Assembly (NCBI GenBank): GCA_964369525.1
Contig: CAYJEW010000002.1
Coordinates: 1,815 to 65,814, forward strand
From: an uncultured Oscillospiraceae bacterium
GTDB taxonomy: Bacteria > Bacillota > Clostridia > Oscillospirales > Ruminococcaceae
Length of the DNA stretch: 64,000 nucleotides
Direction of reading: 5' to 3'
The position numbers and the translations under genes are program-made. Below the pieces are notes generated by a model. The model made no database searches and was not told where the DNA came from. It was given only the letters and a program-made list of their open reading frames with translations. This document shows, in pieces, positions 1 through 64,000 of this stretch (the stretch's first letter is position 1; every line of letters starts with the position of its first letter).

Positions 1-2
1 CG

Positions 3-1469
3 TTGCCGTTAATGTTTCAGGCAGACTCCACAGTGTATCTTTCAAACTCGGAGTTTTTTGCGGGTACATCACCGAACTATTTGGGGATACGCGGGCCGGT
101 GGTTCCTTTTGTACTGATGATGTTTGGCAAGCTGTTTAGCTACACGGTGTATGGCCTGACGGTGGGGCTGTTTTTAACATACCTTGTGTTTGTGGCGTCG
201 GTTTTGATATGCTTACATTTGCTGGAAATTCCTAAATTGATAGGTAGGCACGTCACGCTGCTTTTGGCAACGGTGGTGATGTTTTTAAATGTTGTTATAT
301 TAGCGTATGCGCATGTAATATTAACAGAATTTTTTATTATTACATTTATTGCGGTTTATGCGGCAATAATGCTGGCTTTTTATAGGTATAGGCCGCAGGA
401 AAAAAAGAAAATAATAATAAAAGAAATAGCGTTAAGTGTGATATCAATAGCGGCACTGATTGTGGCGTATGCAATAAAGCAGATGTTTTTCCCTATTATT
501 GTTTTGATGTATGCATGCTATAAAATTGTGGATATTAAAGGCAAATTAAGCATAAAAAGAGTGCTGAAAGAAATTTTAGTGGTATTTTTAATGGTTGTGT
601 CGCTATTTTCTTATATTAATATTTATAGTGGTGCAACGAGCGGAAACAACATGGAGGGGGACTCTGTAAGCAACTATGCCGGCAGCTTTTTAATTGATGG
701 CCTGCGGTATTTTGTGCCGCAGGGCGATATTGTGTATGGTGAGGAAACCACGATTTTTATAAACGACGATGCTATAAATGCTATCGATTCTTTCACGTTT
801 ACGTTTGAGCCGGGCATAGCCAACAGCATTGAATATGTGGCGACGTGTTTTGCTAACTCGCCGTCCAGATGGTTTGCCAGTTATAAGGCAAATTATGGGG
901 TTATTTCGGGGGTTATACGCTGCGGGGTGGATGGAGTTAGCAGAAAGTACACACCTGTTAGCACAACGTTGCATTTTGATTTTTTGTATGAGTCGGGCGC
1001 GTGGGTGGACCATTTTAAAATATTATCGCCACAGCTTTTATCCTATCCGCAAGAGTTTGGCACCGAAGTATCGCAGCAGATGTTTGGGCATCAGGTGGTG
1101 GACACGGGGCTGGTATCTAATCTGCTATTTAACACAAGGTATGCAAACCTGTCGATAGTGTTTCACACAACAGCGGTGTATTTTTCGCCTATTATTTTGC
1201 TAGTGGCGCTTGGTTTGATTATAGCAAGCAAAAAATATGCTTTTATAAATAAAAAGCTTTGTATAATTAATGCATTATTGTCGGTTAATATGTTTTTTTA
1301 CATATTGTTTTTGGCGACTACAGCGCAAAATATTGAGCGCTACGGCATACCGATGATATTTTTTGCGGGGATTATGTGGATAGTTAATTTAGCATATTTG
1401 ATAAGTTTTGTTGCTAAAAAAATTAAAGCAAAGCGTGCTGAGGCATCGCAAGAGCGGCAGCCGGCATAG
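3..1469 (+). CDS. polytopic membrane protein, 5' end outside window (possibly GT-C-type glycosyltransferase-like)
   Basis: The ORF is open at the left edge. It has many hydrophobic helices, then a ~200-aa hydrophilic domain, then about 3 more helices and a basic tail. It is visibly AT-richer than its neighbours. The family guess rests on architecture only. Confidence 0.6.
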   Translation: MPLMFQADSTVYLSNSEFFAGTSPNYLGIRGPVVPFVLMMFGKLFSYTVYGLTVGLFLTYLVFVASVLICLHLLEIPKLIGRHVTLLLATVVMFLNVVILAYAHVILTEFFIITFIAVYAAIMLAFYRYRPQEKKKIIIKEIALSVISIAALIVAYAIKQMFFPIIVLMYACYKIVDIKGKLSIKRVLKEILVVFLMVVSLFSYINIYSGATSGNNMEGDSVSNYAGSFLIDGLRYFVPQGDIVYGEETTIFINDDAINAIDSFTFTFEPGIANSIEYVATCFANSPSRWFASYKANYGVISGVIRCGVDGVSRKYTPVSTTLHFDFLYESGAWVDHFKILSPQLLSYPQEFGTEVSQQMFGHQVVDTGLVSNLLFNTRYANLSIVFHTTAVYFSPIILLVALGLIIASKKYAFINKKLCIINALLSVNMFFYILFLATTAQNIERYGIPMIFFAGIMWIVNLAYLISFVAKKIKAKRAEASQERQPA

Positions 1470-1528
1470 CACGCGTTGGTTTGGGCGGTAGATAAAACGA
1501 TGAATAAATAATTATTTACTATTGTTAT

Positions 1529-2197
1529 TTATTTTTTAAGTTTAGCGCTTTTTGGCTTGGGTTTAGTTTTAGGTGCGGGGTCGGTTAGGTGCGGTGTGGC
1601 ACCGCCGGCAACTGCCCAGATATATAAGCTGGCGGTGCTACAGTATGGTGAATAGCGCCGCCTGTATTTTTCGAAAAGGGCAGGTGTTATTTTACGGTGG
1701 CGGTGTAACATGCGCAGGCCGCGGTGGATGGCGAGGTCGCCAAAGCTGAGGATATCAGGACGGTTTAGGCAGAACAGCATTATCATCTCGGCCGTCCAAA
1801 CGCCGATGCCTTTTATAGACGACAGAGTTTTTATTATCTCTTCGTCGCTTTTTGTGTGGAGCTCGTGCAGTATAAGGTCTCCAGTGAGCACGCTTTCGGC
1901 AAAGGCTTTGATGTACTCGGCTTTTTTGAAGGTTATGCCGCATTTTTGTAGCTCTTCCACCGAAGCTGAGGCAACCGAAGGCGCAGATACCTCGCCCAGC
2001 GCCGCCTGTATTCTGGCCCATACGGTGGCTTGAGCCGCTGTGGAGATCTGCTGGCCTATGATGTGGTGTACCACCGATGAGAAAAGATCTTGGTCAAGTG
2101 GGCGGTTGATATGGCCTATGGCGTCTATGGCAGTGCTAAGCGCGGCGTCTTTTTTCTTTAGGTAGGCAACGGCCTCTTGGTCGTATTTAAAATGCAT
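1529..2197 (-). CDS. DNA-3-methyladenine glycosylase II family (HhH-GPD, AlkA-like)
   Basis: It carries the HhH-GPD signature IKGIGVWTAEMIMLF ... FGDLAIHRG. The size of 222 aa is typical of short AlkA/Mag-type enzymes. Confidence 0.8.
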   Translation of the reverse strand: MHFKYDQEAVAYLKKKDAALSTAIDAIGHINRPLDQDLFSSVVHHIIGQQISTAAQATVWARIQAALGEVSAPSVASASVEELQKCGITFKKAEYIKAFAESVLTGDLILHELHTKSDEEIIKTLSSIKGIGVWTAEMIMLFCLNRPDILSFGDLAIHRGLRMLHRHRKITPALFEKYRRRYSPYCSTASLYIWAVAGGATPHLTDPAPKTKPKPKSAKLKK

Positions 2198-2344
2198 AAA
2201 TTAACCTTTAATTGTGTTTAAAATGGATTTTAGCCGGAGCCGAACAATAATAAGTATAGCACAAATTGGCTACGGGCTTAAATATATAGGCTATTTTTTA
2301 TTATTTTAAGTATATTTTTACTGTACCGATTTTTTGCTGTAGGT

Positions 2345-4612
2345 ATGAAAGAAAACAATGCAAGGGAGAGCGCGCGTAACATGCTGAGGTTATCGAGATA
2401 TCTTAAAAAGTATATTTGGATGCTGCTGATAGCGGTTGTGTTTTTGTGCGGGCAGGCGGTTTTAGACCTGAACCTGCCGGACAGAATGAGCGACATTGTG
2501 AACGTAGGTATTCAAAAAAGTGGTATTGAGGAGATAGCCCCAAAGGCGATTAGCGGGCAGTCTTTTGCTTTGATGCAGATCTTCTTTAGCGAAGAAGGGC
2601 TGGAGGCTGTGCAGGAGGGCTATACATTTTACAGCGAGCTACCCTCGGCAGAGCAGGAGGAGATAGACAGGGAGTTTCCCGACGCGTGGGCGCAGAATGC
2701 GCTGATACTTACGGCAACACAAGAGCAACTGGAGGCTGTGGACAGGGCGTTTGCGCAGGCGGGGTACGCCTTGATGGATATGCTGCAAATGCTGTCGCAG
2801 CAGGCCGGAGACACAGCGGCGGTGCAGACCGATACGGCAGGAGCGGCGCTGAGCCCTGAGATGTTGGCACAGCTGCCAAGCCTTTTACAGATAGCACCGC
2901 AGGAGATGTTTGGCGAGGTGATTGAGGCGGCCGCGCAAACCCCCGACACCATGACAGAGGCTGTGGCGGCGGTGTTTAACGTGGCGTTTTATCAAGAGCT
3001 TGGCGCCGATATTAGTAGCATGCAGGTAGCGTATATTGTTAGAACGGGTATTGCAATGGCACTGCTTAGCCTTGCTATGGTGGCGTGTGCTGTAGGGGCA
3101 GGTTACTTTTTTGCAAAGCTGGGCGCAGGCGTGGCAAGGGATTTGCGTGGGGATATATTTGCGAAGGTTAGCGGCTTTTCCAACGCGGAGATGGATAAGT
3201 TTTCTACCGCCAGCCTTATTACCCGAACCGGTAACGATATTACGCAGGTGCAGATGCTGTATTCGATGGCAATGCGCATGCTGGTGTTTGCGCCTATTAT
3301 GGGCGTGGGCGGCATAGTTATGGCGCTACGTAAATCGCCCAATATGAGCTGGATTATAGGTGTGGCTGTGGGGGTTTTGATACTGGCCATAGGCACCGTG
3401 ATGATGATAGTGCTACCAAGGTTTAAAAAGATGCAGAGCCTTGTGGACAGGCTAAACCTTGTGGCGCGCGAAAACCTAAGCGGTATAATGGTTGTGCGGG
3501 TGTTTGCAAACCAGGCTTTTCAGCAAAATAGGTTTGAAAAAGCTAACAAAGAGCTTACGCAGAACAGCATATTTGTGGGCAGGGCTATGACAACGCTTAT
3601 GCCGATAATGATGCTTATAATGAATGGCGTGTCGCTATTTATTATATGGTTTGGGGCAGAGCAGATTGCCCAAAGCGCACTGCAGGTGGGCGACATGATG
3701 GCCTTTATTCAATATTCAATACAGGTAATTATGGCATTTTTGTTTATAGCTATTGTGTTTGTTATGGTACCGCGTGCATCGGTTTCGGCCGAGCGCATAG
3801 ACGAGGTACTGCGCACAAAAAACAGCATCGAAGACCCTGAAAACCCCAAAACATTTGCAGGGAATGCAAAAGGCAACCTTGAGTTTCATGACGTTTGTTT
3901 CCGTTATGGCGAGGCAGAAGAAGACGCGCTGCAGAACATTAGCTTTACCGCAAAGCCGGGGCAGACAACGGCATTTATTGGTGCTACGGGTAGCGGCAAG
4001 TCTACCTTGATAAATCTTATACCAAGGTTTTACGACGTTAGCAGTGGTAAGGTTACGCTGGACGGTGTGGACGTGCGAGAGCTTACACAGCATGAGCTAA
4101 GGGAGAATATTGGGTATGTGCCGCAAAAGGGCCTACTGTTTAGCGGAGATATTGCATATAACCTAAAGTTTGGCAACGAGAACGCGCAAGAGGACGAGCT
4201 GCGTGAGGTGGCGCAGGTGGCGCAGGCGATAGACTTTATAGACGAGATGGAAGACGGGTTTACCACGCAGATTTCGCAGGGCGGCACTAATGTGTCGGGC
4301 GGGCAGCGCCAGCGCCTTAGCATGGCACGCGCGCTTGCAAAAAAAGCACCGATTTACATATTTGACGATAGCTTCTCGGCGCTGGATTTTGCCACCGACG
4401 CAAAGCTGCGAGCTGCGCTGAAGCCGTACACAGAAGAGGCAACCGTGCTGATAGTGGCGCAGAGGGTTTCTACAATAATGACGGCAGAGCAGATTATTGT
4501 GCTGGATGAGGGCAAAATAGTGGGAACTGGAACGCACAAGCAGCTGCTTGAGAGCTGCCAAACCTACAAAGAGATAGCCGAAAGCCAGTTGAGCAAGGAG
4601 GAGTTGGCATGA
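2345..4612 (+). CDS. ABC exporter, fused permease/ATPase, degenerate-site subunit of a heterodimer
   Basis: Walker A is GATGSGKST and the signature is VSGGQRQR. Walker B is IYIFDDS, with Asp in place of the catalytic Glu. There is a ~190-aa insert between TM1 and TM2. An alternative start lies at 2381 (MLRLSRYLKKY). Confidence 0.9.
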   Translation: MKENNARESARNMLRLSRYLKKYIWMLLIAVVFLCGQAVLDLNLPDRMSDIVNVGIQKSGIEEIAPKAISGQSFALMQIFFSEEGLEAVQEGYTFYSELPSAEQEEIDREFPDAWAQNALILTATQEQLEAVDRAFAQAGYALMDMLQMLSQQAGDTAAVQTDTAGAALSPEMLAQLPSLLQIAPQEMFGEVIEAAAQTPDTMTEAVAAVFNVAFYQELGADISSMQVAYIVRTGIAMALLSLAMVACAVGAGYFFAKLGAGVARDLRGDIFAKVSGFSNAEMDKFSTASLITRTGNDITQVQMLYSMAMRMLVFAPIMGVGGIVMALRKSPNMSWIIGVAVGVLILAIGTVMMIVLPRFKKMQSLVDRLNLVARENLSGIMVVRVFANQAFQQNRFEKANKELTQNSIFVGRAMTTLMPIMMLIMNGVSLFIIWFGAEQIAQSALQVGDMMAFIQYSIQVIMAFLFIAIVFVMVPRASVSAERIDEVLRTKNSIEDPENPKTFAGNAKGNLEFHDVCFRYGEAEEDALQNISFTAKPGQTTAFIGATGSGKSTLINLIPRFYDVSSGKVTLDGVDVRELTQHELRENIGYVPQKGLLFSGDIAYNLKFGNENAQEDELREVAQVAQAIDFIDEMEDGFTTQISQGGTNVSGGQRQRLSMARALAKKAPIYIFDDSFSALDFATDAKLRAALKPYTEEATVLIVAQRVSTIMTAEQIIVLDEGKIVGTGTHKQLLESCQTYKEIAESQLSKEELA

Positions 4613-6498
4613 GTAACAACAACCAAAATGCCAAACCGCAAGAGCGGCCTCAGGGCGGAATGATGGGTGGGCCGGGCGGCAGAGGTCCGGGCGGCCCGGG
4701 CGCTATGATACCCGGCGAAAAGGCAAAAAACTTTAAGGGCACCATGAAAAAGCTACTGGCTTACCTAAAAGGTTTTTTGCCGGGAATTATTGCCTGCCTT
4801 GTGCTGGCGGTGGCATCTACCGTGTTTGCTATTACAGGGCCTAAAATTTTGGCAGGGGCTACCGACACATTGTTTGACGGGCTTTTGGCTATGATTGCAG
4901 GTACCGGCGGCATAGACTTTGATAGTCTTTGGCAAATTCTTTTGCTGTGTGGCACTATATATGTTATAAGCGCGGTGCTACAGTATTTAAACGGGTTTAT
5001 ACTGAACAACATTGCAAACAAGATAAGCTACAACCTGCGCGAAGAGATTAGCGCAAAGATAAATCGCTTACCGCTTTCTTATTTTGACAAGGTGAGTAAC
5101 GGTGATATACTAAGCCGCATTACCAATGATGTGGACACGCTGACCCAGAGCCTGAACCAAAGCTTGCCGCAGATGATTACCAGCGTAACCACCGTTATAG
5201 GTGTGGTAATTATGATGCTTACCATCAATGTGTGGATGACGCTTATTACGGTGTTTATACTGCCGTTTTCGCTTTTGCTGGTTATGCAGATAATAAAGCG
5301 CAGTCAGCCGTACTACAAAAAACAGCAGAAGTATCTGGGGCAGGCAAACGGCCAGGTGGAAGAGATGTATGGCGGCCACCTTGTGGTGAAGGCGTTTAAC
5401 CGCGAGCGGGAAACCGAGCGGGTGTTTAACGAGGTGAACGAAAAGCTGTATGACGCGGCGTGGAAAAGCCAGTTTTTTGGCGGAATGATGATGCCAACCA
5501 TGAACTTTGTAGGCAATATGGGCTATGTGCTGGTGTGTATTGCGGGCGGGCTTTTTACAATTTCGGGCAGTATTACTGTGGGCGAAATACAGGCGTTTAC
5601 CCAGTATGTGCGCAACTTTACCCAGCCTATTACGCAGATAGCGAATGCGTCGAACATGTTACAGCAAACGGCCGCGGCGGCGGAGCGTGTGTTTGAATTT
5701 TTGGGCGAAGCAGAAGAAAGCCCCGATGCACAGCCGGCTTTGGCGGTGCAGGGGCTGGAAGAGAGCGTGCAGTTTAAAAACGTTAAGTTTGGTTACCTTG
5801 AAGACCAAACGATTATTAATGACTTTTCCGCAGCGGTACAGCCGGGCCAGCAGGTGGCAATTGTGGGGCCAACGGGCGCTGGAAAAACCACAATGGTGAA
5901 GCTATTGATGCGGTTTTATGATGTGAACGGCGGCGCAATAATGCTGGGCGGGCACAACATAAACGAGTTTAAACGAAACGACTTGCGCGGGATGTTTGGT
6001 ATGGTGCTTCAGGACACATGGCTATATAACGACACCATTATGGAGAACATTCGCTACGGTAAGCTGGATGCAACCGACCAAGAGGTGATTGCGGCGGCAA
6101 AAGCTGCGCAGGCCGACCGATTTATTCGCACACTGCCCGACGGCTACAACATGGTGCTAAACGAAGAGGCCAGCAACATATCGGTGGGGCAAAAGCAGCT
6201 GCTAACCATTGCGAGAACCATACTGGCAGACCCTGCAATTCTTATACTGGACGAGGCCACCAGCAGTGTGGATACCCGAACCGAGATTGCTATTCAAAAG
6301 GCGATGCGCCAGCTTATGAAAGACCGCACCAGCTTTATTATTGCGCACCGATTGTCTACCATTAGGGACTCGGATATGATACTGGTAATGAAAGATGGCG
6401 ATGTGGTGGAGACGGGAAGCCACGACGAGCTGCTGGCCAAAGGCGGATTTTATGCTAATTTATACAACAGCCAGTTTGAAAGCGGAGCTATTGCTTAA
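4609..6498 (+). CDS. ABC exporter, fused permease/ATPase, consensus-site subunit
   Basis: Its start overlaps the upstream stop as ATGA. Walker A is GPTGAGKTT and Walker B is ILILDEATS. The signature is degenerate (ISVGQKQ). The N-terminal tail is Gly/Pro-rich. Confidence 0.9.
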   Translation: MSNNNQNAKPQERPQGGMMGGPGGRGPGGPGAMIPGEKAKNFKGTMKKLLAYLKGFLPGIIACLVLAVASTVFAITGPKILAGATDTLFDGLLAMIAGTGGIDFDSLWQILLLCGTIYVISAVLQYLNGFILNNIANKISYNLREEISAKINRLPLSYFDKVSNGDILSRITNDVDTLTQSLNQSLPQMITSVTTVIGVVIMMLTINVWMTLITVFILPFSLLLVMQIIKRSQPYYKKQQKYLGQANGQVEEMYGGHLVVKAFNRERETERVFNEVNEKLYDAAWKSQFFGGMMMPTMNFVGNMGYVLVCIAGGLFTISGSITVGEIQAFTQYVRNFTQPITQIANASNMLQQTAAAAERVFEFLGEAEESPDAQPALAVQGLEESVQFKNVKFGYLEDQTIINDFSAAVQPGQQVAIVGPTGAGKTTMVKLLMRFYDVNGGAIMLGGHNINEFKRNDLRGMFGMVLQDTWLYNDTIMENIRYGKLDATDQEVIAAAKAAQADRFIRTLPDGYNMVLNEEASNISVGQKQLLTIARTILADPAILILDEATSSVDTRTEIAIQKAMRQLMKDRTSFIIAHRLSTIRDSDMILVMKDGDVVETGSHDELLAKGGFYANLYNSQFESGAIA

Positions 6499-6547
6499 AT
6501 GAATTTATATAGCTTTGGCACGATGGGTTAACCTGAGTTAGACAAAA

Positions 6548-6594
6548 GGCAGTTAGCGGTTTGCAGTTAAGCAAAATGGCTAACTGTCTTCTTG
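6548..6594. terminator. hairpin between convergent ABC and NusG_II genes
   Basis: The stem is GGCAGTTAGC / GCTAACTGTC with one mismatch, and an inner TTTGC/GCAAA stem lies within it. The T-run is weak. Confidence 0.4.
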
Positions 6595-6999
6595 TATACT
6601 TACAAGTACACCGGCCGGAGCACAAAGCGCCCACTCGCCTTCACGAGATATCTGCCCAAAGCTTTCGCAGGTATGGTCGGGACATTGCGAATTTATAAAA
6701 CGGATAGTGCCGTCTTCTACATGCAGGGTGGTGGGAAGGTTTGCGTCTACATGGATGGTGTTGTCTGTAGAAAGCGGTATTATTTGAACATGCTGGGATG
6801 TGCCCTGCGTGACGGTTACAATAGCAACGGTACCTTCTGAAGTAGCTAGCGTGAGCGCCAGCCACACAACGCCAACAAGCGCCAGAATGGCAATAATCCA
6901 GATATCTACTCGCCTAAAAAACGGTGGGCGCTCGGACGTGGCGGCACAGGTGCGGGGAGTTTTGGGGGCAGGTTTTTTGTTGTTCATAGTCTTGAGCAT
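6580..6999 (-). CDS. NusG domain II-containing membrane-anchored protein
   Basis: An N-terminal TM anchor is followed by a beta-rich domain containing the CPDHTC motif, which is typical of the NusG_II (DUF1312-like) family. Confidence 0.6.
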   Translation of the reverse strand: MLKTMNNKKPAPKTPRTCAATSERPPFFRRVDIWIIAILALVGVVWLALTLATSEGTVAIVTVTQGTSQHVQIIPLSTDNTIHVDANLPTTLHVEDGTIRFINSQCPDHTCESFGQISREGEWALCAPAGVLVSIQEDS

Positions 7000-7068
7000 C
7001 CTTTAAAGTAAAAGAATTTGTGTGGTATTGCGTGAGCACAGTATACCATATTGTTTGGGCTTTTGCCA

Positions 7069-7097
7069 TTCACATTGGCGCTATGCTGTGGTATGAT
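7069..7097 (+). promoter_or_regulatory. sigma-A-type promoter for trpS
   Basis: The elements are TTCACA, a 17-nt spacer, and TATGAT, with TG one base upstream (extended -10). Confidence 0.5.
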
Positions 7098-7140
7098 ACT
7101 ACTAGAAAAAAAGTAGCTTTGTGAAAGGGGTTATTAAAGA

Positions 7141-8148
7141 GTGGAACAAGCAGAGCGAAAGCAACGCGTTTTTAGTGGAATTCAGCCCTCGGGTACATTT
7201 ACGCTGGGCAATTATGTGGGGGCGGTGCGCCACTGGGCGCCACTGCAAGAGCAGTACGATTGCCTATACAGCGTGGTTAACATGCACGCTATTACGGTGA
7301 AACAAAACGGCGCACAGCTTAGGCGTGCTACATACGAGGCAGCGGCGCTACTTTTGGCTTCGGGTATAGACCCTCAGCAGAGCATTATATTTGTGCAAAG
7401 TCAGGTACCACAGCATGCAGAGCTTGCTTGGGTACTGGCATGCAACACCATGTTTGGCGAGCTTTCGCGCATGACACAGTTTAAAGATAAAAGCAAAAAG
7501 CATGCCGAGAATATAAACGGTGGGTTGTTTACCTACCCCATTTTGATGGCGGCAGATATACTGCTGTACAACGCAAACCTTGTGCCGGTGGGCATAGATC
7601 AAAAACAGCATGTAGAGCTTTCACGAGATATTGCACAGCGCTTCAACAGTAGCTACTCCGATACCTTTGCTGTGCCGCAGCCGCTTATATCGGGTGTGGG
7701 GGCAAAGGTGATGAGCCTGCAAAACCCCACTGCAAAGATGAGCAAAAGTGACGAGAACGAAAACAGCTATATCTCCATGACCGACACGCCGCAGGTTATT
7801 GAGCGCAAGTTTAAGCGCGCGGTTACCGACAGCGAGGGCGAGGTGCGCCGTGACGAGCAAAACAAGCCGGGCGTATCCAACCTAATGACCATATACGGCA
7901 TTATGACAGGCAAGGACGACGACACCATTGAAAAAGAGTTTGCAGGCGGCGGCTACGGCGACTTTAAGCTGGCGGTAGCTCAGAGCGTTATAGATGTGTT
8001 CACGCCGATACAGGCAGAGTACGAGAAGATACTGAAAGACACAGCACAGCTTGAAAAAACGCTAGCGCAAGGCGCCGAACGTGCGCAGGCCCTAGCCGCA
8101 AGAACGCTGGCCAAGGTGTATAAAAAGGTTGGCTTTGCGCAGTTTTAA
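7141..8148 (+). CDS. trpS: tryptophan--tRNA ligase
   Basis: It is a class I aaRS. The N-terminus reads FSGIQPSGTFTLGNYVGA, the KMSKS loop is present (AKMSKSD), and the length is 335 aa. The start codon is GTG. Confidence 0.93.
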   Translation: MEQAERKQRVFSGIQPSGTFTLGNYVGAVRHWAPLQEQYDCLYSVVNMHAITVKQNGAQLRRATYEAAALLLASGIDPQQSIIFVQSQVPQHAELAWVLACNTMFGELSRMTQFKDKSKKHAENINGGLFTYPILMAADILLYNANLVPVGIDQKQHVELSRDIAQRFNSSYSDTFAVPQPLISGVGAKVMSLQNPTAKMSKSDENENSYISMTDTPQVIERKFKRAVTDSEGEVRRDEQNKPGVSNLMTIYGIMTGKDDDTIEKEFAGGGYGDFKLAVAQSVIDVFTPIQAEYEKILKDTAQLEKTLAQGAERAQALAARTLAKVYKKVGFAQF

Positions 8149-8323
8149 GGTATAAGAGCACCGTGTGCGCCCTTTGGCAGGGCTATGTTTGGTGGGTTTT
8201 TGCCTATTTATTTTTTGTTTTGTATCGGCAAAAACAGCTAGCGGGGTCAGTACAATCGGTGTATTGCAAACCCTGAGCAAAACCCAATAAAGTTTAAGGC
8301 CCAAAAAATACTTAAAAAATATT

Positions 8324-8349
8324 AAAAAAACCACCCCTAAAAGGGGTGG
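8324..8349 (-). terminator. rho-independent terminator of the XRE gene
   Basis: The stem is CCACCCCT / AGGGGTGG. It is followed on the minus strand by a 7-T run. Confidence 0.7.
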
Positions 8350-8367
8350 TGCAGATTTTATTTGTAT

Positions 8368-9096
8368 TTATTTATGGGTTTTTACAGGCTTTTCGCCACT
8401 ACTGCCTGGCGATATACGCTCTTCGCTGGTTTTAATAAGGTTCAGCAGGCTGGTGGCGTATAGGGGGTAGTCTTTGCCCAGCGTCTCGGTGGTCATGGTG
8501 AAGGCAGAGTTGTCTTTAAACGGTGCGCCAAGGCCAATATCTTCGCCGGCTAAAATAGCGTCTACATTTGCCTCGGCAATGTTCATGGCACTGCGGGAGT
8601 AACCCGCCCACACAACGTCGGGTACACGAAACAGACTGCTTGTATTTTTAGGGCCGCTGTGGTGCAGCAGGCGGAACATCTTGTACACCGACACCATCAA
8701 AAACCCGCTTATCTCGCTAACAAGAGCGGTGTTTGGGCAGGCGGAAAGTTTGTCGTAAAGAATATTCAAGCTGTTGCTTATCAGCTTACGGTTCAAGGTG
8801 GGTAGCACACTGCCGCGATAGATGCCGTCTTTAGAGGCGAGTGCGTCGGGCGCAGGGATGTCGTCTACCGTGAGGGTTAGGCCGCTACGCTCGGCACTGC
8901 GGCCAAGCAGGTAGTCGCAAGAAACGCCGTAGTAATCGGCGGCGCGCACAACAAAATCCAGCCCGCATTCGCGGATGCCTTTTTCGTAGTGGCTTAGCAA
9001 GGCCTGAGACACGCCCAGCTCTTCGGCGGCTTTCTTTTGGGTTGTGCCGCGCTCTTTGCGCAGCAGGGTGATAATTCGGCTAAACTGAGTTGGCAT
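8368..9096 (-). CDS. XRE-family HTH transcriptional regulator with an uncharacterised ~170-aa C-terminal domain
   Basis: The HTH_3 motif reads RKERGTTQKKAAEELGVSQALLSHYEKG. The ATG at 9096 (MPTQFSRI) is preferred over the GTG at 9141 given in the track. Confidence 0.75.
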   Translation of the reverse strand: MPTQFSRIITLLRKERGTTQKKAAEELGVSQALLSHYEKGIRECGLDFVVRAADYYGVSCDYLLGRSAERSGLTLTVDDIPAPDALASKDGIYRGSVLPTLNRKLISNSLNILYDKLSACPNTALVSEISGFLMVSVYKMFRLLHHSGPKNTSSLFRVPDVVWAGYSRSAMNIAEANVDAILAGEDIGLGAPFKDNSAFTMTTETLGKDYPLYATSLLNLIKTSEERISPGSSGEKPVKTHK

Positions 9097-9167
9097 ACAA
9101 TTAAATACCCCTACATATTTTATAGTAGAAACTACCGCCACGGTTGTTGTTTTGTTTGGTGACCCAC

Positions 9168-9211
9168 ATTTACTTGATGTAAATTATAGTAAAACAAAAA
9201 CAATTTGTAAA
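9168..9211 (-). promoter_or_regulatory. promoter of the XRE regulator gene with adjacent palindrome
   Basis: On the minus strand the elements are TTTACA (9206..9211), a 17-nt spacer, and TATAAT (9183..9188). The inverted repeat ATTTAC-N5-GTAAAT (9168..9184) overlaps the -10/start region. Confidence 0.55.
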
Positions 9212-9349
9212 TATACGAAAATAAAAAAAACATGGCCAAAACATGTGTAAAATGACGATAACGTGAAAATTGTCGCAACATATGCTAAATAGGCAAATTT
9301 ACTTCGCAAAATATAGTGGTGTGCACCGCAAAAATAAAGGAGATTTTTT

Positions 9350-9979
9350 GTGAAAAATTATAAATTACATTTAATTCGGCATGGACTAACGCAGGGAAAT
9401 ATAGACGGGCTTTATGTGGGCGGAGGCATGGATATGCCGCTGGTGGAACAAGGCGTAGAGCAGCTGCACCAAATGAAGCAGATGTACCGCTACCCAAATG
9501 TGGGGCTTGTGTTTGCCTCGCCCATGTTGCGTGCACTGCAAACGGCAGAGATATTGTATCCCGACGTGTCGGAAAAGCTAATTTTGGAGGATTTGCGCGA
9601 GTTTAAATTTGGTGAGTTTGAAGGCAAAAGCGCAATTGAGGTTATGGAAGATGGGCGCATGGCGAGCGTTTTGGACCCTGCAAGCGACTTTAGCCCAAAA
9701 GGCGGCGAGAGCGGCAGCCAGTTTGCCGAGCGCACCGGGCGCGCGCTTTTGGCCATGCTGGAGCATCAGGCAAAACACGGAATTACCGAGGCCGCATGTG
9801 TGGCACACGGCGGGGTGATACTGTCTATGCTTAGCCAGTATGCTATGCCCAAGCGGCCGTACTATGAATGGATGAGCGATAACGGCGCAGGCTTTAGTGT
9901 GCAGGCCAGTGCGGCCATGCTGATGCGAGACCAAATGGTAGAGGCTATAGATATATTACCTTTTGGATACAGCAGATAA
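9350..9979 (+). CDS. histidine phosphatase family protein (phosphoglycerate mutase-like; possibly alpha-ribazole phosphatase)
   Basis: The RHG motif is present (LHLIRHGLTQGN), as is a downstream catalytic His (VAHGGV). An AAAGGAG RBS sits 8 nt before the GTG start. Adjacency to cobO suggests, but does not prove, a CobC role. Confidence 0.75.
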   Translation: MKNYKLHLIRHGLTQGNIDGLYVGGGMDMPLVEQGVEQLHQMKQMYRYPNVGLVFASPMLRALQTAEILYPDVSEKLILEDLREFKFGEFEGKSAIEVMEDGRMASVLDPASDFSPKGGESGSQFAERTGRALLAMLEHQAKHGITEAACVAHGGVILSMLSQYAMPKRPYYEWMSDNGAGFSVQASAAMLMRDQMVEAIDILPFGYSR

Positions 9980-10042
9980 ATGGTTAATCAACCGGCGGTG
10001 CAAAGCAGACTGCAAGCACCCAAAAGAAAAGAGGCTGATGGA

Positions 10043-10561
10043 ATGAAACAGGGCTGTGTGCATGTGTATACCGGTGACGGAAAAGGCAAAACAACAGCAT
10101 CGGTGGGCCTTGCGGTGCGTGCTGTGGGGCAGGGGCTAAATGTTGGATTTTTCCAGTTTTTGAAGAGCGGCATTTCGGGCGAGGTTGTAGCGCTGGCACA
10201 GCTTGGGGTAGAGGTGTTTTCGCCGCAGGCAGGTAGCAAGTTTGTGTGGGAGATGAACGAGGGCGAGCGCGCCGCCTGCGCCGAGCTACAGCAAAACACG
10301 CTGGAGCGCGCGATGGCAATGATGGGCGAGCTGGACCTATTGATATTAGACGAGGTAGTGTGCGCTATAGACGTAGGCATGCTAAGCGAAAAAGAGCTGT
10401 TGCGGCTTATAGAAAACCGCCCGCAGGAGCTGGAGCTTGTTATCACAGGGCGTGGGGCAAGCGAAGAGATTATGCAGCTGGCCGATTACGTTACCGAGAT
10501 GGTAAAACATGCCCACCCGTACGACCAAGGGCACAAAGCACGCAGTGGAATAGAGTATTAA
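10043..10561 (+). CDS. cobO: cob(I)yrinic acid a,c-diamide adenosyltransferase
   Basis: The sequence VHVYTGDGKGKTTASVGLAVRA (P-loop) and the LLILDE motif match CobO/BtuR-type adenosyltransferases. The track ORF starts at 9980, but the ATG at 10043 gives the usual family length. Confidence 0.8.
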   Translation: MKQGCVHVYTGDGKGKTTASVGLAVRAVGQGLNVGFFQFLKSGISGEVVALAQLGVEVFSPQAGSKFVWEMNEGERAACAELQQNTLERAMAMMGELDLLILDEVVCAIDVGMLSEKELLRLIENRPQELELVITGRGASEEIMQLADYVTEMVKHAHPYDQGHKARSGIEY

Positions 10562-10579
10562 TTTAATAGTAAAAAATAT

Positions 10580-10622
10580 AAACAAACAAGCCATCGCTAA
10601 AGCAGCGATGGCTTGTTTGTTT
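10580..10622. terminator. bidirectional terminator (cobO / permease, convergent)
   Basis: A 19-bp perfect stem, AAACAAACAAGCCATCGCT / AGCGATGGCTTGTTTGTTT, is flanked by A/T runs. Confidence 0.85.
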
Positions 10623-10633
10623 ATTAGGAGGAG

Positions 10634-11509
10634 TTATTCTAAATTAAGCTGTTTTGTAAACAGATAGCGGGTAATAAGATAGTGTATGGCAATGGGCGCA
10701 AGGGAGACAAACCCAAGTATAAGGCCGTATGCCCAAAACATGGTAAGGAAGTTGCGCAGGGTGTCTAGCGGGTTGCGCTCAATTAGATTTTCGATGTAGT
10801 TCATTATTAGATAGCTGTTATTTGTTAAAAAGGTGGACAGGGTGGCAACAAGAGGTACGTTTAGCAGGTTTTGTATCTGGCCTATTACAAAGTAGGCCAC
10901 AACAGAGCCCACAATGCGGTTTTTGAAAAGGCGGCCGCCAAGCGCTATGGCAAGATAGGTATACAAAAGCGATATGATGGAGGACAGGATGATGATGAAT
11001 ACAACGTAGCCAATGCCGGAGGCGATGATGTCGGGCGGCAGGGTGGCCAGCGAGATGTTTTGGTTTATACTTGTGCCCAAAAAGTCGAACGAACTGGTGT
11101 TAAACGGGGTAATAAAGATTAAATGCGCTTCCGGAACAAATATAAACCCGCAGATAATAGCAACAATAGCACTTATGAGAATGTAGATGGTGCTTGTTAA
11201 AAGGCGGCTTATCAAGAGCGCATCGATGCCAACAGGCAGTGTGAAGTGCAGGTAGGCCTCGTTTGACACCATGCTTTGATAAAAGCGAACTATGGAAAAC
11301 ACAAACGTAAGCACAGGGATGCACCACAAAAGTATGAGGCCGTATGACGAGGCAAGCGCCGAAAGAATTATGGCAATAGGCTCCCACATATACTCAGAGA
11401 TAAACAGAATAAAGCGGCTTACAAGTGATGAGATGAGCGCAAACGCAAAAAACGGAATAAGCAGGCGGTTGGCACTGCGAAACTCGTATTTCATAATTCG
11501 TGCTAGCAT
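10634..11509 (-). CDS. ABC-2-type membrane permease of the GntR-ABC module
   Basis: It is a polytopic hydrophobic protein whose start overlaps the stop of the upstream ATPase gene. This is the usual third gene of YtrA-type operons. Confidence 0.65.
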   Translation of the reverse strand: MLARIMKYEFRSANRLLIPFFAFALISSLVSRFILFISEYMWEPIAIILSALASSYGLILLWCIPVLTFVFSIVRFYQSMVSNEAYLHFTLPVGIDALLISRLLTSTIYILISAIVAIICGFIFVPEAHLIFITPFNTSSFDFLGTSINQNISLATLPPDIIASGIGYVVFIIILSSIISLLYTYLAIALGGRLFKNRIVGSVVAYFVIGQIQNLLNVPLVATLSTFLTNNSYLIMNYIENLIERNPLDTLRNFLTMFWAYGLILGFVSLAPIAIHYLITRYLFTKQLNLE

Positions 11510-12207
11510 TTGTACACCTCCCTAAAAAGAGCATCTATGCTCATGCCGTGGGCCTCGCGAACTTGGTCGGCTGCGCCGTGCAGGTACACAGCACCGCCGG
11601 CTAAAAACACAACGCTGTCCAGCACACGCTCTATGTCGGAAATGAGGTGGGTGGAGATGATAACAGTGGAGTTTTCGCTGTAGTTTGTAATGATGGTGTT
11701 TAAAATAAAGTCGCGTGCGGCAGGGTCTACCCCGCCTATTGGCTCGTCTAGCAGGTACAGCTCGGCCTGGCGGCTCATGGTTAGCACCAGCTGCATCTTT
11801 TCGCGCATGCCCTTGCTCATGGTTTTTAGCGGCATGTTGCGAACAAGCCCTAAGCTGTGTAGCATGTCGAGCGCTTTGTTGTACTGAAAATCGGCGTAGA
11901 AATCTTTGAAGTAATCAATAAGGTCGCCTGCGCGCATCCAGTTTGGCAGATAGTCGCGGTCGGGCATATAGCTTACCCTTGCTTTTGTGAGGGGGCTGGG
12001 GGGTGAATTTGTTACCAAAATTTCGCCGCTAGTGGGCGTTAGAAGGCCGCTTGTTAGCTTTAGCAGCGTTGTTTTACCGCTGCCGTTTGGGCCTAAAAGC
12101 CCCACAATTTGGCCACGTGGTATGTCTAAGTTTAAATTAGATAAAACCGCAGGGCCGTTTTTGCGGTACTGCTTGGTGAGCCCGCGGCAACTAAGTACGC
12201 TTATCAT
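11503..12207 (-). CDS. ABC transporter ATP-binding protein
   Basis: Walker A is GPNGSGKTT, the signature is MSKGMREK, and Walker B is LYLLDEP. ATGA start/stop overlap with the GntR gene. Confidence 0.9.
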   Translation of the reverse strand: MISVLSCRGLTKQYRKNGPAVLSNLNLDIPRGQIVGLLGPNGSGKTTLLKLTSGLLTPTSGEILVTNSPPSPLTKARVSYMPDRDYLPNWMRAGDLIDYFKDFYADFQYNKALDMLHSLGLVRNMPLKTMSKGMREKMQLVLTMSRQAELYLLDEPIGGVDPAARDFILNTIITNYSENSTVIISTHLISDIERVLDSVVFLAGGAVYLHGAADQVREAHGMSIDALFREVYKC

Positions 12208-12587
12208 GTTGATTCCTCCTTTGCGATAATGGCCTTGGGTGCATTTACATACGAGGTAATTTCGGCCTGGGTGCAGCCCAGCGCATACATGCTTTGCCGA
12301 TATTTTTCGGTGAGCTCGCCTGCCAGCTGGGCACGCAGGGCGGTGATTTTTGTAGCATCATCTGTTACAAAACGCCCGCTGGTGCGCTGAGAGTACACAA
12401 GGCCACGCACCTCCAGCGCCGCCAGCGCACGCTGCATTGTGTTTGGGTTTACTCCGGCGCTCTGCGCCAGCTCGCGCACGCCGGGCAGTCTTGCAGAGGG
12501 CGGGTATTCGCCGGTAATTATGGCGCGCTCCATATGCTCAATAAGCTGGGAGTAAATAGGGCGCTCGGCGTCGAATGTCCATTCCAA
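12204..12587 (-). CDS. GntR-family (YtrA-like) transcriptional regulator
   Basis: It has a winged HTH (PIYSQLIEHMERAIITGEYPPSARLPGVRELAQSAGVNPNTMQRAL) and a short C-terminal part. The TTG at 12587 is preferred because AAAGGAG lies 6 nt upstream. The track start is 12611. Confidence 0.8.
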   Translation of the reverse strand: MEWTFDAERPIYSQLIEHMERAIITGEYPPSARLPGVRELAQSAGVNPNTMQRALAALEVRGLVYSQRTSGRFVTDDATKITALRAQLAGELTEKYRQSMYALGCTQAEITSYVNAPKAIIAKEEST

Positions 12588-12616
12588 GGGTAGCTCCTTT
12601 CTTCGAACCAAGAGAG

Positions 12617-12680
12617 GGTCGACTGTGTGATTGTATTAGGTCGATAGAACAATAATACACCATGCATGTGAAGGTGTCAA
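12617..12680 (-). promoter_or_regulatory. promoter and candidate operator of the GntR-ABC operon
   Basis: On the minus strand the elements are TTGACA (12675..12680), a 17-nt spacer, and TATTAT (12652..12657). Downstream, two GGTCGA copies (12617..12622 and 12639..12644) lie 22 bp apart in the leader. Confidence 0.5.
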
Positions 12681-12860
12681 GCGCAGAGGTGAAAAATTAT
12701 ATTGATCGGGTTTGTAAAATTTATGTTTACGTTGTGTTAAAACGGCGGGCGGAGGCTGTGTGCTGTAGGCAGGGCAGGTAAAAATGCACATAGATTAATG
12801 GAAAAAAAGGTAGTAGGCGTGGGCGGCAAAATAGGCGAGTTAGCGCTAGCTTATTTGATT

Positions 12861-12885
12861 TTATTGTGTAAGTATGGCACAATAA
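12861..12885 (+). promoter_or_regulatory. perfect 8-bp inverted repeat upstream of the second ABC exporter pair
   Basis: The sequence is TTATTGTG-N9-CACAATAA, located about 60 nt before the 12944 start. Confidence 0.35.
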
Positions 12886-12943
12886 AATAGACAGCGGCCG
12901 CAGTGTACAGGTACAAAAATAGCGAAGGGTAGGTGCATTTAAA

Positions 12944-14827
12944 TTGTTAAAGGATAATAAACACACAACAAAAGAACAGAATGCGCTTACGTTTATATTT
13001 AGTAATGCAGGCGGCAAAAAGATATGGATGTTACTGGCGGTGTTGGCGGCGGCGGTTAGCATATCGGCAAGCTATATGGGCCCGCAGGTTATACGCTTTA
13101 CGGTGGACAGCATTATAGGCGAAGATACGGCCTCGCTACCGCAGTATGCGCTAAATATAATAGAAGCGCTGGGCGGCAGAGAGGTGCTGAGGGCTAATAT
13201 TATGTGGTGTGCCGGCGGGGTAATGGCCTTTGCGGGTATTGCGGCTATTTTTAACTTTTTGTCGCGCACCTCGATGAGCATTGGTACCGAGAGGTTCTGC
13301 AAGGCACTGCGCCAGCGGCTGTTTAGCCATGTGCAGTATCTGCCGTTTAAGTGGCAGGTGGAAAACCAAACAGGCGATATTATTCAGCGATGCACGTCCG
13401 ACCTTGATGTGGTGCGCGATTTTATGGCCAACCAGTTTTTAGAGGTGTTGCGCACCGTTATACTAATATGTGTTGCGCTAACACTTATGTTTAGCATGAA
13501 CCTACAGCTGGCGCTAGTGGCTTTTGCATTTATACCTATCATAGGCACATACTCTATTATTTTTTACAGGCTGGTAGGCAAACGCTTTTTGGCGGCAGAC
13601 GAGGCCGAGGGCGAGCTGACGGTAAACGTGCAGGAAAACCTAACAGGGGTTAGGGTTGTGCGTGCGTTTGGGCGCGAGCGCAACGAGCTGGCACGTTTTG
13701 ATGCGAACAATAACTTTTTTGCCAACCTTTGGCTAAAGCTTGGGCACACGCTGTCTATATACTGGGGAATTGGCGATATTGCCACGGGTATGCAGATATT
13801 TTCGGTGGTGTTGGTGGGCGCTGTTTTTGCGGCAAACGACACCATTACGCTTGGGGAGTATCTTGTGTTTGTGGGCTACAACCAAAGCCTTGCTTGGCCT
13901 GTGCGCACGCTGGGCCGCACGCTTAGCGAGATGAGCAAAACGGGAGTTTCGGCCACACGCATACAGCAGGTGCTGGACGCAGAGCCGGAGCCAAGTGAGC
14001 CGCAGGCGCAGCAGCCAGAGCTAAATGGTGATATCCGTTTTGAGAATGTGACGTTTGCATACGAGCACCAGCCGGTGCTGAAGGATTTGTCTTTTACTAT
14101 AAAAAAAGGTAGCACATTTGGAATTTTGGGCGCTACAGGTAGCGGCAAAAGCACAATAACATATCTTTTAAACCGATTGTATGACCTGCCAAGCGGTTTT
14201 GGCAATATATGGTATGGCGACACCGAAATTAGGCAGATAGACCGATATTATCTGAGGCGCAACGTGGGGCTGGTGCTACAAGAGCCGTTTTTGTTTTCTA
14301 AATCAATAGAGGAAAATATTGCGATAACCGATGACGACGATCGCCTTGACCACCCGCGTATCCGTAGGGCGGCAGGCGTTGCGGCGGTGGACGAGGCTAT
14401 AAACGATTTTGCACAAGGCTACGAAACGGTGGTGGGCGAGCGAGGGGTTACGCTATCGGGTGGGCAGAAACAGCGAGTGGCCATTGCACGCACGCTTATG
14501 CTTAAAGCGCCCGTGATGGTGTTTGACGACAGCATGAGCGCTGTAGACCTTGAAACCGACGCAAAAATACGCGCGGCACTGCGCACAGACACCCAGAGCG
14601 CTACTGTTATTTTAATTAGCCATCGCATAAATACGCTGATGGCAGCAGACACCATTATGGTGCTGGAGGACGGCAGGCTGGCAGACATAGGCACACATGC
14701 CGAGCTGATAGCACGGGAGGGTTTGTATAAGCGTATTTATGATATGCAAAGCGAAGCGGCCGAGGCAGGCACTGGCATGCCGCAGCAGCCAGCGGCTGAC
14801 CAGCCCGAAGGGGGTGTGGCGAGATGA
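12944..14827 (+). CDS. ABC exporter, fused permease/ATPase, degenerate-site subunit
   Basis: Walker A is GATGSGKST and the signature is LSGGQKQR. Walker B is VMVFDDS, with Asp replacing the catalytic Glu. The start is TTG; an alternative ATG lies downstream at MLLAVL. Confidence 0.88.
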   Translation: MLKDNKHTTKEQNALTFIFSNAGGKKIWMLLAVLAAAVSISASYMGPQVIRFTVDSIIGEDTASLPQYALNIIEALGGREVLRANIMWCAGGVMAFAGIAAIFNFLSRTSMSIGTERFCKALRQRLFSHVQYLPFKWQVENQTGDIIQRCTSDLDVVRDFMANQFLEVLRTVILICVALTLMFSMNLQLALVAFAFIPIIGTYSIIFYRLVGKRFLAADEAEGELTVNVQENLTGVRVVRAFGRERNELARFDANNNFFANLWLKLGHTLSIYWGIGDIATGMQIFSVVLVGAVFAANDTITLGEYLVFVGYNQSLAWPVRTLGRTLSEMSKTGVSATRIQQVLDAEPEPSEPQAQQPELNGDIRFENVTFAYEHQPVLKDLSFTIKKGSTFGILGATGSGKSTITYLLNRLYDLPSGFGNIWYGDTEIRQIDRYYLRRNVGLVLQEPFLFSKSIEENIAITDDDDRLDHPRIRRAAGVAAVDEAINDFAQGYETVVGERGVTLSGGQKQRVAIARTLMLKAPVMVFDDSMSAVDLETDAKIRAALRTDTQSATVILISHRINTLMAADTIMVLEDGRLADIGTHAELIAREGLYKRIYDMQSEAAEAGTGMPQQPAADQPEGGVAR

Positions 14828-16632
14828 CCGAGAAAACATTTAAAAACAAAAACTTTTCGCTGAAAATGTGGAAAAAAATGACCCCCTACATTCTTCCGCA
14901 TAAAAAAAATCTAATTGCGGTTATACTGCTTATGATACTACTGGCGGCTATAGACGCCGTGATACCGCTATTTTTGCGGGCGGCCGTGGATAGGTTTATA
15001 ATACCGCAAACCACAGAGGGGCTGCTGCCATATGGGCTTTTGTATGGAGGGGTTATTGTGTTGCAGGGGTTTGCCGTTGCAGTAATGGGGCGGCAGGCAA
15101 TGTATGTGGAGATGAACCTGGGTAAAGACTTAAAGCGGGCGGCGTTTTCGCACCTGCAAACGCTGGGCCTTAGCTACTACAACCAAAACGCAGTGGGCTG
15201 GATTTTGGCCCGCGTGATGAGCGATACAAACCACATATCGGGTGCGGTGGCGTGGATTTTTACCGATCTATTCTGGAGCGGCTTTTATGTAATAATTGTA
15301 ATGGGCGTTATGCTGGCGCTAGACTGGCGCCTGGCGCTGGTGGTGTTGGCGATAGTGCCTGTGGTGGCGCTGTTCACGTTTGTGTTTCAGGGTAGGTTTT
15401 TGAACGCAAACAGGCGTATGCGCCATGCGGTTAGCCGCATTACAGCAGCGTATAACGAGGGAATTACCGGAGCAAAAACCAGCAAAACGCTTGTAATAGA
15501 AGAGCGCAACAATCAAGACTTCTCACAGCTTACAGGCAAGCTGTATAAGGCGGCCAGGCGGTCGTCGCGGCTGTCGGCAAGTTTTATCTCGGTTATTGCA
15601 TTTTTCTCATCCTTTGCGGTGGCTATGGTGCTGGCGCAGGGGGGGATATTGTCGATGGAAAATGCGCTGGCGTTTGGTACGTTTTCGGCATTTATCAGCT
15701 ACGCCACAGGCATTATTGAGCCGGTGCAACAGATAGCACGCCTGATGACAGAGTTTATTGCAACCCAGGCAAACATTGAAAGGGTAGACAACCTTTTGAA
15801 CGAGCCGCCGGGCATTGTGGACGAGCCTGACGTTGTGGAAAAATACGGCGACACATTTAACCCAAAAACCGAAAACTGGGAGAAGATACACGGCGATATA
15901 GAGTTTAAGAATGTGTGGTTTAAATACCCAGACGGCGAGCAGTGGATACTGGAAGATTTTAGCCTGAAGATTCCTGCGGGGGCAAATGTGGCGCTGGTAG
16001 GCGAAACCGGCGCAGGCAAGAGCACGCTTGTGAATCTGGTGAGCAGGTTTTACGAGCCAACCGAGGGGCAGGTGCTTATAGACGGGGTGGGCGCGCGCCG
16101 CCGCAGTCAGCTATGGCTGCACAGCCAGCTTGGATATGTACTGCAAAATCCGCACCTGTTTTCCGGCACTGTTATGGAGAATATACGCTATGGGCGGCTG
16201 GACGCCACCGATGAAGAGGTGTACGAGGCGGCAAGGCTTGTTAGTGCCGATTTGGTTGTGGCAAAGCTTGAGAATGGATATGAAACAGAGGTGGGCGAGG
16301 GCGGAGACAGGCTTTCCACCGGGGAAAAACAGCTTATAAGCTTTGCGCGCGCAGTGCTTGCAAACCCGCCGATATTTGTGCTGGACGAGGCTACCAGCAG
16401 CATAGATACCGAAACAGAACAGCTTATTCAAAATGCAATATCGCATATACTGGAGGGACGCACCAGCTTTTTGGTGGCACATCGTCTTTCTACCATTCGG
16501 CATGCAGACATTATACTGGTGGTGCGTGACGGGCGCATTATAGAACGTGGTAGCCACAGCGAGCTTATGGCGCAAAAAGGATACTATTATGAGCTGTATA
16601 GGGCAATGCGCATAGAGGAAAGCGCGGGGTAG
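14824..16632 (+). CDS. ABC exporter, fused permease/ATPase, consensus-site subunit
   Basis: Its start overlaps the upstream stop as ATGA. Walker A is GETGAGKST and Walker B is IFVLDEATS. The signature is degenerate (LSTGEKQ). Confidence 0.9.
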   Translation: MTEKTFKNKNFSLKMWKKMTPYILPHKKNLIAVILLMILLAAIDAVIPLFLRAAVDRFIIPQTTEGLLPYGLLYGGVIVLQGFAVAVMGRQAMYVEMNLGKDLKRAAFSHLQTLGLSYYNQNAVGWILARVMSDTNHISGAVAWIFTDLFWSGFYVIIVMGVMLALDWRLALVVLAIVPVVALFTFVFQGRFLNANRRMRHAVSRITAAYNEGITGAKTSKTLVIEERNNQDFSQLTGKLYKAARRSSRLSASFISVIAFFSSFAVAMVLAQGGILSMENALAFGTFSAFISYATGIIEPVQQIARLMTEFIATQANIERVDNLLNEPPGIVDEPDVVEKYGDTFNPKTENWEKIHGDIEFKNVWFKYPDGEQWILEDFSLKIPAGANVALVGETGAGKSTLVNLVSRFYEPTEGQVLIDGVGARRRSQLWLHSQLGYVLQNPHLFSGTVMENIRYGRLDATDEEVYEAARLVSADLVVAKLENGYETEVGEGGDRLSTGEKQLISFARAVLANPPIFVLDEATSSIDTETEQLIQNAISHILEGRTSFLVAHRLSTIRHADIILVVRDGRIIERGSHSELMAQKGYYYELYRAMRIEESAG

Positions 16633-16723
16633 ACCATGGGCTGAAATTGTGAATATACTTTTAATAATTTACAAGTAAAGTTCGCTTTATCGCACATGTG
16701 ATGCAAAATATGCGCTAAATCGG

Positions 16724-16752
16724 TTTACAAAATCAATAATTTAGGGTAAAAT
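16724..16752 (+). promoter_or_regulatory. promoter for the DUF3048 lipoprotein gene
   Basis: The elements are TTTACA, a 17-nt spacer, and TAAAAT. Confidence 0.5.
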
Positions 16753-16835
16753 GTGCAATTGAGGTTTGAAAAAATATCCATGCATGGTAGAGCCTTGGCA
16801 TGGATAAATGCAACAATATAAGGGGTTACTACAAC

Positions 16836-18011
16836 ATGAAAAAAATGATAAGCCTTTTGCTGGTTACTATTATTGTATTTAGTTTTGCGGCCTGCAGTCA
16901 GCCGGCAGAGTCTGCGGGAACAAGCGCGTCTATGCCTGCACAAAGCGGCAGCGGCTCGGAGGCAATTCCCGAGCCTGAGGTGCTGAACCAAGCTTTCCTA
17001 ACAGGTCTTTCTAAAGGGGCAGACTATCCCGAGGGCCAGCGTATTGCAGCCGTAATGGTGAATAATATTGCCCAAAGCCGCCCAACACGCGGCCTTTCGG
17101 AAGCGCAGATACTGGTGGAGATTAAGGTAGAGGGCGGTATAACCCGCTTTATGGCTATATATGAAGACTACACAGAGATACCTATGGTAGGCTCTATGCG
17201 TTCGGCGCGCGACCAGTTCTTCCAGCTATTACTACCATTCTGGGGCTTTTACATGCACGAAGGCCCTGCCGGCGAAAGCCCTGTGAACTGGCTAATTCGT
17301 GACTATGACTACGAAGAGTTTGACATCCAGCCGGACGACGGCGACCTACGCTTCCAAGACCCTGCACGCGCAGGCTGGTCTTCGGAGTTCACATGGTATA
17401 CCGATGCAGAGCACATTATGGATACCATTGCAACAAAAGGCTCGGACGACTACCGCTCCTACGGTAGCCCGATATTCAACTTTGTGCCCTATACCGAGCC
17501 TGCACGTGTGCCTGAAGATGGCGAAGCGGCTGAGGTTGCTGTAATTCACTCGGCAAGCTACATTAGCCATTTTTCGTACAACGAGAGCACAAGCAAGTAC
17601 GACATGAGCCAGTTTAACTCCTACTACGGCGGCGTGGACGCAACAATTGACGAGAACAACGGCGACCAGCTGGCGTTTGACAATGTGATAGTGCTTTTTG
17701 CCCCAATGACACTTTGGCCCGACTCGCAGCTGGTAAAGGTGGACTACTCGGTAGGTGGCGCAGGCTACTATATATCGCAAGGCCAATATGAGCTGATTTT
17801 CTGGCGTAAAGGTGCTGAGAACCATCCGCTAATACTGGAAAGAGCCGACCGCAGTGGCGAGCAGGTGCTGGTAAACCCCGGCACAACCTATCTTGCAATT
17901 GTGGACGATGAAGAGCTTGGTAGCTTTGATGCACATCTACAGGCAGGTACAGCAGGCGAAGCCGCAGAGGGTGGCGAGGTAAACCAAGACGAGGTAGAAA
18001 CCGAAGAGTAA
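16836..18011 (+). CDS. DUF3048 domain-containing lipoprotein
   Basis: The N-terminus MKKMISLLLVTIIVFSFAAC carries a lipobox. The DUF3048 core reads AVMVNNIAQSRPTRGLSEAQILVEIKVEGGITRFMAIYED. The C-terminal tail is acidic. Confidence 0.8.
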   Translation: MKKMISLLLVTIIVFSFAACSQPAESAGTSASMPAQSGSGSEAIPEPEVLNQAFLTGLSKGADYPEGQRIAAVMVNNIAQSRPTRGLSEAQILVEIKVEGGITRFMAIYEDYTEIPMVGSMRSARDQFFQLLLPFWGFYMHEGPAGESPVNWLIRDYDYEEFDIQPDDGDLRFQDPARAGWSSEFTWYTDAEHIMDTIATKGSDDYRSYGSPIFNFVPYTEPARVPEDGEAAEVAVIHSASYISHFSYNESTSKYDMSQFNSYYGGVDATIDENNGDQLAFDNVIVLFAPMTLWPDSQLVKVDYSVGGAGYYISQGQYELIFWRKGAENHPLILERADRSGEQVLVNPGTTYLAIVDDEELGSFDAHLQAGTAGEAAEGGEVNQDEVETEE

Positions 18012-18125
18012 AAACGGCGCTACGGGTATTTAATTAAAGTTATATGCCTGTGGGCAGGATAAATTAAACTGGGCGGCAGCGTTGTTTTACGGCGGTGCCG
18101 CCTAGCTAAATTTTGGAGAGTGCAG

Positions 18126-19241
18126 ATGCAGAAAAAATATGGGTTTTTAGCGCTTGTACTGGCGGCGGTATTGCTGCTGGCGGCGTGCTCGTTTGATAGC
18201 GAAAGTAGCACAGTGCAGTCGTCGATGGCGCAGAGTGGCACGGCGGGCTCGGCCGCTGCAAGCAGTACCCCACAGCAAGAGGCGGGCGTAAGCGTGCTAA
18301 CAGGCCTTCCGCTACCCGAGAGTATGCAGTATGCCGCAAGGCCTGTGGCAATAATGATAGACAACAACGTTAGGGCCACGCCACAGCGTGGGGTGGCGTA
18401 TGCTGATGTTGTGGTGGAGATGGCTGTGGCCGACGGCACCACCCTTATGATGGCAATGTTTACAGACCTTACATCTTTTCCGCATATTGGGCCTGTGAGC
18501 GAGATAGAAGACCAGTTTTTGCAGATAGCATTGCCACTGTATGCCATACCGGTGTTTATAAACGGCTCTAACTACGCCTACAACCTTTTGGGTGCGGCAG
18601 GCGGCTATAAGGTTATAGACGGAATGCAGCTGGGCACAACCTCTTTTTGGTTTGACGAGGCACGCACCCAGCCTATGCCAGACGGTTATCTGCATGAATA
18701 TTGCTGGTTTACCGATGCGGCGCTTATGTGGAACGGTATGGTAGCTTTGGATGTGCACCAGTCGGGCTACCCTATTGTGCCGATGTTTAACTTTGCGCAA
18801 ACATCGCACCCGCAAAGCAGTGATGCGCACAAGATTAGTGTTGTATACAGCGAGCTTACAGCCGCAAACCTAACCTACAGAGCAGATGACGAAACCTACC
18901 TTTTGGTGAACAGCAACCGCACAGCCGATGAAGACGGCAGCGAAAAGCGCTACACAAATGTGTTACTGCTGGCGGCAAACATTGCGCCAAAGGCAGACAA
19001 TGCAGATTATCTTGAGTATGATTTTTCGGGCGGCACAGGCTATTACTTTACAGGCGGCGGTGTAACCGAGGTGCGCTGGGAGAAGGGCAGTGTGGAAAAC
19101 CCGCTTAGGATATACGATATAGAAAGCGGCGAGGAGCTACAGCTGAATACAGGCAAAAGCTATGTGGGTATCTATTCGGCGCAGCGTGAAGGCGCTGTGA
19201 GCTGGCAGAGCGCGCAGCAGCTGGCAGAGGCTGCGGCATAG
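18126..19241 (+). CDS. DUF3048 domain-containing lipoprotein (paralogue)
   Basis: The N-terminus MQKKYGFLALVLAAVLLLAAC carries a lipobox. The core reads AIMIDNNVRATPQRGVAYADVVVEMAVADGTTLMMAMFTD. A GGAGAG RBS precedes the ATG at 18126. Confidence 0.8.
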   Translation: MQKKYGFLALVLAAVLLLAACSFDSESSTVQSSMAQSGTAGSAAASSTPQQEAGVSVLTGLPLPESMQYAARPVAIMIDNNVRATPQRGVAYADVVVEMAVADGTTLMMAMFTDLTSFPHIGPVSEIEDQFLQIALPLYAIPVFINGSNYAYNLLGAAGGYKVIDGMQLGTTSFWFDEARTQPMPDGYLHEYCWFTDAALMWNGMVALDVHQSGYPIVPMFNFAQTSHPQSSDAHKISVVYSELTAANLTYRADDETYLLVNSNRTADEDGSEKRYTNVLLLAANIAPKADNADYLEYDFSGGTGYYFTGGGVTEVRWEKGSVENPLRIYDIESGEELQLNTGKSYVGIYSAQREGAVSWQSAQQLAEAAA

Positions 19242-19261
19242 AAATATAAACTATAAAATAA

Positions 19262-19305
19262 CCCCCTTTTGGTGCTAACCGCTAACGCCAAAGGGGTTTT
19301 ATTTT
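19262..19305 (+). terminator. terminator after the second DUF3048 gene
   Basis: The stem is CCCCTTTTGG / CCAAAGGGG with one bulge, followed by TTTTATTTT. Confidence 0.6.
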
Positions 19306-19313
19306 GCTAACCA

Positions 19314-19348
19314 TAAAAAACACCGCTGCTAACTGCAGCGGTGTTTTA
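19314..19348 (-). terminator. terminator of the 1091-aa gene
   Basis: The stem is CACCGCTGC / GCAGCGGTG. A T-run follows on the minus strand (A6 on the plus strand at 19315..19320). Confidence 0.7.
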
Positions 19349-19359
19349 ACGTTGAGTGG

Positions 19360-22300
19360 TTAATATTTGTGGGCCAGCGGCAACACGCTTATTAAAGCTG
19401 TCCAGCCAAGCTGGTAGAGCAGCGCCACCATGATTGACAGCCCCGAAAGCCCGCCGCTGAACGCCAGCAGCAGCGCAAGCCCACAGCCTAAAACAGCCGA
19501 GGCAATTTGAACAATGTTGCTCATGCGTTCGCTGTTTGCGCCGCTGGCGGCGGCGCGCATGCCGCCAATAAAACTGGCAAATGTGCCCATGTGGGTCATT
19601 ACGCCGTCGCTTTCGGGCAGGTACTCGGTGAGCGGCTGCATAATGTCTAGCTCGCGCGGGCCAAGCACCTTTACAACGCCTTGGGGTAGGTCGTATGCCT
19701 GCTCTATAAGCTCGGAGGTTATGTTCATGTCGTCGCTGTTAACAATCAGCGAAACGCCGCTTTTTACAAGACTTTCAAGTGTTTGTGCTACGTTGGCATC
19801 GCTGTTGTAGCCTACAATAAACAGGGCAAAAAGTTTGCCGCTAACCGCAAGGTAAACGGGGTAGTGCTGTTTTGGCACAAGCTTCATCTCAAGTTCTATC
19901 GGCGGCGGCTCTATGTCGTGGCGGCGAAGCATGTCGCGGTTGCCTATAACCACGCGGTTGTTTTGCACCCATGCGGTGAAACCGCGGCCAGGCTCGGTGG
20001 TAAGGCTTTCTACCTTATAAAGCATATCGTTTTTGCCCTGCACCACGTCTATAAATATATCTCGCAATGTGTCGCACCCTGAGGTAAGCACGCTGGCCGC
20101 GTACAGAATGGCAAGGTCGATGCGCTCTTTTTCAAAGGTTTTGATGCCTTTTAGGTATACAGAAGAGGCGGGGAAGATGTCGCGCGAGTTAGCCATTACA
20201 ACATTTACATTGCCAAGGTCTTCTATGGCCGACCAGCCGGGTACAACAGCGCCAACACGCTCTGTGCCACGCTGCATTAGGTAGCTTGGAATGCCTGAAA
20301 CCAGTGAGGATGTGAGCGGTGTGGCTAGGCACAGTGTGGCTGTGGCGGCCGACAGCGCAACCAAAAGGTCTTGCGAGAATATCCAGCCCACAGCGCCTGT
20401 ACCCAGCGCTAGTATAAGTAGCGCCCAGCCAACCACTCGTGCGCGTCTGTCGGTGGCACGCTGGGAGAAGCTTTGGCGCAAAAAGCCTTTTACAAGTGCG
20501 GTGGGGCGGCTGAGAAGCAGCGTTGGGTATGGCTCGTTTAGGCCTTTTGTGATGTTGAACGCAAGCTCTGTGCTGTTATCTATTATGTAAGCGGCAGAGT
20601 GGTCCATGCCTGCGCTGGCCAGGCGGAAGTTGTTTAGAATAGACACAGCCCGCACCCGTTTGCCAAAAGCGTTGAAGGCAAGCGTTAGCGCTACCACACT
20701 GCCAAATAGGGTAATAGGCTCGCGTATAGGCAGCACCGACAGCGTTTGCGCTAGTAGCATTACCGCCTGCAATAGGGCAAACAGCGAGGCTAAAGCTGGC
20801 GGAGAATCTACCGTGGGCTCGGCCACAAGGCCCACAAGGCCTGTGGCAACGGTGGTGAAGTTGATAATAATAGCCAGCAACACCAGCGCAAGGTATACTG
20901 CGCAAAATGGTATTGGGTTTAGGGCAAATTGTAGTATAACAGGCAAGGTAATTATGTTTGCAAAGCCAAGGCTTAGCCACATAAGCACAGCCGATATAAC
21001 AAGCGTTGCAACCGTGCGGCGTGTAAGGGTTGTGCGCAGAGAGGCGATGTCTTCTGCTATAGCTTCGGCGTCTTGGGGATGGTTGTAGTCTTCAAAATCG
21101 CCTGTGTCCAGCTCGAGATTTTCATGCTCTGCGCGCTCGGCCTGTTCGGCCTGCTCTGCCAGCTTGGCAAACTCGCCTGTGAGTATGGCAGAACGTGACT
21201 TTTTGCGCTTGCGTTTGCCACGGCCAATAGGCTTTGGCTCTTCGGGGGTTACTATCATGGCTTCCTGGAAGAAATCTCGGAAGCGGTCGTCCACCATTTC
21301 GTCAACAAACAGTGTTTTGGCGGCTTCGCCCGCAGGGGCATCGCCCGACTCAAACTCCTGAGTATAAGCAGCTGTGGGTACACGGCATGCAGCGCCTTGT
21401 TCGTCTAAATCAAACGAGCGTGTGTCGTGCGAGGGCTCGTCATCCTGCGGCGCAAAAGGTGTGGCGGCAGGCTGTGCCGCATTGCCTTCTATGGCAGAGA
21501 ATATAGCGTTTGCCTGCTGCGACATAACGGCAGGCGGCGGCTCGTCGCTGAAAGCGGCAGATATTTGTTGTTCGCTAACGGCGTCGAATGACATGGTGGA
21601 GGTATTAAGATTGTCTATGGCCTCAAACTGCATGGTAGTGCCGGGTTTTGGCCGTGGGGGAGCAGCCGCTGTACCCAAAAAGCTATTCGTGGGTTCTGCG
21701 GTAGCGGCAAAAGAAGAAACATTTATGTCGGTTAGTGTTTCTGCCTCGTTAAACAGGTTTGGTTGCGGCGCTGCCGAGGGCTCTTCATATTGTGGCTCTT
21801 GCTCTTCGGGCTGCGCAAAAAACCCAGTATTTTGCTGCTCGTAGTGATCCGCTGCGTACTCTTTGGTGTACTCCTCTGTATATTCTTCGGCGTATTCCTC
21901 TACCTCGTAAGGAGCAGCTTGTTCCGCCTCGAACAGCGAGTAATCGTCCTCGTCTTCATCAATGTATATGCCTAGCTTCTTTTCTTCTTTTATACGCCGT
22001 TTTTCGGCCTTAAGCTCGGCTGCTTGGCGCTTGCGTTCTTCCTTGTCGGCCTTTTTTTGCTCGCGGCGGCTTAGCGTAGGCTCGCTTTCGCCGGAAAACC
22101 AGCTTAGCAGCTCGGCCTCGCGGCTAAACTTTTCTTTGTCCACCTTGTCAAATGCAGCAGCCTTGCCAACCCTGGGGATAGAGGTGGTTTGGCCAACCTC
22201 AATATCCCATATAGTGGCATCGGGTTTCGGCGATTTTTTGGGGGTGGGTGATGGCGTGGCTGCGGCGCGCTGCACAGGCTTGGCAGGCGGCTCAGCTTTG

Positions 22301-22635
22301 GCAGGTGGTGGTGGAGTGGGCGCTGCCGTAGGTGGGGGTGTGGCGCGCGCTTGTTCGGCCTGCGGTGTGGGTGCAGGCGGTTTGGCGGGCGCCATGGCTT
22401 GCGCAGCTTGCTGCGGCTGTGGCGGTTTAGGGGTGGGGCGCGGCGGCATGGTGGGAACGCCGGGCTGATTTTTGCCTAGCCCCATCTCGGCAAGAATGTC
22501 GTCTACCGATTGTGCAGAGCTGCCTGAAGCAGGCTTGCTTTTAAGCTCCTGTAAAATATTATCCACTGCGGCGCGATTTTGATTTTTGCTGTCCAATTGT
22601 GTCATCTCCATACTTGGTTTGCACAAACGGTGCAA
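19360..22635 (-). CDS. large membrane protein: disordered N-terminal half plus catalytically degenerate P1B-type P-type-ATPase-like core
   Basis: The ORF is 1091 aa. Residues ~1-540 are low-complexity (Pro-rich, KE-rich, EEY repeats). Residues ~541-1091 are colinear with heavy-metal ATPases but read VVMANSRDIF where FDKTGTLT is expected, and the TGES, TGD and GDGxND motifs are also lacking. The start codon is uncertain (TTG 22635, ATG 22611 or ATG 22605). Confidence 0.75.
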   Translation of the reverse strand: MHRLCKPSMEMTQLDSKNQNRAAVDNILQELKSKPASGSSAQSVDDILAEMGLGKNQPGVPTMPPRPTPKPPQPQQAAQAMAPAKPPAPTPQAEQARATPPPTAAPTPPPPAKAEPPAKPVQRAAATPSPTPKKSPKPDATIWDIEVGQTTSIPRVGKAAAFDKVDKEKFSREAELLSWFSGESEPTLSRREQKKADKEERKRQAAELKAEKRRIKEEKKLGIYIDEDEDDYSLFEAEQAAPYEVEEYAEEYTEEYTKEYAADHYEQQNTGFFAQPEEQEPQYEEPSAAPQPNLFNEAETLTDINVSSFAATAEPTNSFLGTAAAPPRPKPGTTMQFEAIDNLNTSTMSFDAVSEQQISAAFSDEPPPAVMSQQANAIFSAIEGNAAQPAATPFAPQDDEPSHDTRSFDLDEQGAACRVPTAAYTQEFESGDAPAGEAAKTLFVDEMVDDRFRDFFQEAMIVTPEEPKPIGRGKRKRKKSRSAILTGEFAKLAEQAEQAERAEHENLELDTGDFEDYNHPQDAEAIAEDIASLRTTLTRRTVATLVISAVLMWLSLGFANIITLPVILQFALNPIPFCAVYLALVLLAIIINFTTVATGLVGLVAEPTVDSPPALASLFALLQAVMLLAQTLSVLPIREPITLFGSVVALTLAFNAFGKRVRAVSILNNFRLASAGMDHSAAYIIDNSTELAFNITKGLNEPYPTLLLSRPTALVKGFLRQSFSQRATDRRARVVGWALLILALGTGAVGWIFSQDLLVALSAATATLCLATPLTSSLVSGIPSYLMQRGTERVGAVVPGWSAIEDLGNVNVVMANSRDIFPASSVYLKGIKTFEKERIDLAILYAASVLTSGCDTLRDIFIDVVQGKNDMLYKVESLTTEPGRGFTAWVQNNRVVIGNRDMLRRHDIEPPPIELEMKLVPKQHYPVYLAVSGKLFALFIVGYNSDANVAQTLESLVKSGVSLIVNSDDMNITSELIEQAYDLPQGVVKVLGPRELDIMQPLTEYLPESDGVMTHMGTFASFIGGMRAAASGANSERMSNIVQIASAVLGCGLALLLAFSGGLSGLSIMVALLYQLGWTALISVLPLAHKY

Positions 22636-22765
22636 ACCGCGAATTTTGCTGTAGCTATCGGATAGGGGCTGCTTTTATGTGGTATAATAAACAAGGTAGG
22701 TTTTTACTCTTTAAAGAGTATGCCACCACAAATACCGTATATTAGTGCGCTTTTTGGGGCGTGGT

Positions 22766-23515
22766 TTATCCTTGGCGGGTTAGGTGAACATGGTGCATTA
22801 AAATGCTGCCGGCTACCGAAACATTAAAACTGTTTACGCCGCCGGAGGTGACCATTGGCAGCGAGATAGCGCCGTCGCACAGTTTGTAAATAAGAGGGCT
22901 TACGCCACGCCCCTCGCTACCTACTACCAGCCCTAAAGGCCCCGAGAGGTCTTGCTTTTGCAGCGGGGTGCCTTGCATGTCGGCGCAGTATATAAAGATG
23001 TTGTCTTTTTTAAGCTTACGTATCGCCTCGCCCAAATTTGCTACACGGGCAATGGGTAGCAGAGCGGCGGCGCCTGCGCTGGATTTTATGACAGCAGGGC
23101 TAACCCATGCCGAGCCACGCTTTGGAATTATAGCGCCATGTACGCCACAAAGCATTGCCGAGCGCAGCAGCGCACCAAGGTTGTGTGGGTCTTCCACACC
23201 GTCGGCCAGCAGTATGAAAGGCGGCTCGTTTTTAGCCTTGGCTATGGCAATAATGTCGTCAGGCGAGCAGTATTCTATCTCGGCCGCAAATGCGGCAACA
23301 CCTTGGTGCTGAGGGCCGCACAGCGTAGCCAGCTTTTGCGCAGGCACGTGTTTTACCACAGCGCCTGCATTTTTGGCAAGCGCTGTAAAGTAAGCGGCAG
23401 ACTTTGGCTGTAGTCCTTCGGCCAGCATAACGGTGTTTACTGCGGCGCCGCTTTGCAGTAGTGCTTCCACGGCGTTGCGCCCGTATACGGGAGGGGTTGT
23501 TTGTTGTGTATCCAT
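22766..23515 (-). CDS. rlmB: 23S rRNA (guanosine-2'-O)-methyltransferase, SpoU/TrmH family
   Basis: An N-terminal substrate-binding domain (YGRNAVEALL) is followed by SpoU motifs (DGVEDPHNLGALLRSA, LVVGSEGRGVS, IPMVTSGGVNSFNVSVAGSI). Confidence 0.85.
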   Translation of the reverse strand: MDTQQTTPPVYGRNAVEALLQSGAAVNTVMLAEGLQPKSAAYFTALAKNAGAVVKHVPAQKLATLCGPQHQGVAAFAAEIEYCSPDDIIAIAKAKNEPPFILLADGVEDPHNLGALLRSAMLCGVHGAIIPKRGSAWVSPAVIKSSAGAAALLPIARVANLGEAIRKLKKDNIFIYCADMQGTPLQKQDLSGPLGLVVGSEGRGVSPLIYKLCDGAISLPMVTSGGVNSFNVSVAGSILMHHVHLTRQG

Positions 23516-23826
23516 TTGCCTCCAAAATAATTAAGTGTAAGGCGGATGCGAAAGCTCTAATAACACTATTGGTTGCGGTAAAAAGCATATGTACCCCAAT
23601 ATGCAGTTATTATATCAAAGTTTTGCCTGTATTACCACCCACATACAAAAAAACATGAAAAAGTAGGTACAATGATATGCGGTGAATATGCTACAGATTG
23701 CAAATACTGCAAAACAGTGGCTGTATAAGCAGATTTATACAGAATGTAAATAGCGTAGAGGGCAGGCAGGATGTTGAAAAGTCGGTTGAAAGTGTTAAGA
23801 AGTGGCATTATCTGCGGTATTATCGG

Positions 23827-23881
23827 TGTGGAAAACTAGATTTAGGGAGGGTTTTCCACAAGAAGTTTAAAGCTTTCCACA
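23827..23881. promoter_or_regulatory. cluster of three DnaA-box-like 9-mers
   Basis: The three sites are TGTGGAAAA (23827..23835, reverse complement TTTTCCACA), TTTTCCACA (23852..23860) and CTTTCCACA (23873..23881). The consensus is TTATCCACA. Confidence 0.4.
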
Positions 23882-24010
23882 AAACAAGGTGTTTAAACAG
23901 GGTAATAAAAGGGGAATATGTATAGAAAATGAAGGGCAATAAGGGTGTATATTTCTCTGAATGTGACAAATATAAATATTTTGCAGCGTATTGTACGGAG
24001 ATGAAATTGA

Positions 24011-24865
24011 ATGGGAAATGGTGAAAACATGGCGGTATTTGCACAAAACGCTTTTGAAACATCGGCGAGAGGTATGAACCTTGAAGCCACATTGTTTTGC
24101 GGGCAGAGCTTTAGCTGGCAGCATGATAGCGGTAGCTATATTGGAATGGTGGAGGATATGGCGGTAAAGCTAAGCCAAGAAGGGGATATTCTACGCATAC
24201 AAAACATAAGCGGGCAGCCACTAACAGCGCAGCAAAAGGAGTATTGGCTACGGTATTTTACACTTGATATCGACTACAATGCGCTTCATAATGCATTTGC
24301 ACAAAACAAGCAGCTGGCGGCGTGTGTTGGGTACGAGCCGGGAATTCGTATGCTACGCCAGCCGTTTTTTGAAACGCTGATATGCTTTATAATAAGCCAA
24401 AACAATAATATTCCGCGTATAAACGGTATTGTACAGCGGCTACGAGAGGGCTTTGGCACAAATGTGGCCGAGGGGGTGTATGCCTTTCCACAGGCCCGGC
24501 AGCTGGCGCAGCTGGAGGTAGAGCAGCTACAGCCGCTGCGCGCGGGCTTTAGGGCAAAATACATACTGGACGCGGCGCGTAGGGTGGCAGACGGGCGGCT
24601 ACAGCATAGCCAGCTAACACAGCTGCCCACAGAAGAGGCACGCAAGCAGCTTTTAGAGATATACGGCGTGGGGCAAAAGGTGGCAGACTGTGTGCTGTTG
24701 TTTGGCTTGCAACGCTGGGAGGTATCGCCGATGGATGTGTGGATGCGCAGAGCCATGCAGCAGCTGTTTGAGCAAGGAATGCCCGAATGCGCCAAAGGCT
24801 ATGAAGGTGTGGCACAGCAGTATATATTCCACTATGCACGCACCGAGAAGCTGGTGGAGGGATAA
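24011..24865 (+). CDS. ogg: 8-oxoguanine DNA glycosylase / DNA lyase (bacterial Ogg, HhH-GPD)
   Basis: The N-terminal sequence ATLFCGQSFSWQ and the HhH-GPD motif IYGVGQKVADCVLLFG ... PMDVW are present. An alternative start lies at 24029. Confidence 0.8.
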   Translation: MGNGENMAVFAQNAFETSARGMNLEATLFCGQSFSWQHDSGSYIGMVEDMAVKLSQEGDILRIQNISGQPLTAQQKEYWLRYFTLDIDYNALHNAFAQNKQLAACVGYEPGIRMLRQPFFETLICFIISQNNNIPRINGIVQRLREGFGTNVAEGVYAFPQARQLAQLEVEQLQPLRAGFRAKYILDAARRVADGRLQHSQLTQLPTEEARKQLLEIYGVGQKVADCVLLFGLQRWEVSPMDVWMRRAMQQLFEQGMPECAKGYEGVAQQYIFHYARTEKLVEG

Positions 24866-24981
24866 TATATGCTTATAGCTCGTCAACTTTCGCATTGATT
24901 TTGTGCATGGCGGGGTGTATACTGAAAACTATAAATGGCCCTGCGGCGAAAGCCTGCGGCTAAACTTAGGAGGCGTTATAA

Positions 24982-25845
24982 ATGCTTGTAAATGCGCGCG
25001 ATATGCTCATTAAGGCCAAAGAAGGTCACTATGCGGTAGCACAGATTAACATCAACAATCTAGAGTGGACCAAAGCGGTTTTGCTTACGTCGCAAGAGCT
25101 GAATAGCCCTGTGATTTTGGGTGTTTCTGAGGGCGCCGGCAAGTATATGGGCGGCTTTGAGACGGTGGCGGCCATGGTAAAAGCGATGGACAAAAGCCTT
25201 GGAATTACCGTTCCGGTTGCGCTTCACCTAGACCACGGCACATACGACGCCTGCATTAAGTGCATAGAGGCGGGCTTTACGTCAATAATGTTTGACGGCA
25301 GTCATTATGATATTGAGGAAAATGTAGCTAAAACATCCGAGCTTGTGCGTGCGGCACGCGATGCGGGCATGTCTATCGAGGCCGAGGTGGGCTCTATTGG
25401 CGGCGAGGAAGACGGCGTTGTGGGCGCAGGCGAGGTGGCAGACCCCGAAGAGTGCCGCCGCATTGCCGAGCTGGGCATAGACTTTTTGGCCGCAGGCATA
25501 GGCAACATACACGGCGTGTATCCACCAAACTGGAAAGGGCTGGACTTTGATGCCCTTGAGAAGATACAAAAATCCACAGGCGGCCTGCCTTTGGTACTAC
25601 ACGGAGGCACGGGCATTCCGCAGGATATGATTAAAAAGGCGATAAGCCTGAGTGTGTCGAAGATTAACGTGAACACCGAGTGCCAGCTTTCGTTTGCGGC
25701 GGCTACTCGCAAGTATATAGAAGAGGGCAAAGACAAAGAGGGCAAAGGCTATGACCCAAGAAAGCTACTGGCCCCCGGTGTAAAGGCTATACAAGACACG
25801 GTGCGCGAAAAGTATGAAATTTTCGGCTCGGTGGGCAAGGCATAG
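24982..25845 (+). CDS. fba: class II fructose-1,6-bisphosphate aldolase
   Basis: Metal-ligand contexts LHLDHG, HGVY and LVLHGGTGIP are present. The protein is 287 aa with a strong RBS (AGGAGG). Confidence 0.92.
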   Translation: MLVNARDMLIKAKEGHYAVAQININNLEWTKAVLLTSQELNSPVILGVSEGAGKYMGGFETVAAMVKAMDKSLGITVPVALHLDHGTYDACIKCIEAGFTSIMFDGSHYDIEENVAKTSELVRAARDAGMSIEAEVGSIGGEEDGVVGAGEVADPEECRRIAELGIDFLAAGIGNIHGVYPPNWKGLDFDALEKIQKSTGGLPLVLHGGTGIPQDMIKKAISLSVSKINVNTECQLSFAAATRKYIEEGKDKEGKGYDPRKLLAPGVKAIQDTVREKYEIFGSVGKA

Positions 25846-25861
25846 AGCATAAAAGAATATT

Positions 25862-25898
25862 AAGCCGATGCAGGTGTGAGCCTGCATCGGCTTTTTTT
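25862..25898 (+). terminator. fba terminator
   Basis: A 13-bp perfect stem, AAGCCGATGCAGG / CCTGCATCGGCTT, is followed by a T-run. Confidence 0.85.
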
Positions 25899-26120
25899 GT
25901 GAAAAAATACGGCAGATGAAGCGAGATGGAAGCTATTAGGGGGTTAAAGTGAAGCCTGAGTGCAAAATAAACATGGCTATGAAGGTAGTTTGTGTTGGGG
26001 CAGATACGATGCAGATAAAATAAGCGTGAGCAAGGGCGGCTAAGCGCTAAACTTTAGCGAAGTGCACAAACGGGGCTGCGAGTTTTTGTGGTAAATACTA
26101 GTAAAATTATTGGGTTTTGT

Positions 26121-26150
26121 TTGGACAATTTTGTAAAAATGTGGTAAAAT
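26121..26150 (+). promoter_or_regulatory. promoter for the EF-G gene
   Basis: The elements are TTGGAC, an 18-nt spacer, and TAAAAT with an extended TG (TGGTAAAAT). It lies about 155 nt upstream of the ATG. Confidence 0.5.
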
Positions 26151-26307
26151 TTTGTGGTGTGCCAGCGGTGTATGCTATAACACAGTTGTAGTATCTGCCG
26201 GCGGTTATACACTGCGGTGAATCTACTGTTACTAAGCCAAGGCACAGCCTTGGTAAAAATACACGCCTCACAGGCCATACGGGCCAAGGCTGAAAAGGGG
26301 TAAATCT

Positions 26308-28386
26308 ATGAGCCATACACCTGACAAAATTCGCAACATTATGATAGCGGGCCACTCCGGTGCGGGAAAAACAACACTGGCAGAGGCGCTGCTGTTTTAC
26401 AGCAAGGCCATAGACCGATTTGGACGTGTGGACGATGGCAACGCCACAATGGATTTTGACCCGGAAGAAAATAAACGCGGCGTGTCGCTTAGCGCGGCTT
26501 TGGCGTCTATAGAGTACGACACCGCGAGGATTAACCTGGTGGATGTGCCCGGGCTGTTTGATTTTGAGCTGGGCTTATACGAAGGTATTATGGCGGTAGA
26601 GGGCGTTTTGGTGTGTGTAGAGGCGCGCGGCGGCCTGCCTGTGGGCGCACAAAAAGCGTATAAACTGGCTAAAAACAACGGCAAGAGCACCATGTTCTAC
26701 GTGAGCAAGCTGGACGTGGAAAACGCCGATTTTTACAAGGTATACGAAGAGATGAAGGCAGAGTTTGGCACATCGCTTTGTCCTATTGTTGTGCCGCATG
26801 TGGAGGGAGACAAGATTACATTTGTGAATCTTATCTCCGAAAAAGCATTTGTGTACGATGATAACGGCCAGGCCACACAGGTAGATAGGCCAGACCTTGG
26901 CGCGCTGTATGACGAGCTGCGCAACGCTATGTTTGAAGCTGTTGCCGAAACAGACGACGCGCTAATGGAAAAGTTTTTCGCAGGAGAGCCCTTTACTATA
27001 GATGAGCTTACAGATGGCCTGCGCACAGGCACAAAAACAGGCGCTGTGTCGCCCGTGCTGTGTGGTGTATCTACCAGTATGGCGGCGTGTGATATGCTAC
27101 TGTTTAACATAAAAGCCTTAATGCCCAGCGCCCAAAGGGGTGGTGGCATGCAGGCAGAGGCCGACGGCAAAGAGGTTATTATAGAATGCGACCCAAGCGG
27201 AGATTTGGCAGCGTATGTGTTTAAAACCGTGGCCGACCCGTTTGTGGGCAAGCTGTCGTATGTGAAGGTGGTTCGCGGTGTGCTTAAGCCCGACTCGGCA
27301 CTGGTAAACAGCCGCACAGGTGAGGCTGAAAAGATGGGCAAGCTTTTGTTTGTGAAGGGTAAAAAACAAATAGATACTACCGAGATTTCAGCGGGTGATA
27401 TGGGCGCTGTTACAAAATTGCAAAATGCGAAAACAGGCGATACATTGTGCAAACCCGGTAGCGTTGCGGCAGTGAAAAAGGTGCCGTTCCCCGGTGCTAC
27501 ATATAGTATGGCACTGCGCACCACCAAAAAAGGCGACGAGAGTAAGATATCTACAGCTATGCAACGCATGCTGGAAGAAGACCGCACGCTTGCATATAAA
27601 GTAGACTCTGAAACGCTGCAGCAGGTTATCAGCGGCCTTGGCGAGCAGCACCTTGATGTGGTTATAGCAAAAATGAAGAGCAAGTTTGGCGTGGAGGTGG
27701 AGCTGTCGCAACCAAGGGTTGCATACCGCGAAACACTGCGCAAAAAGGTTAAAAAGCAAGGCCGCCACAAAAAGCAAACAGGTGGCCACGGGCAGTTTGG
27801 CGATGTTATTATGGAGTTTGAGCCAAACGACTCGGACGAGCTGGTATTTGAAGAGAAAATCTTTGGCGGCAGTGTGCCGAAAAACTTCCATCCTGCTGTT
27901 GAAAAAGGCCTGCGCGAGGCCGCACAGCGCGGTGTGTTGGCAGGCTACCCGGTTGTGGGCCTGAAAGCTACACTGCTAGACGGTAGTTATCATGCGGTAG
28001 ACTCATCTGAAATGGCGTTTAAAATGGCGGCAAAGGTTGCATATAAATCGGCACTGCCCGAGGCAGGCCCTGTGCTACTGGAGCCCATTGGCGCGCTGAA
28101 GGCGTATGTGCCGGACTCGAACACAGGCGATATTATGGGTGAAACCAACAAGCGCCGCGGGCGTGTTATGGGCATGAACCCGGCAGGCGACGGCCTACAG
28201 GTGGTGGAAGCCGAGATACCTGTGAGCGAGATGCACGACTTTACCACATACATGCGCCAGCTTACCCAAGGCCGCGGGCATTACGAGTTTGAGTTTGTAA
28301 GGTACGAGCCGTTGCCACAGCAGCTCGAGGCCAAGGTTATTGAAGATGCTAAGAAAATATTTGTGGATAAAGACGAAGACGAATAG
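26308..28386 (+). CDS. fusA: elongation factor G family GTPase (located outside a str operon; may be a paralogue)
   Basis: The G1 motif is AGHSGAGKTT and G3 is VDVPG. The 692-aa length fits the five-domain EF-G layout. No rpsL, rpsG or tuf genes lie nearby. Confidence 0.85.
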   Translation: MSHTPDKIRNIMIAGHSGAGKTTLAEALLFYSKAIDRFGRVDDGNATMDFDPEENKRGVSLSAALASIEYDTARINLVDVPGLFDFELGLYEGIMAVEGVLVCVEARGGLPVGAQKAYKLAKNNGKSTMFYVSKLDVENADFYKVYEEMKAEFGTSLCPIVVPHVEGDKITFVNLISEKAFVYDDNGQATQVDRPDLGALYDELRNAMFEAVAETDDALMEKFFAGEPFTIDELTDGLRTGTKTGAVSPVLCGVSTSMAACDMLLFNIKALMPSAQRGGGMQAEADGKEVIIECDPSGDLAAYVFKTVADPFVGKLSYVKVVRGVLKPDSALVNSRTGEAEKMGKLLFVKGKKQIDTTEISAGDMGAVTKLQNAKTGDTLCKPGSVAAVKKVPFPGATYSMALRTTKKGDESKISTAMQRMLEEDRTLAYKVDSETLQQVISGLGEQHLDVVIAKMKSKFGVEVELSQPRVAYRETLRKKVKKQGRHKKQTGGHGQFGDVIMEFEPNDSDELVFEEKIFGGSVPKNFHPAVEKGLREAAQRGVLAGYPVVGLKATLLDGSYHAVDSSEMAFKMAAKVAYKSALPEAGPVLLEPIGALKAYVPDSNTGDIMGETNKRRGRVMGMNPAGDGLQVVEAEIPVSEMHDFTTYMRQLTQGRGHYEFEFVRYEPLPQQLEAKVIEDAKKIFVDKDEDE

Positions 28387-28425
28387 GCAAAATACGGCGG
28401 AAATTGGCAGTGTGCCTATATTTTG

Positions 28426-28454
28426 GTTGACATGCGGTGCTATTTGTAATATAA
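28426..28454 (+). promoter_or_regulatory. consensus sigma-A promoter for greA
   Basis: The elements are TTGACA, a 17-nt spacer, and TATAAT, both hexamers perfect. Confidence 0.7.
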
Positions 28455-28573
28455 TAGCCTAAGTTATGTGCGGCAAAAAAAGATGCGATGTATCGAATTT
28501 TTGCCGGCAAGCTTTAAAGAAAGTACATTGCGGCATGCCGCAGTAATATTTATGTCGAAGGAGCGGGTATTAA

Positions 28574-29068
28574 ATGGCTAATCCGCAAAAAAAAGAGGTT
28601 AAAGTAACCCGTGCGGGGCTTATAAAGCTAGAGGATGAGCTGAACCATCTTAAAACAGAGCGCCGAAAAGATGTGGCCGACAAGATAAAGGTGGCTCGTG
28701 GATATGGCGATTTATCGGAAAATAGCGAGTATGATGAAGCTAAAAACGAGCAAGGCATTGTGGAGAGCCGCATTGCCGAGCTGGAAACCATGCTAAAGCA
28801 TATTCATGTAATTGACGAGGATGAGCTAACAAACGAGCATGTAATGGTGGGCAGCCATGTGAAGCTGCGCGACAGCGACGGCGACACAGACGAGTATGAC
28901 ATTGTGGGATCTACCGAGGCAGACCCTGCCGCAGGGAAAATTAGCGACGAGTCGCCTGTGGGTGCGGCGCTGATAAACCACGGTGCAGGTGATACGGTAG
29001 AGGTTACGTTGCCGTCGGGCGTGGTGGTGGCATACACCATTGTAGAGATTACAAAGTCGGACATTTAG
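28574..29068 (+). CDS. greA: transcription elongation factor GreA
   Basis: The coiled-coil N-terminal domain carries the acidic tip GDLSENSEYDEAK, and a C-terminal FKBP-like domain follows. The protein is 164 aa. Confidence 0.93.
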   Translation: MANPQKKEVKVTRAGLIKLEDELNHLKTERRKDVADKIKVARGYGDLSENSEYDEAKNEQGIVESRIAELETMLKHIHVIDEDELTNEHVMVGSHVKLRDSDGDTDEYDIVGSTEADPAAGKISDESPVGAALINHGAGDTVEVTLPSGVVVAYTIVEITKSDI

Positions 29069-29094
29069 CAGGCAGTCACTACGTAAAGTTATTA

Positions 29095-29154
29095 CCGCAC
29101 ATATAAACAGAGCGGCTGCCGATATGGCTGGCCGCTCAGTTTGTGCGGTTTTTT
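29095..29154 (+). terminator. greA terminator
   Basis: The outer stem is CCGCACA / TGTGCGG and the inner stem is GAGCGGC / GCCGCTC. A TTTTTT run follows. Confidence 0.7.
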
Positions 29155-29270
29155 GATTGCGACGAAAACGCAGATGGTACGAGTACTGGCAAAAGTAGGC
29201 GCATACATGATATACTAAGCCATGATGCTACATTATTATATTATGCATACTTTTAGGGTAGTAGCAGTAT

Positions 29271-29300
29271 TTGCAGGTATAAATTTCTTTGTGCTAAAAT
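29271..29300 (+). promoter_or_regulatory. promoter for lysS
   Basis: The elements are TTGCAG, an 18-nt spacer, and TAAAAT with an extended TG (TGCTAAAAT). Confidence 0.5.
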
Positions 29301-29403
29301 GTGCTATTTGCGCATTATAATAATATAACATACAAATAAGTTTGTGTAATATATTTATTAGATTTGGTGCGCATAGCAAGTAACCACAAAGCAGGAGGAC
29401 ATA

Positions 29404-31026
29404 ATGGATAAAGAGAAAGCAAAGCAGAGTATAGAGAAGGTTGGCGATGTGCTGGAAGCCGCAGTGGACAGTATACAGGACGTGGCGCAAGATTTTGTGC
29501 AGGAGCTTGAGCAGGAGGCACTGCACGAGCAAGCGCTTGTGCGCAGAGAAAAGCTGCAAGTGTTGCAGCAAGAAGGGCAAGACCCATTTAAAATTAACAG
29601 CTGGCCGCAAGATTCTTTCACAAGCGAGGTGAAGGAAACCTACAAAGACCTAGCCGAGGGCGAAGAGGGCCGCCGCGTGTGTATGGCAGGGCGCATGATG
29701 TCTAAGCGGGTTATGGGTAAGGCCAGCTTTGCCGACCTGAGGGACAGCAGTGGCACCATTCAGATGTACATACGCCGTGATGGCGTGGGCGAAGAGCCGT
29801 ATGCGGCATTTAAAAAGTTTGATATAGGCGATATTGTGGGCGTTACCGGTGCGGTGTTTCGCACAAAGATGGGCGAGCTTTCGGTGAAGGCAGACGGTAT
29901 TGTGCTGCTTTCAAAAAGCCTTTTGCCGCTACCTGAAAAGTGGCACGGACTGAAAGACCAAGAGTTGCGATATCGCCAGCGGTATGTAGATTTGATTGTG
30001 AATCCGCAGGTAAAGCAAACATTCCTTATGAGAAGTAAGATTATTTCGTCTATGAGGCGCTATTTTGATTCGCATGGATTTATGGAAGTAGAAACGCCTG
30101 TGTTGCATGTGCAGGCAGGCGGCGCAGCGGCGCGCCCGTTTACCACCCACCACAACACGCTAAACCTAGACATGCATCTGCGTATATCGCTGGAGCTTTA
30201 CCTAAAGCGGCTGGTGGTGGGCGGATTTGACCGCGTGTATGAAATTGGGCGCAATTTCCGCAACGAGGGTATGGACCATAGCCATAACCCTGAGTTCACG
30301 ATGATGGAGCTTTACCAAGCGTACACAGACTATTACGGCATGATGGATTTGTGCGAGGATATGATGCGCACTGTGGGCCGAGAGGTGCTGGGTGGAAAGG
30401 CGCAGGCCGAGTGGGGCGACGAAGTTATTGACCTTGAAACGCCGTTTTTGCGCATTACCATGCGGGAGATAGTGCAGAGGGAAACCAGCATAAACTTTGA
30501 TGAGCTGGCCGATGCCACCGCCGCAAAAAAGCTGGCCGACGAACACGGCATAGCGTATGAAGCAAGGCACGAAAAAGGCGACATACTTAACATGTTCTTT
30601 GAAAAATACTGCGAGCCAAAGCTACGCCAGCCCACGTTTGTTACGGGGCATCCGGTGGAGATATCGCCGCTGGCAAAAAAAGACCCGGAAAATCCGGGGT
30701 ACACACTGCGGTTTGAGCTATTTATTGCGGGCAAAGAGTTTGCCAATGCATTCAGTGAGCTGAACGACCCGATAGACCAGCGAACAAGGTTTGAGTATCA
30801 AGAGTTTTTGCGCCAGCAGGGCGACGACGAAGCCAGCGAGATAGATGAGGATTTTCTTACAGCGCTGGAGTACGGTATGCCGCCAACAGGTGGTATAGGA
30901 ATAGGTGTAGACCGTTTTGTGATGCTACTTACAGGGCAAACAAGCATACGCGATGTGTTACTTTTTCCCACAATGAAGCCGCTGGGACAGCAAAAAACAG
31001 CGCAGCATCAAGAGGAAAAAGAGTAA
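29404..31026 (+). CDS. lysS: lysine--tRNA ligase (class II) with ~40-aa acidic N-terminal extension
   Basis: An OB-fold anticodon domain and class II motifs are present (FMEVETPVL, YEIGRNFRNEG, GIGIGVDR). A strong RBS (AGGAGG) lies 6 nt before the ATG. Confidence 0.93.
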   Translation: MDKEKAKQSIEKVGDVLEAAVDSIQDVAQDFVQELEQEALHEQALVRREKLQVLQQEGQDPFKINSWPQDSFTSEVKETYKDLAEGEEGRRVCMAGRMMSKRVMGKASFADLRDSSGTIQMYIRRDGVGEEPYAAFKKFDIGDIVGVTGAVFRTKMGELSVKADGIVLLSKSLLPLPEKWHGLKDQELRYRQRYVDLIVNPQVKQTFLMRSKIISSMRRYFDSHGFMEVETPVLHVQAGGAAARPFTTHHNTLNLDMHLRISLELYLKRLVVGGFDRVYEIGRNFRNEGMDHSHNPEFTMMELYQAYTDYYGMMDLCEDMMRTVGREVLGGKAQAEWGDEVIDLETPFLRITMREIVQRETSINFDELADATAAKKLADEHGIAYEARHEKGDILNMFFEKYCEPKLRQPTFVTGHPVEISPLAKKDPENPGYTLRFELFIAGKEFANAFSELNDPIDQRTRFEYQEFLRQQGDDEASEIDEDFLTALEYGMPPTGGIGIGVDRFVMLLTGQTSIRDVLLFPTMKPLGQQKTAQHQEEKE

Positions 31027-31454
31027 TGAAGATAATGGCAGTGGACTATGGCGATGCCCGCACGGGGCTTGCCGTGTGCGACCGCACCGAGACGCTGGCA
31101 AGCCCTGTTGGTGTGATTGAAGAGAAAAGCATAGCCAAGGCGGCCGAGAAAATTGTGTATGCCAGCCGTGAGTTTGAGGTGGGGCTGGTAGTGCTGGGGC
31201 TACCTGTGAACATGGACGGTAGCGAGGGCAAAAGGGCGGCCAAAACCAGAAAGCTGGGCGGTATTTTGAGCAACATTTTGGAGGTGCCGCTGGAATACTG
31301 GGACGAGCGCAACACCACAAAAAATGCCGAGGCGCTACTTAGTGAAGCAGGGGTGTATGGCCAAAAGCGCAAGCAGGAGCTGGACGCATTGGCCGCCGCT
31401 ATAACGCTGGAGAGCTATCTTGCGTACAGGCGCAACACATCGCAGCAAGGCTAA
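31026..31454 (+). CDS. ruvX: Holliday junction resolvase-like protein RuvX (YqgF)
   Basis: The N-terminus MKIMAVDYGDARTGLAV is YqgF-type. The protein is 142 aa, and its start overlaps the lysS stop (TAATG). Confidence 0.88.
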   Translation: MKIMAVDYGDARTGLAVCDRTETLASPVGVIEEKSIAKAAEKIVYASREFEVGLVVLGLPVNMDGSEGKRAAKTRKLGGILSNILEVPLEYWDERNTTKNAEALLSEAGVYGQKRKQELDALAAAITLESYLAYRRNTSQQG

Positions 31455-31510
31455 ATTTTAAATATTATGTGATAATATCTGCAGAAATTAACATAATTTT
31501 TCAGCAAAAT

Positions 31511-31547
31511 AAAAAAACTTGACCTTAATTGGTCAAGTTTTTTGTTT
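31511..31547. terminator. bidirectional terminator (ruvX / M28 gene, convergent)
   Basis: The structure is A7, then the stem CTTGACC / GGTCAAG, then T6. Confidence 0.8.
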
Positions 31548-31645
31548 TGGATGTTTAGTCGAATGATTTTAATTGGAATATATGAGTATGCAATGTTTTT
31601 TCTTCTAATGATCGGTGTAGAATGATATTAATATGTGAATAATGC

Positions 31646-32629
31646 TTAAAATTGGCTGATTGAGGCATGCAATGACTGCGCCATAGACATACAGCCATCG
31701 CGAAGCCAAAGCAGGTTGTCGGCTTGTAGGCGGGTGTCTTTTGAGGTGTGGATGCGGGCAACAAAAAGCCCGATTATGGGAGATTTTTGCAGTGTGGCTG
31801 CGCCTATACCTCGTTTGAAGTGCAGTTGGTCGGAGGGGAAGAAGGTGAGGGGGGAGGTGTCTACCAAAAGGGATTTGCCTGCGGGCGGGGCAAAGGCTGT
31901 TTGCAATTGCGAGATAAGTTGCGCATCTTTGCGGCAGGTGCGGGGGAGTATAAACAGCAGGTTATCGCCGTCGCCAACGCAGTCGAAGTTTAGCAAAAGA
32001 GCGTTTGGCAGGCGACGGTACTCGCGGCTAAGCTGTGAAGAGCCCAGCAGGCCAAGCTCTTCGTTATCGAAAAACACAAGTGCTACATTTTGGCGATGCT
32101 CTTCGGGTATTGCAAGGGCAATCTCGAACAATGTGAGGATGCCTGAGGTGTTGTCGTTTGCGTTATTTTTGTTGGCGGGGCCTGCCAGAATAAGAACAAT
32201 TATGGTAATGCCTATGGCATAGATGGAGAAAAATACTGCGAATATGGGCAGCTCTAAAAAAGAAAGGCCTACCGTTGCAGCTATGAGCAATATGGCAAAA
32301 ACAAAGGCTAAGAGTAGCTGGTATACGAGGGATGCAACTATGTTGCGTGGGGCTAAGAAGTTTGGGAACGGCAGGCGGGCAGGGGTGTCGTAGTGGGCGG
32401 TGAGCACAAGTTTTGCGGTTTCTATATCGCCTGCAATTATGTTGTTGCTTTTGACAATACGCCCTTTTTGCTGAAGGGTTACATCCCAGCCTGCCTCTTT
32501 TAGCAGGGCGGTAGCCTGTTGTATAAAAGCTTGTTTTTGGGCTTTTGTTTTGCGCACCTGGTGCTCCGCAAAAATTTGCTGAGAGTGTGTGGTGAGGTCG
32601 TTAAGATGTGTAGTGGAGTCGAATTTCAT
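31646..32629 (-). CDS. M28-family metallopeptidase with internal transmembrane hairpin
   Basis: The M28 ligand contexts AHYD, ANDNTSG, FDNEELGLLGS, NFDCVG and IHTSKD are present. Two hydrophobic helices are inserted between the first two. The ATG at 32629 is preferred; the track GTG is at 32680. Confidence 0.7.
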   Translation of the reverse strand: MKFDSTTHLNDLTTHSQQIFAEHQVRKTKAQKQAFIQQATALLKEAGWDVTLQQKGRIVKSNNIIAGDIETAKLVLTAHYDTPARLPFPNFLAPRNIVASLVYQLLLAFVFAILLIAATVGLSFLELPIFAVFFSIYAIGITIIVLILAGPANKNNANDNTSGILTLFEIALAIPEEHRQNVALVFFDNEELGLLGSSQLSREYRRLPNALLLNFDCVGDGDNLLFILPRTCRKDAQLISQLQTAFAPPAGKSLLVDTSPLTFFPSDQLHFKRGIGAATLQKSPIIGLFVARIHTSKDTRLQADNLLWLRDGCMSMAQSLHASISQF

Positions 32630-32679
32630 AACAATTAAATTCACTTTCTGAAAATAAGATAACCTGCAGATAGCAAACA

Positions 32680-33312
32680 CTAATAGCCAAGCTCTTGTGC
32701 AACCAGTAGCACATGAATGCGATTATCTTTCATCTGGCGGCGCAGTACAAGCTCTATGTTACAGATACGCTGAGTGCTGTTGCAGTTTTCGCATTTTCCG
32801 GTTTGCACACAAGGAGTGTTTAGGTTTAGTCGGCGGCAGTTTGTGGGGCGAGCAATGGTTTCCAGGCGCTGGTGGGCGGCTTGCAGGTTTGGCACAATTT
32901 TGTTGTAGCCTACCACAAATATTACCCTTTTTGGCCCGTAGGCAATGGCCGCCACGCGGTTGCCGCCGCCATCTATATTAAGAATTTCGCCCTGCTCGGT
33001 AACGGCGCTTGCAGAGGTGAAAAAATATTCTACGCTGAGGGCTTTGTGCATCACCTCGGAGCGGTTTACGCCCGGGGCGTCGCGGTTGAGGTAGGTGTAG
33101 CTGCCGCTGTCTAAGAGCTGTAGCACGCCGCTTTCGGCAAGGCTCATGCCACCGCCGTTAGACACGCTGCTGCCCTCGGGCACAAGCGTGCGCACAAATG
33201 GCACAACGTCGGCCGTGTTTTGCAGAATATAAGCCTGCATGTTGTTGCGCTCGAGCGCAAGTTTTACCCGCTCGAGTCGTTTTTGGGTGGTGAACTCTAA
33301 ATGTTTATCCAC
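32680..33312 (-). CDS. LUD-domain (LutC/YkgG-like, DUF162) protein with Cys-rich C-terminus
   Basis: A LUD-type core (RVAAIAYGPKRVIFVVGYNKIV) is followed by a C-terminal CRRLNLNTPCVQTGKCENC cluster. The GTG at 33312 is preferred because AAAGGAGG lies 7 nt upstream. The track start is 33366. Confidence 0.7.
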   Translation of the reverse strand: MDKHLEFTTQKRLERVKLALERNNMQAYILQNTADVVPFVRTLVPEGSSVSNGGGMSLAESGVLQLLDSGSYTYLNRDAPGVNRSEVMHKALSVEYFFTSASAVTEQGEILNIDGGGNRVAAIAYGPKRVIFVVGYNKIVPNLQAAHQRLETIARPTNCRRLNLNTPCVQTGKCENCNSTQRICNIELVLRRQMKDNRIHVLLVAQELGY

Positions 33313-33326
33313 TGCGGTGTCCTCCT

Positions 33327-34331
33327 TTACGGTGTTTGCTTTATAAATATGCGGCCTATGCGCCACGCTATAAAGCGGAAGATGGATACAATAAGGCTAC
33401 CCTCTACCCATATATAGTTGGGCAGGTGTTTTAGCCTGAATTTTGGTTTTTTCATGCTTGAGAGCAGCGCAAAGCCTTCGCGCATGCCTTTGCGCCAGGG
33501 CGCGCCAAAGCCCCGAAGGTGAAAAACCACCGTTTTGATGGCGTAGCCTATAAAAAGGAAAGGGAGGTTCAACAATAACATTAGGATAGGCATGTTTTTG
33601 TAAGGAAGCAGCAGGCTATTGCGTCCGCTTTGGATGCTTTTAAAGTCGTTATAGCGTGCGCCCTTAGCGCCGCCTGTGGTGGCGCCGCCAATGTGGGTGC
33701 AGGTGGCGACGGGGCAGTAGATGTTTTGCCAGCCAAGGCTGTTTGCACGCCAGCCAATGTCTACATCTTCAAGATAGGCAAAGAAACATTCTTCAAAAAG
33801 GCCTATCTCGTCAAAGGCGCTTTTTCGGTATAAAGCCGCGCCGCCACAGCAGGAAAAAACACGCTGTGTGCGCATGTATTTGGCGGCTGGGAAGCTGTCG
33901 CCGCGGCGGAAAGCCCAGCCAAACAGCGTAACAAAATCGCCTGCGTCGTCTACGCTGGTGGGATGCCAGTGTTGTAGCATTAAGCATTGTACCGAAAAGC
34001 AGCGCTCGTTTTGCTGCATGCATTTAAGCATCTCTTCAAGCATGGTGGGTGCGGCGAACGCGTCGTTGTTAAACAGTAGCACAAACGGCGCTTTTGCCGC
34101 TTTTATGCCCTGGTTTACAGCCGGCGCAAAGCCGAGGTTTTCTTTGTTTTGAATAAGCGTGTAGCCCGGGCGCGATTCGTAGCTTTTTGCAATATCAAGG
34201 CTTTGGTCGCTGGAGCCGTTATCTACCACGATAAGCTCAAAGTCTTGCTCGGTTTGTGCATAAAGGCTGTCTATGCTGCCCTGCAGCCAGCCGGCACCGT
34301 TAAGGTTTGGAAGTACAATGCTAACCTTCAA
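33327..34331 (-). CDS. family 2 glycosyltransferase
   Basis: The N-terminus KVSIVLPNLNGAGWL...FELIVVDNGSSD is GT-A type and a DxD-like motif (YLEDVD) is present. The TTG at 34331 is preferred, 8 nt after AGGAGG. Confidence 0.85.
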   Translation of the reverse strand: MKVSIVLPNLNGAGWLQGSIDSLYAQTEQDFELIVVDNGSSDQSLDIAKSYESRPGYTLIQNKENLGFAPAVNQGIKAAKAPFVLLFNNDAFAAPTMLEEMLKCMQQNERCFSVQCLMLQHWHPTSVDDAGDFVTLFGWAFRRGDSFPAAKYMRTQRVFSCCGGAALYRKSAFDEIGLFEECFFAYLEDVDIGWRANSLGWQNIYCPVATCTHIGGATTGGAKGARYNDFKSIQSGRNSLLLPYKNMPILMLLLNLPFLFIGYAIKTVVFHLRGFGAPWRKGMREGFALLSSMKKPKFRLKHLPNYIWVEGSLIVSIFRFIAWRIGRIFIKQTP

Positions 34332-34451
34332 ACACACAGCCTCCTTTCGCTTTGTGGCGCAATTTATTCATTAATTGTACAGCTTTCTCTGCGCTTGTGC
34401 AAGCGGGGCAAAACTGGTACAATAATACGAGCATTGTTTGGGAGGGATAGC

Positions 34452-35231
34452 ATGGGGCGGCTGGCGGAAATAGAACTATTTTTGCTGGATATGGACGGCA
34501 CATTTTATTTAGGCAATCGGCTGCTGCCGGGTGCTAAAGAATTTTTGCAAGCGTGCAACCAAAAGGGTGTACGCTATTGCTTTTTAACAAACAATTCTTC
34601 CAAAAGCAGCGAGGACTACATAAAGCGCTTGGCCGAGATGGGTGTAGAGGTGAGCGAGCAGCAGATGTATACCTCGGGGGACGCGAGCTTACAGTATATA
34701 AAGGAACAAGGCTGGCCTGAGGATATTTTGCTGGTGGGAACAAACAGCCTGCGCATACAGTTTGAAAAAGCGGGCTGGCGCACAAGGGCTGAGCGCCCGC
34801 AAGCGGTTTTACTTGGGTTTGATACAGATATTAGCTACGACACGCTGTGTAAACTGTGTGACGCGGTGCGCAGTGGGGTGCCGTATGTGGCTACCCACCC
34901 AGACAATAACTGCCCGGTGCCGGGCGGCATGATACCTGATGTTGGAGCGGTTATTGCGTTTGTGCATGCTGCCACCGGCCGCCTGCCCGATGTGGTTGTG
35001 GGCAAGCCAAATAAGGATATTGCACGGCTTGTGGCGCAAAAAGCAGGCCTACCGCTTGAAAAGATATGTATGGTGGGCGACAGGCTATATACCGACATTG
35101 CGCTTGGAAAAGCAGGGGTACATACAGCGCTTGTGTTTTGCGGCGAAGCTACGCGAGACGAGCTTGCGCACAGCGAGATACAGCCTGACTATGTTTTTGA
35201 AAATCTTGGTGAGATGATAAAAGAGCTGTAG
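34452..35231 (+). CDS. HAD-IIA family hydrolase (NagD/UMPase-like)
   Basis: HAD motif I is LLDMDGTFY. Motifs FLTNNS and GDRLYTDI are also present. The ATG at 34452 follows GGAGGGA. The track ORF extends upstream into the divergent GT2 gene and is not credible there. Confidence 0.85.
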   Translation: MGRLAEIELFLLDMDGTFYLGNRLLPGAKEFLQACNQKGVRYCFLTNNSSKSSEDYIKRLAEMGVEVSEQQMYTSGDASLQYIKEQGWPEDILLVGTNSLRIQFEKAGWRTRAERPQAVLLGFDTDISYDTLCKLCDAVRSGVPYVATHPDNNCPVPGGMIPDVGAVIAFVHAATGRLPDVVVGKPNKDIARLVAQKAGLPLEKICMVGDRLYTDIALGKAGVHTALVFCGEATRDELAHSEIQPDYVFENLGEMIKEL

Positions 35232-35309
35232 CGCTGCATGGGTTTGTGCGGTGTGGTAAGCTCGATATTTTTATGCCGATTTTGAGAGGATGCGGCAAAA
35301 ACAGAGGGA

Positions 35310-36071
35310 GTGTATAGGGGAATGTTAAGAACATTTATATGGGCGGCTTGGATGTTTATATACATGGGTGTGCGCTTGCCGCTTTATGCAGTTGCGTGTA
35401 GCTACGAGAGAAAAGGGCAGATGGACAAGCGCGACGAGATGATACGCAAGCATGTGCATTTATGGGCGAGCCGGCTGCTAAAGCATATTAGAATGAATGT
35501 GGTGATTGAAGGTGAAGAGAACCTACCATCGCCCGACGAGGCGGTGATGTTTGCGGCGAACCACCAAAGCTATCTTGATATCCCGGTTCTGTTGGCGTGC
35601 ATAAACCCGCCGTTTCCGCTATTAGCGCGCGACGGGATTGGCAGGGTGCCAATTTTGGGGCTTTGGATGAAAAAGCTTGACTGTGTGCTGATAAACCGCG
35701 ACGACACCCGTGCAGCAATGCAAGGGCTTAGAGATGCCGAAAGGCTGCTGAAAAGCGGCAAGAGCCTGCACGTGTTCCCAGAGGGGACACGCTCTAAAAG
35801 CGGGAATGTGCGTGAGTTTAAAAGCGGGGCATTGCGGGTGGCGGTGAAAGCAGGGGTGCGAATTGTGCCAATAGCGATACAGGGCACATACCACGGCCTT
35901 GAAGGGGATGGCATGAAGCTGAAGCCTGCAAACGTAAGGCTTACCATTCTGCCTGCGCACGAGACAAGCGGCCTTAACCGCGACGAGCAAAAAGAGCTTG
36001 GCGAAAAGCTAAGGCAGGCTATATGTGCTGAGATGGAGAAAACCCCCGAGCCGCAGCAGCCGCAAAAATAG
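35310..36071 (+). CDS. plsC: 1-acyl-sn-glycerol-3-phosphate acyltransferase
   Basis: The acyltransferase motifs NHQSYLD and FPEGTRS are present. The start could be GTG 35310 or ATG 35322. Confidence 0.85.
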   Translation: MYRGMLRTFIWAAWMFIYMGVRLPLYAVACSYERKGQMDKRDEMIRKHVHLWASRLLKHIRMNVVIEGEENLPSPDEAVMFAANHQSYLDIPVLLACINPPFPLLARDGIGRVPILGLWMKKLDCVLINRDDTRAAMQGLRDAERLLKSGKSLHVFPEGTRSKSGNVREFKSGALRVAVKAGVRIVPIAIQGTYHGLEGDGMKLKPANVRLTILPAHETSGLNRDEQKELGEKLRQAICAEMEKTPEPQQPQK

Positions 36072-36169
36072 CGGCAGAGCCGCTTGGCTTTAATAGGAAA
36101 GCCTTTTGGGCAATATAAATAGTCGTACTATTAAGAGGGATTATTTATATAGTTAGGAAGCATTACTTT

Positions 36170-36454
36170 ATGAAAAAGAAAAAAACTATTAGGATAGTGG
36201 GAATAATATTAGGCGTATTATTGCTTTTATCAGTAGGTAGTGGAACATTTGATTATTTTAGAGTTTATAGTGCAGAAAAACCCATATTCACAATAGCTGT
36301 AACTGCTGACAACGGCGGTACAGGAACATATTATGGGCTGGGTTATCAAATAGAAATTAAAGGTAATTTTATGCCAGAAGACCCTATTGCAGGAATAAAA
36401 TATGTTAAATATTCTGTACTGGGAACGAGCATTGAAGAAATTGTTTTTGAATGA
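36170..36454 (+). CDS. small signal-anchored/secreted hypothetical protein
   Basis: The N-terminus MKKKKTIRIVGIILGVLLLLSVG is followed by a beta-rich ~65-aa domain. The gene is about 32% G+C by hand count, much lower than its flanks. Confidence 0.55.
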   Translation: MKKKKTIRIVGIILGVLLLLSVGSGTFDYFRVYSAEKPIFTIAVTADNGGTGTYYGLGYQIEIKGNFMPEDPIAGIKYVKYSVLGTSIEEIVFE

Positions 36455-36620
36455 AACAGGCATAGCATGAATTAAAATTCGGTATGCGAGCTGTGGCGAT
36501 GCGTATTTTAAAATAGAGATGCGAAAAGGTAGTGTAAGGTAGTACATATAGGCTTTGTTACGGCAAAGCGCTTGCCGTGAAAAAAGGCTACACATAAACC
36601 GGAAGGGGGCGTAAAAACAG

Positions 36621-38181
36621 ATGAGGCATAAACGCTTTACGCCGGTATGCATATTGGTGGTGCTATGCGTACTACTTGCGGCCTGTGCGGCGCCGCCTTC
36701 TATGGACGGGGGTGCGCAGGCGGCCTCTGGTTCGGCGCAAGGCGCGCAAAGCGGAAGCGGCGAAGCCGCTGCGGGGGATGCGCAGGCGCAAGACAGCATA
36801 TATACGCCGGATTTTGAGCCTGCGGCGGCGGCGGTGTGTGTGGTGAATGAAAACACAGGGACTGTGGTTTACGAAAAAAAATGCAGACCAGCAGATGATA
36901 CAGGCTAGCTTGGTTAAGATGATGACCGCTGTTTTGGCGATGGAGTATATTGAGCGGTATGGCCTTGATTTAGACACCGAGCTGGTGGACTCTACCGACA
37001 AAATATGGATTTTTAATGTGCTTGCAGATTACAGAATAGCTACCGGCAGCTCGCCGTCTACCGCCGACATTCGCAGGGGCGAAACGCTTAGCTTTAGAGA
37101 GCTGTTATATGCAACGCTTCTGCCTAGCGCCAACGAAGCGGCGCTGATTTTGGCCGACCACGTGAGCGGCGGATACATGGAAAATTTTATGTATCAGATG
37201 AATACCCGTGCCCAGCAGCTGGGCTGTAGCGGAACGTATTTTGCCGATGCAAACGGGCTTTCGGAAGCAAACGTGACAACAGCGCAGGATATGGTGCTTA
37301 TAGTTCGAGAGTTTATGAGCTACCCAGAGCTTGTGGAGATTGCGTCGGAAAGTAGCTACCAAATGGCGGCGCACGAGCTACATACAGAGCCGTATACAAT
37401 TCACACAACCAACCGTTTGCTGGTGCAAACCAGCCCGTACTACAGCGCATTTAGCGGCGCGGCGGGAACTGTGGTGGCGGGCAAAACCGGTAGTCTTTAC
37501 GACTGGCAAAATTTTGCGTCGATGGCGCAGCAGGATGGCGAGAGTTATATATGTGTTGTGCTGGGTAGCCCAAACGGTGCCGATTTGGTGGGCGCAGCGC
37601 TGGAGCCTGCGCAAAACAGGCCTGCGCTTTATGAGAGCGCACAGCTGTATGAGTGGGTGTTTGATAGCTTTGAGGTGCGCTCGGCGATAGATGTGGAACA
37701 GCCGGTAACCGAGCTTAGAGTGCGATATTCTATTGAGCAAGATACCGTGCATTTGATGCCGTCGGACGATGTGCAGGCGGTGTTACCTATTGGTGCAAGC
37801 GACGAGCTGATACGCCGCAACTACGAGCTACCGCCACAGCTGGACGCGCCCGTACAGCAGGGGGATGTTGTGGGGGTTGTGCGGTTGTCGGTTGAGGGGC
37901 AGGAGATTGGCACGGCAGACTTGATAGTGGCACAGACGCTGGAGCGAAACAATACGCTGTACCTGTTTAGCAGAATAGGCGAGTTTTTTACGTCGACGTA
38001 TGTTAAGGTGTTGTTGGTGCTTTTAATTATGATGGCGGCAGCGTATGCGGCGCTGGTTGTGTGGGCAGGTAGAAAAAGAGCACAGCGCAAAGCGCAGGCT
38101 GCTGCAAGAGGCGGCGCATACAGGCCCAAAGGTGGCGCGCAGAGCGCAAAGCAAAACAGGCAAGATGGGAAAAGGCGTTAG
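36621..38181 (+). pseudogene. D-alanyl-D-alanine carboxypeptidase (S11, PBP5-like lipoprotein) interrupted by a +1 frameshift in an A8 run
   Basis: ORF 36621..36908 supplies a lipoprotein signal (LLAAC) and the S11 N-terminus ...VVNENTGTVVYEKK. ORF 36847..38181 continues in the +1 frame with KNADQQMIQASLVKMMT, which holds the SxxK active site. The frames switch inside AAAAAAAA at 36874..36881. Confidence 0.8.
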
Positions 38182-38272
38182 GCGCTTAGCCAAGCTACTA
38201 TGATTTAAACACGTTTTTTATTTTGCAAGGTACAACCTATCAATAATTACGGCACAAACGGAGAGAAGACAT

Positions 38273-39727
38273 ATGAACACAAAAAGATGTGAGCGAAACA
38301 TAAGCCTGTTGATGGATTATTATGAGCTTACAATGGCGCAGGGATATTTTGATGGCGATTATCAAAACAGCGTGGCTGTGTTTGATATGTTTTTTCGTAA
38401 GCTGCCGGATGGCGGCGGATTTGCCGTTATGGCGGGGCTTGAGCAGTTTGTGCAGGCGATAGAAGAGTTTCACTTTTCGCAGGAGGATATTGAGTATCTG
38501 CGCAGTAAGAATATATTTAGCGAAGAGTTTTTAGAGTATCTGCGTGATTTTGAGTTTCACTGCAATGTGTGGGCCGTGCCGGAGGGTACGCCGATATTCC
38601 CGGGCGAGCCTATTGTTACGGTGGAGGGGCCGTGCATAGAAGCGCAGCTTATTGAAACGCTGCTGCTGGTGAGCATAAACCACCAAAGCCTTATTGCCAC
38701 AAAAGCAAGCAGGGTTGTGCGCGCGTGTGGCAAGCGGCCTGTGATGGAGTTTGGCGCAAGGCGTGCGCAGGGCTACGACGGCGCAATTTACGGCAGCCGC
38801 GCGGCGTATATTGGCGGGTGCGCCTCTACCAGCAACGTGCTGGCCGAAAAAATGTTTGGTATTCCCGTTACCGGTACAATGGCCCACAGCTGGGTGCAGA
38901 TGTTTGACTCGGAGTATGAGGCGTTTAAGGCGTATGCAGAGCGCTACCCCGACAACTGCATGCTACTGGTGGATACATACAACACGCTAAAAAGCGGTGT
39001 GCCCAACGCCATAAGGGTGTTTGACGAGGTGCTAAAGCCTATGGGCAAAGCGCCTAAGGGTATCCGCATTGATTCGGGCGATATTGCGTACCTTTCAAAG
39101 CGTGCAAGAGAGATGCTACGCGAGGCCGGGTATGGAGATGTGGCGATATGCGCGTCTAACTCGCTGGATGAGTATATTGTGCGCGATTTGCTGTTGCAGG
39201 GGGCCGAGATTGACCTATTTGGTATTGGGGAGACGCTGATTACCTCTAAAAGCTCGCCTGTGTTTAGCGGGGTGTATAAGCTGGCGGCGGTGAAGGACGG
39301 CGGGAAGTATGTGCCTAAGATTAAAATTAGTGAAACGGCCGAAAAGATAACAACGCCGTGTCTTAAAAAGCTTTGGCGTATATATGATAACGAGAGTGGC
39401 AAAGCAATGGCCGACTATATTACCCTGGCAGACGAAGTACCCGACACTGAAAATGGAATTACGCTGTTTGACCCGCAGCAAACCTGGAAAAGGCGCACAT
39501 ACCATAACTGCCATGCAGAGCTTTTAAGCGTACCTATATATAAAGAGGGTAAGCTTGTGTATAAATTACCCACCTTAAAGGAGATTCGCGAGAGGTGCGC
39601 ACAGCAGTCGGATACGCTGTGGGATGAGGTAAAGAGGTTTGAGTACCCGCACAAGTATTATGTGGATTTATCACAGAAGCTTTGGGACGAGCGCAACCGT
39701 TTGTTACAGCAGGCTGGGATTGTGTAA
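38273..39727 (+). CDS. pncB: nicotinate phosphoribosyltransferase
   Basis: The N-terminus LLMDYYELTMAQGYF and the motifs GTMAHSWVQ and VRIDSGD-like (IRIDSGD) match the NAPRTase family. The protein is 484 aa. Confidence 0.88.
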   Translation: MNTKRCERNISLLMDYYELTMAQGYFDGDYQNSVAVFDMFFRKLPDGGGFAVMAGLEQFVQAIEEFHFSQEDIEYLRSKNIFSEEFLEYLRDFEFHCNVWAVPEGTPIFPGEPIVTVEGPCIEAQLIETLLLVSINHQSLIATKASRVVRACGKRPVMEFGARRAQGYDGAIYGSRAAYIGGCASTSNVLAEKMFGIPVTGTMAHSWVQMFDSEYEAFKAYAERYPDNCMLLVDTYNTLKSGVPNAIRVFDEVLKPMGKAPKGIRIDSGDIAYLSKRAREMLREAGYGDVAICASNSLDEYIVRDLLLQGAEIDLFGIGETLITSKSSPVFSGVYKLAAVKDGGKYVPKIKISETAEKITTPCLKKLWRIYDNESGKAMADYITLADEVPDTENGITLFDPQQTWKRRTYHNCHAELLSVPIYKEGKLVYKLPTLKEIRERCAQQSDTLWDEVKRFEYPHKYYVDLSQKLWDERNRLLQQAGIV

Positions 39728-39739
39728 ACAAAAAATATA

Positions 39740-39769
39740 CTGCCGAGAAGCCGCAAGGTTTCTCGGCAG
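39740..39769 (+). terminator. hairpin after pncB (no clear U-tract)
   Basis: The stem is CTGCCGAGAA / TTCTCGGCAG. No T-run follows it. Confidence 0.4.
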
Positions 39770-39902
39770 TAGGTATGTAGGAGGAATACTGCAGCACTGC
39801 GGAGTATGAATTTTGTTGCAAAACAGCTTTAAAATGGGTTTTCTATAGCTTTTACATCGAAAAGGCGGCCTTGTGGCAATACTTTTTAGATATTTTTATG
39901 AA

Positions 39903-39932
39903 TTGCAAACAGGGTATGAAAAGCGGTATAAT
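39903..39932 (+). promoter_or_regulatory. promoter for serA
   Basis: The elements are TTGCAA, an 18-nt spacer, and TATAAT. Confidence 0.5.
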
Positions 39933-40011
39933 ATAACAATATGTTACAAAATCATTTGCAAAAAAATATCCGTGCACACCGCGCGGCAAAACAACACATG
40001 GAGGGGCCGGA

Positions 40012-41184
40012 ATGTTTACTGTTGCAACCTTGAATAGGATATCGTCTAAGGGATTGAAGCGCCTGCCGAATTCGCTATTTCAAATTGAGGAAGACGGGGC
40101 GCAAAGCCCAGACGCAATACTTGTGCGCAGTGCAAACTTACTGGATGCAAAGCTTGAAGAGAACCTGCTAGCCATTGCGCGTGCAGGCGCAGGTACCAAC
40201 AACATCCCGGTAAAAGATTGCAGTGAGCAAGGCATTGTGGTGTTTAATACACCCGGTGCTAACGCAAACGCGGTTAAAGAGCTGGTTTTGGGCGGGATGG
40301 TAATGGCCAGCCGCAATGTTGTGGGTGGAATTGCGTGGTGCAACAGCGTGGCCGACAGCAGTGAGGACCTGGGTGCACTTGTGGAAAAAAGCAAAAGCCG
40401 TTTTGCAGGCCCTGAGCTTGAGGGCAAAACACTGGGCGTTATGGGGCTTGGCGCAATTGGTGTGAAGGTGGCAAACATGGCTACCCACCTGCATATGGAG
40501 GTGCTGGGGTACGACCCGTACATCTCGATAGACTCGGCGTGGAGCCTGTCGCGTAGTGTGAAACACAGCACTAATATATCGGATATTTTGCAAAATTCTG
40601 ACTACATTACGCTACACCTGCCTGCCACCGACGAGACCCGTGGGCTTATTGGCAAGGACACCATTGCGATGATGAAGGAAGGCGTGCGTATTCTTAACTT
40701 CTCTCGTAGCGAGCTTGTGGACGACAAGGCGCTGCTGCACGGGCTAAAAAGCGGGCGCATAGCTGCGTATGTGACAGATTTTCCAAAGGCAGAGCTTATG
40801 GGAGCACCGGGCGTTATAGCCATACCGCATCTGGGCGCCTCTACCCCTGAAAGTGAAGAGAACTGCGCTGTTATGGCGGCAGACCAGCTGAGGGAGTATC
40901 TGCTGAACGGTAACATAGAAAATAGCGTTAATATGCCTTCTATTCACATTCCCCGAAATGGCGGCGGGCGCATATGCGTGATAAACTACAACGAAAAAGG
41001 TATACTGGCAGGGCTTACCGCTGTGTTGGACGGTGCAGGGCTGAACATTGCCAGCATGACAAACAAGAGCCGAAATGAGTATGCATATACCATAATTGAT
41101 GTGGAAGGCGAAATTGCACCGCAAGAGATAGAGAAGATTAAAAAGGTAGAGGGCGTTATAAAAGCTAGGGCGATAAACCCATAA
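40012..41184 (+). CDS. serA: D-3-phosphoglycerate dehydrogenase (2-hydroxyacid dehydrogenase + ACT domain)
   Basis: The NAD-binding motif is GVMGLGAIG, the catalytic His context is IPHLGAST, and the C-terminal end is ACT-like. Confidence 0.8.
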   Translation: MFTVATLNRISSKGLKRLPNSLFQIEEDGAQSPDAILVRSANLLDAKLEENLLAIARAGAGTNNIPVKDCSEQGIVVFNTPGANANAVKELVLGGMVMASRNVVGGIAWCNSVADSSEDLGALVEKSKSRFAGPELEGKTLGVMGLGAIGVKVANMATHLHMEVLGYDPYISIDSAWSLSRSVKHSTNISDILQNSDYITLHLPATDETRGLIGKDTIAMMKEGVRILNFSRSELVDDKALLHGLKSGRIAAYVTDFPKAELMGAPGVIAIPHLGASTPESEENCAVMAADQLREYLLNGNIENSVNMPSIHIPRNGGGRICVINYNEKGILAGLTAVLDGAGLNIASMTNKSRNEYAYTIIDVEGEIAPQEIEKIKKVEGVIKARAINP

Positions 41185-41304
41185 TTTTGCGGGTAGGTGT
41201 GTGCAAAAGTTGAATAACACACAATTTTTACAGGTTTTTTTGTGCTTTTGCAGTGTGGATGGTGTACAATGTAAAAACAGTGAAAAGCAAAGGCGGTAAA
41301 GAGC

Positions 41305-42315
41305 ATGGTTTTGGTAACGGGTGGCGCAGGGTATATAGGTAGCCACACCTGTGTTGAGCTGCTGCAAAGCGGGCACGAGGTGGTGGTGGCCGACAGTCTT
41401 GTGAATGCAAGCAGAGAGGCACTGCGCCGGGTGCAGGAGATATGCCAAAAGCAGGTGCGCTTTTATGAGGTGGACCTGTGCGATGAAGCCGCAGTGGAAA
41501 AAATATTCTGCGAAAACCCGCAGATTAATGCCGTTGTGCATTTTGCGGCGCTGAAGGCCGTGGGCGAGAGCGTGCAAAAGCCGCTGGAGTATTACGCAAA
41601 CAACATAGGGTGTTTGCTTAATGTTATAAAAGCCATGCGCCGCCACGGGGTGATGAATTTTGTGTTTTCGTCGTCGGCTACCGTGTATGGCCAGCCCGAG
41701 GAAGTGCCAGTGAAGGAAGACGCGGCGGTATCGGCAACAAACCCGTATGGCGCTACAAAGATGTTTGCAGAGCGCATACTTACAGATATATGTGCGGCAG
41801 AGCCTGCGTTTAATGTGGCTTTGCTGCGGTATTTTAACCCCATTGGGGCGCATCCGTCGGGCAGAATAGGCGAAGACCCTGAGGGAATTCCCAACAATCT
41901 TGTGCCGTATATTGCGCAGGTGGCTGTGGGGCGGCTTTCGCATGTGAGCGTGTATGGTGACGACTACCCAACCCCGGACGGCACAGGCGTGAGGGATTAT
42001 ATTCATGTGGTAGACCTTGCGCTGGGGCATGTGGCCGCGCTGAAAAAGCTGGAGCAAAACTGCGGGCTTTTTGTGTGTAACCTTGGCACAGGGCAGGGGT
42101 ACAGCGTTTTGGAGATAATAAAAGCGTATGAAAAGGCGGCTGGAAAGCCGATACCGTATAAAATAACCGCAAGGCGCGCGGGCGACGTGGCTATAGTTTA
42201 TGCAGACCCAAAAACAGCACAGCAAGAGCTGGGGTGGACAGCGCAGTACGGCATAGAGCAGATGTGTGCGCATTCGTGGGAGTGGCAAAAGCAAAACCCA
42301 AGAGGGTATAAATAA
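41305..42315 (+). CDS. galE: UDP-glucose 4-epimerase
   Basis: The NAD motif is VLVTGGAGYIGSH, the catalytic motif is YGATK, and FNPIGAHPSG is present. The protein is 336 aa. Confidence 0.92.
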   Translation: MVLVTGGAGYIGSHTCVELLQSGHEVVVADSLVNASREALRRVQEICQKQVRFYEVDLCDEAAVEKIFCENPQINAVVHFAALKAVGESVQKPLEYYANNIGCLLNVIKAMRRHGVMNFVFSSSATVYGQPEEVPVKEDAAVSATNPYGATKMFAERILTDICAAEPAFNVALLRYFNPIGAHPSGRIGEDPEGIPNNLVPYIAQVAVGRLSHVSVYGDDYPTPDGTGVRDYIHVVDLALGHVAALKKLEQNCGLFVCNLGTGQGYSVLEIIKAYEKAAGKPIPYKITARRAGDVAIVYADPKTAQQELGWTAQYGIEQMCAHSWEWQKQNPRGYK

Positions 42316-42375
42316 ATATGGCGTAGGCAAGGTGCCGTAAGGCATAGAGCCTTTAGCCGAAAAAAGGAGCAGAAC

Positions 42376-43296
42376 ATGAGCAAACCTGTACTGGCGATTA
42401 TGGCGGCCGGAATGGGCAGCCGATATGGCGGGCTGAAGCAGATGGACCCTGTGGGCCCGGGTGGCGAAGTGATTATTGACTATTCGCTGTATGATGCAAA
42501 AAAAGCAGGGTTTGACAAAGCAGTATTCATTATTAAACGTGCTATTGAGAAAGATTTTAGGGAGATAATAGGCAAAAGGGTAGAGCAGCATATTGATGTG
42601 GAGTATGCTTTTCAAGAGCTGGACCAACTGCCTGCCGGCTTTGAGGTGCCGCAAGGGCGCGAGAAGCCTTGGGGTACAGCGCATGCGCTACTGGCGGCAA
42701 AGCATGTGATTAACGGGCCGTTTGCGGCTATCAATGCCGACGACTATTATGGCCCGCAAGCGTTTAAAGAGATATATAACTTTTTGGCAGCGCCGCAAAA
42801 GGCCGACGGGCGCCAGCACTATGCTATGGTGGGATACAGGATTGAAAATACCGTTACAAGCCATGGAACGGTGGCACGCGGCGTGTGTGTGGAGGATAGC
42901 GAGGGCTATCTTACAGGCATTGCCGAGCGTTTGAAGATAGAAAAAACAGCTAGCGGCGCACGCTTTACCGAAGACGACGGCCAAAGCTGGACAGACATTG
43001 CCGCAGGCACGCCTGTGTCTATGAATTTTTGGGGGTTTGGTAAGGACTTTTTGCAGCTTGCGCAGGATAATTTTGCGGAGTTTTTGCAGCAAGGCCTGAA
43101 AGAGAACCCGATGAAGTGTGAATATTTACTGCCAAACTACGTAAACCAGCTGATGCAGGCGAGTGTTGCCGACGTGAAGGTGTTGCAAAGCGGAGATGTG
43201 TGGCACGGCGTTACATATAAAGAAGACAAGCCGGCCGTTGTGCAGGCGCTGGCGCAAAAACACAAGGACGGTGAATACCCCACACCGCTTTGGTAA
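42376..43296 (+). CDS. sugar-phosphate nucleotidyltransferase family protein
   Basis: The N-terminal motif is AIMAAGMGSRYGGLKQ. The fold looks GT-A-like, with PWGTAHAL and NADDYYG. Confidence 0.7.
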   Translation: MSKPVLAIMAAGMGSRYGGLKQMDPVGPGGEVIIDYSLYDAKKAGFDKAVFIIKRAIEKDFREIIGKRVEQHIDVEYAFQELDQLPAGFEVPQGREKPWGTAHALLAAKHVINGPFAAINADDYYGPQAFKEIYNFLAAPQKADGRQHYAMVGYRIENTVTSHGTVARGVCVEDSEGYLTGIAERLKIEKTASGARFTEDDGQSWTDIAAGTPVSMNFWGFGKDFLQLAQDNFAEFLQQGLKENPMKCEYLLPNYVNQLMQASVADVKVLQSGDVWHGVTYKEDKPAVVQALAQKHKDGEYPTPLW

Positions 43297-43383
43297 ATAT
43301 TACAAAACTGTACAATAGCCGCAGATGGTTGTATAATACTAAGGCAAGTATGGGTACGGCTGTGTGTAAAAAGGAGGCAAACC

Positions 43384-43731
43384 ATGATAACATTTTATAA
43401 TACAATGGGAAAAATAAGCATGACAACAAGCTTTTTTTCAGAGCTTGTTGCTACCGCAGTGCAGAGCGGATATGGCGTGGCGGGTATGGCCACAAAGGGC
43501 GCTGCCGATAGCATTAGAAGTTTTATAAACAAAGACCACCCCGAAAAAGGTGTGCGCGTTACCGAGCAGGACGACGGGCTTGTAATAGAGCTGCATATTA
43601 TGGTAACGTATGGGCTTAACATTGCGCAGGCGGTGAAAAGCATTACGCACAAAATTAAGTATGTGGTGCAAGAGGCAACCGGCCTTGAGGTGAAAAGCAT
43701 TCACGTTAGTGTAGACGATATAGTGGGCTAA
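43384..43731 (+). CDS. Asp23/Gls24 family envelope stress protein
   Basis: The protein is 115 aa with an Asp23 pattern (VAGM ... GVRV ... V.V.V). A strong RBS is present, and it immediately precedes a DAK2/YloV gene as in other Firmicutes. Confidence 0.8.
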   Translation: MITFYNTMGKISMTTSFFSELVATAVQSGYGVAGMATKGAADSIRSFINKDHPEKGVRVTEQDDGLVIELHIMVTYGLNIAQAVKSITHKIKYVVQEATGLEVKSIHVSVDDIVG

Positions 43732-43802
43732 AAGCACCACTTTCAAAATAAAAAAGTACAGCCGCCAAAAAATGGCCGCTGCTATTAGGAGAGCAATTTA
43801 TT

Positions 43803-45494
43803 ATGATAAGCGGAAAAATGTTAAGAGATGCAATTATATCGGGGGCTAACTGTATTGATAGCCACAAGGCAGAGGTGGACGAGCTGAATGTGTTCCCTGT
43901 GCCGGACGGTGACACCGGCACAAACATGGGCATGACCTGTTCTGCCGCTCGCAACGAGCTTGTGGGTATAGCAGATGGCAGTAGTGTTGGCGATGTGGCA
44001 CACACGGCGGCCTCGGCTATGCTGCGTGGAGCGCGCGGAAACTCCGGCGTTATTACATCGCTGCTATTTAGAGGCTTTTCAAAGGCTTTGGCGGGCAAAG
44101 AAGTTGCAGAGGCCGGCGATATTGTGCAGGCGCTACAAACAGGCGTTGCTGCAGCATACAAAGCTGTTATGAAGCCAACCGAGGGTACCATGCTTACGGT
44201 AGCTCGTGTGGCCAGCGAAAAAGCTGGCGAAAGCGGCGAGCAAGACGCTGTGAAGCTGTGGGCTTTGGTGGTACGCGAGGCGCGCGCCGCGCTGGACGAA
44301 ACACCAAACCAGCTGGAAGTTTTGAAAAAAGCCGGCGTTGTGGACGCAGGCGGCATGGGTTTTTGCTATATTTTAGAGGGCATGCAGGCTGTTATTGAGG
44401 GCAAAGGCATTCTGCCCGGAACACCCGCGCCTGCGCCTAAAAAGACGGCAAAGCTTTCCACCGCAAATGTGGGCAAGGGCGTATTTGCGCAAGAGCTAAA
44501 CCCAGACATTACCAACGCATACTGCACAGAGTTTCTTGTGAACCGTGAAAAGAAAACCTCGCCCACAAAGCTGCGCGCGTTTTTAGAGTCTAACGGCGAC
44601 AGCGTTGTTGTGGTGGACGATGACGATATTATCAAGTGCCATGTGCACACAGCAGACCCGGGCAAGATATTGACTAAGGCAATAGAGTTTGGGTATCTTT
44701 CGGCCATAAAGATAGAGAACATGCACGAGCAGTACGAAACCCGCCAAGCGCAGGGCGCAGGGCTGGAAAAACAGGCCGAGGCAGAGGGCGCAGAGAACCC
44801 GGGAGCATTCCCGTATGCGGCGGTTAGCGAAGACCAAAAGTATGGCTTTGTGGCTGTAGCAGCGGGCGACGGCTTGCAGGAAGTGTTTAGCGACCTTGGC
44901 GCAGACGCTGTGGTTAGCGGCGGGCAAACAATGAACCCCTCTACCGAGGATATTCTTAGCGCTGTGCATAGCGTGCCTGCGGGCATTGTGTTTGTTTTGC
45001 CTAACAACAAAAACATTATTATGGCGGCAGAGCAGGCGTCTAAGCTGGCCGACCGCAAAGTGGTGGTTGTGCCTACCCGCACGGTGCCGCAGGGCATGAG
45101 CGCAATGCTTGCGTTTGACCCCGACGCAGATGTGGACACAAACACCATAGAGCTTGGCAAAGCGGCCGACGCTGTTAAAACGGGGCTTGTTACCTTTGCG
45201 GCTCGTAACTCTGACTTTGATGGCAAAAAGATACAGCGTGGCGAGATATTGGCGCTGGAAGAGGGCAAGCTGTCGAGCGTGGGTACAGACATTACCAAAA
45301 TGACCTACCGCCTAGCGCGTGCCATGAGCAAACGCGACACCAGCTTTATTACGCTGATATACGGCAGCGACGTTAGCCGCGAAGATGCCGAGAAAACAGC
45401 CGAAATAGTGCAGGAGAAGGTTGGCAAGAATATAGAGGTTACTCTTATTTATGGCGGCCAGCCTGTGTACTACTACATGGTTTCGGCCGAGTAG
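43803..45494 (+). CDS. DAK2 domain fusion protein (YloV family)
   Basis: The N-terminal DhaL/DAK2 domain reads LNVFPVPDGDTGTNM, and a C-terminal DegV-like half follows. The protein is 563 aa. Confidence 0.85.
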   Translation: MISGKMLRDAIISGANCIDSHKAEVDELNVFPVPDGDTGTNMGMTCSAARNELVGIADGSSVGDVAHTAASAMLRGARGNSGVITSLLFRGFSKALAGKEVAEAGDIVQALQTGVAAAYKAVMKPTEGTMLTVARVASEKAGESGEQDAVKLWALVVREARAALDETPNQLEVLKKAGVVDAGGMGFCYILEGMQAVIEGKGILPGTPAPAPKKTAKLSTANVGKGVFAQELNPDITNAYCTEFLVNREKKTSPTKLRAFLESNGDSVVVVDDDDIIKCHVHTADPGKILTKAIEFGYLSAIKIENMHEQYETRQAQGAGLEKQAEAEGAENPGAFPYAAVSEDQKYGFVAVAAGDGLQEVFSDLGADAVVSGGQTMNPSTEDILSAVHSVPAGIVFVLPNNKNIIMAAEQASKLADRKVVVVPTRTVPQGMSAMLAFDPDADVDTNTIELGKAADAVKTGLVTFAARNSDFDGKKIQRGEILALEEGKLSSVGTDITKMTYRLARAMSKRDTSFITLIYGSDVSREDAEKTAEIVQEKVGKNIEVTLIYGGQPVYYYMVSAE

Positions 45495-45701
45495 CATAGG
45501 CTAACCGATTTGATATAGGCTTGCGGATTTTTTATACAGATATAAAAAATAAGCTGCGGCACAGCTAGGGGTGCGCCCTAAAAAGTGAGCAGCTGCAAGC
45601 AGGGTTTGAAACTTTGGACAAATAAAAAACGTGTTGGCTTTGCATTTGGCAGGCTAACATAACCCAGCGCTTTTACAGCGCACGGCTTAGGAGATGCGCA
45701 T

Positions 45702-48452
45702 TTGGCACTGTTTGATAAATTATTCGGAAGTTTTTCCGACAAAGAGATTAAGCGAATAAAGCCTATTACCGAGCAAATTTTAGCTATGGAAAGCGAATTT
45801 GCCAGTATGAGCGACGCAGAACTTCAGGGCATGACGCCGAAGTTTAAGCAGCGGCTTGAAAATGGCGAAAGCCTAGATGATATTATGCCGCAGGCGTTTG
45901 CGGTTTGCCGTGAAGCGGCAAGCCGTGTGCTTGAGATGAAGCATTTTCCCGTGCAGCTTATTGGCGGCGTAGTGCTGCACAAGGGCATGATTGCCGAGAT
46001 GAAAACCGGCGAGGGTAAAACGCTGATGGCAACGCTTGCGGTATACCTGAATGCGCTAAGTGGTAACGGAGTGCATGTGGTAACGGTGAACGACTATCTG
46101 GCAAAGCGCGATAGCGAGTGGATGGGCAAGCTGTACCGATATCTTGGCCTCTCGGTGGGGCTTATTGTGCATGGTATAGAGCCTGCACAGCGCCGCGAGC
46201 AATATGCGGCCGACATTACCTACGGCACAAACAACGAGTTTGGCTTTGACTACCTGCGCGACAATATGGTTGTGCAAAAAGACAATATGGTACAGCGTGG
46301 GCATGCGTATGCTATTGTGGACGAGGTGGACTCGATTTTGGTGGACGAGGCACGCACACCGCTTATTATTAGCGGCCAGGGCGACAAAAGCACCGACCTT
46401 TACAACCGGGCAGACTCGCTGGCAAAAACCCTAAAAGCAACGCTTGTAACCGAGCTGGACGACAAGGTAGACCACGACGAAGACGAGGACATTACAGGCG
46501 ACTATATTGTGAACGAAAAAACCCGCACGGTTACGCTGACCAAGCGTGGCATTGTGAAAGCTGAGAAGTTTTTTGGGCTGGAGAATTTGTCGGACGCAGA
46601 AAATATGGCAATTTCGCACCATGTGAACCAAGCGGTAAAAGCGCGCGGAGCTATGCGGCGGGATATCGACTATGTTGTGCGTGATGGCGAGGTTATTATT
46701 GTGGACGAGTTTACCGGGCGCCTTATGGTAGGGCGGCGGTATAACGAGGGCTTGCACCAGGCTATTGAGGCAAAAGAGGGCGTGAAGGTTGAGCGCGAAA
46801 GCAAGACGCTGGCCACCATTACCTTCCAAAACTTTTTCCGCATGTACAAAAAGCTATCCGGTATGACAGGCACTGCTAAAACCGAAGAGGATGAATTTAA
46901 CGAGATATACGGCCTGCAGGTGGTGGAAGTGCCCACCAACAAGCCGATGGTTCGCATTGACCGTGCCGATGCTGTGTATAAAACAGTAAACGGCAAGCAC
47001 GGTGCGGTTATAGAGCAGGTAAAAGAGTGTTACGAGAAGGGCCAACCGGTGCTTGTGGGTACAATTAGCATTGAAAAGAGCGAGCTGTTGTCGAAAATGC
47101 TAAAGAAGCAGGGCGTGAAGCACGAGGTGCTGAATGCGAAGCACCACGACAAAGAGGCGCAGATTGTGGCGCAGGCAGGCCGTAAAGGCGCTGTAACCAT
47201 TGCTACAAACATGGCAGGCCGTGGTACCGACATTGTGCTGGGCGGTAACGCCGAGTTTATGGCTAAAGAGGAGATGCGCAAGCGCAACTTTAGCGAAGAG
47301 CTATTGGTGGAAGCTACCGGCCATGCCGACACGAGCGATGAGGAGATACTGAATGCCCGCAAGGTGTATGCAGAGCTATATAGCGATAAAAAGCAGGTGA
47401 TTGATGCCGAGGCCGAAGAGGTGAAAAAGGCGGGCGGCCTGTTTATAATTGGTACCGAGCGTCACGAAAGCCGCCGTATAGATAACCAGCTGCGTGGGCG
47501 CGCCGGCCGCCAGGGAGACCCCGGCGAGAGCAGGTTTTTTCTGTCTTTGGAAGATGACCTGATGCGGCTGTTTGGCGGCGAGCGTGTGCAGGCAATGATG
47601 GACACGCTTGGCGTGGACGAAGATGTGCCGATTGAAAACAAGATGATTACCAGCACAATAGAAAACGCGCAACGCCGCATAGAGGGGCGCAACTTTGAAG
47701 CACGTAAAAATGTGCTTAGGTTTGACGATGTTATGAACAGCCAGCGCGAGATTATATATGGCCAGCGCCAGAAGGTACTCTCGGGCGAGGATGTGTCGGA
47801 AAATATTCGCACCATGATGCATGAGAGCATTGCAAGCAATGTGGCCACCTATTGCACAGGGCAAGAGCAGACCGAGTGGAACATTACCGGCTTGCGTGAC
47901 CATTACCTAGGCTGGCTTACCGCAGAGCAGGACTTTAGGTATACAGAGCAAGAGCTGGAAGGTATGCAGAGCGAGCAGCTGACAGAATTTTTGGTACAGC
48001 GTGCTGAAAAAATTTGCGATGACAAAGAGAAAAAGTATGGCGAAAAGATGATGCGCGAGCTTGAGCGTGTGGTACTTTTGCGCAATGTAGACACAAAGTG
48101 GATGGACCATATTGATGCGATGGACGAGTTGCGCCGTGGTATTTACCTGCGTGGCTACGCCCAGCGCGACCCTGTGGTAGAGTATCGGCTTGAGGGCTTT
48201 GATATGTTCGACGCCATGGTGGAGTCGATAAGAGAAGACGCAACCAAAATGCTGATAACCGTACAGATACGCAGTGGAGATGAGCCAAAGCGTACACAGG
48301 TGGCAAACCCCACAGGCGCCGTGGGAGCAGGCGCTACAGGCGATGTGAAAAAGCAACCGATACGCACAAAGGGGGCAAAGGTGGGTCCGAATGACCCATG
48401 CCCGTGCGGAAGCGGTAAAAAGCATAAAAAATGCTGTGGACGTGATGCGTAG
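45702..48452 (+). CDS. secA: preprotein translocase ATPase SecA
   Basis: Walker A is MKTGEGKT, the DEAD-like motif is [20 protein letters not shown], and the C-terminal zinc motif is [14 protein letters not shown]. The start codon is TTG. Confidence 0.95.
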
Positions 48453-48571
48453 CGGCGCTCGGCGGAGCTTAGGGGTTGCCGCAGGGCAAGGCACGGCGTA
48501 CTGCGCTAAAATTGACCGCAATAGGCGGAACTGGATTTATATGATTTTGGCTAAGATAGGAGGCAGAGGCA

Positions 48572-49531
48572 ATGGCAGACAAGAGTTATCGTATAGGCAT
48601 CGACCTTGGAGGGACGAACATCAAGGTGGGAGTTATTGACGAGCAGGCTGTTTTGCTGGGTAAACTATCTGCCAAAACAAGGCCGTATGACCGCAGTTGG
48701 CAGGAGGTTGTGGCCGACATGGCAGGCCTTGTAACAACCCTGCTGGATGAACATGGCATACCGCTTAGCGCCTGCGAAAAGCTGGGGGTGGGTAGCCCCG
48801 GAATGATAGACCACAAAAGTGGCGTGGTGGTGTTTGCTGGGAATTTTAACTGGGAAGATGTGCCGCTGGTAGAGCAACTTCAGCGCCATTTTGAGCTACC
48901 GATACGGCTAGCCAACGATGCAAACTGCGCTGTGATGGGCGAGGCGGCGGCTGGCGCTGCTAAAGGCTGCAGTGATGTTGTGTTGCTTACGCTTGGTACA
49001 GGCGTTGGCGGCGGGGTTATTGCCGGTGGAGTGCTACAACAAGGCGGCGGCGCAGGCGGCATGGAGCTTGGCCACACACTGCTGGTGATGGACGGCGAGA
49101 GCTGTACCTGCGGGCGCAAAGGATGCATAGAGGCTTATGCGTCGGCCGATGCACTTGTGCGCAACACAAAGTATGCGGCAATGCAACATAGCAGCTCGAT
49201 GTTACATAAAATATTTACCGAAAACCCCGATAGCATAAGCGGTAAAACCCCGTTTGATGTGGCACGCGCAGGAGATGTGTGGGCACAGCAGGTGGTGGAC
49301 GATTATGTGCGATATCTTGGCGAGGGGATAATAAATTTTATAAATATTTGGCGGCCTGAAAAGGTGATTTTGGGTGGTGGAGTGTCGAACGAAGGGGCCC
49401 CACTGCTTAAAGCTGTGAACGAGTATGTGAGCACCAGAGTTTTTGCAGGCGAGCGCAGAGCGGCGCCAGAGATTGTGCGGGCAGAGCTGGGCAACGACGC
49501 AGGGCTTATAGGCGCTGCGGCGCTGGTGTGA
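48572..49531 (+). CDS. glcK: ROK-family glucokinase
   Basis: The N-terminus is IGIDLGGTNIKVG. The ROK signature and Zn motif (GHTLLVMDGESCTCGRKGCIE) are present. Confidence 0.85.
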   Translation: MADKSYRIGIDLGGTNIKVGVIDEQAVLLGKLSAKTRPYDRSWQEVVADMAGLVTTLLDEHGIPLSACEKLGVGSPGMIDHKSGVVVFAGNFNWEDVPLVEQLQRHFELPIRLANDANCAVMGEAAAGAAKGCSDVVLLTLGTGVGGGVIAGGVLQQGGGAGGMELGHTLLVMDGESCTCGRKGCIEAYASADALVRNTKYAAMQHSSSMLHKIFTENPDSISGKTPFDVARAGDVWAQQVVDDYVRYLGEGIINFINIWRPEKVILGGGVSNEGAPLLKAVNEYVSTRVFAGERRAAPEIVRAELGNDAGLIGAAALV

Positions 49532-49551
49532 TAAAAAGTGATTAAAAACGG

Positions 49552-49577
49552 GCGGCCCGGCAGTAGGGCCGCTTTGT
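49552..49577 (+). terminator. terminator after the glucokinase gene
   Basis: The stem is GCGGCCC / GGGCCGC, followed by TTTGTG. Confidence 0.5.
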
Positions 49578-49689
49578 GTATAGCAGGCGAAAAACATGGC
49601 ATACCGCAAAATTTATCTGTGGTGTGCAGGGCGCCCAGCAGGTGCTCGATTTGTAAAAAAAGCGCACAAGCGCAGTGGAGGGTTACGGG

Positions 49690-51066
49690 ATGAAGATGTG
49701 GGAGGGACGGTTTTCAAAGCAGTTAAACCAAGAGATAGATGATTTTAACTCGTCTATAGGGTTTGACTGGGTGATGTTTAGGCAGGACATTGCGGGCTCT
49801 ATTGCGCACGCAACCATGCTGGGCGAGTGCGGAATAATAAGCTTTAAAGATGCCATGCAGATTGTTACAGGGCTTACCGGTATTTTGACAGACATTGAAA
49901 ACGGCAAGCTGGAGATAGATTTTGGGGCGGAAGATATCCACATGTTTATAGAGCAGGAGCTTACTGCGCGTATTGGTGAGGCCGGTAAGCGCTTGCATAC
50001 CGCTCGCAGCCGAAACGACCAGGTGGCTACCGACCTGCGCATGTACCTAAGGCGCAAAACAGACGATGTGGCGGAGCAAATTATACAGTTAGCCAAAGCT
50101 TTAGTTGCGCAGGCAGAGCAGAACCTAGACACAGTGATGCCGGGGTATACCCACCTGCAGGTGGCACAGCCTGTTACGTTTGCGCATCATTTAATGGCGT
50201 ATGCGCAGATGCTACGGCGGGACGTGAGCCGCCTTTCGGACTGTAAACAGCGCATGAACTACAGCCCACTGGGCGCGGGCGCACTGGCAGGCACCACCTA
50301 CCCTATTGACCGCAGTATGACCTGCGACGCACTGGGGTTTATAGCGCCGTGCCACAACAGCATGGACGCTGTGTCGGACAGGGATTTTTGCGTAGAGCTG
50401 TGCGCCGCGCTAACGCTGGTGATGCAACATCTGTCTCGGCTGGCCGAAGAGGTGGTATTGTGGAGCTCGAGCGAGTTTAGGTTTATAGAGCTGGACGACG
50501 CATACGCCACCGGCTCGTCCATTATGCCGCAGAAGAAAAACCCCGACATTGCCGAGCTGGTGCGCGGAAAAACAGGCCGTGTGAACGGCAATTTAATGGC
50601 GCTGCTTACCATGATGAAAGGCCTGCCGCTTAGCTACAACAAAGACATGCAGGAAGACAAACCCATGGTTTTCGAGGCTGTGGAAACAACGCTGAACTGT
50701 CTTTCGGCAATGGCGCCGATGATACAAACCATGGCTGTGCGTGCCGATAACATGCGCGCGGCGGCGGCCAAAGGCTTTATAAATGCTACCGACTGTGCCG
50801 ATTACCTGGCAAAAAAAGGTATGCCGTTTAGGGACGCATACAAGGTGGTGGGACAGCTTGTGGCCTTGTGTATTGATAAGGGTACAACGCTGGAGAGCCT
50901 ACCGATAGAAGAGTATCGCAAGCTAAGCGATTTGTTTGAGCAGGATGTTTTTGAGGCGATAGACCTAAGCGCCTGTGTGAACATGCGGTGTAGCGAGGGC
51001 GGCCCTGCGCCGCAGGCGGTGAAAGAGCAGATAGATGAGTACAAAAACATTATGGGGATATTTTAG
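49690..51066 (+). CDS. argH: argininosuccinate lyase
   Basis: The N-terminus is MWEGRFSK. The fumarate-lyase signature is GSSIMPQKKNPD. GGAGGG lies 7 nt before the ATG at 49690. Confidence 0.92.
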   Translation: MKMWEGRFSKQLNQEIDDFNSSIGFDWVMFRQDIAGSIAHATMLGECGIISFKDAMQIVTGLTGILTDIENGKLEIDFGAEDIHMFIEQELTARIGEAGKRLHTARSRNDQVATDLRMYLRRKTDDVAEQIIQLAKALVAQAEQNLDTVMPGYTHLQVAQPVTFAHHLMAYAQMLRRDVSRLSDCKQRMNYSPLGAGALAGTTYPIDRSMTCDALGFIAPCHNSMDAVSDRDFCVELCAALTLVMQHLSRLAEEVVLWSSSEFRFIELDDAYATGSSIMPQKKNPDIAELVRGKTGRVNGNLMALLTMMKGLPLSYNKDMQEDKPMVFEAVETTLNCLSAMAPMIQTMAVRADNMRAAAAKGFINATDCADYLAKKGMPFRDAYKVVGQLVALCIDKGTTLESLPIEEYRKLSDLFEQDVFEAIDLSACVNMRCSEGGPAPQAVKEQIDEYKNIMGIF

Positions 51067-51207
51067 GCCGGCTGAGAAATATTTTGTATAGTTTGTTTGT
51101 GTGCCTCGCCGCATAGTATGTGGCAGAGCATATCAGAGCAAGCTTTGACGAGTGCGGTGGAAGGGCCGGCTTACCTTGGACAGCAAGGCTTAATAAAATT
51201 GTTGCAC

Positions 51208-51246
51208 AAAAAAACTGATGTGAAGTATTCTCACATCAGTTTTTTA
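51208..51246. terminator. bidirectional terminator (argH / GH13 gene, convergent)
   Basis: The structure is an A-run, then the stem ACTGATGTGA / TCACATCAGT, then T5. Confidence 0.85.
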
Positions 51247-51271
51247 TTTGTGTTTTTTGGGTTTTGCTGTT

Positions 51272-53179
51272 TTATGAAAGCTGGTACACGTTGGCCTCGT
51301 ATGGGCGAAGCACCGAGGTTGTGCCACCGTAGTTGCCGGCAACAAGTTTGTGCTCGGCTGTTAGCGGGCCGGGGCGGCGGATTTCGTCGCGGCAGAGGTT
51401 TATCTCCACATAGAATTTTTGGCCGCCCATGGTGCGAAAGTAGCAAAAAGAGTTTTTATCGTTTAAAAATACAGGCGAAAACTTGCCATATACCAAAACT
51501 TCATTCTCGGTGCGCAGTAGAATAAGCTTGCGGAAGAAGTTGAACACCGAGCTAGGCGTTTCTATCTGGTTTTTTGCGTTTATTTGAGGATAGTTTGGGT
51601 TTACGCCCAGCCACGGCTCTGCGGAGGAGAAACCTGCGTTTTGGGTGTCGTCCCACTGCATAGGGGTACGGGCATGGTCTCGGCTGCCCCATGTGGCAGA
51701 TTTGAAAGCAAATTCGCGATAGTCTGCGCCGTTTGAGGAAAGTTTTTCCAAAAGCTCCTCGTAGCGGCCAAGCGTTTCAACATCTCGAATTTCGTCTATG
51801 CTGGAAAACACTGTGTTGGTCATGCCAAGCTCTTGGCCTTGGTAGATGAACGGTGTGCCTTTAAGGGTGAACTGCAGTACCGCTAGCAGTTTTGATATGA
51901 TGGGCCGCATGGCGGGGCTGTTGCTAACCTTGCTGGGCATACGGGGGTTATCATGGTTTTCAAAAAACAGCGTGGGCCAGCAGCTATTGCCGTATTGTGT
52001 TTGCCATTTTATAAAGTATGGCTTTAGGTAGCGTAGGTCGTATTTATACTCAGCTTTGCGGGATTTGCCGGGGTTGTCGAGATGGTCGAAGGTGAAGACC
52101 ATGTCTAGCTCGCCGCGTTCTTCGGCTGTGAGCATACGGCTCATCTCAAGGCCCATACCGGGCGTCTCGCCAACGGTGAGGGCGCCGCTGTGGGCGCTGA
52201 AGGCCTGCTGGCGCATTTCTTTTAGGTAGTCGTGAAGTTTTGGCCCGTAGAAGTAATGCTCTATACCACGCAGGCCAATGGCGCCGCCAATGGTTTCGTT
52301 GCCGTCAGCAAGGCTATCTTTTGAGATTAGGTTAATGACGTCCATGCGAAAGCCGTCTACACCTTTGTTTAGCCACCAGCGGATAATGTCGTACACCTCG
52401 CCTCGCACGGCGGGGTTGTTCCAGTTAAGGTCCATCTGTTTTTTGCTAAAAAGGTGTAGCGCCCATTCGCTGTTTTGCGGGTAGTAGTTCCACGCAGGGC
52501 CTGAAAAAAAGCTTATCCAGTTGTTTGGCGGGGTATCTTCGCCGTGGCCATTGGCCCAGATGTAGTAGTCTTTTTCGGGACAGGTGGGGTCGGCCAGCGC
52601 TTTTTTGAACCATGCGTGTTCGTCGCTTGTGTGGTTTACCACAAGGTCCATCATCAGCTTGATGTCGTGCTTATGAAGCTCGGCAATCAAAGCGTTGAAG
52701 CTTTGCATATTGCCAAACTCTTTCATTATTTTTTTGTAGTTGCGGATGTCGTAGCCGCAGTCGTCGTTTGGGCTGTCGTATATAGGCGACAGCCACACCA
52801 TGTTTACCCCAAGGCGCTTGAGATATGGGATTTTTTGGCGTATGCCGGCAAGGTCACCAATGCCGTCGCCGTTAGAATCCATAAAACTGCGGGGGTAAAT
52901 TTGGTATACAACAGCCTGCTTCCACCATGCGCGGCGGATAGCCGGCGGAGGAGCAGGCGGGGTTTCGGGGTGTGTGGCAAGCAGGTTTACAATAGTTTCG
53001 GCAAGGCCGGGCGCCATTCTGCCAAGCAAGCGGTTAAGCATAGACAAGCGCAGCGAGCCCACAGCCGGATTATCCAGCAGTTTTGGGTTTTTGCGCATGC
53101 TGTAAAAAAGCATATCAAGAATGTCTTTGCCAACAGGGTGGCGGTATACTTCGCGCAGGGTGCTTCGCATTGTAAACAT
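51272..53179 (-). CDS. GH13 alpha-glucosidase / oligo-1,6-glucosidase-type enzyme with ~85-aa N-terminal extension
   Basis: The GH13 regions are QIYPRSFMDSNGDGIGD, DLVVNHTS, GFRMDVINLI, VGET and FENHDNPR. A GGGAGGA RBS supports the extended start at 53179. Confidence 0.88.
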   Translation of the reverse strand: MFTMRSTLREVYRHPVGKDILDMLFYSMRKNPKLLDNPAVGSLRLSMLNRLLGRMAPGLAETIVNLLATHPETPPAPPPAIRRAWWKQAVVYQIYPRSFMDSNGDGIGDLAGIRQKIPYLKRLGVNMVWLSPIYDSPNDDCGYDIRNYKKIMKEFGNMQSFNALIAELHKHDIKLMMDLVVNHTSDEHAWFKKALADPTCPEKDYYIWANGHGEDTPPNNWISFFSGPAWNYYPQNSEWALHLFSKKQMDLNWNNPAVRGEVYDIIRWWLNKGVDGFRMDVINLISKDSLADGNETIGGAIGLRGIEHYFYGPKLHDYLKEMRQQAFSAHSGALTVGETPGMGLEMSRMLTAEERGELDMVFTFDHLDNPGKSRKAEYKYDLRYLKPYFIKWQTQYGNSCWPTLFFENHDNPRMPSKVSNSPAMRPIISKLLAVLQFTLKGTPFIYQGQELGMTNTVFSSIDEIRDVETLGRYEELLEKLSSNGADYREFAFKSATWGSRDHARTPMQWDDTQNAGFSSAEPWLGVNPNYPQINAKNQIETPSSVFNFFRKLILLRTENEVLVYGKFSPVFLNDKNSFCYFRTMGGQKFYVEINLCRDEIRRPGPLTAEHKLVAGNYGGTTSVLRPYEANVYQLS

Positions 53180-53214
53180 AGCAGTGTCCTCCCTAGGGCG
53201 TGTAGATAAGGTGG

Positions 53215-54399
53215 CTATCTGCCTGATTGTGCTTGGCTGTGACGTTTTAGCAGGTTGCCTATGCGGGTTTCGTGGTTTAAAAGGCCCGCAATAGAGGTGT
53301 CGTGATTAAGGGTGGTAATTAGCAGTGAGATATATTTAGACATATCCACCTCGGCAAACCAAGGCTTTTTCTTTAGCTCGGGGTCAAGGTTTGTGAGGTT
53401 TGTGGAGAGCAGAAGGTCGAACAAGCCTTCTTTATGTGCCTGCTCAAATGCGCCAAGGCCCTCTGTGAACAGCGCAAAGGTGGCGGCTAGGAATACGCGG
53501 CGGGCTTTGCGTTTTTTAAGCTCGCGCGCAATGTCTAGCATAGATTCGCCTGTAGAGAGGATATCATCTGCAATAATAACGTCCATGCCCTCTACAGAGC
53601 TGCCGAGATATTCGTGGGCAACAATGGGGTTGCGCCCGTTTTCGATGCGGGTATAGTCGCGCCGTTTGTAGAACATACCAAGGTCCAGCCCCATCATGGA
53701 GGCAAAGAAGATGTTGCGTGGTGCAGCGCCTTCGTCGGGGGAGATAACCATGGTGTGGGTTTTGTCTATCTCCATATCGGGAAAGGCCTTTAAAAGAGCC
53801 TTTAGCATTTGGTAGTTGGGGGGTATGTTGTCGAAGTTTGCGATAGGTGCCGAGTTTGCCACGCGCGGGTCGTGCGCGTCGAATGTGAGGATATTGTTTA
53901 CACCTAGGTTGTAAAGCTCTTGCAGTGCAATGGCGCAGTCTAGGCTTTCGCGGCCTGTTTTGCGGTGCTGGCGGCCTTCGTAAAGGAAAGGCATAACCAC
54001 CGTAATGCGGTGGGGTTTGCGGCCGGCGGCGGCAATAAGGCGCTTAAGGTCTGCAAAATGGTCGTCTGGGCTCATGGGGCACTGCGTGTTATACATAGGG
54101 AATGTTACACGATAGTTTGTAACATCGCACAGAATATATAAATCGTATCCACGCACGCTATGGCGTATCATGCCTTTGCCCTCGCCGGTGCCAAAGCGGG
54201 GGCATTGTGCGTCGATTAAAAATGTGTTTTTGTCGTAGCCCGGAAATGTAAGCAGACGCTCGCTCTCAGGGTCGGTAGTCCATTTAAGCAGATAATCGTT
54301 TACCTGATTGCCAAGTGTTTCGCAGCCGCGCATAGACAGTAGCGCAAGCGGGCGTATGGGCTGGCCACCGTGGTTTTGAACCTGTTCTAAGTTATGCAT
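53215..54399 (-). CDS. prs: ribose-phosphate diphosphokinase (long form)
   Basis: The motifs TFDAHDPRV, ISPDEGAAPR and the PRPP-binding loop IIADDILSTGESM are present. The protein is 394 aa. Confidence 0.8.
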   Translation of the reverse strand: MHNLEQVQNHGGQPIRPLALLSMRGCETLGNQVNDYLLKWTTDPESERLLTFPGYDKNTFLIDAQCPRFGTGEGKGMIRHSVRGYDLYILCDVTNYRVTFPMYNTQCPMSPDDHFADLKRLIAAAGRKPHRITVVMPFLYEGRQHRKTGRESLDCAIALQELYNLGVNNILTFDAHDPRVANSAPIANFDNIPPNYQMLKALLKAFPDMEIDKTHTMVISPDEGAAPRNIFFASMMGLDLGMFYKRRDYTRIENGRNPIVAHEYLGSSVEGMDVIIADDILSTGESMLDIARELKKRKARRVFLAATFALFTEGLGAFEQAHKEGLFDLLLSTNLTNLDPELKKKPWFAEVDMSKYISLLITTLNHDTSIAGLLNHETRIGNLLKRHSQAQSGR

Positions 54400-54530
54400 T
54401 AAAGTAACTTCTCCCCTAGGAAATGGTTTTTTTGGTCTTTACAAATTTAGTATAGCAAATTTTACTTTAGTATGGCAAACAATAATATATAATTTTGAAA
54501 ACAAAATGTGAAGAGCGGGGGGTTATATGT

Positions 54531-54564
54531 AAAAAGCGCACTCCTTTTTTGGGAGAGCGCTTTT
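54531..54564. terminator. terminator downstream of yeiH
   Basis: The stem is AGCGCACTCC / GGAGAGCGCT with one mismatch. It is flanked by A5 and T4. Confidence 0.65.
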
Positions 54565-54591
54565 GCAAGTAGTATGTACAGCATATAAGTT

Positions 54592-55746
54592 TTACACTAT
54601 GCCCATGCACCATTCCACCAAAATGGCAACAATAACCACCAGAGCAGATATGATAAACCCATGTAGCATGGGGGCAAAGCCTGCGCTTTTCATGTCTTTT
54701 AAACTTGTGTTTAACCCTATGGCCGCAAGCGCTGCCACCATTAAAAACTTGCTTACCTCTTTAGATGCAAGCGACATTGCAGGGGGGATAACCCCAAAAC
54801 TATTTAAAACAGCCAGCGCAACAAAGCCTAAAATAAACCATGGGAATATGGATAAAAAATTCACTCGGCTTATGGCGCTTTGGCTGTCTTGCGCTGTGTG
54901 CTCGGCAGTGATTTCGGTTGCTGTGGTAGCGGTGCCACTCTGCGCAAAATCGCCTATTTTGTCGGTTTGGCTAAGCTCGTATTTCACGGCGTTTTTATTT
55001 ATTTTGGAAAGCGTTTTTGTATAGTTAATATGTTCTTTTTGTTTTATGCGGATGTTGACAAGTGCAAACACAATTACGGTGGGCAGAATGGTGAGCGTGC
55101 GGGTGAGCTTTACCATGGTGGCAAAGTCGCCTGCGGCTTCGCTGTAGGCATAGCCTGCCGCTACAACGCTGGAGGTGTCGTTCACGGCGGTGCCTGCCCA
55201 CAGGCCGTAGGCCATATCGCTAAGGCCAAGCAGATGGCCCATAACAGGGAAGGCCAAAATCATAAGCATGTCAAAAATAAATGTGGCAGACATGGCATAG
55301 GCAATTTCTTTATCCTCGGCATCTATTACAGGGGCAATGGCAGCAATGGCCGAGCCGCCGCAGATTCCTGTGCCTGCCGAGATGAGATTGGACAGCCGCC
55401 AGTTAAGCCCCAGCGCACGGCCTATAAAGTATCCGCCGCCAAAGCAGGTTAGCAGTGTGAACACCATAACCGCAAGCGACAGACTGCCAACCGAAAGAAT
55501 GGTTTGAATACTTAAAGATGCGCCAAGCAGTATGATGGCAAATTTTAGTATCTTTTTGGAGGTGAAGCGTAGGCCGTCTTTTAACGGGGAGGTATTTACA
55601 AAGCTGTTTATTAAGATGCCGATAAACAGCGCAATTACCGAGGCACCTATAAGGTGTATTGGCAGTATGCTTTCTATAAATCGGGCAAGTAAAGCTATGG
55701 CTAGCGCCGCCGCCACGCCCGGAAGTATCTTTATAACTTTTTTCAT
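54592..55746 (-). CDS. yeiH: YeiH/UPF0324 family putative sulfate-exporter-type membrane protein
   Basis: It is a polytopic protein with motifs such as KFAIILLGASL and SAGTGICGGSAIAA. It lies divergent from a LysR gene, as in the classical yeiE-yeiH arrangement. Confidence 0.75.
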   Translation of the reverse strand: MKKVIKILPGVAAALAIALLARFIESILPIHLIGASVIALFIGILINSFVNTSPLKDGLRFTSKKILKFAIILLGASLSIQTILSVGSLSLAVMVFTLLTCFGGGYFIGRALGLNWRLSNLISAGTGICGGSAIAAIAPVIDAEDKEIAYAMSATFIFDMLMILAFPVMGHLLGLSDMAYGLWAGTAVNDTSSVVAAGYAYSEAAGDFATMVKLTRTLTILPTVIVFALVNIRIKQKEHINYTKTLSKINKNAVKYELSQTDKIGDFAQSGTATTATEITAEHTAQDSQSAISRVNFLSIFPWFILGFVALAVLNSFGVIPPAMSLASKEVSKFLMVAALAAIGLNTSLKDMKSAGFAPMLHGFIISALVVIVAILVEWCMGIV

Positions 55747-55885
55747 GATAGGAAGTACCTCGCAGTGTAGTGTATGTGCATATTAGGCATTTGCAGTTTG
55801 ATTATAATTCAAATCGATGATAAAATAAAATAATCATTTATTATTAATTGATAAAATTTATTTATTAATTTAAAGAGGTAGAATT

Positions 55886-56746
55886 ATGGTGGACAACAGG
55901 CTGTATACATTTTTAGAGTTGTGCGATGAGATGAATTACCGCAGAACGGCCGAAAAGCTGAACATGACACAGCCTGCGGTAACACAGCATATAAAGTATT
56001 TAGAGGGATATTATGGCTGCAAGCTGTTTGAATATTCAAACAGAAAGCTATATAAAACAGAGCAGTGCACAAAGCTGGAGCGACGCATGCGAGAGGTGGT
56101 GGCGCACAGCCTTTTGGCAAAGCAGGACCTGCAGCCAAAAACCAGAACAAAGGTAAGCATAGGTGCAACAAAAACAATAGGCGAATATATGATAGAGGGT
56201 GCGGTGCTGAAGCTTTTGGCTAGCGGTGAGTATGATGTAAACATTATAATAGACAACACCGAAAACCTGCTAAGCCGTCTAAACCATTTTGAGCTTGACC
56301 TGTTGATGATAGAAGGGTTTGTAGACAAAGAGCGGTATGAACACAGGTATATTTCCACCGAGCAGATTGTAGGTATATGCGCAGAGGGGCACCCCTTTGC
56401 GGGCAAAGAGGTACCCCGGGAAGAGGTATTTGCCGAGAATGTTATTCTGCGGGAGAAGGGCTCTGGCACAAGGGCTGTGTTTGAAAATTTTTTATTTGGC
56501 AGGGGTTTTTCGGTGGGGGCAATTGGTAAGCATTCGGTGGTAAGCAGCAACAAATTGATAGAGGCTGCTGTGCAAAGTGGTTGTGCGGTTTCGTTTGTGT
56601 ATGATGTAATCCCGAAGAAAAATAAAAAGCTAGCCACATTTAAAATAAAGGGCGGAAACATTTATAATGAGTTTAATTATGTTTTTTTAAGTAGCGCTGC
56701 TGCCGAAAGGACGATAGAAATTTTGGATAAGGCGGCGGAAGCTTAG
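55886..56746 (+). CDS. LysR-family transcriptional regulator
   Basis: The N-terminal HTH reads FLELCDEMNYRRTAEKLNMTQPAVTQHIKYLE, and a periplasmic-binding-like effector domain follows. Confidence 0.88.
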   Translation: MVDNRLYTFLELCDEMNYRRTAEKLNMTQPAVTQHIKYLEGYYGCKLFEYSNRKLYKTEQCTKLERRMREVVAHSLLAKQDLQPKTRTKVSIGATKTIGEYMIEGAVLKLLASGEYDVNIIIDNTENLLSRLNHFELDLLMIEGFVDKERYEHRYISTEQIVGICAEGHPFAGKEVPREEVFAENVILREKGSGTRAVFENFLFGRGFSVGAIGKHSVVSSNKLIEAAVQSGCAVSFVYDVIPKKNKKLATFKIKGGNIYNEFNYVFLSSAAAERTIEILDKAAEA

Positions 56747-56995
56747 AGCGCAAAGCCGTTTTGCACTGGTTGGTTGGCAAAAAAGAGCCTCCTCACTTTT
56801 AATAGGGTAGGTACAGCAGCTGCAAATATTTTTGCCACAATAGCATTTAGTAAAATATATCACCTTGTGAAGTGAATACAAAAGTTAGTGGGTTTTATTG
56901 GTGGTTTGCAAGGAAAAGCTTGCGTGGTATGGATATAGCCTTGATTATGCATGTGAAATATGCGGATATACAAATACAAAAAAATGAAAAGAAGC

Positions 56996-57024
56996 AAAAA
57001 ACCCTCGGCATATGCCGAGGGTTT
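56996..57024 (-). terminator. second minus-strand terminator-like hairpin
   Basis: The stem is AAACCCTCGGCA / TGCCGAGGGTTT, followed on the minus strand by TTTTT. Confidence 0.6.
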
Positions 57025-57112
57025 CTGCGAGACGAAAAAGAAAACAGAGGAAGTTATGGTATGTTTAGCTGCGGCAGTAAGCCGCTGCTAACTTGGTGTA
57101 GTTATAATATAA

Positions 57113-57143
57113 CAAAACGTGGCCGCTATGTCAAGCGGCCACG
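57113..57143 (-). terminator. proximal terminator of the DUF342 gene
   Basis: The stem is CGTGGCCGC / GCGGCCACG, followed on the minus strand by TTTTGTT. Confidence 0.65.
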
Positions 57144-57213
57144 ACAAATTTTTATAAAAAAATATAACACAGTGAGGTAAACTACGATAAATAGCGGTAT
57201 TTTTGCTCTGTGG

Positions 57214-58611
57214 CTAGCGCGCAGCGGAGGCGGTGGCCTCCAGCGTTTCGCCTGTGCGGCGAAAACGGGTGCGCTTCATAGGGCTGTTTATCACCATAGT
57301 TCTTGTGTCTATCTCAACGGTTACGCCAGGCAGTGCAACATCCTGCACCACAATGCTGTTTACCGAGGCTTGGTCCACAGTGCGCTTCATGCGGGTGCGC
57401 TCGGCGTCTAGAATGCTAAGCACGCTTAGTGACTGGCCTCGCTTGGATAACATTTCTTTATATGAAGGCTCGTTTTTGCCCTTGTCGGTACGCATGCGGT
57501 TTATGCGCTCGTGGGCGGCTATATTTTGCTGTAGCGCTTGAATGTCTATACCCACGCGGTCGATTTTTTTAACCACGGCGTTGTAGCGGTCTAAAAAGTC
57601 TTGCTCAAGGCCTATAGAGATGAGTGTGCGAGAGCCTTGGGCATCGCCCAGCACGCCTGCCACAACGCCACCTTTGGCATGCAGGGTTGTACCTGCTATG
57701 GTGGCTCTTCCGCCCAAAACGCTAACCCTGCCGCTGGCCTTAACCTCACAGCCGGTAATGTGGTTTGCGCACACGTCGCCGCCGGCGGTTATCTCGGCCG
57801 ATTCAAAGTACCTGCCCCATACATTGCCTTTTGCGGTAATTTTGCTAAAAATACCCTCGTTGCGCAGGCCGCTGCAAAACAGAATGTTATTGCCGGCGGT
57901 AATGTTGGCCGAGGCGGCCTTTCCGACTACAAAAACACTGCCTGTGGCTGAAAGAACGGCGTCGCTAAGAACATCGCCTTCTATAAATACATTACCATCA
58001 AAGTTAACTGCGCCATCGCTAGGAGAAAGCGAGGCCAAGCGCAGCAGCGGCGTTACCACCAGCTGCTCGTTTACAATAGATACATGCGACAGCGCCGGCG
58101 CAAGGTAGCTGCGCCCATCTTCGCTTACGGTAAAGCCGCTGCCGGTAAGGGTTTGGCCCTTGGTGCCGCCGCGCGGGGCAATTTCGCTGCCTGTTACGGT
58201 AATGCCGGGGGCTGCCTGCACCTCGGGCACAATCTCGGCCAGCACCTGCCCCGCCTGCACCTCCTGCAGAAAGCTTAAATCGTCGTAGATAAGCGAGCCG
58301 TCGCCTGTGGCAGAAAGGCCGGTAAATGGTTTTTGTTCAATTTTGAGCACATAGCTACCACCCACAGCGGCAACAGGCGCACGCCCTTGGGCAACCTCTA
58401 GCATCTCGTCGTACAGCTCGCTGTTTATAGCTTTTTGAATTAAAGCGTCGTCGGCACCGTAAACAACCCCGTTTTGGGGCAGCCATTCGCGGATGGATTC
58501 AAGCGTATAGCGCTCGCCATTTGGGCGTGGAAGGGTTATCCAAGCGCGCATTTGGTCGGGGCTGATAACAACTTTGGCGCCCTCGGGGAAAGGCATGGGG
58601 TGGGTGCTCAT
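57214..58611 (-). CDS. DUF342 (FapA-like) domain protein
   Basis: An N-terminal FapA_N-like region is followed by a long run of short beta-helix-like repeats (GNVFIEGDV, ATGSVFVVG, AGNNILF, AKGNVWG, AGGDVCA, ASGRVSV). The C-terminus is coiled-coil. A GGAGAG RBS is present. Confidence 0.7.
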   Translation of the reverse strand: MSTHPMPFPEGAKVVISPDQMRAWITLPRPNGERYTLESIREWLPQNGVVYGADDALIQKAINSELYDEMLEVAQGRAPVAAVGGSYVLKIEQKPFTGLSATGDGSLIYDDLSFLQEVQAGQVLAEIVPEVQAAPGITVTGSEIAPRGGTKGQTLTGSGFTVSEDGRSYLAPALSHVSIVNEQLVVTPLLRLASLSPSDGAVNFDGNVFIEGDVLSDAVLSATGSVFVVGKAASANITAGNNILFCSGLRNEGIFSKITAKGNVWGRYFESAEITAGGDVCANHITGCEVKASGRVSVLGGRATIAGTTLHAKGGVVAGVLGDAQGSRTLISIGLEQDFLDRYNAVVKKIDRVGIDIQALQQNIAAHERINRMRTDKGKNEPSYKEMLSKRGQSLSVLSILDAERTRMKRTVDQASVNSIVVQDVALPGVTVEIDTRTMVINSPMKRTRFRRTGETLEATASAAR

Positions 58612-58750
58612 ACAATCTCTCCATTCTGTAGATATGGCCTTAGATAATTATATCCTAAACTTACACACTTGTACAATATTCGCGGTGATTTTTATGTATT
58701 TACCAATAAAATATACAAAAAACAAAGCATTGCGCAAGGGTTTGGTGCGG

Positions 58751-58791
58751 CTGACTGATTATTGACACGCAGTCAGTCAATGTGTTAGACT
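58751..58791 (+). promoter_or_regulatory. promoter plus nested palindromes (candidate TetR operator)
   Basis: The promoter is TTGACA (58762..58767), an 18-nt spacer, and TAGACT (58786..58791). Two inverted repeats embrace the -35: CTGACTG (58751..58757) with CAGTCAG (58770..58776), and ATTGAC (58761..58766) with GTCAAT (58776..58781). Confidence 0.55.
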
Positions 58792-58828
58792 AAAGGGCAA
58801 ATTAAAAATTTTAGGAGGGTGCGCTTTT

Positions 58829-59476
58829 TTGAGAACTACAAAGCAGCCGCAAGAGCGGCGGGCAGAGCTTATAGCGGCGGCGCGTACCCTTTTTGACAAA
58901 AAAGGTGTAACAAAAACCCGCGTTTCTGATATTGTTAAAGAGGTAGGGGTGGCACAGGGGGTTTTTTACTACTACTTTTCGTCTAAAGATGAAATGGTGC
59001 AGCAGGTTGTGGATATTGTTGGGCTGGAGGTAAGCAGTAAGGCTAACGATATACTGCAAGAGGATATCCCATACGGGCAGAAGATGGCAAAATTTATAGA
59101 GCTGTTTCTTGATTTGCTGGATAAGTTTTTGGGCGATGACGAATCCAGCCTAAACTCGCTACATCTTATAGAGAGCACACAGGGCGAGGGCCAGGGCAAC
59201 ATTACACTGCAGGTTATGCCAAGTTTTATAGATTGTTTTCACAGCCTTGTGTTGCAAGGGGTGGAGCAAAAGGAGATTACTGCCAGCCACCCATGGGACA
59301 GCGCGCAGGTTGTGCTATATGGTTTGCTGGAGTATGGGCGCATATGCCTACCACCACGCCATATGATTTATTCGGTTACCGAACAAAGCCTTGGAATGAG
59401 CAAAGGGTCTTTGGTAAAATATGTGAAGAGAAAAAATACAGAGCGAAAAAGGGAGCATGCAGATGAACGCGTATAG
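58829..59476 (+). CDS. TetR/AcrR-family transcriptional regulator
   Basis: The HTH reads LFDKKGVTKTRVSDIVKEVGVAQGVFYYYFSSKDEM. An AGGAGGG RBS precedes the TTG start. Confidence 0.88.
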   Translation: MRTTKQPQERRAELIAAARTLFDKKGVTKTRVSDIVKEVGVAQGVFYYYFSSKDEMVQQVVDIVGLEVSSKANDILQEDIPYGQKMAKFIELFLDLLDKFLGDDESSLNSLHLIESTQGEGQGNITLQVMPSFIDCFHSLVLQGVEQKEITASHPWDSAQVVLYGLLEYGRICLPPRHMIYSVTEQSLGMSKGSLVKYVKRKNTERKREHADERV

Positions 59477-62129
59477 TGAGCCGCAACAGCAGGTTGTTAC
59501 AGAGCTTCAGGTAGACCCAAAGAAAGGCCTTACCGCCCAGCAGGCAGTACAGCGGCTGGAAGAGTATGGGCCAAACCAGCTGCAAGCAAAAAAGAAAAAG
59601 TCTATGTTTGCGAGGTTTATGGGCCAGTTTGCCGACCCAATGATTATAATACTGCTTATTGCGGCGGTTATAAGCTTTGTGGTGGCGATAAACGGGCACG
59701 ACGCAAAAGAATTTTTTGAGCCTCTGTTGATACTGCTAATTGTGGTGGCAAATGCAATTATGGGTGTGTCGCAGGAGAGCAAGGCCGAAAAAGCGCTGGA
59801 CGCACTGAAAGAGCTAAGCGCACCAAACACACGGCTTATACGCGACGGTGTGGAGATGGTGGTGGCGTCTAGTGAGGTTGTGCCGGGTGATATTGTGCTT
59901 ATTGAAGCGGGCGACTTTGTGCCGGCCGACGGCCGCCTTTTAGAGAGCGCCAGCCTAAAGTGCGAAGAGAGCGCACTTACCGGCGAGAGTGTGCCCAGCG
60001 AAAAAGACGCAGGCGCACAGGTAGAGGCCGACGCCCCGCTGGGCGACAGGCTGAATATGGTGTACTCCGGATGTAGCGTTGCATACGGGCGTGCACGCTA
60101 TGTGGTAACCGCCACAGGCATGCAAACCGAGATGGGCCGCATTGCAGGTATGCTAAACGATGAAGAAGACGGTAAAACACCGCTGCAACAAAAGCTAGGC
60201 AAGCTAAGCCATCTGCTTGGTATAGGCGCAATTGTTGTGTGTGTTGGCATATTTGCGCTTGGCTACTTTGTGCTTGGGCTTGGGCTTTTGGATACATTTA
60301 TGGTGGCGGTATCGCTGGCGGTATCGGCTATACCAGAGGGTATGCCCGCTATTGTTACCATAGTACTGGCCATAGGCGTACAGCGCATGGTAAAGCGTAA
60401 TGCTATTATTCGTCGCCTGCCGGCTGTGGAAACGCTTGGCTCGGCCTCGGTTATATGTAGTGACAAAACAGGCACGCTTACCCAAAACCGCATGACACTT
60501 GTTAAAGCATGGCTTGCCGAAGGCGATGTGCGGGAGGATATTAGCGATAATAACGGCGAAGAGATAAAGCATCTTTTACGGTATGCAACGCTATGTACTG
60601 ACGGCTCTATTATGTTTGAGGGCGATACGGTTAAACATATTGGTGACCCCACCGAAACATCTATTGTTATGGCGGCGCACAACAACGGCATGACAAAAGA
60701 GCAGTTGCAAGAAGAGTATCCGCGCCTTGCCGAGGTGCCGTTTGACTCTGAGCGTAAGCTGATGAGCGTTGTGTGTGAAATAGACGGCAAAAAGGTGGTA
60801 ATAGTTAAAGGCGCGCTGGACTCGCTAGCGCCCCGCTGCACAGGCGGCAACGTAGAACAAGGCCAGCAAGAAAACAACGCAATGAGCGAAAACGCGCTTA
60901 GGGTTTTGGGCGTTGCTTACAAAGAAATAAGCGAGCTGCCAAAAGAGATAAGCAGCGAAAGCCTTGAAAACGGCCTTACCTTCCTTGGGCTTGTTGGAAT
61001 GATAGACCCGCCAAGGCCGGAGGTGCGAGAGGCGGTTAAGGTGTGCCGCACAGCGGGTATTCGCCCGGTTATGATTACCGGCGACCATGTGGTTACCGCA
61101 CGCGCCATTGCGCAAGACCTTGGCATATACCGCGAGGGCGATATGGCCATAACAGGCGCTCAGCTAACGCAGATGAGCGACGACGAGCTGGACGACAAGG
61201 TAGACGACATTACGGTGTACGCGCGCGTGTCGCCGGAGGATAAAATACGCATAGTTAAAGCGTGGCAGGCCCGCAATGAGGTGGTTGCCATGACAGGCGA
61301 CGGCGTAAATGATGCGCCTGCGCTAAAGGCGGCCGATATTGGCTGCGCCATGGGTATTACCGGCACAGACGTTGCCAAAGGCGCCGCCGACATGACCCTT
61401 ACCGACGACAACTTTACCACTATTGTGCATGCCGTTAAAGAGGGTCGCGGCATATATGATAACATCCGCAAGGTGGTAGGCTATCTGCTGGGCACAAATA
61501 TTGGCGAGGTGCTAACCGTGCTGGCGGCTATGCTTATATGGAGCGAGTCTCCGCTGGTATCCATGCAGCTACTATGGATAAACCTTGTTACCGATGGCCT
61601 GCCCGCAATTGCGCTTGGGCGCGAAGCCGTAGAGGCAGACATGATGGAGCGCGCACCAAGGCCGAAAGACGAGGGCATTTTTGCACATGGAATGGGCACA
61701 CAGGTTGTGCTGCAGGGCGTTATGTTTGCAGCGCTAACGCTGGCGGCCTACGCACTGGGCTACCACTGGAACCTTGGCAATCCCATTGCCGACCCATACA
61801 TCCGCGACCATACCGGCCAAACCATGGCATTTGTGGTGTTGTCTATGAGCCAGGTGTTCCACTCGTTCAACATGCGCTCTAAACACAGCCTGTTTAAGAT
61901 TGGACCGTTTAGCAACAAGTACCTTAACCAAGCGGCTATTGTAAGCATTGCGCTAACAGCACTGGTGGTATTTGTGCCACCTATTGCCGAAGCATTTGCG
62001 CTGGTATCGATGGCACCTATGATGTATGTAATTGCAATATGTCTTGCGTTTGTGCCTATACCTGTGCTGGAAATTACAAAAGCAATGGGGCTGGTGCGCC
62101 ACGACGTGCAAGACAAAGCGAAGAAATAA
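59457..62129 (+). CDS. P2-type cation (Ca2+-type) transporting P-type ATPase
   Basis: The motifs TGESVPSEK, CSDKTGTLTQN, IPEGMPA (TM4), MITGDH and GDGVNDAPALK are present. Its start overlaps the TetR 3' end, and the more likely start is the second ATG at 59463. Confidence 0.9.
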   Translation: MQMNAYSEPQQQVVTELQVDPKKGLTAQQAVQRLEEYGPNQLQAKKKKSMFARFMGQFADPMIIILLIAAVISFVVAINGHDAKEFFEPLLILLIVVANAIMGVSQESKAEKALDALKELSAPNTRLIRDGVEMVVASSEVVPGDIVLIEAGDFVPADGRLLESASLKCEESALTGESVPSEKDAGAQVEADAPLGDRLNMVYSGCSVAYGRARYVVTATGMQTEMGRIAGMLNDEEDGKTPLQQKLGKLSHLLGIGAIVVCVGIFALGYFVLGLGLLDTFMVAVSLAVSAIPEGMPAIVTIVLAIGVQRMVKRNAIIRRLPAVETLGSASVICSDKTGTLTQNRMTLVKAWLAEGDVREDISDNNGEEIKHLLRYATLCTDGSIMFEGDTVKHIGDPTETSIVMAAHNNGMTKEQLQEEYPRLAEVPFDSERKLMSVVCEIDGKKVVIVKGALDSLAPRCTGGNVEQGQQENNAMSENALRVLGVAYKEISELPKEISSESLENGLTFLGLVGMIDPPRPEVREAVKVCRTAGIRPVMITGDHVVTARAIAQDLGIYREGDMAITGAQLTQMSDDELDDKVDDITVYARVSPEDKIRIVKAWQARNEVVAMTGDGVNDAPALKAADIGCAMGITGTDVAKGAADMTLTDDNFTTIVHAVKEGRGIYDNIRKVVGYLLGTNIGEVLTVLAAMLIWSESPLVSMQLLWINLVTDGLPAIALGREAVEADMMERAPRPKDEGIFAHGMGTQVVLQGVMFAALTLAAYALGYHWNLGNPIADPYIRDHTGQTMAFVVLSMSQVFHSFNMRSKHSLFKIGPFSNKYLNQAAIVSIALTALVVFVPPIAEAFALVSMAPMMYVIAICLAFVPIPVLEITKAMGLVRHDVQDKAKK

Positions 62130-62157
62130 CAACACAATTAAATTAAGGATGTGCAGT

Positions 62158-62604
62158 ATGGACAATAGTGTTTTGCAACCGCAAAACGGCAGTATGCCGC
62201 CACAGGTGCCCGAAACTGTGGAAGACCAGCTTAAAGACATTAGGCGCCTATTGGCCGAGCAACAACAGGCAGCTGAAAAAGCCGCTAAAAGCCGCAGGCT
62301 ACTAAACATACTGCTGGGCTGTCTTGTAGTGGTTATAGCGCTAAGCGCAGTTGTAACAACCTCTGTTTTGGCGCAGGCTGTGGCCGACGTACCCATGCTG
62401 ATACAGCAAACAACCGCCCTAGTGGAAGAGCTACAGCAGGTGGCGCAGGAGATAGGCAGCGTGAACTTTGATAGCCTGAGCGGTGTGGTACAGGGTATTG
62501 AAGAGGGGCTGGGCGGGCTGAATTTTGAAGAGCTTAGCCAAAGCATTATCGATTTGCAGGCTGTGGTAGAGTCGCTTGCTAACATAACCAGCATATTCCG
62601 ATAG
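62158..62604 (+). CDS. small single-pass membrane protein with helical extracytoplasmic domain (hypothetical)
   Basis: An AAGGA RBS precedes the ATG at 62158. There is one TM helix (LLNILLGCLVVVIALSAVVTTSVL), followed by an acidic helical region. The track ORF start at 62032 lies inside the ATPase gene. Confidence 0.55.
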   Translation: MDNSVLQPQNGSMPPQVPETVEDQLKDIRRLLAEQQQAAEKAAKSRRLLNILLGCLVVVIALSAVVTTSVLAQAVADVPMLIQQTTALVEELQQVAQEIGSVNFDSLSGVVQGIEEGLGGLNFEELSQSIIDLQAVVESLANITSIFR

Positions 62605-62662
62605 CGCAAAGTAGAGCTGTTGGCAAGGCGCTATGCAAAAGCTTTTGCCGCATAATTATGCT

Positions 62663-62698
62663 AAAAAAGGCAGCTCACATGTGTGGGCCGCCTTTTTT
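62663..62698 (+). terminator. terminator-like hairpin after the small membrane-protein gene
   Basis: The stem is AAGGCAGC / GCCGCCTT with one mismatch. It is flanked by A6 and T6. Confidence 0.5.
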
Positions 62699-62801
62699 GC
62701 TAAAAAAACACATTTTTTAAAAAGTACACATGTTTTAACAAGTGTTTGTTATAATAAAAGGCAGAGAAAAAATAAGCGTGGTGAAAATTATAGGCGGCTC
62801 G

Positions 62802-64000
62802 ATGCGAAAAAGCATAATGCGAGAGATACTGGCTACCATGGGGCGGGTGCTTGCCATAATGGCAATCTCCGCCATGGGGGCAGGCTTTTTTGCGGGCCTG
62901 CGCGCAACCGCGCCAAACATGCGCCACACAGCCGACAGCTACTACGCCAGCCAGCACCTGATGGACGTGCGCTTGATATCCAGCCTTGGCTTTACCGAAG
63001 AGGATGTGCAGGCGCTGGCACAGCTGGACATGGTACAGCAGGTGATGCCGGGGTATGGCATGGATGTTTTGGCAGACTACGCCCAGGGTAGCGAGGCAAT
63101 AAGGCTTTTTACGCTACCCGAAGATACAAGCGAAGGTAACGAGGAATATCTTAACCGTCCGGTGCTGATAGAAGGGCGCCTGCCTACAGCGGCAGACGAG
63201 TGTGTGGTAGACGCCTTAACGGCTTACGAGATAGGCGATGTGATAGAAATATCGGGCGACAACGCCGAAGATACGCTGGATATAATTGAAGAGCGCAGCC
63301 TTACGGTGGTGGGGCGGGTAGAGTCGCCAAGCTACATATCGCAGATGCGTGGCAATACAAATATTGGCGACGGGCGAATTTCTTATTATGTGTATACAAC
63401 ACATCAGGCGTTTAACAGCGAGGCATATACCGAGATTTTTTTAACGCTAAAAACAGCGCAGGACTATTCCAGCTTTTCGCAGGAGTATCAGCAGCTTGTG
63501 GATACCGCCGTGGTTGAGCTTGAAACATTTACAGGCGAGCGCGCGCAGATAAGGTACAACGACATTTATGCAGAGGCAAGCGAAGAGCTACAGGATGCGC
63601 AGGACGAGCTTGCCGAGGGCAGGGCAACAGCAGACGAGGAGTTTGCTGAGGCACTGCAAGATATACAGGACGGCGAGGCCGAGCTGGCCGACGGCTGGAG
63701 GCAGTACAACGAGGGCTTGCAAGAGCTGGCAGATGCCGAACAAAGTTTAATTGATGCACAAAATGCCATGCCTGCCGCACTGCAGGAATTGCAGAATGCG
63801 CAGGCGGCCTACGACAGCGGATATGCTGCATGGCAGGTGGGCGCACAGCAGCTGGATGGCTTTAACCAAGCAATAGCGGGCCTACAGGTGATGCAGCAGG
63901 GCATGGGCGCTATGGTTGCGGCGGGTGCGGGCGGCGTGCCGGCCGACACTGCGGCGTTTTGGAACACCGCAGCCACTGCAATGGGTACATTGCAGCAGCT
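62802..64000 (+). CDS. FtsX/MacB-type ABC transporter permease, 3' end outside window (not in supplied ORF track)
   Basis: I read an uninterrupted frame from 62739 to the window end. The translation begins MRKSIMREILATMGRVLAIMAISAMGAGFFAGLRA (FtsX TM1). A large extracytoplasmic domain follows, containing a coiled-coil segment (EELQDAQDELAEGRATADEEF...). The start may instead be GTG 62778 or 62781. Confidence 0.8.
   Translation, partial: MRKSIMREILATMGRVLAIMAISAMGAGFFAGLRATAPNMRHTADSYYASQHLMDVRLISSLGFTEEDVQALAQLDMVQQVMPGYGMDVLADYAQGSEAIRLFTLPEDTSEGNEEYLNRPVLIEGRLPTAADECVVDALTAYEIGDVIEISGDNAEDTLDIIEERSLTVVGRVESPSYISQMRGNTNIGDGRISYYVYTTHQAFNSEAYTEIFLTLKTAQDYSSFSQEYQQLVDTAVVELETFTGERAQIRYNDIYAEASEELQDAQDELAEGRATADEEFAEALQDIQDGEAELADGWRQYNEGLQELADAEQSLIDAQNAMPAALQELQNAQAAYDSGYAAWQVGAQQLDGFNQAIAGLQVMQQGMGAMVAAGAGGVPADTAAFWNTAATAMGTLQQ

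Follow-up and report, generated by a model that had tools for sequence, protein, structure and literature searches.

P-type ATPase turnover needs the Asp of the DKTGT motif, the Glu of TGES and the acidic residues of GDGxND, and a pump in which the phosphorylated Asp is replaced by Asn is catalytically dead. Chan et al. reportedly described, in 2010, 'FUPA24' fusions of which only the C-terminal half keeps its function, and we take the degenerate half of the mycobacterial proteins CtpH and CtpI to correspond to these. In CtpH and CtpI, the N-terminal P-type-like half keeps the fold while its motifs are degenerate (PMC13460109). DKTGT itself is present in 99.77% of recognised P-type ATPases (PMC3896382). 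TMEM94, or ERMA, is P-type-like and lacks TGES; a cryo-EM study reported neither a phosphorylation cycle nor Mg2+ binding, a helix-breaking proline motif in M4, and binding of AMPPCP with micromolar affinity (PMC12134183), while another group holds that TMEM94 is an active Mg2+ ATPase (PMC13322241). The exceptions to DKTGT reported so far are single-residue variants, the degenerate half of CtpH and CtpI, which is fused to an active pump, and the disputed eukaryotic TMEM94. Here we analyse a 64,000-nucleotide stretch of DNA from an uncultured Oscillospiraceae bacterium (the window), which carries a gene, called gene X below, that looks like an undescribed non-enzymatic pump descendant.

Reading frame, operon and N-terminal half

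Gene X, encoding a pseudo-P1B-ATPase, most likely spans 19360..22596 on the minus strand, as do all features of its operon given below, and encodes 1078 aa from a TTG start. The initial annotation gave 1091 aa, which is the ORF from the most upstream TTG (19360..22635), and in-frame alternative starts are present at 22605, 22611 and 22635. The TTG at 22596 is the more likely start, because of the GGAG at 22606..22609 with its 9-nt spacing, and because of the family-typical distance to the VD.IL motif, which stands at residue 11 of the 1078-aa form, matching the rest of the family. This form is entry P0121 of our protein library. A perfect 9-bp inverted repeat read from the sequence, GGTTTGCAC-CGTTT-GTGCAAACC (22616..22638), sits just 5' of the ribosome-binding site, and an Rfam scan of 19000..24200 returned nothing above noise. 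At the other end, the gene does have its own terminator, as had been claimed: an intrinsic terminator of the operon (19317..19347; a 13-bp stem with 7 GC pairs, a 5-nt loop and a T-run) begins 13 nt past the stop codon.

The upstream operon partner is rlmB, encoding an rRNA methylase (22766..23515; TIGR00186 equivalog, 188.5 bits versus a cutoff of 160), and no terminator-like site was found on the minus strand between the two genes. Synteny with rlmB, a point raised in the initial annotation, extends well beyond this genome, as rlmB immediately precedes gene X, in the same orientation, in 75 of 77 loci, with a median gap of 33 bp and, in nine cases among the loci examined, an overlap of 4 bp. 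This linkage persists in remote branches, even at 22-29% identity. The neighbours of gene X are housekeeping genes, namely rlmB, OGG, FBA, EF-G and GreA. An EF-G paralogue is often located downstream of gene X and, in some lineages, a small tail-anchored protein is encoded 5' of rlmB. It should be noted that the linkage to rlmB may reflect co-expression only; the rlmE(ftsJ)-ftsH operon of proteobacteria is a case of linkage explained by co-expression alone.

The encoded protein has two parts, an N-terminal half that is disordered and a body of 551 aa that is homologous to P1B pumps. Two short motifs, both predicted to be helical, open the N-terminal half. The first, VDNILQEL (22543..22566; family consensus VD[DE]ILExL, pLDDT ~70), is found at residues ~7-15 across the family and is kept down to ~25-30% identity, and the second, VDDILAEMGL (22477..22506; consensus VD[DE]ILAxLG[LF], pLDDT ~63), follows ~20 residues downstream. 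Next comes a linker in the cytoplasm with a high content of Ala, Pro and Glu and a net charge of -24 (21136..22476). It is predicted to be disordered from the AF2 model, in which residues 40-470 (1078-aa numbering) mostly have a pLDDT <50. The length of the N-terminal extension ranges from 139 to 940 aa across the family (median 404), and the motifs persist regardless. Within the linker, a highly charged single helix, RREQKKADKEERKRQAAELKAEKRRIKEEKK (21976..22068; predicted helix 177-207 in 1078-aa numbering, pLDDT 83-86), lacks family-wide conservation. A second conserved short motif, DDRFRDFFQEAMIVTP (21244..21291), follows the family consensus D.EF..FF[ST].SV.V.P, and in one subgroup this F..FF motif lies among the first ~45 residues, close to the N-terminus. 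No Pfam domain was found in the N-terminal half at E<=10, HMA metal-binding domains included, and the longest family members (up to 1477 aa) likewise carry no Pfam domain and thus offer no fusion clue to function. VD.IL-type N-terminal motifs gave single chance-like matches only when searched for in the window's remaining ORFs and in 87 loci. The N-terminal helices reach only pLDDT 63-70 in the full-length AF2 model, which therefore offers no evidence for their docking on the body and no basis for a conclusion.

Fold and degenerate motifs of the pump body

The initial annotation had recognised P-type kinship and a P1B-ATPase domain order in the body; profile and structure searches bear out the former and the body model the latter. 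With phmmer, gene X matches LpCopA in the PDB (3rfu, E=6.7e-10), the gene X family profile reaches E=1.3e-12 against the PDB, and in the NCBIfam comparison CopA (PRK10671) is matched at E=1.4e-10. The AF2 model of the 551-aa body has a pLDDT of 91.8 and a pTM of 0.82, and its best Foldseek matches are exclusively P1B pumps (CopA, ATP7B and ZntA; E=8e-20 to 1e-12, TM-score 0.5-0.63), with 4bbj at 8e-20. In the model, four TM helices are followed by a ~53-aa beta mini-domain, two TM helices, the P/N headpiece and two further TM helices. The overall P1B fold, with its eight TM helices (MA, MB and M1-M6) and its A, P and N domains, is present, the A domain being reduced to the ~53-aa stub. Taken together, these alignments and the predicted model show the fold of gene X to be that of a P1B pump. 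Curated models do not recognise it: neither the whole protein nor the 551-aa body matches any Pfam family at E<=10, from which it follows that no current Pfam family, DUF included, covers gene X, and no NCBIfam model reaches its own cutoff with the protein (TIGR01525, 25 bits versus 346; PRK10671, 40 versus 1316). The normal Ca-type P-type ATPase pointed out at 59457..62129 in the same window is real and intact, and passes all its models.

A conserved cytoplasmic helix, DY..P.DA..V..DL...R (21016..21087), precedes the body; it is supported by the family consensus and, in the 1078-aa form, by model helix 507-545 (pLDDT 77-94), which continues unbroken into the first TM helix. MA, MB, M1 and M2 (20617..21015) correspond to body-model helices 2-18, 34-51/53-62, 71-92 and 105-133. 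MB is kinked at a conserved G..G, with G59 conserved at 96%, and Q83 is conserved at 90%. The vestigial actuator domain (20458..20616), described earlier as a shortened actuator-like loop without TGES, is indeed a stub, a two-strand mini-domain (model residues 134-186) of ~53 aa versus ~115 in P1B pumps, and no TGE was found in the A-like region. The sequence GLNEPYP (consensus GLGEPEP, with a Glu that is invariant in the core set) was considered as a surviving TGE, and was rejected as a functional one because this Glu is not conserved in branches at ~30% identity. M3 and M4 follow at 20254..20457. The counterpart of CPC in M4 is T-P-L at 20314..20322 and not, as the initial annotation had it, in a 'C...LATP' register. 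At this site the Pro is kept and both Cys are lost, P233 falling on the CPC proline in the profile alignment to LpCopA. Throughout the family, column 232 is A/G/S/T/V, 233 is P (92-100%) and 234 is L/F, and the (C/S/T)P(C/H) metal site of M4 is absent.

The dead phosphorylation loop, VVMANSRDIFP (20170..20202), was assigned by HMMER alignments, the model and column counts, and agrees within one codon with the codons 20173..20202 from which the phosphorylated Asp had been said to be gone. In the window protein, Asn (20188..20190) stands at the phospho-Asp position and is followed by the family signature [DE]-L-F-P; residue 276 is the final residue of strand beta1 in the body model. DKTGT occurs in 0 of 349 gene X family proteins. 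The nucleophile column is D in 86 of 189 wider-clade representatives (46%), all of these in the divergent half and never followed by KTGT; it is G/N/E/S/T in the branch of the window, and the remotest branch carries a DxD-like TDTDLFP.

The nucleotide-domain homologue (19801..20136) is, from the alignments, the most conserved part of the protein, with 2.85 bits per column versus 1.9-2.4 for the TM helices, which are the least conserved folded part. SEHPL has here become SGCDTL, the Glu and His being Cys and Asp in the window protein and variable in divergent branches, while the GxG, here GRG, and the IGN after it persist, with G345 and G358 conserved at 98-99%. In the second half of the P domain (19582..19800), TGD has become SDD (19729..19737) and GDGxND has become SDGVMTH. 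The Asp of SDD is invariant in the 94-sequence set and conserved at 97% in the wider clade; at this site S/T is common at the Thr position and the Gly is lost. In core-family members the GDGxND site reads S-(E/D)-G-x-M-T-H, and in divergent branches it can no longer be recognised; the GDGxND pattern is present in 0 of 63 step-out proteins (P0287-P0349), and the aligned columns are degenerate in the remaining clade. M5 and M6 (19363..19581; model helices 479-520 and 528-548) end the body and carry a conserved Y-Q..W, of which W538 is conserved at 94%. At the former active site, [DE]279 is universal, and D429 and S/T427 are also kept. Furthermore, a conserved Cys stands one turn above the M4 proline in the core family, and Q83 and Y534-Q535 are conserved as well; judged from conservation, the mid-membrane Gln, Cys and Tyr-Gln pair could form a binding site. 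The four peptides quoted in the initial annotation are present where it located them, and its statement that every catalytic motif is replaced is right for most of them but too strong for the Asp of TGD, the Pro of CPC and the N-domain GxG, which are retained.

Selection, spread and proposed role

The gene X family comprises at least 1850 clusters at 50% identity (E<=1e-10) and is spread across the Oscillospirales, in Faecalibacterium, Gemmiger, Ruthenibacterium, Anaerofilum and Caproiciproducens. A full-text literature search found no description of the family, whose members now carry the annotations 'Copper-transporting P-type ATPase', 'HAD family hydrolase', 'OmpA' or 'hypothetical'. The 3.2-kb frame is unbroken in this genome and in hundreds of others, and dN/dS (NG86, 14 pairs) ranges from 0.02 to 0.14 in the body and from 0.09 to 0.32 in the disordered half. 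These substitution ratios show gene X to be under strong purifying selection, and not in decay. Homologues with intact DKTGT/GDGxND, named beforehand as the sign of a strain-specific decayed copy, number 0 among 256 proteins and 0 among 63 more. The view of gene X as a maintained pseudo-enzyme and not a decaying gene is therefore upheld by the omega values of the body and by the family-wide loss of motifs; homology to an enzyme, loss of catalytic residues common to orthologues and purifying selection, which are among the traits that define a pseudoenzyme, are all found here. Moreover, since the nucleophile column is G/N/E/S/T in the branch of the window while the rest is conserved and omega is 0.02-0.14, the conserved function does not need the nucleophile. 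A role in sporulation was set aside: Faecalibacterium, Gemmiger and Ruthenibacterium carry gene X and are non-sporulating.

So what could a pump body be kept for? Our preferred reading, to which we give a probability of about 60%, is that gene X is a non-pumping membrane adaptor or scaffold descended from a copper-type P1B pump, predicted to bind partners with its headpiece and tether. The protein would retain, as a rigid fold, the membrane domain of eight helices together with the P and N domains, and would no longer be able to run the Post-Albers phosphorylation/dephosphorylation cycle or to bind the transported metal. Its most conserved surface, made up of the N domain and the first P-domain half, would serve as a module that binds a partner or ligand. 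In place of the metal-binding domains at the head of normal P1B pumps there would be a long, flexible tether in the cytoplasm, whose VD(D/E)ILxEL helices and F..FF motif would capture one or more cytoplasmic partners, holding them at the membrane. We infer that the N/P headpiece and the N-terminal motifs probably bind such partners. Its expression appears to be coupled with that of RlmB, an enzyme of ribosome maturation, which makes a housekeeping function linked to growth probable. Where the initial annotation left the choice between scaffold, sensor and channel, a scaffold or sensor is favoured over a channel, because conservation peaks in the cytoplasmic N/P domains, at 2.8 bits per column, and not in the membrane helices, at about 2.1. 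It is also conceivable, though improbable, that the pump body is a membrane receptor or organiser functionally tied to ribosome maturation and translation, a tie we propose because rlmB is so regularly upstream (75/77 loci) and an EF-G paralogue is often downstream. The VD(D/E)ILxEL and F..FF motifs would then, for instance, tether RlmB, a translation factor or ribosomal particles to the membrane or, alternatively, gene X would inform the translation apparatus about membrane or ion status; the small tail-anchored protein whose gene precedes rlmB in some lineages may act together with it. If true, the P-type ATPase fold would here have taken on a new role in the cell.

The body might also still bind something, in which case gene X would be a ligand-dependent switch or a non-energised channel or facilitator rather than a scaffold alone. 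Candidate ligands are a nucleotide bound by the N domain, a cation at the remodelled acidic cluster of the P domain, or a molecule in the M4 cavity that the conserved proline opens. In the nucleotide pocket, GxG and the Gly after it are conserved at 98-99%, and TMEM94, also without TGES, is reported to bind AMPPCP (PMC12134183), but the SEHPL site has other residues in place of Glu and His, and these positions vary in divergent branches. Likewise, [DE]279, D429 and S/T427 lie close together where the active site used to be, whereas the acidic residues of motif IV that hold Mg2+ are absent. The M4 proline is kept at 92-100%, with the core-family Cys one turn above it and with Q83 and Y534-Q535, yet both metal-binding Cys of CPC are lost, no metal-binding domain or motif was found (Pfam, E<=10), and the TM helices are the least conserved folded part. 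On balance we consider a sensor or passive conduit rather unlikely. The Asp present in ~46% of the clade, together with [DE]279, D429 and the S/T at TGD, may indicate a remodelled ligand or metal site, or residual chemistry. The latter would make gene X a cryptic phosphotransferase or ATPase, acting through D/E279 or, in other branches, through the retained Asp276 or the DxD-like TDTD. Asp in the nucleophile column of 86 of 189 representatives, TDTDLFP in the remotest branch, and S/T427, D429 and K/R449, which partly mirror HAD motifs II and III, are what such an enzyme could build on. However, the window protein has Asn and its branch G/N/E/S/T at an omega of 0.02-0.14, residue 279 is Asp in some members and Glu in others, an exchange not tolerable in a nucleophile, KTGT, GDGxND and TGES are missing, the actuator domain is a stub, and every curated P-type and HAD model fails (Pfam at E<=10; TIGR01525 at 25 versus 346 bits). 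Cryptic catalysis is thus highly improbable. A strain-specific decayed pump gene, or a chance resemblance to one, could be argued from the missing motifs alone, and is already refuted by the unbroken 3.2-kb frame in hundreds of genomes and the 1850 clusters at 50% identity, an omega far below 1, the conserved operon position, and a model of pLDDT 92 with P1B pumps as leading structural matches (E=8e-20).

Comparison with known pumps and pseudo-pumps

The carriers Faecalibacterium, Gemmiger, Ruthenibacterium and Subdoligranulum are among the most abundant human gut commensals, which makes gene X a probable core gene in medically relevant organisms, and the present annotation labels of its members would mislead inference on metal resistance and metabolism. 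The closest sequence and structure matches of gene X are the Cu(I)-exporting P1B-1 pumps, with CopA, including that of Legionella pneumophila (PDB 3rfu/4bbj), and ATP7B, and also ZntA, a P1B-2 pump. It shares with P1B pumps the order MA, MB, M1, M2, [A], M3, M4, [P/N], M5, M6, the MB helix kinked at conserved glycines, the helix-breaking proline of M4, a Rossmann-like P domain with an inserted, GxG-bearing N domain, and a cytoplasmic N-terminal extension, at ~15% identity. Unlike these pumps, it lacks the phospho-Asp, KTGT, TGES, GDGxND, SEHPL and both Cys of CPC; where they frequently, though not universally, carry HMA domains at the N-terminus, it has a disordered tether of 139-940 aa with VD(D/E)ILxEL helices, and its genomic partner is rlmB instead of metal-homeostasis genes. 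Gene X thus stands for a whole ancient clade without the catalytic and metal-binding elements listed and without most of the actuator domain, in which the fold is still strongly constrained, and which adds what appears to be a new N-terminal interaction module and a near-fixed operon partner. As such, the clade is a natural experiment on what the P-type fold is capable of without its catalytic cycle.

CtpH and CtpI, which we liken to gene X by description, have their degenerate module fused to a canonical, presumably active P2-type pump. In gene X, by contrast, the degenerate module is the entire folded protein, standing alone, with a large clade of its own and a fixed operon partner. TMEM94 resembles gene X in having a P-type architecture without TGES, and its catalytic status is disputed. 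It differs in being eukaryotic (human) and P2-like, with ten TM helices, and in retaining a candidate phospho-Asp, D417; the superfamily is the only evolutionary link between the two.

Relation of gene X to P-type ATPases

Sequence and model comparisons together indicate that the product of gene X is related to the P-type ATPases, though distantly. Neither the whole protein nor its C-terminal 551 aa (the ATPase-like body) has a Pfam match even at E≤10, and NCBIfam returns sub-threshold matches to TIGR01525 and to CopA (E=1.4e-10, 40 bits, cutoff 1316). Against PDB sequences, phmmer finds Legionella CopA (3rfu, E=6.7e-10), a match that sharpened to E=1.3e-12 with a profile from 94 family members. 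The AlphaFold2 model of the body is very confident (pLDDT 91.8, pTM 0.82), and every Foldseek match to it is a P-type pump, with P1B pumps first (CopA 4bbj at E=8e-20, ATP7B, ZntA, CadA, HMA4), followed by KdpB, Pma1 and P2 pumps. In this model, MA, a kinked MB, M1 and M2 lead into a mini-domain, followed by M3 and M4, the P/N domains, and M5 and M6, which is the P1B order. The P domain is Rossmann-like with the N domain inserted in it, and the actuator position holds a small beta mini-domain of ~53 residues, where ~115 are expected. As such, both the P1B relationship and the domain order proposed in the initial annotation are borne out by phmmer, family-profile and structure searches.

The ORF is uninterrupted at 19360..22635 (minus strand), as had been described, and all four peptide strings quoted there are found at their positions. 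It encodes 1091 aa if begun at the most upstream TTG; this start probably has to give way to TTG 22596, which is preferred because GGAG can be read 9 nt upstream, the 1078-aa product equals protein P0121 of the library, and the first conserved motif falls at residue 11, matching nearly all relatives. Just past the stop codon, a strong intrinsic terminator (19317..19347; 13-bp stem and T-run) agrees with the claim that the gene has its own terminator.

Loss of catalytic motifs and maintenance of the gene

Motif status was read from HMMER alignments and column counts. At the phospho-Asp column, the last residue of strand beta1, the window protein has Asn (20188..20190) and its branch varies among G/N/E/S/T, and the KTGT of pumps has given way to (A/S)-(R/K)-(D/E)-L. 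The CPC position reads T-P-L, with the helix-breaking Pro kept (92-100%) and both cysteines replaced family-wide by small or hydrophobic residues. SEHPL has become SGCDTL, losing both Glu and His, TGD is SDD with its Asp conserved at 97-100%, GDGxND is unrecognisable, and TGES is absent; GL(G/N)EP, considered as a TGES relic, is not conserved among divergent members. The N-domain GxG and the next Gly are kept (98-99%). The initial annotation, which held that every catalytic motif is replaced, is therefore right in substance, since phosphoryl-transfer, Mg2+, dephosphorylation and metal-coordination residues are gone, and slightly overstated because structural residues survive. The signature kept throughout the clade is made up of [DE]-L-F-P directly behind the dead loop, a P-to-N hinge reading HGIKTFE+ERID.AI, and G345, G358, P371, E376, Y388-L389, G393, F399, Y403, D429 and W538. 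The best-conserved parts are the N domain and the P domain's first half, at 2.8 bits per column versus 1.9-2.4 for the TM helices. X is shown to have a P1B fold that lacks the nucleophile and the dephosphorylation loop as well as the Mg2+ site and the cysteines of the transport site. Offered earlier as the intact comparison, the Ca-type pump at 59457..62129 passes all Pfam models, and this genome's real pumps thus look normal.

Among 1.84 billion 50%-identity representatives, 1850 match X at E≤1e-10, of which 983 reach E≤1e-30. True pumps score only ~40 bits against this query, by rough estimate E 1e-5 at this library size, so that the matches at E≤1e-10 are the X family and not pumps. DKTGT occurs in none of the 256 family proteins first collected, and neither DKTGT nor GDGxND in any of 63 further proteins that a step-out search, started from a ~31%-identical member, brought in; the loss is common to the homologues. 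Named carriers are Anaerofilum, Pygmaiobacter, Allofournierella, Gemmiger, Subdoligranulum, Faecalibacterium, Ruthenibacterium, Caproiciproducens, Caproicibacter and 'Clostridium' minihomine. In 14 closely related pairs, dN/dS (Nei-Gojobori) is 0.02-0.14 for the body, indicating strong purifying selection, and 0.09-0.32 for the N-terminal half. With 1850 clusters, family-wide motif loss and low dN/dS, gene X is maintained, as had been proposed, and a decayed pump gene is excluded.

Family members are annotated as 'hypothetical protein', 'HAD family hydrolase', 'Copper-transporting P-type ATPase' or 'OmpA'. Public labels are inconsistent for P0303, P0309, P0318 and P0351, and also include 'Signal peptidase I / Na+/H+ antiporter MnhB' and 'cell envelope biogenesis protein OmpA'; the HAD, copper-ATPase, MnhB and OmpA labels all seem to be over-annotations resting on weak or low-complexity matches.

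The N-terminal tether and the rlmB neighbourhood

The full-length model is disordered (pLDDT <50) over roughly residues 40-470 of the 1078-aa form, except for a pair of short helices right at the N-terminus (pLDDT 63-70), a single helix of high charge (pLDDT ~85) and a helix continuous with the first TM helix. The N-terminal pair is a tandem VD(D/E)ILExL ... VD(D/E)ILAxLG(L/F); nearly all members, down to branches of 25-30% identity, have at least one VD(D/E)IL copy at residues ~7-15; another conserved motif, D.EF..FF(S/T).SV.V.P, is N-terminal in one subgroup. The linker spans 139-940 aa (median 404), with no recognisable domain in any member tested. The charged helix (RREQKKADKEERKRQAAELKAEKRRIKEEKK, 21976..22068, minus strand), 31 residues alternating Lys/Arg and Glu, looks in the model like a single stable alpha-helix spacer and is not conserved family-wide. 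Normal P1B pumps are headed by HMA metal-binding domains; a flexible tether with short linear motifs would in effect replace these in X.

In 75 of the 77 loci with a complete 5' end, the gene immediately upstream of X, on its strand, is the rRNA methylase gene rlmB (a TIGR00186 equivalog in the window), which answers the question of synteny raised earlier. The two genes of this rlmB-X operon are separated by a median of 33 bp, and in 9 cases they overlap by 4 bp. Adjacency is kept in ~30%-identity branches (L083, L084), and at 22-29% identity despite unrelated wider neighbourhoods (FtsH or NrdD upstream). The window gap is longer (130-169 bp), with no terminator-like site on the minus strand. 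Within this unusually long spacer, directly upstream of the RBS/start of X, sits a perfect 9-bp inverted repeat, GGTTTGCAC-CGTTT-GTGCAAACC (22616..22638, minus strand), which might serve as an operator, as a hairpin stabilising the 5' end or as a site of processing; TTG 22635, the 1091-aa start, falls in its stem.

At least 18 relatives carry a small conserved protein of 80-95 aa, encoded on the rlmB strand 150-400 bp ahead of that gene (L001:6796-7053, L083:4253-4537, L084:1626-1889 and 15 further loci), even where X is only ~30% identical. It reads MKG[VI]N[KR][KR]V[IV]E[IV]...IE[RK]VLVFLKP...GLV.W[KR]R plus a C-terminal TM helix, belongs to no Pfam or NCBIfam family, has no detectable homologous ORF in the window (23516..24010), and may be a third operon member or partner of X.

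Downstream of X, relatives often carry an EF-G paralogue, syntenic with X in many of them, and GreA. In the window, EF-G (26308..28386, plus strand) and GreA (28574..29068) are found beyond rlmB/OGG/FBA, on the far side from X; here and in the closest MAGs (L003-L005, L007, L014), X is followed by two tandem, convergent DUF3048 lipoprotein paralogues (16800..18011, 18120..19241) and a heterodimeric ABC exporter pair (12944..16632), a lineage-specific rearrangement. The window EF-G scores 568 bits against the canonical equivalog TIGR00484 (below the cutoff of 659) and passes subfamily model NF009381 (816 bits, cutoff 583), suggesting that it is probably a second paralogue and not the str-operon fusA.

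Possible function and known systems

So what could such a protein do? The Post-Albers cycle cannot run without nucleophile, dephosphorylation-loop and Mg2+-site residues, and Asp-to-Asn mutants at the phosphorylation site are dead. We infer, with a probability of roughly 60%, that the pump body would act as a non-pumping membrane adaptor, whose rigid headpiece and tethered helices would bind one or more cytoplasmic partners, and whose expression would be coupled to ribosome maturation. A ligand sensor or passive conduit, which overlaps with the adaptor, is a considerably less probable reading, to which the retained GxG pocket, the acidic residues remaining at the old active site and the M4 proline cavity lend themselves.

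For the window branch, cryptic catalysis is very unlikely. When 189 wider-clade representatives are aligned, Asp fills the nucleophile column in 46%, every one of them belonging to the divergent half (25-42% identical to the query), with h-h-h-D-A-(K/R)-(D/E)-L-F-P as the surrounding sequence, and the remotest branch carries TDTDLFP; KTGT, GDGxND, CPC and TGES occur in no branch of this clade. The window branch has swapped this Asp for other residues with all else under strong constraint, so that the conserved function evidently does not need it. We read the retained Asp as a relic, residual chemistry being possible in the divergent branches that bear it.

The observation on X is well founded and would come as a surprise to a specialist in pumps; full-text literature searches found no description of the family. 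Its closest family is P1B-1 CopA, yet X fails five defining P-type ATPase features among those testable, and is therefore not filed as one. DKTGT is present in 99.77% of surveyed P-type ATPases, the only exceptions being point mutants (PMC3896382). Two analogues come closest among those described. In mycobacterial CtpH and CtpI, a degenerate N-terminal P-type-like half is fused to an active pump (PMC13460109), whereas X stands alone. The other is human TMEM94, a P-type-like protein whose own status is disputed (PMC12134183 versus PMC13322241). Beside these, the X family is a pseudo-enzyme branch of the P1B lineage that stands by itself and spans a whole clade.
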